DNA of 64,000 bases from Trypanosoma brucei (Eukaryota), in NCBI GenBank assembly GCA_000002445.1, contig CM000207.1, positions 736,001 to 800,000 of the forward strand, read 5' to 3'. Below are positions 1-64,000 of the stretch, piece by piece. A program made the position numbers and the translations under genes. The first letter of the stretch is position 1. Each line of letters begins with the position of its first letter. Below the pieces are notes generated by a model, which saw nothing but the letters and a program-made list of their open reading frames with translations, was not told the DNA's origin and ran no database searches.

Positions 1-1317
1 ATCCTGCAGTCCTTTTCCCGTCATTCATTCATTCTTTCATTCTTTTGTTCGTTTGTTTTTTCTTTGGCATCCCAGCAGCACTTGTTTATATATTTATAAA
101 TGCCTGCGCGTTTGTGGTATTGTAGTGAGCAGCAAAAATAACAGAAATACAAAGGCATCGGTTGAATGAGTTTGTACTGCAACTGCGGCCGGAAAATTTT
201 AAAAAAAAAAGAAAGAAAAAGAAGAAGAAAAAAAAAAGAAAGAAAAAGGAGGGGATTGTGTGATGCAGGCAGTTTAAAAGCAACGGAAGGGACACGGGCG
301 CTTCGGTTGCGAGGTGTAGCGACTCACATCACATTATTCGAACCAAAAAGAAAAAATAAAATAAAAGACAAAATAAAAGAAAAGAAAAGGAAAAAAAAAG
401 TGTATCGGTTTACATATTTCTGTTTTTTTTTCCTTTTCTTTTATTTTGGTTTGGTCGTGATTGATATGTTTCGTTTCACGTTGTTATTGTTCCCTCGTAC
501 TTCCTTTCTTTTTTGTTTTTTTGTTTTTTTTTTCCACTCCCTTCACTCCCTTCCCTCCCTTCCCTCCTCCTTTGGGTTTATTTCCGTTTTCGTTTTTTTT
601 TCTCCTTTTCCCACGCACGCAGTTGTTATTTCCCCTCTTTTTTTTTTTATTTACTTCATTTTTTTTTTGTGTATTTGTGCAACCTCCGCTGTGTTTGTGA
701 GGACGTATCGCTTTCAGTTGATTTTTTGTCCCCTTCTTTTCTTCTCTTTTTCTTTTTTTCTTTTTTGTTATACCGTCGTGTCGTTTTTTTTCCTTTTTTT
801 CGTTTATTTTGCTGTTCTTTTTTGCGTTTTGTGTTTTGTTTTTTATATTTTCATGTTTTTATGTTGTGAGGCATATGACAGTCGCGGTCGGCCGAACGCT
901 AAAAAAAAGAAAAACTGATCGCCAATAATCTTACATCAACAAGGCGTTTTTCTTTGTGTTTCTTCTGTGATTTTTTTTTTGTTCCCTCTTTTCACTCACT
1001 CCATTCCCATTCGTTTCAACTTCATTTTGTTTATTTTTGTGTTTCGTTTTTGTTTATTTTATTTTGTTTTTTTTTGTTGTTGTTGTTTCCTTCATTCGTG
1101 CTTCCTGTTGGTTTTTTTCCCCATATTTTATGGTATATGAAGTGTCAGAAGCAGTAAAGAACGGAAAAGAAATGAGAAATGGATCGCGTAGCAGCAGCGG
1201 CATGTAAGAATAAATAATAACGATGATGGTGAGGAGGAAAAGTAAGAGGATAATAACGTCAGTAAATAACCACAAATAACAAAATGATAATAATGTTTAT
1301 TATTATTACTATTACTT

Positions 1318-1398
1318 TTGTTGTTTTTGTTGTTACTATTATTACTATTATTATTCAACAACAATAATAATAGTAATAATAGTAACAACAAAAACAAC
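1318..1398. repeat. Perfect AT-rich inverted repeat with arms of about 36 bp and a 7 nt spacer (caacaac); potential hairpin or cruciform
   Basis: Left arm ttgttgtttttgttgttactattattactattattatt. Its reverse complement aataataatagtaataatagtaacaacaaaaacaac is present immediately after the spacer. Coordinates approximate to a few bases. Confidence 0.8.
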
Positions 1399-1639
1399 GA
1401 AAACAGTATTGATGGATATAATAATATTGGGTCTAGATAATATGTGAGTGTGAAGAATGTAAGGGGGAGATTACGCGTATGTTTACATCAAAATAAAACA
1501 AAGTGACGGAAGCACAAAAGGACAAAAAATGAAGAAGAAGAAGAAGAAAAGAAATGAAAAAAAAAGAAAGAAAGGAGGAAAGAGGGAAGAGGAGGAGGGG
1601 AGACGTACCGGTATAAAAATATGAAAACAGACACGCGCG

Positions 1640-1760
1640 CACGCACATATATCTTTTATATATATGTCTTTTATATATTTATATATATATATACATATAT
1701 TCATATATACATATATTCATATATACATATATACATATATATATATATATTGTATATATT
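1640..1760. repeat. Imperfect (TA)n and TACATATA-type microsatellite block
   Basis: Direct read of tatatatacatatattcatatatacatatat and similar units. Confidence 0.8.
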
Positions 1761-2366
1761 TAAACGAATACATGTGTTTTTTTCTTATGTTATTTTATCT
1801 ATTTAGGTGCGGGTAAGTGTACATGTTTTTTTCTTCTTTATTGTTTATTGTTTATTTGCTTTATTATTATTATTATTATGTTGAAACGATAGGGGGAGGA
1901 GGAGGGATGAGAAGGTTACTTTTCTGTCATCCATTTTTTCTCTTTATCTTTTTTTTTCTTTTAGTTTGTTTTTACTTTTTGATCCCTCCGTCACTGCGGC
2001 ATGTCCGGATGTACTCCCATTTTTCTTTTTCTTTTTTCTTTTTTGTTTCGTTTTATCTTACTCATCCGCCTCCAACCGTGCATTTTTTTTTTCCGTTTCA
2101 CTTAGTTTTGTGTTCTCCAGTTCTTTTTTTTTCTTTTTTAATTCACTTCAATTTTATTATTTTGCTTCACTTGCCTACTTTTTTTTTTCTTTTTTTTTCG
2201 CTTGTTATGTTTCCGTCATTTTATCATTGCGCTGCCATTGCGTTTTCTTTTTTTCTTTTTTTTTTTCCACACCGTTTCTCCTTTTGTTTCTTTTCTTTTT
2301 AAAAAAAAAAAAATTAGAAAAAAAAATATTGCGTTCCCCTCACTCATTTTCCTATCCCTTTTAAAA

Positions 2367-2390
2367 CATACATACATACATACATACATG
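2367..2390. repeat. (CATA)6 microsatellite
   Basis: Direct read: catacatacatacatacatacat. Confidence 0.9.
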
Positions 2391-3640
2391 CGCACGTATA
2401 TGTATATGTAATAATACAAATATATGTGTGTACAACTTATGAGCATTATGGGAGGAAAGGAAGAGGAAGGGGAGTGAAAGGAGGATAGTAAAAAAAAAAA
2501 AAAAGAAAAATGAATAATTCAAGGAATAAAATAAAAAATAAAAAAATAAAGAAAAACGAATAGTGAAAACATGTTTAAATTATGATTGTTGTTATTATGT
2601 TTTTTTTTGATATTGATATTTTACACAGTGGAGTGTTGACTGAAAGGTTTCCAAACCTCCTATTTCCCTTATTTACTATCACATACATATCACATACGCG
2701 GGCTTTTCACTCTACCTCCCCTTTCCCTCCATTACGCAAGAAATAAATAAATTAAAAAGAAAAAAAGAAAAAAAAAAAGAAACGAAGAAAAAAAAACCGA
2801 AGAGTGATCGAAGGACAAAGTATAGTTTATTATTATTATTATTATCATTTTGTTTTCAAGTTTTTAATAGCAGAAAGAAACGAAAAAGGCAGAAAAGGAA
2901 AGGAGAATCACGAGTGAAATGATTGAGAAATGTTAACGGGTGGTGAGTGGTGTGCGCGTTTTGTCGTATTTGTGCATGTGAGTTGACTGGTGGAAAAAAA
3001 AAAGGAAAGATTTAAATAGGCCATTTGTTTTACGCAGAGGATGGGAAACTAAATAAAACCAGACGAACGGCTGAAGCCGTTTTTTTTTCTTTCATTTTCT
3101 TTCATTTTTTTTTTTTTGGTGAAGACGCAAACAGCAGCAGAACACGCAAGTATGAAATTGAAGGCGCCGCTCGCGTTAAGTGGGGTTTTCATGGAGGGCA
3201 AATTCGGTTGCTGCAAAGCATAGCCTTTTAGCAGCACGTTAAGCTCAGTGGAAAACTTACATGTGTGTTCGTGTTGGGGGCGTGTTTTTGTTTTTAAGTG
3301 GGAATGGTATTTTTGAAAACAAAAACAAAAACAAACGAACAAACAAACAAACTCAAATGAGTGCTCTTGTACACGCCGATCTGGCGGCTGTGCGCAAGGG
3401 GATACAAACGTAAAGAAAGAAGTTTATTATATTTTAAAGACAGGAAGAAAGTAAAAAGAAAAGAAAAACGCAGTAATTCCTCCATTGTAGTTTACGCAGG
3501 CGCGCCTCACCGCTCTTGTTTGTGCCATTTCCCCTTCTACAAAGAGACATGTACACATATGCCGCGTAACATAACTGCTGCATGAAGTGTGTGAAATGCC
3601 GTATATTTCCACTCTTTTCTTTCATTTTATTATCTGATTG

Positions 3641-3690
3641 TACCTCCTTTCCTTTCCCTTCCCCCTCCCTTTTGCTCTTTCTTTGTTAAT
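3641..3690 (+). promoter_or_regulatory. Polypyrimidine tract, candidate trans-splicing and polyadenylation signal, upstream of ACS1
   Basis: A C/T run (tacctcctttcctttcccttccccctcccttttgctctttctttgtt) on the coding strand about 240 nt before the ATG, with AG dinucleotides downstream. Kinetoplastid polyY tracts direct spliced-leader addition. Confidence 0.4.
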
Positions 3691-3925
3691 TCATTAATAG
3701 GTAAGTTGCCGAATATTATTTGAACTACATTTTATAGACTTGACTAAACTGTTCAACAACCAGGAACAATAACAAACGCCCAACGACAGGAGGGGTATCC
3801 CAACAATACAAGGGGGAGGGTAAGGGGGGGGGAAAAAAACTTACTGAGGAGATCGTTTCAACAAACCAGGTAAACGAGAAGTGACGATAATTAAATATTA
3901 ATAGTAGTGTGGCAGTTGTGTTTCG

Positions 3926-6022
3926 ATGGGAATGTACGTCACTAAGCTTCTCTCCCTCTGGAGTCACTGGTTTGAGGTGGATGACGAGGTGATCATTGCG
4001 AGACAAAAGTTTGGGCCACTTGCTCACATTTGTGGACCAGCGGAGGGCGAAAACTGTTCACCTGTTTACCGCTCCATAGGAGTCACAGATGAGGAGCAGG
4101 CGCGCATTACGAGGGAATGGTATTACGGCGAGCACTTTCTGAAACAGTTGGAGCAAACATGCACGAGCAGAAGAGATACTCTGGCAGTTGCTTACCGCAC
4201 AATTAACAAGGTTGAAAAGGAGTGGCGCGAGGACCATAATGGGAAGAGGCGCGAATGGCAGGTTACACATCTCAACGATCCGGTCTACATGACATATGGT
4301 GAATTATGGGAGAACTCTGTGGCCTTTGGAAAGGGTTTAAGGGAGTATGGAGCAAAGGAAGGGGACCGTGTTGCCATTTACGAGGATACGCGATGGGAGT
4401 GGCTTGCCTCTGCTATTGGGGTTTGGACGCAGTTGATGGTTACTGTAACAGTTTACGCTAACCTCTGCCGGGAGGGGCTGATGCACGCGCTCAAGGAGAC
4501 GGAGTGTGCCGCTATTATTTGCAACGGCCAAAACATAAAGGATCTCATTACCTTACTGAAGGAGGTCAATCTCACCAACACCACGTTGGTCTATCTCGAC
4601 TCTCTACCAGATGGGTTAAATGATGAAGGCATGCGCTTAATACCATGGAAACAGGTGCTGGAGACGGGAATGAAGAGTAACCTGGGCTATACCATTCCTG
4701 GAAATTGTGACACAACGGCTTTGATCATGTACACAAGTGGCACAGTGGCGGCACCCAAGGGTGTCATGCACACCTTTGGTTCTCTCACCGCCAGTAAAAA
4801 TGGGCTGGCGGACCGCTTCCTTGAGTGTATTGGACCCAAGGAGGAGGGTGAGACATATGTATCTTACCTCCCCCTTGCTCACATTTTGGAGTTTATTGCT
4901 GATGTGGTGATGCTTAGCCGCGGTACCTTGGTGTGTTTTGGTTCGCCACGAACACTCACGGATGATACGGCGCGACCACGAGGTGACTTGAAGGAGTTTA
5001 AGCCAGTGTTTATCGTTGGAGTCCCACGGATCTTTGAGACAATACGGAAGGTTGTGGAAAGTCGGCTACCACCTGTGGGTAGTTTTAAGAGGACCCTCTT
5101 TGATACTGCCTATGCTGACCGACTCCGTGCTCTCAAGGAGGGGAAAGATACGCCTTTCTGGAATGAAAAGGTTTTTAAGGTCCCACGCGACATGTTCGGT
5201 GGCAGGCTGCGTGGAGTGGTATGTGGTGGCGCACCTCTCGCTGACAGGACACAAGAGTTCATGCGGGTTGTCTTCGGCCTTCCGCTGGGACAAGGCTACG
5301 GATTGACAGAAACGTGCTGCAACGGAAGCATACAACGTTTGGGTGAGTTATATCCATCAGTTGGTCAACTCCTGAAAGGGGTTGAAGGGAGGCTATTGGA
5401 TACAGATGAGTACAAGCACACTGATAAGCCATTCCCGCGAGGGGAGCTCTGCCTTCGTGGGTCGTTTATGTTCAAGGGCTACTACAAGCAGGAGGCCATG
5501 AGCAAAGAAGTGTTGATTCCAGGGGGTTGGTTCCGCACGGGGGACGTTGTGGAAATTGGTGAAGATAATGCCCTGCGAGTCATTGGCCGTGTTAAGGCAC
5601 TGGTGAAGAACCTACTCGGAGAATACATTCAGCTGGAGTACCTGGAAGTGATTTACTCACAGCATCCATTGTCTGCCCCTAATGGCGTCTGCATTCTTGT
5701 AAATCAGCGGCGGGCATACATATGTGCCCTTGTAATCACCGACGAGGAAAGGGCTAAGAAGTTTGCCCAAGAAAATGGAATTGGTGGAACGTGGCCCGAG
5801 ATACTTAAGGACCCGACTTTCCACCAACGTGCCGCCAAGTCGTTGTCGAATTTCGGCGCTTCAATTGGTAGAAAACCCTTTGAACTGCTCCGTCAGGTAC
5901 GTGTGATCGCCGATGAGTGGACGGCAAAGAATGGGATGCTCACTGTCTCGATGAAAATCCGTCGCAACAAGGTGGAAGAAAGGTACGGCGATGTCATTGA
6001 ACAACTTTTCAAGTATGAGTAA
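3926..6022 (+). CDS. ACS1: Long-chain fatty acyl-CoA synthetase, first copy of the tandem ACS array (most divergent)
   Basis: 698 aa ORF carrying the AMP-binding superfamily motifs: P-loop-like MYTSGTVAAPKG, YGLTET, WFRTGD, GRVKALVKN, and a C-terminal VSMKIRR lysine motif. About 45-50 percent identical by eye to the three downstream copies. The symbol follows the known order of the T. brucei ACS1-4 array. Confidence 0.85.
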   Translation: MGMYVTKLLSLWSHWFEVDDEVIIARQKFGPLAHICGPAEGENCSPVYRSIGVTDEEQARITREWYYGEHFLKQLEQTCTSRRDTLAVAYRTINKVEKEWREDHNGKRREWQVTHLNDPVYMTYGELWENSVAFGKGLREYGAKEGDRVAIYEDTRWEWLASAIGVWTQLMVTVTVYANLCREGLMHALKETECAAIICNGQNIKDLITLLKEVNLTNTTLVYLDSLPDGLNDEGMRLIPWKQVLETGMKSNLGYTIPGNCDTTALIMYTSGTVAAPKGVMHTFGSLTASKNGLADRFLECIGPKEEGETYVSYLPLAHILEFIADVVMLSRGTLVCFGSPRTLTDDTARPRGDLKEFKPVFIVGVPRIFETIRKVVESRLPPVGSFKRTLFDTAYADRLRALKEGKDTPFWNEKVFKVPRDMFGGRLRGVVCGGAPLADRTQEFMRVVFGLPLGQGYGLTETCCNGSIQRLGELYPSVGQLLKGVEGRLLDTDEYKHTDKPFPRGELCLRGSFMFKGYYKQEAMSKEVLIPGGWFRTGDVVEIGEDNALRVIGRVKALVKNLLGEYIQLEYLEVIYSQHPLSAPNGVCILVNQRRAYICALVITDEERAKKFAQENGIGGTWPEILKDPTFHQRAAKSLSNFGASIGRKPFELLRQVRVIADEWTAKNGMLTVSMKIRRNKVEERYGDVIEQLFKYE

Positions 6023-7435
6023 CGCGTGCGGTCAGCGAGGGATGGTGTTGTGGACCACACGTTGGGTCTGTGCTGTGGGGTTATCGCTGGGTGAATCATT
6101 TGATGGTTGCTTTTTTTTTCTTCTTTTTTTTCCCTTTTTCGACACTTTTGTGTGTCTGGGCAGTTGGTGTTGTTATGTTCTTTTTCTTTCTTTTCTTGAC
6201 TTTGGTGCCCCTCCATCCCTTATGCCCCTTGTGTTTCGTCTCTTGGTTAAATTCCGACCCTGACAGTTGTTGTTATTATTATGGTTATCACTATTTTTTT
6301 CTTTGTTGGTGACGTTGGTGGCAGGAAATGTAACACATGAAGTGAATATACCCAACAGGTAGTAAAGAAAGTGGGAGTGAGGAGCGGGGGCAGTTTCGCC
6401 AACTGCGGTGTGCACGACTGAAAATAATGGAAGAGGAAAATACAGAAAGAGAAAGTGAAAGGGGGAAAAAAAGAGGAAAACAGAAGTGTCGCTCCACTGG
6501 TGAAGTGGAACCACGAGGAAACAATATTTCTTTTCCCCCTTCCTGTCTTCAAAAAGGAGTGCGGCGCATCGAGTAGGAAATGAACGATTCAGCCACCGTG
6601 GCACCAGATGTAAAACATTGGTTTAAACAGCCGGTAGGAGACGTTTGTAAACATAATGGACGAAACATATACCTACACTACACTGATGTTAATCGTAAAC
6701 ATGGTTTGGAGTGAAGGGGTGCGTTGCATGCGGGCACAAGTTTGACAGTTATTCCTCGCTTCTTACTTTTATTTGTGTTTTCCCGCGGAGGAACGTTTTG
6801 CCGCTCAGACGGATGTTTGCGCTACTACGCGTGCGTGGCTGCATCAGTAGCAGTTATGTGAATGCCATCGATTGATTGTGTGGATTCATCGGAGTGACCC
6901 TTATGTGTGTGTGTGTCACACACTATTATTTGTGTGTGCAGTACTTCTTTGAAGTGTTTCTTGTGCTCCTCGCCCTCTGGCTTCCTTACACCCCGCTGCT
7001 TCCCCCCTTTCCCTTTCCCCTTCAACTTTTTCTTAATTCCTCTCCCGATTTGATTCTTTTTCTTTAAATATAAACGAGGGTTTTCAGTGGGTCTTACAAA
7101 CTTACCTTTTTCTTATTCCCCCCATGTCATCAGCTGTGGCCATTCGAGAATTTCGCCGTTCCCCCACTTTGTTAACTTATCTGATGTTCAGTGCCTTTCC
7201 TTCCTCGGACTTTTTTTTTTTTACAAACATTTCCTTTACATTGCCTTTAATACACGCATGCACGTTGGTATAATATGCCAACGTTCCTTTTGGTGTATGC
7301 TGCGCAACTGAACCTAGCAGAGACAAATCCAGGTCCCTTACAGCACTGCAGAAGATTGGGCAGGATTCCTCATATATATTATATATCTTACAGTATATAC
7401 GTGTATTTATTTTACACACAACACTTTTTAAAAAG

Positions 7436-9562
7436 ATGAACACCGCTTCTGCGCTGAACGAAATCGAGGTGGCGGTCCTCCAGCTTATGGATGAGGCCAA
7501 CAGCCGAGAATCGGCACCAAACGAAGACATTGTGCAGCTTCGGAGCAAAGGCTCACAGAACGAGGCGATTCCACAGACAGAAACGGAGAATATGTCGGCC
7601 ATCTACCGTCGTGCCGGAGTCAGTGGCGAAGAGCACACACGACTCTGTCGAGAGTGGTACTACGGTGTGAACATGCCACAGAAGTTCATGGCAATATGCA
7701 AGAAAGGGGGAAGTCGCAGGGCTTTCGCGTACCGGGTTCTGTCAAACATATCGAAAGAAGTGCTAAGGGACCAAAATGGGCTTGAACGTTCATACGATAT
7801 AACATACTTTAAGGAAACGTGTTATATTAACTACCGTGTCCTCTGGGAAAATATCGAGTCGTTTGGGCGAGGTCTTGTGGAGTTGGGTATTTCACCAAAC
7901 TCCCGAGTCGCCATATACGAGGAGACGCGGTGGGAGTGGTTGGCAACAATTTACGGTATCTGGTCGCAGAATATGGTTGCCACCACAGTGTACGCCAATC
8001 TTGGGGAAGATGCGCTCGCGTATGCCCTCCGGGAAACAGGATCCCGTGCAATTATATGCAACGCAACAAATGTGCCAACACTGGTCCGGTTGGTGCAGAG
8101 CAACCGCATTCCGCCCTTGGTGATCATTTACATTGGTCAGCTACCTCCGGATACAAAAAGCACACATTGCCGCATCATCTCTTGGCTTCATGTCGTGGAC
8201 AATGGTCGCCTCTCAGATGAACCACTTCGAATCCCCACTGACAATGACCAAGTTGCTTTCATCATGTATACGAGTGGTACGACGGGGGACCCCAAAGGTG
8301 TCATTCACACACATGGCTCACTGATCTCGGGTGTTACTGCTTGTGCCGACTACGTGAATGAACTGATTGGTCCTTACGAAGAGGGTGAGTCGTACTGCGC
8401 TTACCTGCCTCTTGCCCACATATTTGAATTTGGTGTCGTCAACATCTTTCTTGCTCGCGGTTCTTTTGTTGGGTTTGGAAACCCCAGAACACTTCTCGAC
8501 ACGTACACTCGTCCACACGGTGATTACAGGGAGTACAAACCGGTTTTCACAATTGGCGTGCCGCGAGTGTACGACACGATAAAGAAAACGGTCGAGTCAC
8601 AGCTGGCACCCCGAGGGACACTACAGCGCCGTATATTCGAACACGCCTTCCAAACGAGACTTCGAGCCCTCAAGAAGGGTGAGGAGACCCCGTACTGGAA
8701 CAGGTTAATTTTTTCTCCATTTCGGTCCATGCTTGGAGGTAAGATGAAAACGATGCTTTCCGCCGGAGGGCCCCTCAGCGCACCAACGCAAACATTTCTT
8801 CATGTTGTATTTGGCATCATGCCACAAGGTTGGGGCCTCACGGAGACGGTGTGTGTTGGCACAAAGCAAGTCGCAGGTGATATGGAACCGGCCGCTGCAG
8901 GCAAGCAAGAGCGCACATGTGAAATGCGACTACTGGACGTGGAAGGATACAAGCACACCGATGAGCCCGATCCTCGTGGGGAAATTCTTCTGCGTGGTCC
9001 ATTCCTCTTCAAAGGGTACTACAAGCAGGAAGAACTAACCAAGGAGGTGCTTGATGAAGATGGTTGGTTTCATACGGGTGACGTTGGCAGCATCGGCCCC
9101 AATGGAACCCTTCGCATCATTGGCCGCGTGAAGGCCTTGGCAAAGAATGTTCTTGGAGAGTATGTTGCCATGGAAGCTTTGGAATCCATGTATGCACACA
9201 ACTCGCTGAGCATGCCCAACGGTGTTTGTGTCCTCGTGCATCCTGACAGACCGTACATTTGTGCGCTTGTTCTTACTGATGAAGCGAAGGTTGTTGCGTT
9301 CACGAGGGAGCATGGATTGAAAGGTAAATACCCTGAAGTTCTGCAGGACCCCGAGTTTCAGAAGAAGGCTACAGCATCATTTCAGGAGACGGCTCGTGCA
9401 TCTGATCGACAGAAGTTTGAGATTGTACGTCACGTACGCCTACTGAGTGATGAGTGGACTCCTGAAAATGGTGTGCTGACGGCCGCAGGCAAACTGAAGC
9501 GACGCGTCATCGATGAGAAGTACACTGATACTATTGTGTCACTTTTCGTGGAGGAGTGCTGA
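7436..9562 (+). CDS. ACS2: Long-chain fatty acyl-CoA synthetase, second copy; the N-terminal two thirds are unique, one internal patch and the C-terminal third are identical to copies 3 and 4
   Basis: 708 aa with MYTSGTTGDPKGVIHTHGSL, GWGLTET, WFHTGDVG, GRVKALAKNVLGEY and AAGKLKRRV. From LLDVEGYKHTDEPDPRGEILLRG to the stop codon the protein is identical or near-identical to copies 3 and 4. Confidence 0.85.
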   Translation: MNTASALNEIEVAVLQLMDEANSRESAPNEDIVQLRSKGSQNEAIPQTETENMSAIYRRAGVSGEEHTRLCREWYYGVNMPQKFMAICKKGGSRRAFAYRVLSNISKEVLRDQNGLERSYDITYFKETCYINYRVLWENIESFGRGLVELGISPNSRVAIYEETRWEWLATIYGIWSQNMVATTVYANLGEDALAYALRETGSRAIICNATNVPTLVRLVQSNRIPPLVIIYIGQLPPDTKSTHCRIISWLHVVDNGRLSDEPLRIPTDNDQVAFIMYTSGTTGDPKGVIHTHGSLISGVTACADYVNELIGPYEEGESYCAYLPLAHIFEFGVVNIFLARGSFVGFGNPRTLLDTYTRPHGDYREYKPVFTIGVPRVYDTIKKTVESQLAPRGTLQRRIFEHAFQTRLRALKKGEETPYWNRLIFSPFRSMLGGKMKTMLSAGGPLSAPTQTFLHVVFGIMPQGWGLTETVCVGTKQVAGDMEPAAAGKQERTCEMRLLDVEGYKHTDEPDPRGEILLRGPFLFKGYYKQEELTKEVLDEDGWFHTGDVGSIGPNGTLRIIGRVKALAKNVLGEYVAMEALESMYAHNSLSMPNGVCVLVHPDRPYICALVLTDEAKVVAFTREHGLKGKYPEVLQDPEFQKKATASFQETARASDRQKFEIVRHVRLLSDEWTPENGVLTAAGKLKRRVIDEKYTDTIVSLFVEEC

Positions 9563-10612
9563 TGAATGGTGCGGATCTCCATGGGGCGGTCTATTAATTG
9601 TGTTTGTGATGTTAATCAGTTCCTATTGTCCATCTGAATTGTCCTCTCTACACGTTCCATTATCTGTTTTCCGTCGGTCCAACTTCTTGATGCTGGTGGC
9701 GACAGCTTGCACGACAGGTTGTAAGCGTTAAGGCATGCAGGGTTGGTTTTGCAGCACGGGGGAGGGTATTGAAATACGTAATTTTTCCTAGTTGATACAT
9801 TTGATTACACTTGGTTTTGTTGTAGTGACTCTGTTTATTTACTTATTTTTCGCATAGGGGGATCCGATAGTGCAGACAACACGGTGTGCAAGTCGAGAAA
9901 CCCAAGTTACACCTGTATGCTCGTTTTCACGGGGTTGTGTATGCGTGAGTGCTATTTATTGGGTAACAGAGTCACCCTGCTGTTGCCTTTTTTCTTCCGC
10001 TTCGGGTGTTGGGGATTCTTCTTTTATCATTATTATTGTTATCCTCTTTTTTACTTGTTTTTAATTTTTGGCTTACGGTCAGGAGATTACTTACCCCCCT
10101 CCCCATCCAGTGGTTTTCCACATTGTCTAACTCACCGTAGGCCTTAGGCGCTTTGACATGATTTTCCATTCGCCCCTCCTGTGCACTTATGTCCGCGTCC
10201 CGTTACTTCTCACTCGTGCACTGTGCCTCGGTGCGATTCTTCCATTGTTTGTTTTTATTGACTACAAGTTTTTGTGGAAGGTTTCTTATAACATAAGCAA
10301 CTTAGGAATCACTGAGACGCATTGGCACACATTTCCCACCGCATCCCTCCCCTTGCTGTAGTCTTGTGTTGTTACGAGTGCCAGATGTTTGACCATCCAA
10401 TATGTACGACAATGACATCTGACCGCGGCACGTACGGGATCTGAAGGGGATTATCATGACAGCTGCAACCCGTAAATGTATGCTCGCTGATCCTGGTGCG
10501 CGTGTCTGTATGTGTGTAGGTTGCGCATCCTCAATAGTTACGAACCTTCATATTTCCCATTTCTTGTCATCTCGCGAGCACAAACCCTGGAGGCCACAGG
10601 TTAACCGCGTAC

Positions 10613-10698
10613 CTGTTATTGCTTTTTTCCTCTGTTTTCCTTCTGTTCTTCCCATCTTCGTCACGCCCCTCCTCATTTCTCTATCTTGCTTGCTACGA
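10613..10698 (+). promoter_or_regulatory. Polypyrimidine tract, candidate trans-splicing signal, upstream of ACS3; an identical copy at about 14112-14197 lies upstream of ACS4
   Basis: A long C/T run (gcttttttcctctgttttccttctgttcttcccatcttcgtcacgcccctcctcatttctctatcttgcttgc) on the coding strand about 250 nt before the ATG. Confidence 0.45.
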
Positions 10699-10941
10699 TA
10701 GCCATACCAAAAGACTGTAAAGCACAACCGCTCTGCAACAAGCACTAAGGGAAGAAAGACAGGTGATTGTGGATACGGTTGAACCTGAAGGGAAGGGAAG
10801 CAATCGGGACAGCAGTGGTGCGCGCCACGTGTGTTTGTGGGAGGAAGGCTTGTTAAGGTTGGCGAAATCATCTTAAAAGCCACCATTCACACCCAGTAAG
10901 TATTGTACTTCATAGGAAGCCTTTGCTTTTAAGATCCGATA

Positions 10942-13068
10942 TTGAGAAGTGGGGGCACCATGGGGGGATGTGTGATTTCCGTCATGGACTACATGAACAA
11001 TCGCTCTGAGGTTGAGAATGAGCATGTGAAAAAATTTCGTGCGCTTGGCAAGGTTGCTGTCCCTGTGCCCGGCAGCGAAACTTCTGATTGCTCTCCCATC
11101 TACCGTCTCGTAACTGACGACGGCAAAGATATTGAAGAGGTGCGGCGGGAGTGGTACGAGGGTGAGTGCCTTCCGCAGCGCTTCGCAGCCCTTTGCAAGC
11201 GTCAACCCAAGCAGCGTGCCCTTGCCTACCGCCCAGTGGATCGGGTAGAAAAGGCTGTAATTAAGGATCTGCACACGGGAACAGAGAAGACAGTGAACGT
11301 AACACATTTCAAGGAGACGAAATACCTTGACTACGGCACCTTCTGGGACTACATCGAGTCGTTTGGGCGAGGTCTCGTGGAGTTGGGTATTTCACCAAAC
11401 TCCCGAGTCGCCATATACGAGGAGACGCGGTGGGAGTGGTTGGCAACAATTTACGGTATCTGGTCGCAGAATATGGTTGCCACCACAGTGTACGCCAATC
11501 TTGGCGAAGATGCGCTCGCGTATGCCCTCCGGGAAACAGGCTGCAAGGGGATCATTTGCAATGCGAAGAATGTGAGTGTTGTTATTAAATTCATGAGTGA
11601 AGGCATCACACCTTCCGCACCCATCATCTACAATGGGAGCCTTCCTGCCTCTGTCGACCAGGAGGCCTGCCATCTCGTATCGTGGGAGGAAGTTGTGAAA
11701 CTTGGTCGTGAGGCCCGTGACCGGCTTCCGTTGAACAACTCTGGAAGGGCAGATGACCTTGCTCTCATCATGTATACGAGTGGTACGACGGGGGACCCCA
11801 AAGGTGTCATTCACACACATGGCTCACTGATGTCGGGAGTTCATGCACTTGACCACAGGCTGAACGAGGTAATGGGTTGCCATGTTAAAGGGGAAACATA
11901 CTGCGCTTACCTGCCTCTTGCCCACATTTTGGAGTTAGGAGTCGTTAACATCTTCATTGCCCGCGGTGCACTGATATGCTTTGGAAGCCCCTTTACACTG
12001 ACTGACCTCACTGCAAGGCCCCGTGGTGACCTAGCAGAGTACAATCCATCACTTTTAATTGGCGTACCGCGCATATACGATACGCTGAAGAAGGCAATTC
12101 AGGCGAAACTGCCGGCTCCTGGCACGTTCAAGCGTCGTGCTTTTGACCATGCCTTCCAGAGCCGCTTGCGTGCCTTTAAGGATGGCAAAGATTCGCCGTA
12201 CTGGGATGCGAAGGTGTTTGCAGCTACCCGTGCCGTTTTGGGGAAGGGAATACGAATTGCTTTGTCCGGCGGAGGCCCTCTGAGTACAGCCACACAAGAT
12301 TTTGTTAATGTGGTTCTGGCTCGCACGATTCAAGGTTGGGGCCTCACGGAGACGGTGTGTGTCGGAGGTGTTCAGTTTACAGGCGATATTGAAACCGGTG
12401 CTGTTGGACCCCCGCTGCTATCGGAGGAAGTGAAACTACTGGACGTGGAAGGATACAAACACACCGATGAGCCCGATCCTCGTGGGGAAATTCTTCTGCG
12501 TGGTCCATTCCTCTTCAAAGGGTACTACAAGCAGGAAGAACTAACCAAGGAGGTGCTTGATGAAGATGGTTGGTTTCATACGGGTGACGTTGGCAGCATC
12601 GACCCCAATGGAACCCTTCGCATCATTGGCCGCGTGAAGGCCTTGGCAAAGAATGTTCTTGGAGAGTATGTTGCCATGGAAGCTTTGGAATCCATGTATG
12701 CACACAACTCGCTGAGCATGCCCAACGGTGTTTGTGTCCTCGTGCATCCTGACAGACCGTACATTTGTGCGCTTGTTCTTACTGATGAAGCGAAGGTTGT
12801 TGCGTTCACGAGGGAGCATGGATTGAAAGGTAAATACCCTGAAGTTCTGCAGGACCCCGAGTTTCAGAAGAAGGCTACAGCATCATTTCAGGAGACGGCT
12901 CGTGCATCTGATCGACAGAAGTTTGAGATTGTACGTCACGTACGCCTACTGAGTGATGAGTGGACTCCTGAAAATGGTGCGCTGACGGCTGTGGGAAAAC
13001 TGAAGCGACGCGTCATCGATGAGAGGTACACTGATATCATAGCACCACTTTTCGTGGAGGAGTGCTGA
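10942..13068 (+). CDS. ACS3: Long-chain fatty acyl-CoA synthetase, third copy
   Basis: 708 aa with the same AMP-binding motifs. Over 95 percent identical to copy 4 by eye; the differences sit in a few short patches (for example GCHVKGETYCAYLPLAHILELGVVNIFIARG). Confidence 0.85.
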   Translation: MRSGGTMGGCVISVMDYMNNRSEVENEHVKKFRALGKVAVPVPGSETSDCSPIYRLVTDDGKDIEEVRREWYEGECLPQRFAALCKRQPKQRALAYRPVDRVEKAVIKDLHTGTEKTVNVTHFKETKYLDYGTFWDYIESFGRGLVELGISPNSRVAIYEETRWEWLATIYGIWSQNMVATTVYANLGEDALAYALRETGCKGIICNAKNVSVVIKFMSEGITPSAPIIYNGSLPASVDQEACHLVSWEEVVKLGREARDRLPLNNSGRADDLALIMYTSGTTGDPKGVIHTHGSLMSGVHALDHRLNEVMGCHVKGETYCAYLPLAHILELGVVNIFIARGALICFGSPFTLTDLTARPRGDLAEYNPSLLIGVPRIYDTLKKAIQAKLPAPGTFKRRAFDHAFQSRLRAFKDGKDSPYWDAKVFAATRAVLGKGIRIALSGGGPLSTATQDFVNVVLARTIQGWGLTETVCVGGVQFTGDIETGAVGPPLLSEEVKLLDVEGYKHTDEPDPRGEILLRGPFLFKGYYKQEELTKEVLDEDGWFHTGDVGSIDPNGTLRIIGRVKALAKNVLGEYVAMEALESMYAHNSLSMPNGVCVLVHPDRPYICALVLTDEAKVVAFTREHGLKGKYPEVLQDPEFQKKATASFQETARASDRQKFEIVRHVRLLSDEWTPENGALTAVGKLKRRVIDERYTDIIAPLFVEEC

Positions 13069-14440
13069 TGAATGGTGCGGATCTCCATGGGGCGGTCTAT
13101 TAATTGTGTTTGTGATGTTAATCAGTTCCTATTGTCCATCTGAATTGTCCTCTCTACACGTTCCATTATCTGTTTTCCGTCGGTCCAACTTCTTGATGCT
13201 GGTGGCGACAGCTTGCACGACAGGTTGTAAGCGTTAAGGCATGCAGGGTTGGTTTTGCAGCACGGGGGAGGGTATTGAAATACGTAATTTTTCCTAGTTG
13301 ATACATTTGATTACACTTGGTTTTGTTGTAGTGACTCTGTTTATTGCTTTGGCTGTGCTTGTTATATTGTGCAGACAACACGGTGTGCAAGTCGAGAAAC
13401 CCAAGTTACACCTGTATGCTCGTTTTCACGGGGTTGTGTATGCGTGAGTGCTATTTATTGGGTAACAGAGTCACCCTGCTGTTGCCTTTTTTCTTCCGCT
13501 TCGGGTGTTGGGGATTCTTCTTTTATCATTATTATTGTTATCCTCTTTTTTACTTGTTTTTAATTTTTGGCTTACGGTCAGGAGATTACTTACCCCCCTC
13601 CCCATCCAGTGGTTTTCCACATTGTCTAACTCACCGTAGGCCTTAGGCGCTTTGACATGATTTTCCATTCGCCCCTCCTGTGCACTTATGTCCGCGTCCC
13701 GTTACTTCTCACTCGTGCACTGTGCCTCGGTGCGATTCTTCCATTGTTTGTTTTTATTGACTACAAGTTTTTGTGGAAGGTTTCTTATAACATAAGCAAC
13801 TTAGGAATCACTGAGACGCATTGGCACACATTTCCCACCGCATCCCTCCCCTTGCTGTAGTCTTGTGTTGTTACGAGTGCCAGATGTTTGACCATCCAAT
13901 ATGTACGACAATGACATCTGACCGCGGCACGTACGGGATCTGAAGGGGATTATCATGACAGCTGCAACCCGTAAATGTATGCTCGCTGATCCTGGTGCGC
14001 GTGTCTGTATGTGTGTAGGTTGCGCATCCTCAATAGTTACGAACCTTCATATTTCCCATTTCTTGTCATCTCGCGAGCACAAACCCTGGAGGCCACAGGT
14101 TAACCGCGTACCTGTTATTGCTTTTTTCCTCTGTTTTCCTTCTGTTCTTCCTATCTTCGTCACGCCCCTCCTCATTTCTCTATCTTGCTTGCTACGATAG
14201 CCATACCAAAAGACTGTAAAGCACAACCGCTCTGCAACAAGCACTAAGGGAAGAAAGACAGGTGATTGTGGATACGGTTGAACCTGAAGGGAAGGGAAGC
14301 AATCGGGACAGCAGTGGTGCGCGCCACGTGTGTTTGTGGGAGGAAGGCTTGTTAAGGTTGGCGAAATCATCTTAAAAGCCACCATTCACACCCAGTAAGT
14401 ATTGTACTTCATAGGAAGCCTTTGCTTTTAAGATCCGATA

Positions 14441-16567
14441 TTGAGAAGTGGGGGCACCATGGGGGGATGTGTGATTTCCGTCATGGACTACATGAACAAT
14501 CGCTCTGAGGTTGAGAATGAGCATGTGAAAAAATTTCGTGCGCTTGGCAAGGTTGCTGTCCCTGTGCCCGGCAGCGAAACTTCTGATTGCTCTCCCATCT
14601 ACCGTCTCGTAACTGACGACGGCAAAGATATTGAAGAGGTGCGGCGGGAGTGGTACGAGGGTGAGTGCCTTCCGCAGCGCTTCGCAGCCCTTTGCAAGCG
14701 TCAACCCAAGCAGCGTGCCCTTGCCTACCGCCCAGTGGATCGGGTAGAAAAGGCTGTAATTAAGGATCTGCACACGGGAACAGAAAAGATGATGAACGTA
14801 ACACATTTCAAGGAGACGAAATACCTTGACTACGGCACCTTCTGGGACTACATCGAGTCGTTTGGGCGAGGTCTCGTGGAGTTGGGTATTTCACCAAGCT
14901 CCCGAGTCGCCATATACGAGGAGACGCGGTGGGAGTGGTTGGCAACAATTTACGGTATCTGGTCGCAGAATATGGTTGCCACCACAGTGTACGCCAATCT
15001 TGGGGAAGATGCGCTCGCGTATGCCCTCCGGGAAACAGGCTGCAAGGGGATCATTTGCAATGCGAAGAATGTGAGTGTTGTTATTAAATTCATGAGTGAA
15101 GGCATCACACCTTCCGCACCCATCATCTACAATGGGAGCCTTCCTGCCTCTGTCGACCAGGAGGCCTGCCATCTCGTATCGTGGGAGGAAGTTGTGAAAC
15201 TTGGTCGTGAGGCCCGTGACCGGCTTCCGTTGAACAACTCTGGAAGGGCAGATGACCTTGCTCTCATCATGTATACGAGTGGTACGACGGGGGACCCCAA
15301 AGGTGTCATTCACACACATGGCTCACTGATGTCGGGAGTTCATGCACTTGACCACAGGCTGAATGCTGTAATGGGACCGTTGCGGGATGGAGAAACTTAC
15401 CTGTCTTACCTGCCTCTTGCCCACATTTTGGAGTTAGGAGTGCTAAGCGTATTCATTGCCCGCGGTGCACTGATATGCTTTGGAAGCCCCTTTACACTGA
15501 CTGACCTCACTGCAAGGCCCCGTGGTGACCTAGCAGAGTACAATCCATCACTTTTAATTGGCGTACCGCGCATATACGATACGCTGAAGAAGGCAATTCA
15601 GGCGAAACTGCCGGCTCCTGGCACGTTCAAGCGTCGTGCTTTTGACCATGCCTTCCAGAGCCGCTTGCGTGCCTTTAAGGATGGCAAAGATTCGCCGTAC
15701 TGGGATGCGAAGGTGTTTGCAGCTACCCGTGCCGTTTTGGGGAAGAATATGTACATGGTTTTGTCCGGCGGAGGCCCTCTGAGTACAGCCACACAAGATT
15801 TCCTCAATGTTGCAGTCGTTCGTATAATTCAAGGTTGGGGCCTCACGGAGACGGTGTGTGTCGGAGGTGTTCAACTTACAGGCGATATTGAAACCGGTGC
15901 TGTTGGACCCCCGCTGCTATCGGAGGAAGTGAAACTACTGGACGTGGAAGGATACAAACACACCGATGAGCCCGATCCTCGTGGGGAAATTCTTCTGCGT
16001 GGTCCATTCCTCTTCAAAGGGTACTACAAGCAGGAAGAACTAACCAAGGAGGCAATAGATGAGGATGGTTGGTTTCATACGGGTGACGTTGGCAGCATCG
16101 GCCCCAATGGAACCCTTCGCATCATTGGCCGCGTGAAGGCCTTGGCAAAGAATGTTCTTGGAGAGTATGTTGCCATGGAGACGTTGGAATCCATGTATGC
16201 ACACAACTCGCTGAGCATGCCCAACGGTGTTTGTGTCCTCGTGCATCCTGACAGACCGTACATTTGTGCGCTTGTTCTTACTGATGAAGCGAAGGTTGTT
16301 GCGTTCACGAGGGAGCACGGATTGAAAGGTAAATACCCTGAAGTTCTGCAGGACCCCGAGTTTCAGAAGAAGGCTACAGCATCATTTCAGGAGACGGCTC
16401 GTGCATCTGATCGACAGAAGTTTGAGATTGTACGTCACGTACGCCTACTGAGTGATGAGTGGACTCCTGAAAATGGTGTGCTGACGGCCGCAGGCAAACT
16501 GAAGCGACGCGTCATCGATGAGAAGTACACTGATACTATTGTGTCACTTTTCGTGGAGGAGTGCTGA
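14441..16567 (+). CDS. ACS4: Long-chain fatty acyl-CoA synthetase, fourth copy
   Basis: 708 aa. Its N-terminus is identical to copy 3, with variant patches GPLRDGETYLSYLPLAHILELGVLSVFIARG and LGKNMYMVLSGGG. Its last ~30 residues are identical to copy 2 rather than copy 3. Confidence 0.85.
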   Translation: MRSGGTMGGCVISVMDYMNNRSEVENEHVKKFRALGKVAVPVPGSETSDCSPIYRLVTDDGKDIEEVRREWYEGECLPQRFAALCKRQPKQRALAYRPVDRVEKAVIKDLHTGTEKMMNVTHFKETKYLDYGTFWDYIESFGRGLVELGISPSSRVAIYEETRWEWLATIYGIWSQNMVATTVYANLGEDALAYALRETGCKGIICNAKNVSVVIKFMSEGITPSAPIIYNGSLPASVDQEACHLVSWEEVVKLGREARDRLPLNNSGRADDLALIMYTSGTTGDPKGVIHTHGSLMSGVHALDHRLNAVMGPLRDGETYLSYLPLAHILELGVLSVFIARGALICFGSPFTLTDLTARPRGDLAEYNPSLLIGVPRIYDTLKKAIQAKLPAPGTFKRRAFDHAFQSRLRAFKDGKDSPYWDAKVFAATRAVLGKNMYMVLSGGGPLSTATQDFLNVAVVRIIQGWGLTETVCVGGVQLTGDIETGAVGPPLLSEEVKLLDVEGYKHTDEPDPRGEILLRGPFLFKGYYKQEELTKEAIDEDGWFHTGDVGSIGPNGTLRIIGRVKALAKNVLGEYVAMETLESMYAHNSLSMPNGVCVLVHPDRPYICALVLTDEAKVVAFTREHGLKGKYPEVLQDPEFQKKATASFQETARASDRQKFEIVRHVRLLSDEWTPENGVLTAAGKLKRRVIDEKYTDTIVSLFVEEC

Positions 16568-16572
16568 TGAAT

Positions 16573-16573
<1 letters not shown>

Positions 16574-16634
<61 letters not shown>

Positions 16635-16640
16635 CGTGTG
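16574..16640. repeat. (GT)n microsatellite of about 28 perfect units plus an imperfect GC-interrupted tail, directly after the ACS4 stop codon
   Basis: Direct read: atggtgtgtgtg...gtgtgcgtgcgtgtg. The spurious ORF 16518..16748 translates it as repeated CVCV. Confidence 0.95.
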
Positions 16641-17841
16641 TTTATTTATTTTATCATTTATCTTTGGATTTCTTTGCCTTCTGGCTTTTTGTGGTTAACA
16701 TGTAAGTTTACTGCTCTAATATCTTACATTTTAAGTATACTTTCCTAGTCTGTTTTTTTTTTGTCCTGGCAGCATTCTTATTCGGTGCCCTTATGGTTGT
16801 TAAAGTTTGGGAAGAGGAATAGGCGAAAATCTTTTGTTCACCGTAGTCACTTTATATTCAGTTGAGGAAATCGTCGCATCACCACAAATTCTCATTTTTT
16901 GTTTAACCTTGATAACCCCACCTTGTTGTCGTGGTACGTTAAAACATGTGTTTTCAATGTTTTGTTCAGGGTCGTTGCCTTTGAGAGGTGAGCCTGTACA
17001 TTTGTTGCTTGTGGGCGAATGACTGATGCTGTTGTTTTCTATATATTGGCAAACAAACGGTTTCTTCTGCATGTGCTGTGCTCTTTTCTATTACTTCTAC
17101 TGTTTGGATGTGTGTGAAGGGTTGTTTCTTCTTTTCGTTGTTGTTTTTGTCTGTGGCGCAGTCGACAGGAGGGGCTTGGTGGAAGCCGTTTTGTTTTTTT
17201 GCCTGTGAACCCTCCGCCGTTTTGTTGGTAATTGTTTTCCTTTTTTTGTGGCGTGCAGTCTGCCCGTTATTATAATTGTGACCGAGGCTTTGTCTTAACG
17301 GGCTTGCAAGTATTAGTGGAGTTTCTATTTAATGCTTCCCCCCGTTTGTTCTGTGACGATGTTTTGCCACTGTTTGTAATTAATTTCATTAACGTGAGAT
17401 CGTCTGCCTTCTTTGTGTTTTCACTTGCATGCGGCAGTGTCCGTGCTTATGATTTTGAGGCGCGCAAGGTTGTGCATTTAATGTCATTCCTTTTTTTTTT
17501 TAAACGTCGCCACCTTTCCCCGTCCTGTAACGTGTTGTCTTTCTGCAGGGTGATTAGTTATAGCTGAGCAGACGACCCTGTTTCTCAGCTGTCAAGCATC
17601 AAGGCGGAAGGAGTAGAAGCCCTTTCATTGAACAGACACGCTGCGGTGGGAGATCATTCGTTCACTGCCATATTTTTTGCTCCTATAGATTTACCCCTTC
17701 GCTTGTCTTTGCGTGCTAACGCAAGCACAGCGCTGTTGGGGGTGGGGGAGCAAGTAGTGAGAGGACTGCGGAATAATACCAGAGAAGGCGCAACAGAGGA
17801 GCACCGGGCCCATCGAAAGGTGACAACCCCAAACGATAGGA

Positions 17842-18957
17842 ATGCTTTCGACGGTTTGTGGTTCCGGAGCTGCAACTATGAACAATGGCCGGCAGAAGAA
17901 AGTTGATCATTCACGAGGACTTGATTTCTATTTGCCACCTCCAGACGATCGCGAATACCGGCGGGGGAGAATACAGCGGCTACGCGACCAAATAACCGCA
18001 TGGAAGGATCCAAGTCGACCATTTTCTGTCTCCGGCCCCAATTCTATGTTGGGGACGAAGGAGTTCAAGTGGCTGTCAACCCAAAGGAGTTGCTCTTCCG
18101 GACGCACGGCGAACAGCTGCGGCGCAGCCGCCGGAGGTGCAACAGGGTCGAAGTGCGGGAAGGCAGCACCACAACAACCGGATAATGTGTATTTCCATGA
18201 CCACATTGTTTTCTGTGTGCCCTCAGGTAAGGGTCAAACCGAGTCACGTGGTGGGGCTGACGGAATGTGTTATGGTGTTACTACGAACAAGGAAAGCATG
18301 GCTGAGTGTGAACAAGGCCTTCAGCAGACCCATGTTGGACAGCGGTCGGTGTCCACGCGCAGCATTGGGGCGAACTCTGTTGGCATTTCAAGAGCCGATG
18401 GCGACAAGCAAGGGACAATGCGTTCTGATTATCGTTCATGTGCAACTTCTCCAACACCCGTGGCCACCCTTCAAAGCATCAAGGCACAAAGCGTCGATCT
18501 CGCCTCCTCTGTTCATGAGGCTCGGATGCAATGCAGACAGGGGGACTTCCCTACACCCCATAGTTCCCAACAACAACTATTCATGCGCACAATGGAACTT
18601 CCAATTGATTGGGGGGAGTACACACGTAACTCGAAGGGCACCACTTGTGCGTCGCGTGGTGATCAATCCGTTCCAAAGTTCGATACGATTCATTCGTGCG
18701 GGCCTGATGTGAGTTCCGTCTGTTTTGTGAACACTTTTACGGGAAGTAATGCATCTTCTCTCGGATTGGAAGGCCGAGCTACAGGAATAAAAGGGGAGAG
18801 CACTCTTAGATCTGCCGCAACACTGCATAACAACGCCCGCCGGCCGTTGCGCCTTTACTCCATTCAGTTGAAGGATTTTCATCCAAGCAGGACATCGACT
18901 ATCACCCCCGGCGCGGATGCACCGCGGAACGGCATACGCGTAAAACTGAAATCATAA
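17842..18957 (+). CDS. Hypothetical protein, 371 aa, Ser/Gly/Arg-rich, no recognisable domain
   Basis: Longest ORF in a region whose GC content is raised relative to the flanking spacers. It is on the same strand as the rest of the cluster. No motifs recognised. Confidence 0.4.
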   Translation: MLSTVCGSGAATMNNGRQKKVDHSRGLDFYLPPPDDREYRRGRIQRLRDQITAWKDPSRPFSVSGPNSMLGTKEFKWLSTQRSCSSGRTANSCGAAAGGATGSKCGKAAPQQPDNVYFHDHIVFCVPSGKGQTESRGGADGMCYGVTTNKESMAECEQGLQQTHVGQRSVSTRSIGANSVGISRADGDKQGTMRSDYRSCATSPTPVATLQSIKAQSVDLASSVHEARMQCRQGDFPTPHSSQQQLFMRTMELPIDWGEYTRNSKGTTCASRGDQSVPKFDTIHSCGPDVSSVCFVNTFTGSNASSLGLEGRATGIKGESTLRSAATLHNNARRPLRLYSIQLKDFHPSRTSTITPGADAPRNGIRVKLKS

Positions 18958-20000
18958 TCTCCAGTCGTGTCTAACTGAGGAAATAAATGTGGTAGGCGAA
19001 GGCTGACAATACGGATGCAAGGTTGGGTAAGTAGATGGTATGAGAGGTGCGAGATGGGCGATGTAAATAAAATTTATTTAGTGATGTACGCAGTTGTGTG
19101 TGTGTATGCGTCTGTGTGCGGGCGTAGGCTGAGATCCCTTTGACGTGGCCATACCAAAAATATCCTCATAGCCTACCTTTGTATATGCTCCTATGGGTGT
19201 GCGTTGTATAAATGTATATTCATTTCCCATTCCTTTCTTTGATGCGATTTGAGTTACCCGTCGTCGTGATCAAGCACGTGCCACGTGTAACTTGGATTTA
19301 CCTAGACGGCAGTCTTTATAACCCAACAGATGGGAGAGCGTTGCACCTTTCTTTGACCACAGTTGAGTTTTTGTAGACTTGCCACAATTTCACCCCCTTT
19401 TTATTGTGACTAGTTTGGGTCATTTAAACTCCTTATTCACGGGATTATATATATATATATATATAATTCTTGTATTACGCAAGGGCACGTCCATTTGTGC
19501 AAGCGGCAATCATTGGCGCCCAGTGCTCCCTCTTTTTTTTCTACGGCGATTGTGAGGGAGTGTGAGGCTCGTATCCTCGTTCATTTTCTTTTATTAACTC
19601 AAACACGTATAGGCAACCAAATGATCCGCACGTATGAGAGCACTAATATCTCTGTTGCATGTCAGCTCGCCAATCCCGTTGTTGTGCTTTGCTTCTTTCC
19701 ACATTCTCTTCAACTTTCGTTTTTGTTGTTTCTTCCTCATTTCTACTTCTCGCACGTAAATGCAAATCTGCTCTCCACTTACTCAATTTAGTTTGTGGAA
19801 TATAAAAGTCCCGAAGGGCCTTTGCTGGTGAAGCACAGGAGGTCCAAGGGAAGAAGAAGAAGTTTGAGACGAGGAATTAGTCACACGTGCAGGAAAAAAA
19901 AAATTGACACTCAAAACATTGAGTGGACAGCTTAGTAGGTGATAGTAGAAGTTGACGGAGGTGTGCTTGCCCTCGTTATAACCGGCAGTGATATATTCAT

Positions 20001-20753
20001 ATGGCACACTGTTGCTTTCTCATCTATCCCCTTGCCAAAGTTGCGGATGAATCATTTCTACAACTACTGTTTGATGACTCAGTTAAGCGCTCTGCGTTTC
20101 TCGGGTATCCTCCCCGTCGTTTCGCCATAGTGGAGCTTGAAGAAAGTCAAAACGAGGCTGTTTTGCGCGCAATCGGGGCAAGAGATGACGATGGCCGCGT
20201 GGAGGCGCGTGAAGATAACGCTGATACACCGTTTGTGGATCTCTTCACACGCACTGGAGCGAAAAAAGGGACGGATCGTAATGAGCCAATAGGACTTCGG
20301 ATGGGCTGTATTCCCCACTTGTCCCAGGTTCGGTTTCGTAGGACGTATTTGCGGGTGATCGTGAGCCCGGTTACCATTGATGAGTTATTTGGTTGTGTTC
20401 AGAAGGATTCTAATCATGTCAAAAAGGAAAAGCGGTCACTGAAAAGGTCGCGTCACACTGATGAGGATGCGGGACCGTGGGTCCCTCGGTGGCCCGTTGC
20501 GAATGGCGATCCAACACTAGCTGGTAGAGTTGAGGTGGTTTCCATGACAGGTGCTTCTCGTGCTGGTTTGAGTGGTGACCCGGAGGACGAAAGGTATCGT
20601 GAACCCTACGCTGAATGTAGTGGTGGTCCTGTTTGTAATATGAGTCCACCCAAAACCTTTTTATCTGACGATAGTGCTGGTGACGCGGCTGGGCGCCGTG
20701 CGCTTGATGTCAGTGTGCAGAATCTCATTAGAGAGTTGGGGTTCGATAAATAA
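20001..20753 (+). CDS. Hypothetical protein, 250 aa
   Basis: An ORF with coding-like composition that is co-directional with the cluster. The true start may be an internal Met. Confidence 0.4.
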   Translation: MAHCCFLIYPLAKVADESFLQLLFDDSVKRSAFLGYPPRRFAIVELEESQNEAVLRAIGARDDDGRVEAREDNADTPFVDLFTRTGAKKGTDRNEPIGLRMGCIPHLSQVRFRRTYLRVIVSPVTIDELFGCVQKDSNHVKKEKRSLKRSRHTDEDAGPWVPRWPVANGDPTLAGRVEVVSMTGASRAGLSGDPEDERYREPYAECSGGPVCNMSPPKTFLSDDSAGDAAGRRALDVSVQNLIRELGFDK

Positions 20754-21201
20754 AGTAAGTGTGGCGTAATTTATGCCACTGTGAGTTACGTGAGGATAAT
20801 CTCCCCTTTGATTTGAAGGAGGATATAGGACCAATTGTGCGCTGCTGTAATACGTTCTCGACCTTGCTGAACACGTAATGGGGAGGGTGGGAAAGTATTA
20901 TAACAGTTTTTTCTTTGCTTTTTTGCTATCCCACGTACTTGTGAGCTGCACCAGTAGACTCTGAGTGGTGCTGATTGTTTTGGTGTTGCACACTCGCTAT
21001 TTGTCTTGCTTTCCACACGCACCTCTCTTCATGTGAAACAATCCTGACTTCTTTCCAATTTATTCTCTAACAAAGTGTTGTCGACTCGACAAGGTGTTGC
21101 TCTTGTCGCCGCGAGCTCGAAGGGGACACGGGTTGTAACGACGGGGAGGACCTCGTTGGCACGTGTGAGAGAGGCTTGTTTCTTCATTTCGTCGGCCGTT
21201 G

Positions 21202-21218
21202 CCCCCCCCCCCCCCCCC
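21202..21218 (+). repeat. Poly(C)17 homopolymer within the polypyrimidine region upstream of the 21331 gene
   Basis: Direct read: gccccccccccccccccccag. Confidence 0.9.
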
Positions 21219-21330
21219 AGGAGTGTACGGTTGGTTTTTGCTCAGTTGAAGTCGACGTACGGTACCAAACAGCCACTAGACTGGCATTTGTGGTTCTGGT
21301 TGCAAACAAGGAAGGGAGGACGAGGGCAAA

Positions 21331-23013
21331 ATGCCTGCGAAGCGACGGCCGGTAAACATTGATAATGATGAAGTGATTGACTTCTCTACCGTTGGCAGTT
21401 CAAACATGATGAAGACGCCGGTACCTACCACGCTTCTGAAAAGTGTTGTTGATCTGAGCTCGTCAGAGCCCCCTTCCTCAGAGGCGGTAACAACTGCCAG
21501 CGCCATGGACATGAGACTGAACGCGTACACGCATCGCCATGCACCACGTCGTCGCATAGGTTTCTGCTGTAATATAGCACCGCAACCCATTGCAGTTAGT
21601 GGGGCGTCAGCATTACCCAAATCAACAACTGCCCCCACGGCTGCATCACCATCAAGTGCCGTTTCCCATGGTAGCAACACCACCTCTATGAGTGCCGATA
21701 GCAAAGAGCAGTTGGACGCGTTCTGGCGGGAGGAGGCGGCGCGGCGCGAGGAGAAGTCCAAGCAAGTAAGCCGCCAGCAGTACGAACAGCAATTGTGCGA
21801 CCTGTTTCGTGGTGCTGCACCGTTAGTGACTCCTGACCCAAAACCTTCCGGGAATGAGGACGGAAGTCGTGACATGGTTGAGCATCGTGCATATTCTCTA
21901 CTAGAACAGTTTTTTACTGACGGTGTACCGGATGTAGAGCCGTGGGATCATTGGGCACTGACGATGCCACGTTACAGTCGATCTAACATCGCTGTGGGCA
22001 TTAGCTTGGATCGGATATATCACCCTACGTTACCACCGACACACTACTCACAACTGTACCTCCATGCACCAAACAGTGAGGAGACTGTGTTCAGACTGCC
22101 AAAAACAAGGGATGAGCTGCGTGCCGAACGCCAGGAGCGGATGCGAAAAGCGAAGGAGGAACGTGATCGTGCCAAGAAAGCGGCTAAACAAAATGAACAG
22201 CTCACCGTTGTGGAATCCACCGGTGGTGGCCCAGCAAAAGTATCAATAACAGTAAGCGCAAAGGACCGACTTAGTAACCGCAACCTGCGGTACAACCTCT
22301 TCGGCGATAGTGTGCTGAACCCGTTAGGAACTGATAACAAAGTTTTTTCACAGTACCAAGAGCGCTTTCTGGAGCACCAGCGAAGGAACCATAAACGGCA
22401 CGTAGAGGCCATTCCCCATCAAATTGAAAAGCGTAAGCAAGATATAAAGCGGCACTCGGAGGAGCGACCTGTATTCCGTGCCTACCACATCTACCCCATA
22501 TACAGCTCAGCGCACTTGGGGAAGCTTCGTAACTTTGCAAATGACGGTTTGCTTCGCGGTTTCGTTTTGTGGATTTGCCGCTGCCATGCGATTATTGTCC
22601 TGACTGGTGGTGAGGTGGCAGTGCGGCACCTGGAGCGTTGGATACTCGAAAAGATGAAGTGGGAATCGTCGGAGACGAAAGCTGTGCGCCTTATGACGTG
22701 TCCCCTACCGGATCCCGCAACCTTTTCATTTGTTCGGCAGAAATCTCGGAAGCGTGATCGGCAACAACAGGGAGACGATGGCAGCCGAGGGCGTGAAGAG
22801 AATCAACTGGAGGGAGACCGTCATGGCACCGATGGGGAGCGGGCACATGTGTACATGAATTTTGTGGAGAGTGTACAGGAGGGCGAATCGTTCATGTGCA
22901 ACATGCCAGCAGAAGGCCCTTGGCGGGACCTTACCCATGTGTGGCGCGCAGCCGTTGGGGCAGTCGTAGCTGTGGGTGGTGGTAACAATACGGAAAGTCA
23001 GTCAACTGTGTGA
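21331..23013 (+). CDS. Hypothetical protein, 560 aa, with a charged central region (ERQERMRKAKEERDRAKKAAKQ) suggesting a coiled coil
   Basis: Long ORF co-directional with the cluster. No catalytic motifs recognised. Confidence 0.55.
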   Translation: MPAKRRPVNIDNDEVIDFSTVGSSNMMKTPVPTTLLKSVVDLSSSEPPSSEAVTTASAMDMRLNAYTHRHAPRRRIGFCCNIAPQPIAVSGASALPKSTTAPTAASPSSAVSHGSNTTSMSADSKEQLDAFWREEAARREEKSKQVSRQQYEQQLCDLFRGAAPLVTPDPKPSGNEDGSRDMVEHRAYSLLEQFFTDGVPDVEPWDHWALTMPRYSRSNIAVGISLDRIYHPTLPPTHYSQLYLHAPNSEETVFRLPKTRDELRAERQERMRKAKEERDRAKKAAKQNEQLTVVESTGGGPAKVSITVSAKDRLSNRNLRYNLFGDSVLNPLGTDNKVFSQYQERFLEHQRRNHKRHVEAIPHQIEKRKQDIKRHSEERPVFRAYHIYPIYSSAHLGKLRNFANDGLLRGFVLWICRCHAIIVLTGGEVAVRHLERWILEKMKWESSETKAVRLMTCPLPDPATFSFVRQKSRKRDRQQQGDDGSRGREENQLEGDRHGTDGERAHVYMNFVESVQEGESFMCNMPAEGPWRDLTHVWRAAVGAVVAVGGGNNTESQSTV

Positions 23014-23421
23014 CATGGACCCAATCGTACTGTGAGTTGAAGCGCCGCGGGCTTTAGGCCTGTGGGGTTTTTATATTTTGTTTTGTGTATGTGCTTCGGC
23101 AGATTCGTATGTGTTTCTTCCGCTGAAGACTGTGTGGTCGTGGGTTCTGTTGTGTTAAACGCTGCTATTTGACCTTTCCACACCGCAACACGAGACTTTC
23201 CTCCCCATGGAATTATGATTTATTTTTACCTTATAGGAGAATTGAAGGGAAAAAGTTTAGATACGAGAGCAAAAGAGGAGGTACAGGAAATCGCTTGAGC
23301 AGAAAGTTATCGCATCCGCAAGAGGCCTTCCAGAGAAGAAGGAACAGAGGCCAGCAGGTAGTATCACCGCCTATTTTTCAGGAACTAAATTGTTACGGAG
23401 GACTTTATCGCTACAATAAAT

Positions 23422-24405
23422 ATGCTTCCATGTCCGTCGTTCTCTACCACAACTCCAAGGTTTGACATGGACACCTATCTGGGTCGTACTTTTTACTTTT
23501 TTTCCACCATCAACCCACTGTTGTGCTTTGAGACGTCAAACTCATTGAAGCGCCATCAGGAGCTGCTCAATCGTGTGGCAGCGGGAGAGGAAGGGGTTGC
23601 AAGCGACAGACAACTGTGGAAAGCACGCACTGCAATAGAAATATGCGTGCATCCCACCACTAAGGAAGTTATATTTCCACCTTACAGGATGTGTGCTTTC
23701 CTTCCTGTGAATAGTTTTATCGTACCCTTCATGATGTCACCGACGACCATTGCAAGCCCTGCGCTCACAATATTCATTCAGTGGTTTAACCAGAGCTATA
23801 ACTGCGCGGTGAATTATGCAAATCGCTCCTCCGATAAGCAACCGATGTCGGAACTATCTAAGGCGTACGTCGCCGCTGTTGGTGTTTCCTGCGCCGGAGC
23901 ACTAGGTGCTACAGCAATGCTGAAGAAAGTAAAAGGTGGCACATTGAAAGCCACAGCTGTTCGTGCGGGGTTACCTTTCGTGGCGGTATCTGCGGCGGCA
24001 ATTGTGAATCTTTCTCTAATGCGTAAGAATGAGTGGATTCCATCAGGCACTGGCCTACAAGTTGTTGACGAGGATGGTGAGGTGCGGGGCAGCAGTCGTG
24101 TTGCCGGCATGCAAAGTCTCATGATGTGTTCCGTCACGCGTGTTACATGGAACCTTATTTCCATGGTGTTGCCGCTTTTGATGATGCGACCACTCCTTGC
24201 CCGCTGTGCAGCTGTTCGGGCTCGACCTGTTGTGTATGAAACAGCACTGCAGATTGCCAGCCTCGGCGTCGGTGTTCCGCTTGCATTGGGTGCATTTAGC
24301 ACAACAGTGAGTGTACCTGCGAATCGGTTGGAGCCGGAACTTCGTGGGTTGAAGCGAAAGGACGGCTCGCCTGTTGAAATATTCACGTATTACAAGGGTT
24401 TGTAG
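23422..24405 (+). CDS. Sideroflexin-like mitochondrial carrier (tricarboxylate carrier / Mtc family)
   Basis: Contains FIQWFNQSYNCAVNYANRS, which matches the sideroflexin signature N-Q-S-x-N-x-x-x-N-Y-x-N-R. Several predicted transmembrane stretches are present. The true start may be the downstream Met (MDTYLG). Confidence 0.65.
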   Translation: MLPCPSFSTTTPRFDMDTYLGRTFYFFSTINPLLCFETSNSLKRHQELLNRVAAGEEGVASDRQLWKARTAIEICVHPTTKEVIFPPYRMCAFLPVNSFIVPFMMSPTTIASPALTIFIQWFNQSYNCAVNYANRSSDKQPMSELSKAYVAAVGVSCAGALGATAMLKKVKGGTLKATAVRAGLPFVAVSAAAIVNLSLMRKNEWIPSGTGLQVVDEDGEVRGSSRVAGMQSLMMCSVTRVTWNLISMVLPLLMMRPLLARCAAVRARPVVYETALQIASLGVGVPLALGAFSTTVSVPANRLEPELRGLKRKDGSPVEIFTYYKGL

Positions 24406-25177
24406 TTGGTGGGGATAATTTTTCCCGTCGCGTTTGCATGTGCATGTGTGTATATGTGTGTGTGCGTGTGCGTGAAGGGACGCTGCTGGCGTGCCACTGT
24501 GGCATTATAATTTTGTTCTGTGCTGGGAATGCGCCGAATGCGTTAGAAGATGACTCAGTTAAAGCAGAATGGGGGGAAAATTTAAAAAAATGAGGAGGGA
24601 AAGAAAGAAAGAGAAGAGAATCATTATCGTACGTGGAGGTTTGAGTTTTTTTTCTTTATTGTTCCTTATCATTCCATGAAAACGAAATCATGAGGTTTAG
24701 CGGTTTTACCCCCTACCCCTACTCCCATTCTCATCTCTTTCTCTTTGCCTCCCCTTTTCCTTTTTTCCTTTTACCTATTTTTTTTTTGTATAGGCATGTT
24801 TCGGTAAAAGCAGGGGGATGGTGGCACTTTTACTTTCCTTCGACGCGAGGCCGACTGAACTTTCCACTATGATGAAGCGGGAAGATGCGGTAAAGGGTTA
24901 AAAAACGGAGTGAACGATTTTTATTAATTTGTTTAAAAAGAATGAAAAGAGGAGGTATTAACGAATTGTGTGGATAACACGAAGCGTTTTTTTAATAAAA
25001 GGAAGAAAGAAAGGGAAAGCACCTTGTTGTGCTGTATCCTCTTCTCCACATTTTTAATGATGACTGCGTGGTTTTTCTTTCTTCCTTCTCTCTTTTTATT
25101 CCTCTCAGAAGTATGTCTACCCCCGAAAATATATAAATATCCAAATATGCAGGTGTGTCTGTATTTATGTTTATGTT

Positions 25178-25180
<3 letters not shown>

Positions 25181-25210
<30 letters not shown>
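25181..25210. repeat. (AT)15 microsatellite
   Basis: Direct read. Similar (TA)n blocks occur near 19445-19468, 25646-25666, 26349-26375, 45106-45125 and 63318-63350. Confidence 0.9.
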
Positions 25211-25214
<4 letters not shown>

Positions 25215-27642
25215 TTATTTATTCATATGTATGAATTTGTTTTTTTATTGATTTGCTCTATGCACCTGCTGTCTCTTTTGTTCATTCCCTTTGGATTCAC
25301 CGCACCACTTTGGCTACTGGTACGTCGCCGCGACGCATACAACTAAGAGAAAAACAAAATAAAAATATACGGCACCATGGCGAAAAAAAGGTGCACTGAC
25401 TCAGCAACACATGTACACGCATAATCAGACGCACACAAAATACACTTAAATGATGTGGACGACCATTTCGTGGGATCGTAGAGGACAATATACGCAAAAT
25501 AGAAACAATTAATGGGGAGGAGAAAATGTAGTCGACATTTTACGAAAAGGTGGGATTTATTTTCAGTTGTCGGGCTGTTAAATATATGCAGCTTCCACAC
25601 GACCCTCTCCCCTTGTGGGACTTGTCTCTGGATTTCACTGCCTCTTTCAATATATATATATATATATGCTTGTGTGTTTATGTGTTTTATTTTAATCGTT
25701 ATTATTTTCATCACTGTGTGTTGTGCTTTGCGACTCACACGTGGTTTTATTTGTTCCTTTTCTTACTTACTTTTTTTTTCTTGAGTTTTGTTATTATTAT
25801 TATTATTTTAATTTTTTTTTTCGTTGTTCCTCTCTCTGTTTTTTTTTTGTACTGCAGAAAACGGTAGTGAGGAATACAGTGCAAAGGATGGGTGTATATC
25901 GCATGTGACCATTTGGCGTTTTTTTTCTTTTTATTCTTTTCTTCAACATATCACTTATTTATAACGTCATGCAGGGGTAATTTTGTTTGATTCGGTTTTA
26001 TTTATGTATTTGCTTTCCTTTTTTCTTTTTTTCTTTTTTAAGGAAAAAAAATTTCCATTTCCATTTGTTTTTGTTACTTTTTTTTTTTTTCCAGACACCC
26101 TGTCTTCTTTTTTTTTTTTCATATTTTTGCTACTGTGGCAGTTTTGCTTTTTTTTCTTTTGTGAGGGAAAGGGAGAGATTCTCAGGGTTCGAAGAGAAAC
26201 ACAAGGAGCGATGAAAATGTGTGCGGCTGCGTTTTGAAGGTTTTGTTACACTTTTGTCCTCTTCTTAGTGGTTCAATCACTGAAAATAAAATAGTCCCCC
26301 CCCCAGCGCATACTCAAATATAAATATAAACAAATATAAACAAATATAAGTATATATATATATATATATATATTTATTTATTTATATACGCTAATTTCAG
26401 GTGACAATTGTCTAGAAGAAACAGACAGGTATATGTTCATATTTATTTATATTTATGTGTATGCGCAGTGGAGGTGTAATAAACTTATCTATACTGTCCA
26501 CGGGAAATGAAAGTGTGAGGGTACACTTCTTTCTTTCCTTCCCTTCGGTTTGTGTATTGTTTTCGTTTTTTCTTTTTTTTTAAAAAAAAAGAAAAGAAAG
26601 GGGGAAACATGTTGAATGTTCGATGGCTTATTATTTTTCACTCCTCGTTTGGTCTGTTCATTTGAAGGGCTTGCAAGCCAAGTTTGTGATCGCTTTTGTG
26701 TGTTTGTGTGGGTGTGTATTCATGTGCGTTCAGCAAATATTTTGTTTTTCTTTCTTTTTTTATTTTTGTTCATTTATCGGTTACGGGAAAACAAAGGTGT
26801 TGAATAGAAGGTGACAGAGGCAAAAAGCGATGAAACGATGATATCAATCCCCCCTTGCTCTTCCCAATTATTAAGAAAAAGGGAAGGGAAACTTAAAACA
26901 AAACAAACAAACACTGATTTAATCGCTAACCTCGCATCAAACGCATCCTAGGTGTGTAGCAAGTGTATCTGCACCTCTATAAAATGTTTTAAAGTATTTT
27001 TTTAAATTTAAAATAAAAAAGTGTCTTCATTGCATTTTATTTTGTTTTATCTCTTCGCTTTTCTTCTATTTTATATTAGGGTGCAGCGGCAAGGAGGAAC
27101 ACCACCACCACCACTTCCTCCACCAGGTCTCAGCAGCAACGGTAGCGTGGGAGAGAAATTGGGGGACGGGGAAGGAAAGAAGGAAACTTAAGCAAAAAAA
27201 AGAAAAGAAAAGAAAGAAAAGAAGTGAAGTGAAGTGAAGGCCATAAAGGCACAATTTATTGTACAAGAACGGAAGAAATAAAAAGCGGCGAGGGCTGTAA
27301 ACCCTCAGGGCGATAACCACAATCGCCAGCATCATATTAACACATACGTGGCCCGGTTGGCTGTGCGGTACGGCTCATTGGCGGGCCAAAGTGTCTGTGA
27401 GCAAAAGGAAAAAAATAATAAATTAATTTAATCAGTGGGAAACGCCGGGTCGTGCAGGTGTGTCCGAGGTTGAGTAAATCAAGGTTTTGAGACAGTGTCG
27501 GTGGACAGTGATTGGAAAGAAAAAAGGAGGAGAGAAAAAAAAAACGGCAATCAACAGGGGAAAGAAAGAGAGAGGGAAGGAAGGAAAAGAGGGAGGGGGG
27601 ATCTTCACAAGAGAAAAGTTAAAGCCATAGAACCAATAAAAC

Positions 27643-30288
27643 ATGACCGAATCTGAGAAAGCCCGTACCGTGACAGGGAGGGGACTCGTGGATTTACCTC
27701 AGCGGTTTAGTCAAGTGGACATAACGTACGCGGCATCCACATCCAACCAAACATCCGCTCGAACGGCTGAACCAACAGCTCCGATTCTTACTGACATTGA
27801 GATTACTGAAAAGGCTAGTCTGGTAAATGATGTCAAAGGCGCTTACGCCTCAGATGGGTATCCGATATGTTGCTCAGGAAGCAAAACGGGTGGTGCCCTA
27901 TACGGTGCTTTCGTGGAGCTTCGGAACCCTTCCCTGCATGGTGTAACGTTGCCACCAGCGGAAACTATCGTTGTTGCCAGCACTCCCAGCGACCCCGTTA
28001 AGCACTTCACTTCGGGGGGTGAAGGTGGCTCTCATTCAACTAATGGATCCGATGCTGATGGTGTGACTGCGGCGAGTAATATAGTTGACCCTCGCGCAGC
28101 CATCCTGCGTATTGTTTGGAAGCGTGGATCACATCTGCTTAATCCACATGCAGCAGAGCACTTGGATCTCCCAATGAAGGAAACACCCACCAAGACTGAG
28201 ATGTCGACATCAAGTGTAGTGCTTCCAAAACTTCCATGCTACGGGATCGAACGGCACCTGCGGCGGTTTCCCGATGGCGTGCACAGTGTGGACACTTCTC
28301 CCCGACTGAATGAACTTCTCTTGGATATTCCACCGGGTTCAGTGGGGGATACTGTGAAAACAGCACCACAAGAGCACGAGAAAAAGGCAGTTGACGATTT
28401 CCCTGATGGGGCAACCAGGGGTGCAAAGAAACGTACAAACAGTAATGGCAGCAGGAAAAGCAGAAGGAACAATAGATCGAAGGGCAATAATGCAGATATG
28501 GATGGAGATGACACATCTCCAGAGGATGGTGGCGGACGGAAGGGGGCGCCGTTACGAGAAAAGGAGCCCATGGGAAATGCACCTGTACAACTAACACTAA
28601 TAACAGCATGCAGTTTTAACCACCTCACTTTGTATGCTGTACGTCACCAGGCAGGAAATGTATTGGCGTTCGTACCACTGCAGACCATCATCGCCTCTGT
28701 AACGACGCGAAAAATTACCAGTCATTGTGTGTTTTTGCTGTCCGTTGATACATACGAGTCCTATGATTCCCCGGGTATGTGTACCTCTGGTGCTTCACCA
28801 GTATTGCACGGGGCGGAGAAGAAGGAACCGAAGAGAGGGACCGTGAAGCAAAAGCAAGGCCTTGGCGGTCAAGCGCTCAAAGGAGAAGGTGACAGCACTC
28901 CGCCATGTGAAGGGGGAAAGGAATTTTTGTTTGAACCCGTTCAAGTAGGTGGGGAGAGTTCCGGTGGTGGGGGAGTCATGCGCGTGGCGACCGTCTTTCT
29001 TGCGGTGGAGCCCTACTTGTTGCTGGGTAACCAGAGTGGGGATATTATGCTCTTCAGCGTTTTCAAGGGAAAAGTGGTGCAGCGGCTCAACCCTTCTGGA
29101 CTTCCCAGGTCAGACTCTTTCTTCAGAGGAAGCCAGGAAGATTCGACGGGGTCAAAGCAACTAGTAGGTGCAACTGTCTCGTGCATTGTGGAAATAAGCT
29201 GCGGTGCGGAGAAACGATTGACACGTTTAATTAGCAATGCGATTGCATCCCGTGTACGGGGCAGAGATCGTTTTACAGCTCCTTCTGTTGGAGCTGCGGG
29301 AACACCACCTTCTGTGTTTGCCGTCGGTTTTGATGACGGTCAGGTGCTGCTTGTGGACGTGACGGCTGAAGGAGCCTGCTTAAGTAAGCGTGTGAGCTCA
29401 TTCAGCGGGAATCCCATCCACGGGATCGCTATGCGGGCACCTCACTACTTTACAAGGGTATGGACTTCTCAGCAGTACATGAAGGGATATGAAAAGCAAC
29501 GCTCTCCCATATGCACGGTGTTTACACATGCGGATACCCTTACCTTCAACGAGGACGGTGCCATTGCCGCGGTATCTTCTAATGGCGGTGTCCTGCGTCT
29601 CCTGCGAGCACCCGAGATGGATGAGGAAGTGTGCCGATTGGCAACTCTTCACTGTGACACCGCAGGGGATTTCTTGTCTTTGCAGTGGATGTCAAGTTGT
29701 GTCGGTACAGCGCTTCTTCCTGATCTCCTCATCGCCACGAGCGAAGATGACAGTATTGGCGTTTACCAGTTTGTGCAGTCAAGGAATTGCACGACCAGCT
29801 TGGTTCGACAAGATGGTTTCACACCTGAGAGACCTAACTTTAATGCAAGTATGGATACTATACATGACAATATTACATTGATCTCACGGCGCTTCTTCCA
29901 TCACTCTTGGGTAGTTAATCTTACCACGATGCAGCGCCCCAACGGGAGTCTTCTGATCGCTACATCTTACGATGGTCGGAGTTCCTTCTGGCCAATCAGT
30001 TACGGCGGCACCACCGCCACTAATACTCCTGGCGGTTCACTCCCCCGCGGGGGAGGCTCTGAGGTGTCACTCCAAAAGTGCCTATCAGATTATCTTATAA
30101 GGGATATGGGTGCTAAGCTCCACAGTTTCGGGCACGTGTTTCCATCCCACCCAGCGGCGTCGTTTGTCCTTCACAAGGGCGACATATCGCGGTGCATCGT
30201 TGGTGGGGCTGGGAACAGTTACTTTATAGTTTCATTATGTTTGCAAGGGTTTGTGAAAGTATGGGAGGTGAAATGGAGTGGGGGATGA
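27643..30288 (+). CDS. Hypothetical protein, 881 aa, with WD40/beta-propeller-like repeats in the C-terminal half
   Basis: Blade-like motifs are present: GFDDGQVLLVDV, LLIATSEDDSIGVYQF, LLIATSYDGRSSFWPI, and C-terminal GFVKVWEV. The N-terminal half is low-complexity and basic (KKRTNSNGSRKSRRNNRSKG). Confidence 0.5.
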   Translation: MTESEKARTVTGRGLVDLPQRFSQVDITYAASTSNQTSARTAEPTAPILTDIEITEKASLVNDVKGAYASDGYPICCSGSKTGGALYGAFVELRNPSLHGVTLPPAETIVVASTPSDPVKHFTSGGEGGSHSTNGSDADGVTAASNIVDPRAAILRIVWKRGSHLLNPHAAEHLDLPMKETPTKTEMSTSSVVLPKLPCYGIERHLRRFPDGVHSVDTSPRLNELLLDIPPGSVGDTVKTAPQEHEKKAVDDFPDGATRGAKKRTNSNGSRKSRRNNRSKGNNADMDGDDTSPEDGGGRKGAPLREKEPMGNAPVQLTLITACSFNHLTLYAVRHQAGNVLAFVPLQTIIASVTTRKITSHCVFLLSVDTYESYDSPGMCTSGASPVLHGAEKKEPKRGTVKQKQGLGGQALKGEGDSTPPCEGGKEFLFEPVQVGGESSGGGGVMRVATVFLAVEPYLLLGNQSGDIMLFSVFKGKVVQRLNPSGLPRSDSFFRGSQEDSTGSKQLVGATVSCIVEISCGAEKRLTRLISNAIASRVRGRDRFTAPSVGAAGTPPSVFAVGFDDGQVLLVDVTAEGACLSKRVSSFSGNPIHGIAMRAPHYFTRVWTSQQYMKGYEKQRSPICTVFTHADTLTFNEDGAIAAVSSNGGVLRLLRAPEMDEEVCRLATLHCDTAGDFLSLQWMSSCVGTALLPDLLIATSEDDSIGVYQFVQSRNCTTSLVRQDGFTPERPNFNASMDTIHDNITLISRRFFHHSWVVNLTTMQRPNGSLLIATSYDGRSSFWPISYGGTTATNTPGGSLPRGGGSEVSLQKCLSDYLIRDMGAKLHSFGHVFPSHPAASFVLHKGDISRCIVGGAGNSYFIVSLCLQGFVKVWEVKWSGG

Positions 30289-30605
30289 GGCAGTTCATTT
30301 GTTTTCGCATGATTTATTCTTTATCGTATCGTCACTCGTTATCTTTATTTCGTTTATTCTAATTGATTAGCGTCCCCCTGTGCGCACGATTCACAGTTAC
30401 GTATATAAACTACTGTCATCTTTTTGTTCGCATTTCTCATAGTCGTTGTTGCGTGTGCGCCGCGTGTTAGTGACGGCGTGTGTATGTATGATTTCACTGT
30501 GTCATTAGATACTTTCCTTTCCACCATCATTCTGGTTTCATCTTAGGCGAGCCAGCACGCGGACACACAAATAAATATTGAGGAGAAGTGTGACGGAAGG
30601 TCGAA

Positions 30606-30656
30606 TATTTCTTTCTTCTCCATTCCTTTCCCATTCCACCAGATTTGTCTTTGTGT
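30606..30656 (+). promoter_or_regulatory. Polypyrimidine tract upstream of REL1, candidate trans-splicing signal
   Basis: ctttcttctccattcctttcccattccaccagatttgtctttgtgtaag lies about 110-160 nt before the ATG. Confidence 0.4.
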
Positions 30657-30769
30657 AAGGGTGTACTTTATCTCAAGTTACACACGACGCTTAGCTGCAT
30701 CACTGTAATTTTACCCAAGTGGTGCTGTGGAAAACGAAAAGGGAAGGAACGTAGCGGAACGAAAAAGAG

Positions 30770-32179
30770 ATGCAACTCCAAAGGTTGGGTGCTCCACTAC
30801 TTAAAAGGCTTGTGGGGGGATGCATACGCCAATCAACGGCGCCGATTATGCCATGTGTTGTTGTTAGTGGCTCGGGTGGTTTTTTGACTCCCGTGCGTAC
30901 TTACATGCCGCTCCCCAATGATCAAAGTGACTTCTCACCGTACATCGAGATTGATTTGCCAAGTGAAAGCCGCATCCAATCACTGCATAAGAGCGGACTT
31001 GCGGCACAGGAGTGGGTTGCATGTGAAAAAGTGCATGGGACAAACTTTGGTATCTACTTAATTAACCAGGGAGACCACGAGGTTGTGAGGTTTGCAAAGC
31101 GTAGTGGCATCATGGACCCAAATGAGAATTTCTTTGGTTACCACATCCTTATCGACGAGTTCACAGCACAAATTCGTATTCTAAATGACCTATTGAAACA
31201 AAAATATGGACTGAGCCGTGTTGGGCGTTTGGTGCTCAATGGAGAACTGTTTGGTGCCAAGTATAAGCACCCACTCGTTCCAAAGAGTGAGAAGTGGTGC
31301 ACGCTACCAAACGGGAAGAAGTTCCCTATCGCCGGTGTTCAAATACAGAGGGAACCCTTTCCACAATATAGTCCAGAGCTCCATTTCTTTGCATTTGACA
31401 TTAAGTACAGTGTGAGTGGCGCGGAAGAGGACTTCGTGCTGCTTGGTTACGACGAGTTCGTCGAGTTTTCTTCCAAAGTGCCCAACCTGTTATACGCGCG
31501 GGCTCTTGTTCGTGGGACGTTGGATGAGTGTTTAGCATTTGATGTGGAGAATTTCATGACACCGCTGCCCGCGTTGCTTGGCTTAGGTAATTACCCCCTT
31601 GAGGGGAATTTGGCAGAGGGTGTGGTCATTCGTCACGTACGTCGCGGGGATCCGGCGGTAGAGAAACACAACGTCTCGACTATAATCAAACTCCGCTGCT
31701 CCAGTTTCATGGAGTTGAAGCACCCCGGTAAGCAGAAGGAACTGAAGGAGACATTTATCGACACGGTACGCTCCGGAGCTCTGCGGCGGGTGCGAGGGAA
31801 TGTGACCGTTATCTCAGACTCCATGTTGCCTCAGGTGGAGGCAGCGGCCAATGATCTGTTACTAAACAATGTAAGCGATGGCAGGTTGAGCAATGTGCTA
31901 TCGAAGATTGGTCGTGAACCTCTGCTGTCTGGGGAGGTATCGCAGGTTGATGTGGCGCTTATGCTTGCTAAGGACGCACTGAAAGACTTTCTCAAGGAGG
32001 TAGATAGTTTGGTGTTGAACACAACCCTTGCTTTTCGCAAGTTGCTAATCACCAATGTCTACTTCGAGTCTAAGCGGTTAGTGGAGCAAAAGTGGAAGGA
32101 ACTCATGCAGGAAGAAGCAGCCGCGCAGTCAGAGGCTATTCCACCACTTTCACCCGCTGCCCCCACAAAGGGCGAATGA
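30770..32179 (+). CDS. REL1: Kinetoplastid RNA editing ligase 1 (mitochondrial editosome RNA ligase)
   Basis: 469 aa. The N-terminus is a basic/hydrophobic presequence. Nucleotidyltransferase motif I is CEKVHGTNFGIYL, and I counted its lysine as residue 87 from the first Met, which matches the catalytic K87 of T. brucei REL1. The length equals REL1 and the C-terminal region is the KREPA2-interacting part. Confidence 0.85.
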   Translation: MQLQRLGAPLLKRLVGGCIRQSTAPIMPCVVVSGSGGFLTPVRTYMPLPNDQSDFSPYIEIDLPSESRIQSLHKSGLAAQEWVACEKVHGTNFGIYLINQGDHEVVRFAKRSGIMDPNENFFGYHILIDEFTAQIRILNDLLKQKYGLSRVGRLVLNGELFGAKYKHPLVPKSEKWCTLPNGKKFPIAGVQIQREPFPQYSPELHFFAFDIKYSVSGAEEDFVLLGYDEFVEFSSKVPNLLYARALVRGTLDECLAFDVENFMTPLPALLGLGNYPLEGNLAEGVVIRHVRRGDPAVEKHNVSTIIKLRCSSFMELKHPGKQKELKETFIDTVRSGALRRVRGNVTVISDSMLPQVEAAANDLLLNNVSDGRLSNVLSKIGREPLLSGEVSQVDVALMLAKDALKDFLKEVDSLVLNTTLAFRKLLITNVYFESKRLVEQKWKELMQEEAAAQSEAIPPLSPAAPTKGE

Positions 32180-32687
32180 TACTGCAAATTGTTCAATTCG
32201 TGGTATCCTGCGAGCGCTCATATGCCTCCTTCCCTACTGCTTTTCAAGATGACGTCTACATCCTAATCATTGCGTGCGGTAGTGATTCACTACGCGTCAC
32301 ACAAACACATCTTTTTTGCATAAGGGTAATAAAGCCTTTCACATCGGTTGCTTGGTACTTCCGAGTCCGGGGTTTCCCCAGACCAGTGGAGAAAAAGCAC
32401 TTGTATACTTTTTTTTTGTTTTTGCTTCCACTAGTGTATTCTTCTGTGCAGTGTCATTGTTGATTACTACCCTTCATCCTCTGCGTGAAGTTGCTAGACC
32501 GGTGATAAGCTGACTTGAAGAAGGCTTGATATCTGCACCCACCGGGAGGAAGAGGGGAAAAAATACATAAAAGAGAGAATAAGGAAAGAAACAATAGGAT
32601 AGGGACGTACATAGTTCAGCTAATAACAAAACTGTTGCTACAACTCGCAACGGGGCTCCTCTGCTGTAGAGATCACCGCTTGAGGCG

Positions 32688-35600
32688 ATGCTGGTCGCCA
32701 CAGCGTCCGTTACATCTCATGGCTGTGCCACCGATCTTTCGACGAAGACAAGATCAGCGTCCGTCACGATGGAAGGTGAAAGTGTTAGGAGTGACGAACG
32801 GCATCACGTTAACGTGAGGGGAGATGAGAGCGAAGGTGTTAGTGTGTCTCTACTTTCCACACGTCACACGGTTCACGCTCTCAACAAGCAGTCATCCAGC
32901 GCGTGGGTGACGACAAAGCTAGTAGAGCAATGTGTCACGGGCTACCGAGATGCACTCTTGGTCATTCGGGAATATGGACACCGGGTTGAGGGAGAAGGTC
33001 TGCATCTGCGGTTGCAACTTGGTGAGGCCCACCGCGAACTTCAAAGTAAAGGTGGGCTGGGGGCCTCTGTTACGCATATTGTCGAGAAGCAGCTCTCGGA
33101 ACATTTGATGCAGAACGGTAACGCGAACATCTCTCCCCGTTCCGAGTCCTTACGACACCGTCAGATTTTGCGCGACATGAAACACCTAGCACACGGGCTT
33201 TTAATACCTCTCGATATCTTCCGGCATCAGCACAACTGGCTGTTAGTGCAAGAGGATGTCCAACTAAGTCTGGCCGATCGACTCCGACACTACCGTGTGG
33301 TGGTGCGACAGGCTCCACCACCCGCTTTAGTGGAACGCCTCTGGTTTGACCTCTGGGCGCTTTTGGGCGCAGCGTGGCGGCAGCGCGGACGGCTTCTAGG
33401 AGTTTATGCGGAGGGTGTTCTTCCAGTTAACGTGGATGGTGGCACCGCAGTTGTTCCACCGTCAGTTTTGAGCCCCCCATCGCACCGTGAAGCCTATCGT
33501 GAGGGGCAACGTGAATACCGCTCCAAGCGGATGGAGGGATCGCCGGCCAGTGGGGTACCGGCGGATGCCGACGATTGTTACGCATTTGGCCCAATTACGC
33601 CACATCGAGTGGGAATCATGCCATCGCGCCACTACACCATCCGATGGCCACTCATGTCAATTTTACGTTCCCTGCGTGTGCGTGTGGCTGGCAAGAAACC
33701 GGGGTCGGAGTCCGGAATAAGGATTGCAATGTCAGCAGGGTCACTAGGGGAACCGAAGGATGACCACCAAGAGGAATCTGACAAATGTGCACAGACCTCT
33801 CGTGGGTCTGATTTCTTTTCTCCGAGGGTGTCTTGCGGGTCCGTTGGTGGTAGCTCACAGGAATATCCTGCTGCCTTTTTTGACCTATCGTCAGAAGATA
33901 TCGAAACGTGCCGTGTGCCATACTTGTCCCCAGAGTGCTTCACACAAAGGTTTCGTAGCGCTGGATGCCATTCGAGTGAACCAGTGGAAGTTTCTGTGTC
34001 TCATCGGTTCTCTGATGATGTCTGGAACATAGCCGTCCTCACCATAGAATTTATGTTGACTAACTTTCCCCTCGAACAAAGTTGCTGCCACCACGCGAGT
34101 TACCAAGGTTTCAGAACAAGTTTTATATTCGATGATATTATTGAGTTGCTCGTAGTATATCACAACATACCGCTTAGAGCCGCGCAAAACTTCGTTTACG
34201 CAGCATTGCACGAGCTTTCACTGCTCGTGTCGGGGGTTGAACAAGTTGGTGTAGATTCAGGTGAAGGTAGCGTACTGACTCCGCGCTGCCTGGCCCAGCA
34301 ATGGAAGGACTATTTAAGTGAAACGTGTAGTAACAGTACTGTGCTGCGGGAGGTGGTGACAAACGGTTTGCTATGGCTGCGCCGTGAGCGGTGGGAGGTT
34401 TTTCAAACTGTTCACTCTCTTGACGATTATAAGGAGGGAGAGTGTGGCAACGGGAGCAACGGGTGTATCGGGGGTGACGACAACGAGAAGAATACCAGCA
34501 GCCGGTACGGGGACGGTGCAGCGAAGAGGGTATTGGACACTTTGGTAAGCCCTTATCTGCCGCTGAATCCGGCTCTCTGTTCCGCTGTGTTACGGGAAGG
34601 CGGGGAGGCATCTCAAGGCTCACTTAGCATCACGGGTTCGATTCAGCAGTGGTGTGAAAAAGAGGATGCGTTTTGGCATACGCAATTTGATGATCTACAA
34701 TCGACGGTGCAGAAATGGAGGAAGTGTATTGAACGCTACACGGTGCTCGGTGGTATGAGCGGTAAAGGTAATGAGGCGAGGCAAACTGTTCTTTTCAAGC
34801 GTCTCGTTCGGGTCGTACGATCGGTGCTGCAGCTTCAACTCGAGAAGGTAAAGGCTGGTGATCAAACCAAGACCATTCTCCTAAGCAGTGACAGGGAATC
34901 CCGCCGTATGCAGCGGGGGGAGGTCCTGAGTCATGCTGTGCAACAGGAGCTTTTGCGTGGCTTAACGGAGCGTGGTGCTCTTTTTATGCACATTTTGGAT
35001 CTTGTGCCGAATCAATTCGTACCCACCAATTCCACCGTTGCAGGTGATGCCCTCACCAGGGTGGTTCCGTTTTGCGGTGTCTTTATGTCCATCTCGCACA
35101 CTCTTTCGCAGCTGGAGAAGGACATGGCTCAACTTACTGAGTTGTCACCAGCGTCGACGGCGCCCTTCCGTGCCCTTGACACCATTTTGGGAGTGGAGTA
35201 CAACGCTGCACGTGTGACACACTTATCGGCCTGTCAGTTGAATGAGGAGGCGGATGAGGGGAAATTGAGTATGTTAGAAAATGTTAGGTCTGTCATTCGT
35301 CAGTTAGACCTCGACCTGAAGATGCAGGTGAAACTGGTGAAAGATATGAGGTGTCTGATGTGCACCAGCGTTCCCGTGGAAACGCGTGCTTCGCTCGTGC
35401 GACAGTACTTACTTCGCACCCAGGCGGCACATGGGACTGTAGAGGTTCCTATTCCAGCTACTCTTCGTGGTGAGATATGGGCCGTCCTTCTGTTGGTGTC
35501 CCCGGAACCTGAGGAACGAGCGTCTAGATATTTTGCGCTGGACACGGCGCGACCAACGCCGTGCAACCGTCAGTTATCTGTCGACATCCCACGTTGTCAT

Positions 35601-36881
35601 CAGTATCACCCACTACTGGCATCATCAGATGGTCACGAACGAATGTGGCGTATCATCAAGGCGTGGTTATTGCTGAATCCCGAGCTGTCGTACTGGCAGG
35701 GGTTGGATAGCGTCTGTGCTGTTCTGCTTGCCGCGTCTTTCCACGATGAGCCTCTTGTTTTAGCTCAGTTGCAGGAACTGACGCACAACTACATACCGCA
35801 CGACTTGGCATCCAGAGAGACAGATCTGCCACAGAGTATGGCTGGAAAGTTCCAGTTGTTCGCTGTGCTTCTGCGTTACTGTGATCCGCAACTTGCCACT
35901 CACCTCCTCGACACAGTTGAGTGCGGTCCCGAACTATTTGCGGTTGGATGGTTTCTCGCGCTTTTTGCACACGGCTTACCAATGGCGAAAGTGTTTCTTT
36001 TGTGGGATTTCCTCTTCGTGTATGCTGCCGTTTTCCCACACTGCCTTGCTGTCCTTTGCCTTGCCGTTCTGTTGCAGCACCGCGAGCAGTTGATGTCGCA
36101 CGACTTCTCTGTATGTGTGGGCGCGCTCAGCCGTGCGAGGGATATTGAAGTGCGGATCGTGTTGTATAACGCCTCACTATTGCTGCGAAGCACACCGCCG
36201 CTAGTCGGGGGACCGTGCGCTCCCACAGGCCAGCCCCACAGTAGCAGCAACTCCGTGCCACGCATGAGGGTGCGGACACTTCTTCAGGCATTTCGCCGCG
36301 TCCCTTTCGATGAAACGCCGTATGGGGAAGAGTGGACCCGCAACGGATTATTCCTCGTGGATCTACGGGAAACGAGGGGTGGTACAGCAAGCCTTGAGCT
36401 GGAAGGAGAGGAGCAGATGTGGTCAACGCAGCGCGAAACGGAGGAGCGTGTTGTTGGAGCTCTGCTCTTTCCACTTGTGTCTTGCCAGCAGGACGGTGCG
36501 GAAATAGATGTGATGCAGCAGGAGCTTCAAGGGCGGTTGGCTGTGCAATTGGCTTCTGAACTCTTATCACAAACACGTAACATCGCTTTAGCAGCCGTTC
36601 CACCGGTACCGTCGTCGGGGTCGCGACCGAGCGCAGGGATGAGACAGTGTGAAGAAAATCCTGCCGCTGGAACACAGCCAGAGGTCATTGCGAAACACTC
36701 AGAATGTCCTCATATTGTACTTTTTACACATTCTTCGAACCTATGTGAGGTGGCCACTTCAGAGTTGCTTGCGAGGGAATTAATGCGTTGCGGTGCACCA
36801 CATGTTTCAATTTTGCTTGGCGGCTTTGTACAGTTGAAGCGGGAGGCAGCTGATCTCATTGTGGAAATGGTCCCTACTTGA
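32688..36881 (+). CDS. TBCK-like protein: N-terminal kinase-like (probable pseudokinase) domain, central TBC RabGAP domain, C-terminal rhodanese-like domain
   Basis: Kinase C-lobe subdomains VIII and IX are visible (PYLSPECF then SDDVWNIAVLTIEFM), but no GxGxxG, VAIK or HRD motifs. The TBC domain has the arginine finger LSVDIPR (IxxDxxR) and the glutamine finger YWQGLD (YxQ). A C-terminal rhodanese-like segment (HIVLFTHSS...VSILLGGF) lacks the catalytic Cys. The start may be the internal Met (MEGESV). Confidence 0.7.
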   Translation: MLVATASVTSHGCATDLSTKTRSASVTMEGESVRSDERHHVNVRGDESEGVSVSLLSTRHTVHALNKQSSSAWVTTKLVEQCVTGYRDALLVIREYGHRVEGEGLHLRLQLGEAHRELQSKGGLGASVTHIVEKQLSEHLMQNGNANISPRSESLRHRQILRDMKHLAHGLLIPLDIFRHQHNWLLVQEDVQLSLADRLRHYRVVVRQAPPPALVERLWFDLWALLGAAWRQRGRLLGVYAEGVLPVNVDGGTAVVPPSVLSPPSHREAYREGQREYRSKRMEGSPASGVPADADDCYAFGPITPHRVGIMPSRHYTIRWPLMSILRSLRVRVAGKKPGSESGIRIAMSAGSLGEPKDDHQEESDKCAQTSRGSDFFSPRVSCGSVGGSSQEYPAAFFDLSSEDIETCRVPYLSPECFTQRFRSAGCHSSEPVEVSVSHRFSDDVWNIAVLTIEFMLTNFPLEQSCCHHASYQGFRTSFIFDDIIELLVVYHNIPLRAAQNFVYAALHELSLLVSGVEQVGVDSGEGSVLTPRCLAQQWKDYLSETCSNSTVLREVVTNGLLWLRRERWEVFQTVHSLDDYKEGECGNGSNGCIGGDDNEKNTSSRYGDGAAKRVLDTLVSPYLPLNPALCSAVLREGGEASQGSLSITGSIQQWCEKEDAFWHTQFDDLQSTVQKWRKCIERYTVLGGMSGKGNEARQTVLFKRLVRVVRSVLQLQLEKVKAGDQTKTILLSSDRESRRMQRGEVLSHAVQQELLRGLTERGALFMHILDLVPNQFVPTNSTVAGDALTRVVPFCGVFMSISHTLSQLEKDMAQLTELSPASTAPFRALDTILGVEYNAARVTHLSACQLNEEADEGKLSMLENVRSVIRQLDLDLKMQVKLVKDMRCLMCTSVPVETRASLVRQYLLRTQAAHGTVEVPIPATLRGEIWAVLLLVSPEPEERASRYFALDTARPTPCNRQLSVDIPRCHQYHPLLASSDGHERMWRIIKAWLLLNPELSYWQGLDSVCAVLLAASFHDEPLVLAQLQELTHNYIPHDLASRETDLPQSMAGKFQLFAVLLRYCDPQLATHLLDTVECGPELFAVGWFLALFAHGLPMAKVFLLWDFLFVYAAVFPHCLAVLCLAVLLQHREQLMSHDFSVCVGALSRARDIEVRIVLYNASLLLRSTPPLVGGPCAPTGQPHSSSNSVPRMRVRTLLQAFRRVPFDETPYGEEWTRNGLFLVDLRETRGGTASLELEGEEQMWSTQRETEERVVGALLFPLVSCQQDGAEIDVMQQELQGRLAVQLASELLSQTRNIALAAVPPVPSSGSRPSAGMRQCEENPAAGTQPEVIAKHSECPHIVLFTHSSNLCEVATSELLARELMRCGAPHVSILLGGFVQLKREAADLIVEMVPT

Positions 36882-37413
36882 GTGTGCCTGCGTTACCCTT
36901 TTCTGTTCCTTTTCTTTTTCTTTTCAAAGACTGCTTGTTTTGTTGCTCCGCTTGATTTTTAATTTCGAACGAAGAAGAGCGTGCACTGTTGACTGTTTCC
37001 GCCGATACGCCCCCCCCCTACTATATCTGTTTCTTCATTTGCATTTGTTGTACTCTGTTTCCACGCGTATCGCGCCACATTTAATCCTATGGTCGCAGGT
37101 GCCTCCTTGCTTTACTTTCTCACCTCTGTGCACGTTTAATTTCTTTGTGTTTGTAACCCCTATGTTGCCACTTTTACACCAAATGACGGGATCCCCCACG
37201 CCGATTCCGGCTCTTTCCCCACCCTCGGTTGGGGCGCCCTATCCATATTTCCGTTCCTACCTCTTCTCCCTTTCCAAACGACTGCGCCTGAGATGACATA
37301 CATCTGCAGCAAAAGTAAAGGACACCGCTTAGCTATTTGAACGAGGGAGGATACAGGGAACACGTTTCGTGGAGAGGGGGAGGCAAGAGTGTGCTCGTTT
37401 GGAGCATAAAGTG

Positions 37414-38550
37414 ATGAAAATTACCTGTACGGATGAAAGTGGCAATGTGTACTCAGCGGAATTGGATCCAACCGCGATGGTTGAGGACCTTTCCGTTCTT
37501 GTAGAGGTGGAGATTGGTATACCCGTGGAGGAACAGTTGCTTATGGCACCTACCGGTGCGATATTGCGTCTGGATGAAACGTTTGGGGCCCAGGGTATAA
37601 CAACTGACTGTTGTGTCACGGTGAGACGCCAGGTGTTGGGAGGAGGCTTGAAACGGCCAGCGGAAGAGCGACCAGACAGGATACCGGAAGTGCAGGCCAG
37701 TGAAGAACGATCTCACATACTGGAGCTGTACGCAACCGAACTGATGTCTGACCAGGATCAGTTGCAGCAGCTCGTGTCGCCGGAGTTTGACGAAACAGAC
37801 CCGGCCATACAGAGCAGGATATATGAGGAAATTAGTAAGCGCAACGTGGAAGAGAACTTAGCAAATGCGCTTGAGTTTGCACCAGAGGCGTTCACCCGTG
37901 TAAGCATGCTCCACGTCACGGTTGAGATTAATAAGGTAAAGGTGAAGGCCTTGGTTGATTGCGGCGCGCAAACGTCCGTCGTGAGTGCCGCCACCGCCGA
38001 GCGCTGCGGCATCAATTGGTTGGTTGACAAGAGGGCAGTGGGTACCGTTCACGGTGTTGGTGAGCAGCGTTCGCTGGGTCGAATTCATCTTACGCAGGCA
38101 AACCTAGGTGGGTTGTTTATTCCCATCTCTCTAGTTGTACTAGAAAGTGAAACTTTTGATCTCATTATTGGACTAGACCAGATGAAAAAGCACCGCATGA
38201 TCATTGACCTCAAGGACGATTGCCTGCGTGTGGGTGGTACCGCTATACCATTTCTCAGTGACTCAGAAGTATCGGAAGAACCGCATAGGGGGACACCATT
38301 TGTGCTTGGAGGTGGCGATGGCAACGAGGACAACAATGCCGCAGATGTTCCGACGGCTGGCGCAAATCAGGGCACGGCAGCGAAAAGAAGTACGGCACCT
38401 TCCGGCCCTAACATCAGCTCCGCTGAAAAGGAGCAGGCAATCGAGACATTCGTTTCTCTAACCCACCTCGAAAGACAGCAGGCCATTGCACTCCTCGAGG
38501 CTGTGAACTGGAACCCACATGCGGCCATGTCACTTCTGATGGAGGAGTGA
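37414..38550 (+). CDS. DDI1: Ddi1-like protein (DNA-damage-inducible 1 homologue): ubiquitin-like domain, retropepsin-type aspartyl protease domain, UBA domain
   Basis: The N-terminus MKITCTDESGNVYSAELDP is a UBL. The protease core VKALVDCGAQTSVVSAATAERCGI aligns with the human DDI2 block [24 protein letters not shown], with Cys in place of Ser in the D-S/T-G-A motif. The C-terminal LERQQAIALLEAVNWNPHAAMSLLME is UBA-like. An in-frame ATG at 37369 lies 15 codons upstream; I chose the Met at the start of the UBL. Confidence 0.8.
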   Translation: MKITCTDESGNVYSAELDPTAMVEDLSVLVEVEIGIPVEEQLLMAPTGAILRLDETFGAQGITTDCCVTVRRQVLGGGLKRPAEERPDRIPEVQASEERSHILELYATELMSDQDQLQQLVSPEFDETDPAIQSRIYEEISKRNVEENLANALEFAPEAFTRVSMLHVTVEINKVKVKALVDCGAQTSVVSAATAERCGINWLVDKRAVGTVHGVGEQRSLGRIHLTQANLGGLFIPISLVVLESETFDLIIGLDQMKKHRMIIDLKDDCLRVGGTAIPFLSDSEVSEEPHRGTPFVLGGGDGNEDNNAADVPTAGANQGTAAKRSTAPSGPNISSAEKEQAIETFVSLTHLERQQAIALLEAVNWNPHAAMSLLMEE

Positions 38551-39149
38551 TATGTTTGAGTTTAATGTAAAAGAGGAGGAGGGAGGAAAGGCCCCCATTC
38601 ACGTGGGCGCGGGGAATGCGAAATAAAGGCGACATTAACCCCCTTTTTTATTGCTTGTGTGTGAGAGATTGGGGGATAAGTGGACTGCCTTATATACTTG
38701 GTGGTTCTTTCCCCTCCGCCCTTTCAACTCGCGAGCGTGTGCCACGTTATGCTTTGTGAAACTTTTCACCACAATTTTTCTTGCTTGGACATTTGTTGTA
38801 ACGTGTTGTCGGTGTTTTTGTAGGCGATGATATCGTTATTAATATTACCCTGTCTCACGGGGAAAGTACCATCTAAAAAAGTGGAGGGGAGGAAATGGAT
38901 GAGTTTGGGGGAAGGATGAGCGAATATTTTGTGTTTTGCCACAGCCGCGTCACTCTCCATATTCTTTACAACATTTTAATAAACAAAGAACCACATATAT
39001 TTGTGTACACACGTTCCAAGATACTTAGGTAAATGGTGGTACATTTTTTTTTCTGTTGCTTTCCCTGCATATGTGTGTGTATGTCGTTCATTTGCATATT
39101 TTGTTTTCCCCTTTCTTACATATTGAAGCAAATACCTTAGTGGTGGAAC

Positions 39150-40415
39150 TTGTTGCAACAGTTTCTAATGTCCAAGTCTAGTCGTAAAATCACTTGCCTA
39201 TTGCCCTCCGCTTCCAACCAAAGTGGCGATAAGAGGGGAGAGCTGCAGTTGAAGAAGCAAGGACCAGGGGAGCAAACGGCCAATGAGGCTATAACGGTGC
39301 CAGATCTGAAACTAGACGAAACAGTCCGCATAAGGGAAATGTTTACGGAGTATATTAATGGTGAGTATGTAACCACACTATTTGACCTTCGCGTGCTCCT
39401 TTCAGAGCTTGGAGTATATCCCTCCGACGATGAAATGACACTTGTTATGACCGCATTTGAGAACAAAGTGAGTTTTACTAATCTCTGTAGGTACATGCGG
39501 TTTTACAAGAAAGAATTTTTGGAATCGAACAAGCAACGTCACCGTTCCAATGCCGCGCAAGATGAATGCGAGGACACGCTTCGTGCCTTTGTTTCACTTG
39601 GTGGCAACGAAGATGGAAGTGGGAGCGTCTTAGTGGAGGACTTACGGCAGGTGTGCAGAAACTTCGGCCTCACTATTGATATAAACGAGGCACTCAATGG
39701 TTTGAATGAGTCAGAGAGCCCCTTAACGTTGCGCTATATGGAATTTTGCAACCTGTGGAAACATCAAAGCCGTGAGCGAGGTGGGGAATCGGGAACAATA
39801 CGCAGCCTTTCCTTAACCGATACCCTGTATACCTCTGGAGGCTTGGATGGGGAGGCTTCAAATTACATACACTTGCTTAATTTGTTGAAGCCCCACGTGA
39901 GCAACATAAGTTATGAACAAAGTACCCCCGCCATATGTACCCCACTGTTGGCCAGAGGTGATGAAAGTGATGCCAGACATTCACTTCCCAAGTCGGATGA
40001 AAAACACCTGCAGGAGCTAAAGCGGTTTTTATTACCATCTTTGGTTGGGAGTGCGGAGGATCCGGATGCCAATTCGTATGGAGCACAGAGGGACGACGGA
40101 TATCAACTCCCAAGTTTAGTCCAACACATGACACCGCGAGCAGATGCCGAGGAACGCCAACGACCGCTCCGACAGCGGAGGACCAAAGAGGCAGCGGCTC
40201 GACGCAGTGCTGGAAATGATGATAAATCTCATCCACCGACACAAGGCGGATTCCGGGCACCGAGTCCAATGATTCTCTCGCTGCGTAACCTTGCCGCGTA
40301 TCGCCAAAGACTTCAAGCATTTGCTAAAAAGAAGGAGAAGTCAAGGAACAGGGAACGTGGGAAGGGAGGGCACGGTGTATCATCGTACTACGATGATGAC
40401 GGAGCCCGCATTTAA
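39150..40415 (+). CDS. Hypothetical protein, 421 aa, with two degenerate EF-hand-like helix-loop-helix pairs in the N-terminal half and a basic, low-complexity C-terminus
   Basis: Segments IREMFTEYINGEYVTTLFDLRVLLSELG and LRQVCRNFGLTIDINEALNGLNESESPLTLRYMEF resemble calmodulin-like EF-hand pairs with non-canonical loops. Weak. Confidence 0.4.
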   Translation: MLQQFLMSKSSRKITCLLPSASNQSGDKRGELQLKKQGPGEQTANEAITVPDLKLDETVRIREMFTEYINGEYVTTLFDLRVLLSELGVYPSDDEMTLVMTAFENKVSFTNLCRYMRFYKKEFLESNKQRHRSNAAQDECEDTLRAFVSLGGNEDGSGSVLVEDLRQVCRNFGLTIDINEALNGLNESESPLTLRYMEFCNLWKHQSRERGGESGTIRSLSLTDTLYTSGGLDGEASNYIHLLNLLKPHVSNISYEQSTPAICTPLLARGDESDARHSLPKSDEKHLQELKRFLLPSLVGSAEDPDANSYGAQRDDGYQLPSLVQHMTPRADAEERQRPLRQRRTKEAAARRSAGNDDKSHPPTQGGFRAPSPMILSLRNLAAYRQRLQAFAKKKEKSRNRERGKGGHGVSSYYDDDGARI

Positions 40416-40565
40416 TTAACTGAGTACACAAATCTGGTGTTTTTTTCTGTATCATTTGATTTTGTACAACAAAAAGAGAAGAATGGAGAATTTCCCCCTA
40501 CTAAGGAAACAAGAAAGTGTAAAGAAAGAACACCAGGATGGAAGAGGAAAACTAGAAAAAAGGGG

Positions 40566-40608
<43 letters not shown>
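40566..40608. repeat. Compound microsatellite (TA)13(GT)8
   Basis: Direct read: tatatatatatatatatatatatatatgtgtgtgtgtgtgtg. Confidence 0.9.
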
Positions 40609-41125
40609 TTCAGTGCCCCTGCGGCGGGGTATACTCTTCCAGAGCACCATAACTAATGTGTGATGGGTAACCCATGTGTTGAGAAGGAGGGAAGCGCTGT
40701 TACTGATAACCCGATGTAAAGCTGAGCGGAAATTACTGCTGCGCGGCACGTCAACGATGCATGTGGATGACGTCCTCCGTTGATGTGGTGTCGATGATGG
40801 CTGCAGGAGTTTCCCATCGCACAAGCAACCGATTTGTTTGCGAACATACGTCATAATGTACTTTACACTTGCCAGAAGTAATGTGTCTTGCCGCATTACC
40901 AAACCGCTACTTTTTGTTTTTTTCGTTGTATGGTTGGGGTCCGAAATTTGTAAACTTGGGAGTATCTATTGCGAGTCTTTTTCAGCCCTTTTCATCTGTA
41001 TCCGCCTTCCCACAGCTATTCCTTCCTATATTATTCCTGTTTTTTTTTCATACGTGGCAGGTGCCTGTCTTCCCAGTCGAAAAAACTTGACATAGCCATA
41101 TTGTTCATGCGGTAGGACCCTCCAA

Positions 41126-42421
41126 ATGTCACTCAGGTCCACAATTCAGACGCATTTTACCGTACCCACGCGACATCATAGCACGCGGCAGCGCTCTTTT
41201 AGTGGCATGTTTTCTGCACCTGCTTCAACCACAGCAGGGGCTCCAACACCGATTCGGCGGTTTCCACTCAACAACACGCAAGCGGAACCTTCGCTTGGCT
41301 CACCATGTGAACTGGACTTCCAAAAGGGTGCTTTAACTGGCGATTGTGTGTGCGCCGACCGCCAACTGGAGTGGTTACGGCGAAATCTTGTGAAGTCGGA
41401 GAAGAGGGATTTTCACGGCATGAGCAAGGTGAAGATGCCGGAAGGGAACCCATCATGGCCACGTTACCATTTTCCGCTGCGTAGCTGCTCTTACATTTAT
41501 GATCCTCCCAACGAATCTAAGCTTGCGTTTATTACTCCAGAGAACTACTGCAAACTCTGCTGTGAGCCAGTTGAGTTGCCCATTCGCCATTGCGCATGGT
41601 GGGATCATGTGACACGAATGGCGGGCCTCCGCTTGACTGCTATTTATCCACGGCGTTGGGATCCATCTGCTCTGATGCAAGAGCTGTGGGCAGGGAAGTT
41701 TCCCGTGAGGTTTATGAATACCGAACGGCCACATCCTTACCTGCGCCCATCACATGACGGTCCGTCGTGGAGCGATTTACGTCAATGCTATGTTTTTGAA
41801 AGGGAAGCGGTTGTACGACGGGGCGAATTAAGAGCAATTTTGCACATACTATCCACAGATGTTAGTGGCGGTAGGCGGGTGCTGCGGGAATCTTTAGTGC
41901 TCTCACCCGACGGAAGCTACGCAGCAAACGTTGGTGAGCGCACTTTCCGGGCCTTCATCAGCAGACACATCACACCCTTGCTACCACCCATGGGCCCTGA
42001 GCCAACTACAAGGTTGCAACAGCGTTGCTGGGGCCGAAAAAACCTCGAGGCAATGTTTGATCTTTTGGGAGTAGAGGCGTTACAGAGACTTAGTGGTGTT
42101 GAGGAGGTGGCAGTAACCAAGAATGAGAAGGCTACTGTGATGCGCCAAATAGTTTATGAACTGACAACCGTGTTGTCCGAATGCGATGCTAGAGAGCTGT
42201 CGGCGAGCAACGAACATGCCAATGAAGGTGCGCATAGCGTAAAAATCGCGAAAGATGAAACTCACATGCAAGTCCGGCTGTTGGTGGAGTTGGCACTGCA
42301 GCGTTTGTCACATGAACTGATCCATCTTCACATGATGTTGCTCATAGAACGTGTGTGGAATGCGTATGCGAACCTGGGATACCCAGGTGAAGAAGCGTTT
42401 GAGGAAAGCACCTTTTGCTGA
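41126..42421 (+). CDS. Hypothetical protein, 431 aa, with an Arg/Ser/Thr-rich N-terminus consistent with a mitochondrial presequence
   Basis: Long ORF co-directional with the cluster. The N-terminus is MSLRSTIQTHFTVPTRHHSTRQRSF. No catalytic motif recognised. Confidence 0.5.
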   Translation: MSLRSTIQTHFTVPTRHHSTRQRSFSGMFSAPASTTAGAPTPIRRFPLNNTQAEPSLGSPCELDFQKGALTGDCVCADRQLEWLRRNLVKSEKRDFHGMSKVKMPEGNPSWPRYHFPLRSCSYIYDPPNESKLAFITPENYCKLCCEPVELPIRHCAWWDHVTRMAGLRLTAIYPRRWDPSALMQELWAGKFPVRFMNTERPHPYLRPSHDGPSWSDLRQCYVFEREAVVRRGELRAILHILSTDVSGGRRVLRESLVLSPDGSYAANVGERTFRAFISRHITPLLPPMGPEPTTRLQQRCWGRKNLEAMFDLLGVEALQRLSGVEEVAVTKNEKATVMRQIVYELTTVLSECDARELSASNEHANEGAHSVKIAKDETHMQVRLLVELALQRLSHELIHLHMMLLIERVWNAYANLGYPGEEAFEESTFC

Positions 42422-42568
42422 GGTTTATACTCGGAGGAACGAGTGTAGCGCGTCCGAGAATGTATTAATCGTTGTTTCACCTCGCATCAAGGGCTACTTT
42501 GTGGATACTGCTGCGAAAGCAGCGCCTGTTTTAAAAGTTAAGGTGCGGACCAAGGTGCCGTCCAATCG

Positions 42569-44971
42569 TTGTGCTGCCAAGGTTTGATAGTTTATGTCAA
42601 TTTCTTTCCTCAACAAGAGCTTCAAAGAAGAAGTCGCTTTGTTTTCAAAGGCCGTGACACCCGACAACGAAAGTTGGGTGGTGGACGGTTTGTTGCAGAG
42701 GTGTTAAACGAAGCATGCTTGTTCTCTGCTGTTTCTCTCTCTCTCTCATGTCATTACTGCAGTCCCCATCCGTGGCGCGTGCAGAAAAAAAGGATCTGTG
42801 GAAAAATGAATGACCAGGACCGTTTTCACTCTCCCCTCTGGTGTGTGAATTACCCAATCGAGTTATGCTATTCTTCTAGCTGTCTAACACATCCCCTCTC
42901 ATCTAATTATTGCTGTTGTTTTCAATGCACATATCTTTCCCTCAAATTGTGTGGCATGAACGAAGATACAGTTGTTTCTTGGAGAAACTCCTTTTGTACG
43001 ATGGAAAACGCAAGGAATCTGGAGCAAACGATCCCACCAGTTAGTGTCCCTTGTCAAGCTGAAGACTCTGCTCATCCCTCGCTGCAGCAGGGCTCATTGT
43101 TCCCCTCTCGATTTTCTCGGTGCGTGAGTCCAGGCTCCATGCCGCTCCAACCAGATGCAGTTGTAGACGACCAGGCGGAGCCCACTTCGCCGCCGATATC
43201 ACACAACCAAAATGATGCCACATCGAACCCGAATGCTCCTGACGCATCCGTAGCACCGCGACCGGTGGAAGCCTGTGCCATAAGCACATTGGTTAATGAC
43301 GATTCCTCTACCTTCCATCGGTCGCTGGATGCGCCTGAAGTTGTAAAGTCACCCGCGCTAACAGTAAGGAGACGTAAGATTGTCGCGGGAAGTAATTCCT
43401 TCCGCGGCTCAACTCAACTTGCCCAGAACTCTGTCAGTGATTTTAGCCTATCCAGGCAACACGTCGACGATTTTTCACTTACCGATGCGGAGAGCAAACA
43501 TACTAATGGAATGTCCTTCAGCTCTCATGTTGCTGCGATCCCCATGCATGCGGTTGCGAGCTTGCTGTTCACAACACAGAGGAGGTCATTGATGGGACAT
43601 TACTTCCACACGTGGTGGAGGTGCGCCTTGCTCGCTCGCCAAATTGGGGCTAATTTCAGAAGTCCCGAATCATCAAGAGAGGCTGCATCGACAGATTTGA
43701 GGAAGGCAGTGAGTGTCGCGCAAGCGAACCAGTTGTTAGGCAGGACGGAGATCCCTCACTTGAACCGGCCCGCGCTAATGTCATGCGACAGTTCCGTAAA
43801 CGCCTCGCCATTCACTTCGCCCGTAAAAAGAGGGATCTCAACGGGAAAGTGTGTACCCAGCTGCTGCGCCCCGTCGTCGAGAGCTTCGTCTGCTCACCGG
43901 AGCCCTGGAATGCTGCTGGTCCCATTTGGCCCCACGAGAGGCCAGTCCCCAGCCGTGCGGGGGCTTCAAAGGTTGAGCATAGGAAATTTGCAATGTTCAA
44001 GAGATTTCTGCACGGGTATGACAAGGGAGACCCGATCCGACAGTGGAAGTAGCGGCACCGACCAACGCCCACCAGCGATTTCAGTAGATATGCTCCACGT
44101 TTATACGAGCATATTAACGGAAGAGGAGTGGGGGGCTCGCACCACAGTTATGCGAGAAGAGGCTTCCGAACGCTACAAAATTCAAACGCTCACAAGTGAG
44201 GTATTAGATCGAGATTTTAAGGAAGCTTTGTGTAGGAGGAGGGCTGTCATGCTTCGTGGATGCCCGCAATCGGATGGTTTGCGAAGAGCAAAAGGTGGCG
44301 GTAAAAGGGAAGCTTGTGTTGACCGCCACCACTTACCGGGGCGGCCGGAGGGTTCGAGTGAGCGTCAAGGGTGTGCTCCGTTACCAAACTCAGCGGCCGC
44401 GATATGCGTGCTGCCGGAAGCTGCAAATGCTCCGAAAAGCGAAAGTAAAGATGACCCCTTAAACGGCCTCATGGCGTGTACTTCTCCTCCATCGTCTCAC
44501 GGCTGCAACCCACTAACAGCCGGGCCCGTAGGCAATACAGCGGGTGTGTCTCATGGAATACTACCCAACTCGTGCGCTTCTTTAGCAAGCAGTGGCGCTC
44601 ACGCAGAGAACAGCATCTCCATTTGCATATCCAACTGTTCCGAAAACACGGTGGAATCAGGTCGACCTCACAATCCCTCCGAAGCCCCAAAAGGGGACAC
44701 AACAGAGCCGATCAGGGAGCCGTTGGGATCGTCCAAACCCCAAAAAGATGATACGACCGCTGCAGACTGCACGGAAGCCAAAAAATTATTGGACGACTCA
44801 TTGGAGCTTGACCTTCAGAGGTATTTGCAGCTGGATTTAGTGGATAGGGAACGTGAGGATAGGCTTCGCATCGTAAAGAAGTACCGCAATGGTCTACAGC
44901 AACTGTTAAACATTTTCTTTGGGAAGAAGCACTGTCGAACACGTCCTAATGATACTAGTAATCAAAATTAA
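42569..44971 (+). CDS. Hypothetical protein; the annotated ORF is 800 aa but the true start is probably near 42956 (MNEDTVVSW), giving about 671 aa
   Basis: The first ~130 codons of the ORF translate low-complexity UTR-like sequence (tctctctc gives SLSLS). Downstream is a Ser/Pro/Ala-rich, probably disordered protein with a C-terminal acidic/coiled segment. Confidence 0.45.
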   Translation: MCCQGLIVYVNFFPQQELQRRSRFVFKGRDTRQRKLGGGRFVAEVLNEACLFSAVSLSLSCHYCSPHPWRVQKKRICGKMNDQDRFHSPLWCVNYPIELCYSSSCLTHPLSSNYCCCFQCTYLSLKLCGMNEDTVVSWRNSFCTMENARNLEQTIPPVSVPCQAEDSAHPSLQQGSLFPSRFSRCVSPGSMPLQPDAVVDDQAEPTSPPISHNQNDATSNPNAPDASVAPRPVEACAISTLVNDDSSTFHRSLDAPEVVKSPALTVRRRKIVAGSNSFRGSTQLAQNSVSDFSLSRQHVDDFSLTDAESKHTNGMSFSSHVAAIPMHAVASLLFTTQRRSLMGHYFHTWWRCALLARQIGANFRSPESSREAASTDLRKAVSVAQANQLLGRTEIPHLNRPALMSCDSSVNASPFTSPVKRGISTGKCVPSCCAPSSRASSAHRSPGMLLVPFGPTRGQSPAVRGLQRLSIGNLQCSRDFCTGMTRETRSDSGSSGTDQRPPAISVDMLHVYTSILTEEEWGARTTVMREEASERYKIQTLTSEVLDRDFKEALCRRRAVMLRGCPQSDGLRRAKGGGKREACVDRHHLPGRPEGSSERQGCAPLPNSAAAICVLPEAANAPKSESKDDPLNGLMACTSPPSSHGCNPLTAGPVGNTAGVSHGILPNSCASLASSGAHAENSISICISNCSENTVESGRPHNPSEAPKGDTTEPIREPLGSSKPQKDDTTAADCTEAKKLLDDSLELDLQRYLQLDLVDREREDRLRIVKKYRNGLQQLLNIFFGKKHCRTRPNDTSNQN

Positions 44972-46659
44972 GTGAACGAAGAGATCGGTAACACATTGAC
45001 CCTTGTAATATTTGTGCGTCTACGTTTGTGCCCACTTGTTCAGTGTATCAGTGGGGCGGCGTGTATTTCTTGCCGTTGGCAGGTGCGCGCAGAGCTTACC
45101 GCGTCTATATATATATATATATATAACATACATATGTGTGAAGTTGTACCTTTTGTTTTCCCCCTTTCATCCCGTCTCATTATGAGCTATTTTGTCTCTC
45201 TCTTGTTTTAGTTCTCCCCCCTTTTGCGCTTACATGTTTTTTTTCTCGTGCCGCTTATGCATGACCACCGCAACGGATCGGGCAAAGGGAGAAAATAGGA
45301 GAGGGGGCTGTTCCTCCCCTTCCTTTCGGATTTTCTTTGTTTTTACACGTCTATTTCTGACCGATTTCTTTTTGTATCTGCTTTTCGGTGCGGCCTCGTT
45401 CCGTACCATTACTTCCCCTCTGTTTCTGCCGTCACGACATTTGTCTTGTGTTTTATCTTTCCCTTGAGCCTTTTGTTTTGTACCCGTGCCTGTATTACCT
45501 GCTTTGTTTATTGCCTCCTTTCTCAGTAAAGGCTACCACCACGCAGTTCCTCCCTTTGATTTTCGTTCTCTCCTCTTCTTTTCCCCCATTTTTTCTTCAT
45601 TTTTGTTACTTCTCACTACTATTAATTTTCTTCCGATGTTTTTTTTGTGGTTGATATAATTAAAGGAATATTATGTGCGTGCGGCAGCGCTCCATCTCAC
45701 GTTCCATCATTTATGCTTGATATTCCTATCTCTGCTCTCAATTTTCCTCATTTACCTTTTCCATTTGAGGATGTTGTGAAACAGACATGTTTAAAAAATC
45801 GATTCATTGAAGGAATGGTGAGTTGGGGAATAGAACGAGTTAAGGCAGCAAAACGAAACAAAAAAAGTGAAAGGAGGAAATACAAATGAAAATGGGGGAA
45901 AAGGAAAATGTGAGGTGCTTAAAATAAGATGAGAGAGCGCAACCACATATTCGGGTTGGATTGGATAAGAGCTTAAGAAACATCTGAAACTTACCACCTG
46001 AAGGAGAATCCTCCAGTACACATATTCATCACATGTCTTGATATATTTATTTATTAATATTTGTGTGTGTGTGTGATTTTGTATTTGTGTGCATTTTTGT
46101 GTGTGTATGTGCCAAAAACCTTTTAGCTGTGCTTACATTTAATGCTCCCACACCATATGGTTTACGCCCGTTAACGCCTTCCAACATGCAAGTGCCAGTT
46201 TTTACTCAAACATCAAGGCCTTCGCATATTCATATTGAATTACGAGTGCTTGTACGTTCATCAACACGGGTCATATTAGCAGATGAGAGTAATATTGTGC
46301 ATATTTTATGTATATATGCATGTACATATGCTTTAATATTTACATGTTTTTCTTTCCTCTTTTTAGCTCTGTTAAACCCTTTGACCCGATTTCTGTTTCT
46401 CCTTTTACTTTCTCCCTTCTTCCCCGTCACTCATATCTTATCTCATAAAGTGGTGCCGAACCTCCTTTTTTTTAAAAAAAAAGTACAATACCCACCGCAG
46501 CGCTCATCATTATCAGGCGCGACTTCCAAGCCTAGCGAGGACTGCCTTGGTCGGCCAACTCCGTGCTTTTTGTTCTTTTAAGTTACTTTTCACTTCCCGT
46601 TAGGGTGGAATGTTCAAAACGAAAATAGCAGGAAAAACTGAAAAGAATATTGTTGTTAG

Positions 46660-46663
<4 letters not shown>

Positions 46664-46697
<34 letters not shown>
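46664..46697. repeat. (AT)17 microsatellite with an imperfect extension to about 46730
   Basis: Direct read. Confidence 0.9.
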
Positions 46698-46700
<3 letters not shown>

Positions 46701-47198
46701 TATATGTTATATGCATATATAACGTAATAGTAGAGGTACCCCAGTTTAGTTCCTTTTGACTCTCTCAATGGTTAACGACGAAGTTTCTCTGCTTGTTTTC
46801 CTCCCTCTGTCTTTTTTTTTTTGAAAATTCTTTCTTCGTATCTCCAACCCTTTCACGAAGTCGTGATAACCATATCTATGGGGCAAAACTACATCCAAAA
46901 AGTATAGTTCTTCTTCAACTTACGTGGAGAAATGAGAGTGTAGACAAAGATGTAAGGTAACCCTTCTTTCATACATTTCTTTATTTATGTTATTCTACCC
47001 CCTTTTTTTCACTTCTTATCACTCTTCTCCTGCGCTGTCACGCCCACACGAGGGTGGTTGTTTTCCAGTAACCAAGGGACAAGTTGGGTTCGCTTTCATT
47101 AAAAGACCGGTTAAGCATTTCCTTTCTGTGGAAAAGAATCTATCGCGCAGAGAGGGCAGCTGCAGGCGTTTGAGCGCCCTAACGCACACGTTGCCGTC

Positions 47199-49706
47199 AT
47201 GTCCATGCTCTGTTTGGCACAGTGGGCACTACTGTTGGTGTTGTGTCTGGTTGGTTGTTGCTGCACCGTGAGTGGAGGATCAGAAGTTTTGGCCGTAGAC
47301 ATTGGAGCTGACTGGGCGAAGGGTGCCACACGTGTGATTGGAGGCAGCACCGCCCCGCGGGCCAGCATAGTACTCAATGATCAGACAAACCGTAAGAGCC
47401 CACAATGTATCGCCTTTCGTATTGTGCCCAACGCCGGAAACGACACGTTGCGCAGCGTCGAGCGCTTATTTGCAGAGGAGGCTCGTTCTTTGGAACCACG
47501 CTTCCCCCAGCAGTCCATTTGCGGCCCTTCGCTACTCGCAGGACTGATCGTTTCGAAGGAAATCTCTGCGGGACAGAAACATCACGAACAAACAGGTAAT
47601 CAAAGGTCGGAACGTGAAGGTGTCATCTCTTTTAGTGATACCGATAGGTTTACGTATGTGGTTGTGCCGCAAATTCGCCGCAAGTCTGCGGTGGTTCGTA
47701 TCACTCCGGGTGGTAGCAGCGAAGGTACAACCACCGCACCAATAGAGTTCACTGTGGAGGAGTTGATTGGAATGATTTTGGGACACATGAAACGGTCTGC
47801 GGAACGTTCGCTGGATGGTGCGCCGGTGCGACACCTTGTGTTGGTTGTGCCGACCTCCTCCAGTTTGGCGTACCGTCAAGCCATGGTTGACGCTGCTGCC
47901 GTGGTGGGTTTGCGAACTATCCGCCTCGTGCATGGTTCTGCAGCAGCGGCAACGCAGCTTGCACACCTCAATACAGAGACTTTATTTCGTGGTCATCCCT
48001 CCAACACAACTGAGAGAAAATATGCAATGATATACGACATGGGTAGTTCCAAAACCGAGGTGGCCGTGTTTCGTTTTACCCCTGCTACCGCACGTGACGA
48101 CTTTGGGACAGTTACTCTGGTGGCTTCCGCTACAAACCATACGCTAGGAGGCAGGTCGTTCGACCGCTGTCTTGCACGTTATGTGGAGAGAAATTTGTTC
48201 CCCGCCGCGAAGCCAACACCGGTCACGCCAGTACTAGACAGAAAACCGGTTACAGCCACCACTCGGCGCGCAGTGGTTAGCCTGCTACGCGCCGTCAACG
48301 CGGCGAGGGAGCGGTTGTCGGTAAATCAAAATGTTCCTTTTGTTGTGCCCGGCGTTCGTGAAGACGGGGGCGACTTCATCGCAAATATTTCTCGTGCGCA
48401 GTTCGAAGAAGCCTGTGGTGAATTGTTTAACGAGGCAGTACGGCTTCGTGACCACGCCATTACGCAGACGAATGGTACGGTGCGGTCACTCAATGAGTTG
48501 GTGCGCCTTGAACTAATTGGTGGTGCCACACGTATGCCAAAACTGCAGGAACGGTTGAGTGAAGGTTACGGTAAACCGGCGGATAGAACTCTTAACAGTG
48601 ATGAGGCAGTTGTCTCAGGAGCGGCACTGATGATCCACGACACCCTCAGCCGAATTCGCGTTATGGAGTCCTTGACAAATGATATCTACTTCACTGCTTC
48701 ACCCCCGATTAAGGAATCAAATGAAACCAAGCCTCATCGTAACCTTCTGTTCGCCAAGCGGAACACCACCGTTCCGGCAGCCCGGTCGCTAATATTTCCA
48801 AACCGCACAGCCGACTTCACACTAACGCTTCATGACGGTAACGGACGCTACTCGCGTTCTGTGCTAGTGAGTGGTGTGAGTGGGAGCATGAATGCTGCGC
48901 GCGAGAAGGAAAAGGAAATGAGTACCGAAAGAGCGAACAAAGTTACCAAAACTTCTGTGGTCCTCCGCCAGGTAGAGGTGGTGGTGGAGGTGGTGCTCAG
49001 TAGAAGCGGGCTGCCCTATGTGGCCGGTTCGTACGTCCACGCTAGATACGCGGAGCAGGTGACTGTGCTACCTTCGGTGAAAAAGACTGGGGATAACGAA
49101 ACTACGGCACAAAAGGACGAGAACAACAATCCGTCTCAAAACGAAACTGACACGACGAGTACCATTAGCCCCGGGAGGGAAAAGAGAAGTGGGGGTTCTC
49201 CGTCTGCAGCAAACTCTAATAGCGCGAAAATGCAAAACTCCAGAGCAGATGAAGCAAAAGAGAATGAGACCCCAACCGGTGACGAAATCCTGGAAGTCAA
49301 TGAGAGGGATGCAGGAACTGGTGGGAAGAATAACAATGCAAAAGTGAGGCATTTTGCACTTCGCTTTCCGTTGAACAACACTCCAGCACCTTCCTCAACT
49401 TCGCAAGGCGGTGTGAACATGAACAAAGAGGAGGCCCTTGCAGCGCGGAACCGCCTTCGTGCACTTCAGCGCCTTGACGACGAGCGGTTGCGGCGTAGTG
49501 GTCTGCTTAATGACGTCGAGTCCCTGCTCCTTCATTACAAGTCCCTTGATGCCTGGTCTGCGCAGCAAAGCGATGATAACTCGAATGACTGGCGGTCCGT
49601 TGTGAAGGACGTATCACGGTGGTTTGAAGAAGTTGGGGGCGACGTTAACGTGACAGAGTTGCAGAAGCAATATCAACGTCTGAAGGACCTAAAGCTCGGT
49701 GAGTGA
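47199..49706 (+). CDS. Hsp70-superfamily large chaperone, Grp170/ORP150 (Hsp110-type) like, with an N-terminal signal peptide
   Basis: N-terminus MSMLCLAQWALLLVLCLVGCCCTVSGG is a signal peptide. VLAVDIGADWAKGA and IVLNDQTNRKSPQCIAF match the Grp170 and Hsp70 N-terminal phosphate-1 region. RLVHGSAAAATQLAH and ELIGGATRMPKLQERL match the Hsp70 connect and adenosine motifs. It has a long acidic, low-complexity C-terminal extension and ends in KLGE with no KDEL/MDDL-type motif. Confidence 0.7.
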   Translation: MSMLCLAQWALLLVLCLVGCCCTVSGGSEVLAVDIGADWAKGATRVIGGSTAPRASIVLNDQTNRKSPQCIAFRIVPNAGNDTLRSVERLFAEEARSLEPRFPQQSICGPSLLAGLIVSKEISAGQKHHEQTGNQRSEREGVISFSDTDRFTYVVVPQIRRKSAVVRITPGGSSEGTTTAPIEFTVEELIGMILGHMKRSAERSLDGAPVRHLVLVVPTSSSLAYRQAMVDAAAVVGLRTIRLVHGSAAAATQLAHLNTETLFRGHPSNTTERKYAMIYDMGSSKTEVAVFRFTPATARDDFGTVTLVASATNHTLGGRSFDRCLARYVERNLFPAAKPTPVTPVLDRKPVTATTRRAVVSLLRAVNAARERLSVNQNVPFVVPGVREDGGDFIANISRAQFEEACGELFNEAVRLRDHAITQTNGTVRSLNELVRLELIGGATRMPKLQERLSEGYGKPADRTLNSDEAVVSGAALMIHDTLSRIRVMESLTNDIYFTASPPIKESNETKPHRNLLFAKRNTTVPAARSLIFPNRTADFTLTLHDGNGRYSRSVLVSGVSGSMNAAREKEKEMSTERANKVTKTSVVLRQVEVVVEVVLSRSGLPYVAGSYVHARYAEQVTVLPSVKKTGDNETTAQKDENNNPSQNETDTTSTISPGREKRSGGSPSAANSNSAKMQNSRADEAKENETPTGDEILEVNERDAGTGGKNNNAKVRHFALRFPLNNTPAPSSTSQGGVNMNKEEALAARNRLRALQRLDDERLRRSGLLNDVESLLLHYKSLDAWSAQQSDDNSNDWRSVVKDVSRWFEEVGGDVNVTELQKQYQRLKDLKLGE

Positions 49707-50574
49707 GCCCCCTACACACACACACTCACTCACTCTGTTCACTTTTCAGGGACCTTTCGTGTGCCAGCCTCAGTGACGTACTTACGAAAGAAGGGAAGTG
49801 TCGGACTTCATGCTGATATTATTGGTAGAGCTTGCTAGCATGGTACATGACAGGACGGCATATGTCCCTTGCGATCGTTAGGTGAGGGGAGGAAAAAAAA
49901 AAAATGGAGTAACAAAGGTTTTTACTATGTGGGAATCTCGGGCTCTAGCATTTGCTTGGTTCCTACATTTGTATTATGCGTGTTGGCTCCGTTGCTTCTC
50001 CCCGCTTGCACTTTAATTCTCAAGTATCCTCCCTGAGTTTGGGTCATGCTTAAGTGTTTTTTAAGCAGCAGTTTGCCATAGAAGCTGGTTATGTTGTGCG
50101 TTTTTTTCTTTTCATTCAATTAACCAGCTCCCATGGACCCATAACTTCTACTGTGTCTTACTGTTTCACATACTTTAAAAACACCCTATATTCCACCCAC
50201 GCTGCCCAACGCCAGTTACAATGTTTCTTTTTTGCGTCTTTTGATTTCATTACTGCTAAACTGTCATTGTTGAAACCCTCTCTCTTTTCGCTTTTTTTTT
50301 GTGTGTGTGTATGTTTGCAGATTACCGGAAATAGGTGGGAAGAAGCAGGCACAAACAGGAGGTGGCCAAAGAAAAGATTAGGAAACATCTCCTCATCGCA
50401 GCTCTTTATTACTGTCTTTTCTTTTGAGCCGCAGTTTACACCTGTATTCCTCTGTTTTTGTTTAACTCCGGAGGTAACACAGGCGTGTCATTAGATTCGG
50501 AAAGAGGCAAAACTAGTACGTGTCCGTAGCGGCAATTTTTTTTTTGTGTGTGTGCGAGGGCCTAACAACAACAA

Positions 50575-52008
50575 ATGCTTCGTCCATCCTTTTGCAGATG
50601 TCTTCCCGTGCTGAACTGCACGCTGAGCGCTCCTCAATGTGCTGCTGCGATTGACCGTTGCACACCGGTTGTTTACTCTTCACTTCCCAACGGATGTCGT
50701 GTGGCCACCGAATATTTGCCAAATTGTCAGTTTGCCACCGTTGGGGTGTGGATTGACGCAGGCAGTCGCTTCGAGGATATTAACAACAACGGCGTTGCGC
50801 ACTTTCTTGAACACATGAACTTCAAAGGCACTGCAAAGTACTCCAAGCGTGCCGTGGAAGATCTCTTCGAGCATAGGGGGGCCCACTTCAATGCATACAC
50901 TTCGCGTGACCGAACAGCATATTACGTGAAGGCGTTCAAATATGATGTGGAGAAAATGATTGATGTTGTCTCGGATTTACTGCAAAACGGCAGATACGAC
51001 CCAAGCGATGTCGAGTTGGAGAGGCCGACAATCCTAGCCGAGATGCGGGAGGTGGAGGAGCTGGTGGATGAAGTGCTCATGGATAACCTCCATCAGGCAG
51101 CTTATGACCCGGCACACTGCGGGCTTCCGCTCACTATTCTAGGCCCTGTGGAAAACATTTCCTCCCGCATAAACCGTGACATGATACAGGAGTTTGTTCG
51201 GGTGCACTACACCGGCCCGCGCATGTCTTTCATTAGTTCCGGTGGCATCCATCCAGAAGAAGCACATAGGCTTGCCGAGAAGTTCTTTGGAAACCTCCCT
51301 GCAGCGAACAACTCCCCACTGCTGCAGTCACAATACCGGGGTGGTTACACCGTGATGTGGAACGAACAAATGGCCACGGCAAATACCGCTTTCGCGTATC
51401 CTATATGCGGGGCCATACACGACGACAGCTACGCACTACAGTTAGTTCATAACGTTATTGGGCAAGTGCGTGAAGGACAACATGACCAATTTGCTCATCA
51501 GCGACTGAACCCGCGGCTCCCGTGGGAAAAGTTGTCAAACCTGGTCCAGCTGCGACCTTTCTATACTCCATACAAAGAGACTAGTCTCCTTGGGTATCAG
51601 TTAGTTACTATGCGCACGGCAGTCGCTGACGCCAACGGCGGTGTTCAGCGAGATGAGAGCCAGACTGTGTTGCTGGATCACATGCTAAAGTTGTTTAATG
51701 AGCTGTCTACCAAAGCTGTTGACGCTGCACTCCTCGAGGAGGCAAAAAGTGAGTATAAGTCATCGGTTATGATGATGCGAGACAGCACAACAAATAGCGC
51801 GGAGGACTTGGGTCGGCAGATGATTCACCTTGGCCGACGCGTGCCTCTGCGGGAGGTGTTCGAGCGAGTGGATGCCGTCACTCCAGCAGTGTTTCGTGAC
51901 ACATTAGCGAAGTACGTACAAGCGGTTCAACCTACAGTTTCGTACATTGGTTCGGCCTCCGCTGTCCCTCGATTTGACGCCCTCACACAAGTAAAGCACA
52001 TACTTTGA
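50575..52008 (+). CDS. Mitochondrial processing peptidase beta subunit (M16 metallopeptidase)
   Basis: Inverted zinc-binding motif HFLEHMNFKGT (HxxEH). The blocks HFNAYTSRDRTAYYVKAF and ERPTILAEMREVEE match MPP-beta. The N-terminal presequence is MLRPSFCRCLPVLNCTLS. Confidence 0.85.
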   Translation: MLRPSFCRCLPVLNCTLSAPQCAAAIDRCTPVVYSSLPNGCRVATEYLPNCQFATVGVWIDAGSRFEDINNNGVAHFLEHMNFKGTAKYSKRAVEDLFEHRGAHFNAYTSRDRTAYYVKAFKYDVEKMIDVVSDLLQNGRYDPSDVELERPTILAEMREVEELVDEVLMDNLHQAAYDPAHCGLPLTILGPVENISSRINRDMIQEFVRVHYTGPRMSFISSGGIHPEEAHRLAEKFFGNLPAANNSPLLQSQYRGGYTVMWNEQMATANTAFAYPICGAIHDDSYALQLVHNVIGQVREGQHDQFAHQRLNPRLPWEKLSNLVQLRPFYTPYKETSLLGYQLVTMRTAVADANGGVQRDESQTVLLDHMLKLFNELSTKAVDAALLEEAKSEYKSSVMMMRDSTTNSAEDLGRQMIHLGRRVPLREVFERVDAVTPAVFRDTLAKYVQAVQPTVSYIGSASAVPRFDALTQVKHIL

Positions 52009-52839
52009 TGGAATCGGCGCCGCTGAATGAGGCGGTATGAGCCTGACTTCGAGGTGGAAAAGGTGAGGGAAAGGAAAATGATGAAATAAGGTGCGGAAGA
52101 ACGAATAATAGCAACTGTGGTGTTGTAAAGGATGGTGGAAGAAAGCCGCACACGTGGACAAGTACGTGGGTTTGCCTTGTGACGTGGCAGAACAACTACG
52201 AAGGCTGATAATTAGGTATTTTGGTGTCTGTGAAGAAGTGAGACGGCAACGGTGGCAAAACTGCGGCTGAAGGAAGGGGAATGAGTTGAATATCAGTGGA
52301 GGTGGAGGAGAAAGAGGAGCCCCGGTCCGGTTGCGCACAGTTTTCTTTTGAAGGAACACTAACATATGTTGAACCACCTTGTCTGGTTACTAACGTCATC
52401 TCTTGGTGGTTCCTCGTTACTGCGTTAAAGCGGCACCCCGTCTGCCAGACCCTGTACCTCTTGTTTTCGTTCGAACTGAATTTATAGCGGCCTACAGCTC
52501 AGTTTTATTTACTAGTAGGCTACCGTGCGATTTCCATAACTTTTCTTTTTTTTTTAAAAAAAAGTTCTTTCAGTCATATTGATACACTCGTTGCATCTCC
52601 TTCCACATTCTGGCCATTCTGTGTGCTCGTGTGGGGAAGTTGGGTTACATGTTGAGTTAGCTGGATCAGCTCTCACAGACTAGCACTTTTTTCATCGACA
52701 AAAAGAGCAGTGTAGGCTCCACATTGTGTAAAAATATAGCAGAAAGGTGCTTACACCAAGGAGAAAGGACGGGATAGGCGAGACACCGTAAAAGCTGGGA
52801 AGTGTAAGGAGATAAGGAAAGCCTAGCCGCCGTGCATGT

Positions 52840-55800
52840 ATGAAGCGGGATGAACTGTTTGCTGCTTTGCAGGAAATACCGTGGGTTCCATGCCCGGAAA
52901 GTGAGGGTCGTCCATGCTACCGAGCAGCAGAAGCATTTCACTGCACATTTTGTGCATACACTGTTTGCGCTCGGTGTTATGACGCCATTCCGTCGTCCCT
53001 TCTCTCATTGGCAACCACAACAACTAGTGGCGGCACCGGCGGTGAAGGTGGCGCTGCGACAAACTCAGAAAAGAGTCTTGCCGACAGGACACCCACCCAA
53101 GCGTTTACTCCAAACTCACGCGGGAGTGACACACCTAACAGTGCCGACGACTTCATGAAACCCCGCTGTTTTTTGTGTCGCTCGGGGGTTCTCGAGAAGG
53201 AATCTGTGCCCGTGTTCGAATGGACATGTGAGGGTCCACGTCCTCCACGTCGACTCACTCGAGGTCAAGGGGCATCGTATGATGTGGATGTGGTTCAGCG
53301 TTACTACACCATGAAGGAGCAACGTGAGAAGAGAGCCCAATCGCAAGCACCGCTAACGGCTCAGTTTCTCGGCACAGAACCGTCGCCCACCGAGTTTGGT
53401 GGCAACATCGGTGTGCCTCCGGAGGCATCTCGCACTGGAGTGTTGGGTCGGCGGCCGTTCTGTGAGGAGGGTTGTAGTTTTTCGTGTGTTGTGCAGAACC
53501 CAAGGTTGGAGCAATCGCTAGTATGGTGTGGCGTGAATCGGCAGCTGCGGGAGTCCCACCCCTCCATCACAGGGGAAGAGACCATTACACCGTTGCACAC
53601 GATTCGCTGTCCACCTACTCTCCCAGGGTTACCTCCGCATAGGCTCCGGGTGCACATTCCATATGGCTCGTATGGCATTCATAAGATCCATGCAGTGGCG
53701 CTGTACGTCACCGAGGACATCTACCGGAGAGCTACGGCGAGGTCGGGGTCGCCTCGACCTGTTGTCAAATCACCAGGAGGTCGACGGATGGAACAGGGAC
53801 ACCCACAGCGAGATGGGCAGTTGATGGCGGTTAAGGAGCTGCCACGCAACACCGTACGCCCGTTGCTCGTTGTCGACGTACTGCATCGTACCGCCACCAG
53901 CGATCCGGTGAGGAATCTTTTGCCAACGCAATGGCTTCCGGAGCATATGCGACGTCCACCTAGCAGAATCTGCTCGCCTAGAAGAGAAAATAGTATCACG
54001 GAGACGGCGGGGTGTGTTGGCTCAGGTGTGACAAAGGGGAACGAAGGTGAGGGTCAGAATAATGGAACTGAAACTAAAGGCAACGCAGAGCCTCCTGTTA
54101 TGGGGGAAGGTGAACCCCACTTGACGTGGCCAGAGGGGATCCGATGCGAGGAACTGTTGCTAGCGGTTGACTATCTGCTACAGGGCCGTTCCGTAGCTGT
54201 GTACGGAATTGCATCAAAATACTTTTTTCTTCACCACGTTGCGCAATCCGCCGAGTTAAGAAATTTGGGAGTAGCCTTTGTGGATGGCTACCGCTCTTCT
54301 GCAAACCGTGTGACTCGGCAGCTGCGGGAAATTAGCAAGCAATTGCAGGAACAGCGTCATATCGTAGAAAAGGAGGTGCTGCGCAACCTCGTTTTTCGTG
54401 GAGGGGACTGTGATCCGTTTCTGCGTATCAGTCGTTCGCAAGCACCGTCGCGGGATGAATGCGGAAACCCGTCTGATCAATGTTATTTGGTGGTTTCCTC
54501 CTCAACATCCTCGGAGTCGTCGCGAAGTCGCTCTTACCGCTCCCCTGTGAGAGACGTTTCGGTCGCGATGATGGGCGGTTCCACCGAAAAAAGGCGAGAA
54601 AATATGGGACTAAAAGTGGGAGATCCTGGTTGTTGTGACTTAACTGCAGCCAAAACATTAAAGGCGACTACCCCACAGCGCAAGGAGAGCATGACTGTGT
54701 GTTCCCCCGCACCCATTACTATGAAGCGAGAACGGTCCGTGATGCTTGTGCAGGATGGTGGGCACTCTGATATTAAGAGAACTACTCAGCAAACTGCGCA
54801 GGGTTCGAAAAGACGGTGCGGAGAAAAAGTGTGTGACGCTGCCGGAACGGGTGGGTGGCGCCAAACTCATCCTGAGGCTATGGAAACCAGCAGAAAAGTG
54901 CGGTTGTGGCTGCGACGGTATTACCTGAGCGAGGTATCAGACTGGAATTACAGCGTACCTTTATATGAAACTCCTTGTGAGCGGCGATGCCGGGAAACGG
55001 AAACGGCCGTAACGTCGGTTCCGCTATCGGAGAGTGAAAACACTTGCCTGCAACCACGGTATACGGTTTCATCTCCAGACATCATGCGCCGGCTTCGTGT
55101 CGAATGCGGCGCTCCCCTCCGTTCGTGCGTGCAGTGGAAGTCGCTTCCATCCTACACAGCTCAGATGCTCACGGGGGGACTTGCTGCACAATCTGCCAAT
55201 CCTCCAGTTCATTATAGCGACTATGTTCCGAGGTTGATCCTAGTAGTGCATGGTATAGACGAACTCGACCCACCACTTCTGGTAGAGCTTCAGAACATTG
55301 CACGTGACCATCCCAATCGTGTAATGTTGCTATGCTCATTCGACGACCCAAACTGGGCCATGTCAAACAGTGCGGCGCAGTTGGAGCCGTTTCGATTGGC
55401 GTATGTACACCTCCGCTCGATGTTGCTCCCACGGGTGCATGAAATGGCATGTGTTAAAAGTCTCACGTTGCTCACAGACCTTGAGGCAGCAGCAGCAGGG
55501 GGGAAAAGGTTTGGTCATCACGGGTTAAGAGGAAGTCTTGGCCCTGGGACCTCTTTACCACTTCAAGACACCATTAGACGTATACTTTTTAGTCTTCCCG
55601 CCACGTTTACTGATGTCTTACGATGCATGATTGAGCGACAGGAAGCGTCGGGCGAAAATGTCTTCGTTCCCATGAGTCTCCACCAGCAACACTTCGACGA
55701 TCGAGGAATGATGATTTCAGTGGGCCGCCTCAGAGCGATTGAACGGGAACTAACATCCAATCGGCTGGCTGTGTTTGATGCAGCAGAAAATAAATTGATG

Positions 55801-55896
55801 ATTCCTCAACACAAAAAACTGCTGCGGGTGTTGGAGGAAGTCGCGGGACAGAGACAAAACACTCGGTCAAACGGTGGAGCTCCAGTGGAGGCATAG
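52840..55896 (+). CDS. Divergent ORC2-like protein (candidate origin recognition complex subunit 2), 1018 aa, with an N-terminal Cys-rich zinc-finger-like segment
   Basis: GRSVAVYGIASKYFFL resembles the ORC2-family block N-I-L-L-Y-G-L-G-S-K. LILVVHGIDELDPPLLVELQNIARDHPNRVMLLCSFDDPNW resembles the ORC2 block I-H-N-I-D-G...L-I-A-S-I-D-H-L-N-A-P-L-M-W-D. The N-terminus CPESEGRPCYRAAEAFHCTFCAYTVCARCYD is Cys/His-rich. Recognition is by eye only. Confidence 0.45.
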   Translation: MKRDELFAALQEIPWVPCPESEGRPCYRAAEAFHCTFCAYTVCARCYDAIPSSLLSLATTTTSGGTGGEGGAATNSEKSLADRTPTQAFTPNSRGSDTPNSADDFMKPRCFLCRSGVLEKESVPVFEWTCEGPRPPRRLTRGQGASYDVDVVQRYYTMKEQREKRAQSQAPLTAQFLGTEPSPTEFGGNIGVPPEASRTGVLGRRPFCEEGCSFSCVVQNPRLEQSLVWCGVNRQLRESHPSITGEETITPLHTIRCPPTLPGLPPHRLRVHIPYGSYGIHKIHAVALYVTEDIYRRATARSGSPRPVVKSPGGRRMEQGHPQRDGQLMAVKELPRNTVRPLLVVDVLHRTATSDPVRNLLPTQWLPEHMRRPPSRICSPRRENSITETAGCVGSGVTKGNEGEGQNNGTETKGNAEPPVMGEGEPHLTWPEGIRCEELLLAVDYLLQGRSVAVYGIASKYFFLHHVAQSAELRNLGVAFVDGYRSSANRVTRQLREISKQLQEQRHIVEKEVLRNLVFRGGDCDPFLRISRSQAPSRDECGNPSDQCYLVVSSSTSSESSRSRSYRSPVRDVSVAMMGGSTEKRRENMGLKVGDPGCCDLTAAKTLKATTPQRKESMTVCSPAPITMKRERSVMLVQDGGHSDIKRTTQQTAQGSKRRCGEKVCDAAGTGGWRQTHPEAMETSRKVRLWLRRYYLSEVSDWNYSVPLYETPCERRCRETETAVTSVPLSESENTCLQPRYTVSSPDIMRRLRVECGAPLRSCVQWKSLPSYTAQMLTGGLAAQSANPPVHYSDYVPRLILVVHGIDELDPPLLVELQNIARDHPNRVMLLCSFDDPNWAMSNSAAQLEPFRLAYVHLRSMLLPRVHEMACVKSLTLLTDLEAAAAGGKRFGHHGLRGSLGPGTSLPLQDTIRRILFSLPATFTDVLRCMIERQEASGENVFVPMSLHQQHFDDRGMMISVGRLRAIERELTSNRLAVFDAAENKLMIPQHKKLLRVLEEVAGQRQNTRSNGGAPVEA

Positions 55897-56384
55897 GTTG
55901 ATCATTTGTTGTACCGTCCCCAATGGTTCCCAACAGCTTTACCAACATACGTTTTCCATATGAATAACCAAAAGCACCCACAGATACATGTTCATCTATA
56001 TATCCATATATACACATATGTGCATATATAGGTGTTTGTATCCATCACGCCTATCACTGAGTCGTCACGTACCCCTCAGCGTATCGCAATTTATTTTTAT
56101 TTTTTTTGCTCCCTGGTGGGGCATTTGTTCGCAGCGAGCTGTTTTCCGTCACCATTTACTCCTCTTTTTGTTCTCGTCTTTTCTTTTTCCCCCTACACGA
56201 AACTTTGTCTTTCATGTGTAAACGTACAAACGTGAGGAGTTGATTAAATAAAAGGTTCACTACCCTGAACAAAGTGAGAAAGCACCCGTATAAGGAAGAC
56301 CGCAACGGGGGGAAACGGGGTACATTTCTGGTGAGAGGGATATTATATATATATATATTTTTTTTTTTTAATTTATTTTTTGAA

Positions 56385-56765
56385 ATGTTTGTAATGAAGT
56401 TACTGGATGCACTAGCAGACGCAGCCGTTCTGCTAATGTTCAACGTTAGCCCAACCAACTCAGGAAGTGATAACGACGAAGAAGAGGAAACCGTCGAACA
56501 CCACTTTGTTGAACCAAACAATATAAGTCATATGGAGCGTCACACGGCATATGCAACGGGACCATTGGATATCGACGGCGGCAGCAGCGATAGCAATTGC
56601 GTTTTAACAGCACCAAGTATGACAGTGACGACGTCAGCAGATGGCAGTAGCTTCGTCCAACTGACGGAAGAGGATATGCAACTTATGCCCGAGGAGCAGT
56701 CAATCAGTGGCGGGAGCTATGACGAGACACGCACCCCCGAATCGGTCAATGTGGTAAACTCTTGA
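56385..56765 (+). CDS. Small acidic hypothetical protein of about 126 aa; the ORF-track start at 56274 runs through a TA repeat, so I chose an internal Met
   Basis: Asp/Glu/Ser-rich, short, co-directional with the cluster. Weak. Confidence 0.25.
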   Translation: MFVMKLLDALADAAVLLMFNVSPTNSGSDNDEEEETVEHHFVEPNNISHMERHTAYATGPLDIDGGSSDSNCVLTAPSMTVTTSADGSSFVQLTEEDMQLMPEEQSISGGSYDETRTPESVNVVNS

Positions 56766-56888
56766 TTCTTGAAGCTCCGACGAGTCACGTTCCTCCTAAA
56801 ATTTACTGTTTCGTTTTTTAAATCTATTTTATTTATTTATTTTTGTAGGTGCCAATTTTTATTCAATTGCCTATCGTTGTGACGAATG

Positions 56889-56890
<2 letters not shown>

Positions 56891-56928
<38 letters not shown>
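56891..56928. repeat. (AT)19 microsatellite
   Basis: Direct read. Confidence 0.9.
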
Positions 56929-56930
<2 letters not shown>

Positions 56931-57741
56931 CTCTTTCTCCCCTGTAAAAGACCGGCATGACATGACCGCAAGTAACGAGATGACAGTTGTGGTGTCATCA
57001 TTTGTTACAACGAACGAGGGGAGCCACATATAAGTCTTTTTCCCATTGAACCTTCTCCGTGATGTAAAGTGTTGATGTGCAACACAGTAAAGGAGGACTG
57101 GTGTTGGGGTTGAGGGTACCGAGGCAGTTATTTTTTTCTTTTATATATATATTTTTTACTTTTCTTCCGTTGTTTACCTAATGCGTTTATGGGGTGTACA
57201 CTCTGTCTCCAACAACATTACTAATATTATCACCGTCATTATTATCTCGCTTTCAATATTTCCTCTGTATTTTATTTGCTTTCCAGTAACTTACCTCAGT
57301 TGCATGTGGGCTCCATCACGTAGCCGAGGATAGTCACAAGGAGGCGTGCCTTCCTTCCTTTTTCCTTTTTTCCTTTTTTTTTTCGTAATGTGCGCGTGTG
57401 TGTCTCTCTATGTTCCCTTTCCCTTTCGCCTTCAGGCTGTGAATATATGATAACGCGCTCCAAGCTGTCTTGGGATTGGAGAGGAGCAGTGGTGTCGTGT
57501 GTGACTGTATTGGCGGTAGAGAAGTGTTAAGAGCGGTATTCTCTGAACCTCTTCAGGCGCCATAGTGTAGACATGAAGACATCTAATTCCTTTCTTCTGG
57601 ACTACACCTGAGGTAGCCGCTTCCATTATAAGCGTATGCCTGCAACCATGTAGTACCACTTCGCCGTCTCCTTCGTTCTTACCTTTTTTTTCTCTCTCTA
57701 ATTTGCCACTATACATTTAACAGATAACCCCATTAAACAAT

Positions 57742-60700
57742 ATGTATTTCCCGCGTCACCAACATGAAAAAGAGCCCCGGGGTAGGTTCAATCCACAGGC
57801 ATTGGATTGGCTTCCGGGTATGGTACAAATGGCCACATTACCCCCTGCGCCCGTTGCCACGTACCCGCAACATTTCCCTTCCGTGCATTATAACAATATG
57901 ACTGACGGCCCTGCAACTCTTCCTTGTTTCCCAGACTTATTTCGAGATTGGTTGCATGGTGGTGTGATGTTCCCTCCATTTCCTTTCGCTGGTGGGCCTT
58001 CTGATGGAGCATATTACCCGACGGGACCCCAGCACCCTCAATTATGTCCACAGAGTGCAGAAGGCTGGATGGAAGCTGAACAACGTTACTACAAATACTT
58101 TCATCCGTTTTGGTGTGCATATCAACGGTTTTTGAGGGATTGTTATACACGACCTGTGACGAACGATTTATACTCTGCAGTTCCCACGAGTCACCAAACC
58201 CAACCACCAGCGGTGGCAACAGCAGATATCGCCACGTTTACCCGTGAAGGGACCCCATGGACGCAAAATTGGGGGTGTGACGCCCAGCACAAAGAGAATA
58301 CGGTTTCCAACAAGTGTGACAGCTGCGTGAAGTTAGCAGCCCCCACACATGCCGGAGGTGAGGTGTTACCTGGGGATTGCGAGACCACTGCAGGCGAGTG
58401 GAGGGAAATTTCGTCTCTTGCACTCTCCTCGTGCTTGTTGTGTGGCGACACGGGCCATCGTTACACCGCATGCCGCTTTTTTGACGGGAAGACATTATGC
58501 TTGGTACACATCGCCGACTCATACATCTACGCGATGCACCACAAGAACTGGGTTGAGAAGGCAACGTTGCTAGACGTGTGTTCCTTTGTCCACGTGGCCG
58601 TAGGCATCTTGCCAAAGAACTTGTTGTTGTACATTGGCGATCACGTACTTGACGTTACGTCTTACGAGACTGACGCTCGTTGCTGTGACTTGGATCTTCT
58701 TCCCGGTGCGGTGGTTGGTGTTGCCACTCGGCATGAGGCTGTCCCGGAGATGGAAAGCAAGGGACCTGCAGAACAATTCTCTGAGCCACGTGTTGAAGAT
58801 CAATGTTTGAAGGTCTCGCCTATATCAAAGGCCTCGGCATCGTCTACCTCACTCCACACATCGGAAACGCAGGAAGGGCTCCTTGGGCGCAACGAGAGCC
58901 GAGAGGGAGACAACAATGAGTCACCAGGTGTTGACGATATTGAAGCAGACAGAAGGAAGGCGGATGCAGTGAGGCAGCGGCAGAGTCCTGTTGCTGCGCC
59001 ATATTTAGGCACTACAGATGGTGATTTAAACTCCACTCAAACACGGGCACAACAGCAAACTGCGAGCATCCCCACTTGTGACCGGCCAGAACCGCAAGGA
59101 GGGTTGGAAGGAAAGGCATGTGACGAAATAGAGAGTCACAATGACATTGTAGACTCCGCGCAAGGAGAAGAGGTAAGTGACGCTCCCGTGGAGAGTAACG
59201 GCAAGACAGAGAGCGATGGACGCCGTCGCCGAACGGTTCACGTGAGGTTCATACCAGTGTCCATGGCATTTTCTGACATCCGGGCTCTTCTCTGGTCATG
59301 TGGAGAGGTCTACAAGGTCCGACTTGTGAAGCCAAAAACGACCCCGAACCCTGATAAGATGTTTTATGTTTGTTTCGTTGAGTACGCTGAGGAGCAGGCA
59401 GCCCTGAAAATGTTGGAGATGCATGGTCACCGTATCGCCGCATCTTTTCACCTCGCGGTAGAAATCAGCAAACACGCCATTCTTGGGGGCTATGTGACAG
59501 ACCGTGACGTGGGTACTGGTAAACCCTGCACATTTGGGCTAACTGACACTGAGCGCTGGGCTATAGAGCAGCGCCACAAACGTCCCGGAGCTGGTTCTGC
59601 TGGTAGCGGTAACGGTGAATGTGCTGAGGAAGGGGGCTATGAAGGCGAAGGAAAAGGAGGAAGGCGGTGTCGTCGCGGTGGCCGAAAACATCGAGGTAGA
59701 GCTCGCCAATCTACCCCTACTTCAGGGGAAACTCCCAATGGTTTGGGTGAGGCGGGGAAACAATGTACCGGCGGACCCTATTCACTGCAAATCGTTGCTG
59801 AAGACTCGAAACGGAAGAGCTGTCGCGGCAGCCACCGCATTACCGATGCGAAAAGTGGAAATGGAACTACCGGTGCGGTGGGTGAGTTACCACAAACCAC
59901 GCTGGCAAACTCTGATTTAAGCACTAAACCAATACAGTCTACGGTGTCAACGCCTCGTGAGGTGGTGGGGCATATCTCAGTGACTGCGGAGGAAAGTAAG
60001 CTTCTCGAGCATCTCCGCAACGCTACCATATCGTACCTCCGGTGCCCTTCCAAACGAAGCTTTTACGAGGTACTCACTGTGCTTGAAGACGTTAAGTTGT
60101 GTTCCCCTTCCCCTCTGTGCTGCCTCCACCTCACCAAAGCTGAGGTGGCGCTGCTTTTCCTTCACAGGTCTTCGGGGTTTGTGGAAGCGGCCGCAACGGC
60201 TGCCAATGGAGCGGTGCGCGCAGGGGAGGAACTGTCGCATCTGATGGCGAGAGATGCGAGCAGCCAAGACCACATCGGTGCTTCGTGGAGTTCCTTCTTC
60301 ACCGCATCTCATCCATCCCTCTGTGGCCACTGGAAAAATTGGCGAGACATGGTGTACGGTGATGAAGAGGAAAGTGGTGAGGGATCGCGAAATACCAAGT
60401 CAGATGGAGGCACAGCAACCGCATCATATCCGCGAGTCGGCAGAGTGTTGTGTTTCGTTGAGAGCCTCCTCCACATTGCGTTGTTGTGTGACAGCCTCTT
60501 AATGCATGAGCTGGAGAAGGACTGCGAAGGGAAATTTGTCATGCGAAACATTGATGCAGATTCACCAGGGGTCGGAAAAGTTATGTGGAAACTTGTTTGT
60601 TGTATCCGTCGCCTCCTCCAGAGGCTCCGAGCATTTGCTACAGAAAGTGATGGAAGCGGGCGGGAGGATCGGACAGTTTTGTCACCGCGGTGGCTCACCA

Positions 60701-60837
60701 CTGTTGCCCGCGTTTTGGTGCTTCTTCCTTCAGAAGCTGAGTGGCACGTGGGAAACCTACTTGACGCATTTGTTCCTTGCGCGTCGGACTTGCCGGTCGC
60801 AATTTTGGAAGATTTAGCGGGTATTCGGTTGTTCTAA
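57742..60837 (+). CDS. Putative RNA-binding protein with a CCHC zinc knuckle and an RRM-like domain, 1031 aa
   Basis: Zinc knuckle CLLCGDTGHRYTAC (C-x2-C-x4-H-x4-C). RRM-like segment TVHVRFIPVSMAFSDIRALLWSCGEVYKVRLVKPK...FYVCFVEYAEEQAALKMLEMHGHRIA. A Gly/Arg-rich stretch (GGRRCRRGGRKHRGRAR) is present, and the C-terminal third is Leu-rich. Confidence 0.55.
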   Translation: MYFPRHQHEKEPRGRFNPQALDWLPGMVQMATLPPAPVATYPQHFPSVHYNNMTDGPATLPCFPDLFRDWLHGGVMFPPFPFAGGPSDGAYYPTGPQHPQLCPQSAEGWMEAEQRYYKYFHPFWCAYQRFLRDCYTRPVTNDLYSAVPTSHQTQPPAVATADIATFTREGTPWTQNWGCDAQHKENTVSNKCDSCVKLAAPTHAGGEVLPGDCETTAGEWREISSLALSSCLLCGDTGHRYTACRFFDGKTLCLVHIADSYIYAMHHKNWVEKATLLDVCSFVHVAVGILPKNLLLYIGDHVLDVTSYETDARCCDLDLLPGAVVGVATRHEAVPEMESKGPAEQFSEPRVEDQCLKVSPISKASASSTSLHTSETQEGLLGRNESREGDNNESPGVDDIEADRRKADAVRQRQSPVAAPYLGTTDGDLNSTQTRAQQQTASIPTCDRPEPQGGLEGKACDEIESHNDIVDSAQGEEVSDAPVESNGKTESDGRRRRTVHVRFIPVSMAFSDIRALLWSCGEVYKVRLVKPKTTPNPDKMFYVCFVEYAEEQAALKMLEMHGHRIAASFHLAVEISKHAILGGYVTDRDVGTGKPCTFGLTDTERWAIEQRHKRPGAGSAGSGNGECAEEGGYEGEGKGGRRCRRGGRKHRGRARQSTPTSGETPNGLGEAGKQCTGGPYSLQIVAEDSKRKSCRGSHRITDAKSGNGTTGAVGELPQTTLANSDLSTKPIQSTVSTPREVVGHISVTAEESKLLEHLRNATISYLRCPSKRSFYEVLTVLEDVKLCSPSPLCCLHLTKAEVALLFLHRSSGFVEAAATAANGAVRAGEELSHLMARDASSQDHIGASWSSFFTASHPSLCGHWKNWRDMVYGDEEESGEGSRNTKSDGGTATASYPRVGRVLCFVESLLHIALLCDSLLMHELEKDCEGKFVMRNIDADSPGVGKVMWKLVCCIRRLLQRLRAFATESDGSGREDRTVLSPRWLTTVARVLVLLPSEAEWHVGNLLDAFVPCASDLPVAILEDLAGIRLF

Positions 60838-62000
60838 CCTGGCACGTCTCTTCTATGCTCCCCCCTCATCTGTTATTCATTCACGCGCTAATGATCAATT
60901 GCGCATCTCACCTTCTTATCACTTTATGACTACCAGTGACACACGACTTTTGACTTTTTTGCAGGAATCGGGTAAACGCTTTGGTCGGATTGCGTAGTCT
61001 CCGTTCCGCTTGGCAGAGCCTTAGATGAGGAGCGGGACAGAAAACAGAAATGGAAGATAAGACAGATAAAGCTTCTCAAGTTGAAGCACGGGATTATTTT
61101 ATTTTATTATTTTTTTTTTAATCCACTTATTATGATTGTTATTTATTTTTGTTTTTCGCTTTGACTTTCACCCTGCACCAATTTCCCCCTTCCGTTGTTT
61201 ATCCGAACGATGGGTTTCATGGGACTATTTTGCATCTATTTATTTTTTGATTCCCTCTCTCGTTTATGACACATTTTTTTCTTTATTTAGCCCCTACCCC
61301 GAGCATTCTCTCTATTTAATTTCTGCTTTTAAACTTTTGGTTTCAGTAAACGTAACACCATTATGGTGGACGCTATTTGATTTGTTTCAACTGCGTCCTA
61401 TCCTCTCCTCTCCCAATTTTTATTTTTTATATGTTTTAAAGATATTACGCCCTTACTTATTTTTGTTTCTTTTATTTGTTTCTTTGCTTTAACCCGAAGC
61501 ACAAACAGCTCTGCGTAAATGACGCTTTGACTGTTGTCACTTGCAGAAAGCAGTAACGACGTCAAACGTGCGGGTTGGCAAGCAGAAAAGGATTTTTCGA
61601 CCTCCAGAAGGCGAAGTGCCCGCAACAATACGAAGCTGTCTCATTCATTTTTTCTTTGGGTTTTATTAATTGGGTGCCTCACCTGGTATCCCCTTTCTGC
61701 AACATATACAGATGAATATAAAGATAAATAAATAAATATATATATTACATGTCCGATTATTACCTGTCACTAAACGCTATTTGGGGTTTCGTGTGCGCTT
61801 CGACACCCTTACCGTCGTCGTTCTCATCTTTGTTATCTTCCTATCCCCCTCTCTCTGGCGCTAACAAAGTTGTAGTGCGCAGGAATTGTTGGCGTTGCCT
61901 ATTTGCCTTTGTATATCCCTGTGGGAGCATCCGTCCCCCCAGGGTGCTTTAAAGGGACTTCCATAGGCCTCCTCCATTTCCCTCAGCAGCCCACAGACCG

Positions 62001-62660
62001 ATGACGGATTATGAGGAATTGCGGCAGAGGTTGTGGAGGGACATTGGGAAGAGTGCAAGAAGAAGGTCGAGGCGGAGGTCTCGGAGCTGTGGCCCCAGTT
62101 CCACAGTCACATCTCGTCAACCGCAGTCTACTGAAATGTCCCTCCGGTCTCTATGCAAAGGGGCCAGCCCTCGTCGATGTGCCTCCGGGAGAATTTCTTC
62201 AGCGTATGATCCACTCAGTGGGTCGCGAGGCAGAGAAGTGGAATATGACAGCTGCTTAGTGCATGCCTTACTGAGCTTGGTGGAGGAAATGGATGAAAAG
62301 AGTTCCTGTAGGTCGTCAAGTAGCCCCAAACGGAGGGCATCCCCTCTTCGGTCAGGAGCTAGAGACAGACAGGCTACGAGAACGGGAATATTGCCATCAG
62401 GCATCAACGCTCCCCCACGCACGAGGTTGGGAAGCACGTATGGTAGAGGCAGGAGATCACGTACTCGGGAAATGACATCACGTCACAGGACTCATGTTGA
62501 TTGTGAACACGGAATGGATCCAAGGAAGCTAGCGGAAGCCTTTTACGTCAACAACACCAGTTGGAAACTAGCAGAAGCAGTGTACTTGCACTTCGTGGCT
62601 GAAACAAACAAACAACAACTTCCAGGCATCTGTCATGAGCAACGCGGACGGCGGGGGTAG
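62001..62660 (+). CDS. Hypothetical Arg/Ser-rich protein, 219 aa
   Basis: ORF co-directional with the cluster, containing an RS-like stretch RRRSRRRSRS. Weak. Confidence 0.3.
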   Translation: MTDYEELRQRLWRDIGKSARRRSRRRSRSCGPSSTVTSRQPQSTEMSLRSLCKGASPRRCASGRISSAYDPLSGSRGREVEYDSCLVHALLSLVEEMDEKSSCRSSSSPKRRASPLRSGARDRQATRTGILPSGINAPPRTRLGSTYGRGRRSRTREMTSRHRTHVDCEHGMDPRKLAEAFYVNNTSWKLAEAVYLHFVAETNKQQLPGICHEQRGRRG

Positions 62661-64000
62661 TGAACCGGTGGCATTACGCCAAGTACGTTTTACTTATGTG
62701 TGTGTGTATGTGTGGGACAAAATCTCACTTCTCTCTTCTTTCAAATGCTGTATGTATGTAACAAATGTTTGTACAGTGTCTGTCCGCATTATCATGCGTT
62801 GTTCTCAGCGTGTTTCCCTTTGTTTTCTTTATCTTGAACATGTTTATTTTTCCTTTTCAACGTTTGAGACCTGTGAGAGCCGCAAATGGTTGGAGGGGCA
62901 TGTTTGTGTGTATTTACACTTTTGGTTGTCTTGTTTATGCTTACCGAGAGGTTTATGAGTCCTTCTGTAAGTTGATGATTGGTGTTTCTGCTTTTCCCCA
63001 TAATATCGTTTGCAGTGGATTCTTTAATCAAAACTGATCGGTGGGTTTCTTGTCTTAGTCAACTAATTCAATGTCCTTTTTTTGTTATTTTTACTGTATG
63101 TGCGTTATTATGTTTTTTCTTCGACTTGTGTACATTTACGAGTTCAGTATTGTTGTTACCATCATTTATTTTGTCTTAATTGCCTTGCTGGTGTTTTACT
63201 TATTTCTCCGGAGGAAGGGGAGTGGGACGGGAGGTGTTCGTAGGCTTCTCAGCGCAAACGGAAACGCAATTTGTGGGGTTTGAAGGGAGGTGTGTGTGTG
63301 GGGAGAGTATATATATGTAGATATATATATATATATATATATAGAAAACAAACTTCTCTCTTCTGTTAGAGGCAGTGCCCCTTCTTCGTCCCTTCGGGAT
63401 AAGAGCAGCGTGTGCAATAATGACATCTTGTTGTATCCGCGTGTGTCGAGGTGTGTGTGTTGAGGTGACGAAGGGTGAAGAAGAAAAGGAGGGGAAGTTT
63501 AGTTTGGTCGATGAAGTGTTGTGCGAGCACTCCTGATCCAAGTCAGTTGTGGGAAAGGAGTGAAGGGGCGGGGGGGGGAGTTGTTTGAGATTTTACTTCT
63601 CCGTTGCCTTAAACGATATTCATAGTAGTAGTAGCGTGCAGAGGAAGCTTCGCTGAGAGGAGCGACATCGCCACGCGTATACTGCGTTCATATTGCCGTA
63701 GTGAAACCGTGAAAGAGTCGACCGGAAGGTGTAAGAGAAGGATAGGGTGCCGGTCGTATTCGGATCTTGTATGGGGCCCCACATATCTTTTTTTGGTTGT
63801 GGTGGCTATGTCAAAAATTTGGGAAAGCTCTTTTTATTCTACGAGTTTTTCATTTCTACTCCTTTTTTTGTTCCTAACGTCAAGGTTGTATCGAAGTGGA
63901 AGTGGTTGAGCGGTCGATGCGTTGCCATAATCGTTGGGTTTGGTGCTAATTGGATTTACAAAGGGTAGTGAGGAAATAAGGCGTGCCGGTGCAGTGCGTT

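Follow-up and report, generated by a model that had tools for sequence, protein, structure and literature searches.

The composition of trypanosomes' origin recognition complex (ORC) was a long-standing puzzle. Here we asked what is encoded by one long open reading frame (ORF) in a 64,000-nucleotide stretch of Trypanosoma brucei DNA (contig CM000207.1, positions 736,001 to 800,000; hereafter, the window), which a reading made without database searches (the sequence-only reading) had taken for a highly divergent ORC2-like replication-initiation protein. We conclude, with a probability of about 0.9, that this ORF encodes Tb3120, which is the Orc2 equivalent within the diverged ORC of T. brucei. 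Tb3120 is among the published answers to the puzzle: the protein itself, its interaction with ORC1/CDC6, its role in replication and its assignment to Orc2 are all already in print, and the main point is not new. The sequence-only reading inferred the right family, ORC2, from the letters alone and without knowing that the protein was the published Tb3120.

Identity of the gene

The ORF and two published primers that fall within it are located as follows (coordinates are those of the window).

52840..55896, + strand: complete coding sequence of Tb3120, 1018 amino acids (aa) plus stop (ORF starting with ATG)
55245..55263, + strand: gene-specific part of the Tb3120 forward tagging primer, AGTGCATGGTATAGACGAA, an exact match at the VHGIDE codons (primer from the methods of PMC4889932)
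55874..55893, - strand: Tb3120 reverse tagging primer, TGCCTCCACTGGAGCTCCAC, an exact match that ends at the last sense codon (primer from the methods of PMC4889932)

The product shows 100% identity over 1018 aa, with no sequence difference, to T. brucei brucei TREU927 XP_803758.1 / Q38F90, which NCBI and UniProt still label 'hypothetical protein, conserved'. The forward primer AGTGCATGGTATAGACGAA matches with 0 mismatches (chance expectation, none), and the T. cruzi orthologue is 48% identical, a value that agrees, as does the length of 1018 aa, with the published figures for Tb3120. Relatives found by BLAST-type searches are kinetoplastid only. The legacy identifier in print is Tb09.10.3120 (PMC3297607).

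Co-immunoprecipitation with ORC1/CDC6, which the sequence-only reading had proposed as a check, has been in the literature since 2012 with a positive outcome for TbORC1/CDC6; at that time, PHYRE related Tb3120 to archaeal Orc1/Cdc6, and only weakly (PMC3297607). Orc2 identity was tentatively proposed in 2016, when two Pfam-ORC2 regions parted by an insertion were also described (PMC4889932). In the same work, Tb3120 was nuclear at all cell-cycle stages, and its depletion by RNAi lowered EdU incorporation, impaired nuclear DNA replication and produced anucleate 'zoid' cells, copying the phenotypes of TbORC1/CDC6, with effects that were later and milder than for TbORC1/CDC6 or TbORC4 (PMC4889932). 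In 2020, an orthology pipeline was reported to have confirmed the ORC2 assignment (PMC7058166); functional equivalence to Orc2 is still cautiously worded (PMC5814967).

A split RecA-like domain of the ORC2 type

A Pfam search, also suggested by the sequence-only reading, matched Tb3120 to the RecA-like_ORC2 family (PF04084) with E = 1.6e-7 and 31.3 bits, above the gathering score of 25.1. At a threshold as loose as E ≤ 10, the Pfam search still returned PF04084 alone, without any further AAA+, Cdc6 or ORC family. Two blocks of Tb3120 are collinear on the profile, at profile positions 48-108 and 110-249; the first is recovered from aa 421-520 alone (profile 48-108, E = 0.0036) and the second corresponds to aa 765-934. 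Once the 254-aa insertion (aa 501-754) had been deleted in silico, the profile was matched in one unbroken stretch (profile 49-249 of 251, E = 4.5e-11, 42.9 bits). PF04084 is matched independently by 12 of 17 orthologues and also by the distant metagenomic family members P0029, P0036 and P0042. As judged from these profile matches, the ORC2 resemblance of Tb3120 is not chance.

54115..54396, + strand: ORC2 RecA-like (AAA+-like) domain, first part, running through beta1, a degenerate Walker A, alpha1 and beta2 to a long helix at aa 488-519 (PF04084 and predicted structure)
54190..54231, + strand: motif 1, SVAVYGIASKYFFL, aa 451-464, an ORC2-type degenerate Walker A (position in the ORF)
54397..55101, + strand: lineage-specific insertion into the RecA-like domain (about aa 520-754), of low conservation and predicted disorder (pLDDT, conservation and in-silico deletion)
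55102..55539, + strand: ORC2 RecA-like domain, second part, comprising CxxWxSLPS, beta3, beta4 'VMLLCSFDDPNW' and beta5 (PF04084 match at aa 765-934 and predicted structure)
55234..55356, + strand: motif 2, LILVVHGIDELDPPLLVELQNIARDHPNRVMLLCSFDDPNW, aa 799-839 (position in the ORF)

Motifs 1 and 2 are the two blocks on which the sequence-only reading had built its ORC2 claim, and both are present in the 1018-aa ORF. We examined the ORC2-type pattern of a YG-x-G/A-SK Walker A, an h-h-h-H-N/G-h-D Walker B and an S-[IF]-D...W block, and found VYGIASK (aa 454-460), VVHGID (aa 802-807) and SFDDPNW (aa 833-839), all of them invariant in the family. Conservation over 25-residue blocks of the protein peaks in the first part of the domain (mean identity, 0.82), where VYGIASKY (aa 454-461) forms the degenerate Walker A; Y455, G456, S459, K460, F463 and L464 of motif 1 are family-invariant. 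The second part carries the conserved CxxWxSLPS (aa 763-771) and, as beta3, the Walker B-like LILVVHGID (aa 799-807), and the invariant residues of motif 2 are H804, D807, L817, L830, L831, S833, F834, P837 and W839. Its predicted strands lie at aa 799-804, 828-833 and 853-858, with mean pLDDT in blocks of 10 residues of 68-85 for aa 801-850. The Walker A GIASKY has no Ser/Thr after the Lys and the Walker B VHGID has no conserved acidic pair; both degeneracies are typical of Orc2.

The insertion has been described previously (PMC4889932). Its conservation is 0.12-0.32, interrupted by short conserved islands (for example, RSxSYRxP near aa 562-569), and pLDDT is below 50 across aa 519-796. This region is one of the long low-complexity linkers recognized in the sequence-only reading, which correspond to poorly conserved, low-confidence AlphaFold segments (aa 51-105, 183-203, 302-329, 350-438 and 519-796).

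Detection in the reciprocal direction fails. A full-length HMMER profile of the kinetoplastid family retrieved no ORC2 chain among PDB sequences; hmmsearch with the insertion-deleted core profile against PDB likewise gave no ORC2, only chance matches at E > 1. When searched against 1.84 billion representatives, the full-length profile returned 35 family members only and no canonical ORC2, and phmmer of Tb3120 against PDB sequences produced only a spurious match (E = 0.2). The family profile misses canonical ORC2 because the family is extremely diverged. The profile link is one-way only; what ties the family to ORC2 is the fold together with the broader Pfam profile. Alignment of the core profile to a single human ORC2 sequence by hhalign is statistically weak (E = 0.014, probability 3%) and was used solely for motif correspondence. 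It pairs the motifs of Tb3120 one to one with those of human ORC2 and runs on into the winged-helix domain (WHD): the motifs of the second part are set against LFLLIHNLD and LIASIDHLNAPLMW, with VVHGID and SFDDPNW opposite LIHNLD and ASIDHLNAPLMW. The Walker A region was matched via Pfam only.

Predicted fold and the C-terminal domain

The full-length AlphaFold model is of low confidence (mean pLDDT 47.5; 628 of 1018 residues below 50) and was used only for local matching with Foldseek. Among 350,542 PDB chains, ranks 1-6, 8, 13, 25 and 28 went to ORC2 chains, from the fly, human and yeast complexes, whose labels we verified. The matches at ranks 1-6 and 8 cover 238-289 aligned columns at modest E values of 4.6e-5 to 3e-4; TM-scores are low owing to the long disordered regions in the model. 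None of the Orc1, Orc3, Orc4 or Orc5 chains of the same PDB entries appeared in the top 50. The fold-level match spans the RecA-like and winged-helix domains together. In the model, an AAA+-like domain is followed by a C-terminal winged helix, and this predicted arrangement is closest to Orc2 among ORC subunits.

55552..55872, + strand: C-terminal winged-helix-like domain, aa 905-1011 (predicted structure and alignment)

The winged-helix-like domain is the best-predicted part of the protein, with block-of-10 mean pLDDT of 81-92 for aa 911-1000 and 77 for aa 1001-1010. Helices are predicted at aa 907-918, 922-937, 945-954 and 961-973, followed by strands at 978-980 and 985-987 and a helix at 991-1011. 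The domain is included in the Foldseek alignments of roughly 270 columns to ORC2 chains and, in the weak hhalign alignment, aa 905-1011 are collinear with the human ORC2 segment equivalent to the solved ORC2 WHD (5c8h_A).

Tb3120 thus resembles eukaryotic Orc2 (4xgc_B, 7jgr_B, 5ujm_B and 5zr1_B) in having a RecA-like domain with degenerate Walker A and B motifs, then a winged helix and, according to the literature, in being a partner of Orc1 that is needed for replication. It differs in that identity is only 13-18% in structural alignments, in that about 250 inserted aa break up the RecA-like domain and in that the N-terminal region is a predicted folded module. Canonical Orc2 is about 580-620 aa in length and is without such an N-terminal extension (PMC4889932), whereas Tb3120 has 1018 aa and its counterparts from Leishmania and related genera have about 1300-1650 aa.

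A conserved N-terminal module

The RecA-like domain is preceded by an N-terminal extension, about 350 aa long, that consists of a cluster of eight cysteines (Cys8) and a predicted beta-sandwich.

52891..53229, + strand: Cys8 cluster, putative two-zinc module (conserved Cys positions)
53284..53883, + strand: helix at aa 149-167, then a predicted beta-sandwich domain (predicted)

The layout of the cluster is C18, C35-x2-C38-x4-C43-x2-C46, a variable loop (aa 51-105), C110-x2-C113 and C130, which provides eight conserved potential Cys ligands with CxxC-type pairs. All eight are invariant or nearly so in 17 trypanosomatid orthologues and are retained by 15 diverse members of the family, distant metagenomic ones among them, with one exception (P0034, in which Ser replaces C43). 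In a model of the N-terminal region, aa 31-50 and 111-120 have pLDDT above 80. The sequence-only reading had described a Cys/His-rich, zinc-finger-like segment here: the conserved Cys cluster bears this out in part, but the cluster is Cys-only, as H34, the only His among the first 140 residues, is replaced by Tyr in Leishmania and related genera, and the region matches no described zinc-finger profile or fold, with nothing in Pfam. We infer from the Cys pattern that the cluster may bind metal. The predicted beta-sandwich consists of strands within aa 173-290, a helix at 291-302 and a returning strand at 343-348, and the region contains the conserved motifs CEEGGSF, NPR, VWC, CPPxLPGLP and VPYGxY. 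A 2018 review attributed 'no detectable features' to the extension (PMC5814967), and we found no mention of the Cys8 cluster or the beta-sandwich in the Tb3120 papers that we consulted. This module is the sole detail of our analysis that is possibly new.

Alternative explanations

Tb3120 could instead descend from the AAA+ initiator clade as a kinetoplastid paralogue of Orc1/Cdc6 or of another ORC subunit, its ORC2-like motifs being convergent or ancestral. Archaeal Orc1/Cdc6 proteins have canonical Walker motifs, are active as ATPases and act as single initiators. One of them, Aeropyrum pernix 'ORC2' (1w5t), shares with Tb3120 the AAA+ initiator fold and a C-terminal winged helix, and comes close behind in Foldseek with a nearly equal score (E = 2.7e-4, below six eukaryotic Orc2 chains). 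Paralogy would also be consistent with the failure of the family profile to reach canonical ORC2 and with the weak PHYRE similarity to archaeal Orc1/Cdc6 seen in 2012 (PMC3297607). However, Tb3120 has no Pfam Cdc6 or AAA match and yields the ORC2 family only, ORC2 chains of three species rank above all other ORC subunits of the same PDB entries, the degenerate motifs present are ORC2-specific (YG-x-x-SK, H-x-[IV]-D and S-[IF]-D-x-x-N/P-x-W), and the 2020 orthology pipeline led to ORC2 (PMC7058166). We regard such a paralogue as unlikely.

Two further explanations are more improbable still. That an ORC2-derived core was kept while the main role moved, through the N-terminal module, outside origin licensing (to chromatin, transcription boundaries or VSG silencing) would fit with a conserved, predicted folded module that has no counterpart in canonical ORC2, with the later and milder RNAi phenotype (PMC4889932) and with the effect of TbORC1/CDC6 depletion on VSG silencing (PMC5814967). 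We consider this very unlikely, as Tb3120 RNAi cuts DNA synthesis and copies TbORC1/CDC6 phenotypes (PMC4889932), and nothing ties Tb3120 to other processes. The least probable takes the ORC2 resemblance for a coincidence, with two short hydrophobic motifs matching by chance in a long, partly low-complexity protein that has no part in replication. The low pLDDT of 628 of the 1018 residues and the confinement of BLAST-type matches to kinetoplastids might have suggested as much, but this explanation is already refuted by the collinear Pfam stretches and their E values, the independent matches of orthologues, the fold match across both domains, and the published TbORC1/CDC6 co-immunoprecipitation (PMC3297607) and RNAi replication defect (PMC4889932). 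The claim of an ORC2-like replication protein is upheld, both by a Pfam match above the curated threshold and by best PDB matches that are ORC2 chains.

Proposed role and implications

As an Orc2 equivalent, Tb3120 would be a non-catalytic structural subunit of ORC, as in other eukaryotes. It would help to close the ORC ring around origin DNA together with TbORC1/CDC6, TbORC4 and Tb7980 (Orc5-like), and ring closure would in turn help in the loading of MCM2-7; the place of Tb3120 in the ring, beside Orc3- and Orc5-like subunits, is putative. The N-terminal Cys8/beta-sandwich module and the insertion would be kinetoplastid additions, and could, speculatively, provide contacts with chromatin or DNA, contacts with partners, or regulation.

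The residual value of our analysis is small: databases still call the protein hypothetical, and an extension taken to be featureless holds a Cys8 cluster and a predicted beta-sandwich. It is conceivable, albeit doubtful, that these form a zinc-binding module that has so far gone unrecognised, is peculiar to kinetoplastid ORC2 and anchors ORC to chromatin or DNA at polycistronic transcription-unit boundaries. To our knowledge, TbORC1/CDC6 is without a BAH domain and no Orc6 is known in kinetoplastids. If the proposal is true, the module would replace targeting functions that have not been identified in kinetoplastid ORC. The Cys8 cluster and the beta-sandwich are concrete targets for mutagenesis to learn how a diverged ORC is targeted or regulated.

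Identity of the ORF

The sequence-only reading had proposed a divergent ORC2-like protein with two ORC2-signature blocks, and both blocks were recovered on translation of the window, within an ORF of 1018 amino acids (aa) that begins with ATG:

52840–55896 (+): 1018-aa ORF
54190–54231 (+): motif 1, SVAVYGIASKYFFL, aa 451–464
55234–55356 (+): motif 2, LILVVHGIDELD...SFDDPNW, aa 799–839
55245–55263: forward tagging primer, inside the VHGIDE codons, 0 mismatches
55874–55893: reverse tagging primer, ending on the last sense codon, 0 mismatches

The primers are the gene-specific parts of those published for C-terminal tagging of Tb3120, a Trypanosoma brucei protein (PMC4889932); as neither shows a mismatch to the window, the ORF is Tb3120. 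A homology search returned only trypanosomatid relatives, comprising a cluster with 99% identity to the window protein, proteins from T. grayi (49%) and T. cruzi (48%), and Leishmania-group proteins of around 1300–1650 aa. The 99% cluster contains XP_803758.1 / Q38F90 (T. brucei brucei TREU927; ‘hypothetical protein, conserved’), which is 100% identical to the window protein over all 1018 residues. The published length of Tb3120 is likewise 1018 aa, with 48% identity to the T. cruzi orthologue and 24% to L. major LmjF01.0660 (PMC3297607).

Both the protein and its assignment as Orc2 are therefore already known. Co-immunoprecipitation with ORC1/CDC6, proposed from the sequence as a check, was performed in 2012, when Tb3120 was found to co-immunoprecipitate with TbORC1/CDC6 and its RNAi to cause anucleate zoids and growth defects (PMC3297607). 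Later work located the protein in the nucleus at all cell cycle stages, observed impaired nuclear DNA replication upon stem-loop RNAi, and put Tb3120 forward ‘tentatively’ as Orc2 on the basis of a C terminus modelled structurally on Drosophila Orc2, non-canonical Walker A/B motifs of the Orc2 type and two weak Pfam ORC2 homology regions 258 aa apart (PMC4889932). In 2025 the similarity was still worded as ‘weak homology’ (PMC12539117).

An interrupted ORC2 domain

A Pfam search supports the assignment. Tb3120 matches PF04084 (RecA-like_ORC2; profile length 251) with 31.3 bits (E = 1.6e-7; gathering score, 25.1), and this is the sole Pfam family reported, even at E ≤ 10. The top stretch, aa 765–934, aligns to profile positions 110–249; aa 421–520, the Walker A-like region, when searched alone align collinearly to positions 48–108 (E = 0.0036). 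Deletion of aa 501–754 in silico yields a single continuous match to positions 49–249 (42.9 bits, E = 4.5e-11), which indicates that the predicted ORC2 RecA-like domain of Tb3120 is intact and broken by a clean insertion. PF04084 is also matched independently by 12 of the 17 orthologues and by three distant metagenomic family members.

Built on an alignment of 17 sequences, the full-length AlphaFold2 model is of poor quality as a whole (mean pLDDT 47.5), with higher confidence at aa 440–520, at 801–850 (block means 68–85) and at 911–1000 (block means 81–92). Queried with this model, Foldseek ranked 4xgc_B, 7jgr_B, 5ujm_B, 7jgs_B, 6wgc_B and 6wgi_B at 1–6, 5zr1_B at 8 and 5v8f_B at 13 among 350,542 PDB chains (E = 4.6e-5 to 3e-3; 238–289 aligned columns; 13–18% identity). 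A PDB search with the human ORC2 C-terminal sequence showed that all eight carry the deposited label ‘Origin recognition complex subunit 2’. Further hits in the ranking are an archaeal Orc1/Cdc6 and subunits of the RFC clamp loader. The entries are whole-ORC structures that also hold Orc1, Orc3, Orc4 and Orc5 and so serve as an internal control; none of the chains of these four subunits appears in the top 50. Alignment of the insertion-deleted core to human ORC2 by hhalign is weak (E = 0.014) and collinear, pairing LFLLIHNLD, LIASIDHLNAPLMW and SLPL..HVLRSLTP of human ORC2 with LILVVHGID, LLCSFDDPNW and SLPL..RRILFSLP of Tb3120, respectively, and extends into the part of human ORC2 equivalent to the solved winged-helix domain 5c8h_A.

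The ORC2-like reading of the 1018-aa protein is thus correct, given the specificity of the Pfam match and the Foldseek ranking, and a chance resemblance is refuted. The same two results, together with phylogenomic work from 2020 that speaks for ORC2, disfavour the alternative that Tb3120 is a paralogue derived from the initiator clade rather than an Orc2 orthologue. The link to ORC2 runs one way only: HMMER profiles of the kinetoplastid family retrieved no ORC2 chain from the PDB. A full-length family profile searched against 1.84 billion representative proteins reached only 35 proteins, all family members or fragments, with named members including Bodo saltans and Novymonas; the family is therefore narrow and extremely diverged, which explains why the BLAST-based work of 2012 found nothing.

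As an ORC2-type subunit, Tb3120 binds TbORC1/CDC6 and is required for nuclear DNA synthesis. Its Walker A motif (GIASKY) has no Ser/Thr after the Lys and its Walker B motif lacks the conserved acidic pair, the same deficits as in other Orc2 proteins. By analogy with Orc2, Tb3120 would be non-catalytic, and its RecA-like and winged-helix domains would form part of the ORC ring that surrounds origin DNA and recruits MCM2–7. In the model, the insertion sits between the long helix after beta2 (aa 488–519) and the Walker B strand; it is predicted to be disordered and, short islands like RSxSYRxP excepted, is poorly conserved. Three [ST]P.[KR] sites fall within the insertion, and a regulatory role is speculation. 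A one-residue indel between motifs 1 and 2, within the insertion region, distinguishes the 1019-aa proteins of T. b. gambiense DAL972 and a Logan assembly (P0001, P0050) from the 1018-aa proteins of TREU927 and T. equiperdum.

Genomic context

All window ORFs of at least 250 aa lie on the + strand, which we interpret as the expected look of a trypanosomatid polycistronic unit:

3926–16567 (+): four tandem AMP-binding enzyme genes (acyl-CoA synthetase-like; 698, 708, 708 and 708 aa)
21331–23013 (+): PRP3-like splicing factor, an ordinary housekeeping gene
32688–36881 (+): RabGAP-TBC protein, 1397 aa, housekeeping
47199–49706 (+): HSP70-family protein, 835 aa, housekeeping
50575–52008 (+): M16 peptidase of the mitochondrial-processing-peptidase type, 477 aa (Peptidase_M16 and inactive M16_C), directly upstream of Tb3120
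57742–60837 (+): 1031-aa protein, next downstream of Tb3120

The AMP-binding genes resemble the known T. brucei ACS1–4 array; genes two to four make up a repeat of about 3.5 kb, in which coding and intergenic segments are 96–100% identical. ORFs 17842–18957, 27643–30288, 41126–42421 and 42569–44971 match no Pfam family at E ≤ 1e-4, nor does the 1031-aa protein at E ≤ 0.01; by eye, the latter contains a zinc-knuckle-like CX2CX4HX4C motif (CLLCGDTGHRYTAC) as well as a stretch resembling an RRM (VHVRFIPVSMAFSDIRALLWSCGEVYKVRLV...FVEYAEEQAALKML). Almost all 2-kb bins across the 64 kb have a positive GC skew, in agreement with a single coding strand, and positions 1–4000 and 24001–28000 are markedly AT-rich (GC 0.32–0.40 versus about 0.50 elsewhere).

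The N-terminal cysteine module

The N-terminal segment had been described from sequence as a Cys/His-rich, zinc-finger-like module. Its cysteines stand: alignments of 17 orthologues and of 15 diverse members, a set that extends to the most distant metagenomic sequences, both show eight conserved Cys (C18, C35-x2-C38-x4-C43-x2-C46, C110-x2-C113 and C130), with a C46–C110 loop of highly variable length. Histidine falls outside this pattern: the first 140 residues contain a single His, H34, and Leishmania and related genera have Tyr at that position. Nor is a known family recognized, as aa 1–300 match no Pfam family and Foldseek of the N-terminal region returned nothing at E < 0.03. CxxC-x4-CxxC occurs in nearly all members with the N terminus represented. 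The two exceptions are P0034, in which C43 is replaced by Ser, and the Bodo saltans gene model CUG11640.1, which starts a short way upstream of the beta-sandwich and so has no cluster; this model is probably truncated, because a closely similar metagenomic/transcriptomic relative (P0027) has the cluster.

An AlphaFold2 model of aa 1–350 (mean pLDDT 63, pTM 0.53; Cys-bearing segments, pLDDT > 80) places a helix at aa 149–167, followed by a beta-sandwich (strands within aa 173–290, plus 343–348) with the conserved motifs CEEGGSF, NPR, VWC, CPPxLPGLP and VPYGxY. The eight conserved Cys, with their CxxC pairs, are compatible with two putative Zn(Cys)4 sites, although we infer both metal binding and ligand topology. 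Zinc is unmentioned in Marques et al. 2016, and the module is possibly an unreported detail of Tb3120, although it can probably be seen in a public AlphaFold model of Q38F90 as well. With the Orc2 assignment in print, this Cys8/beta-sandwich module is the only residual lead.
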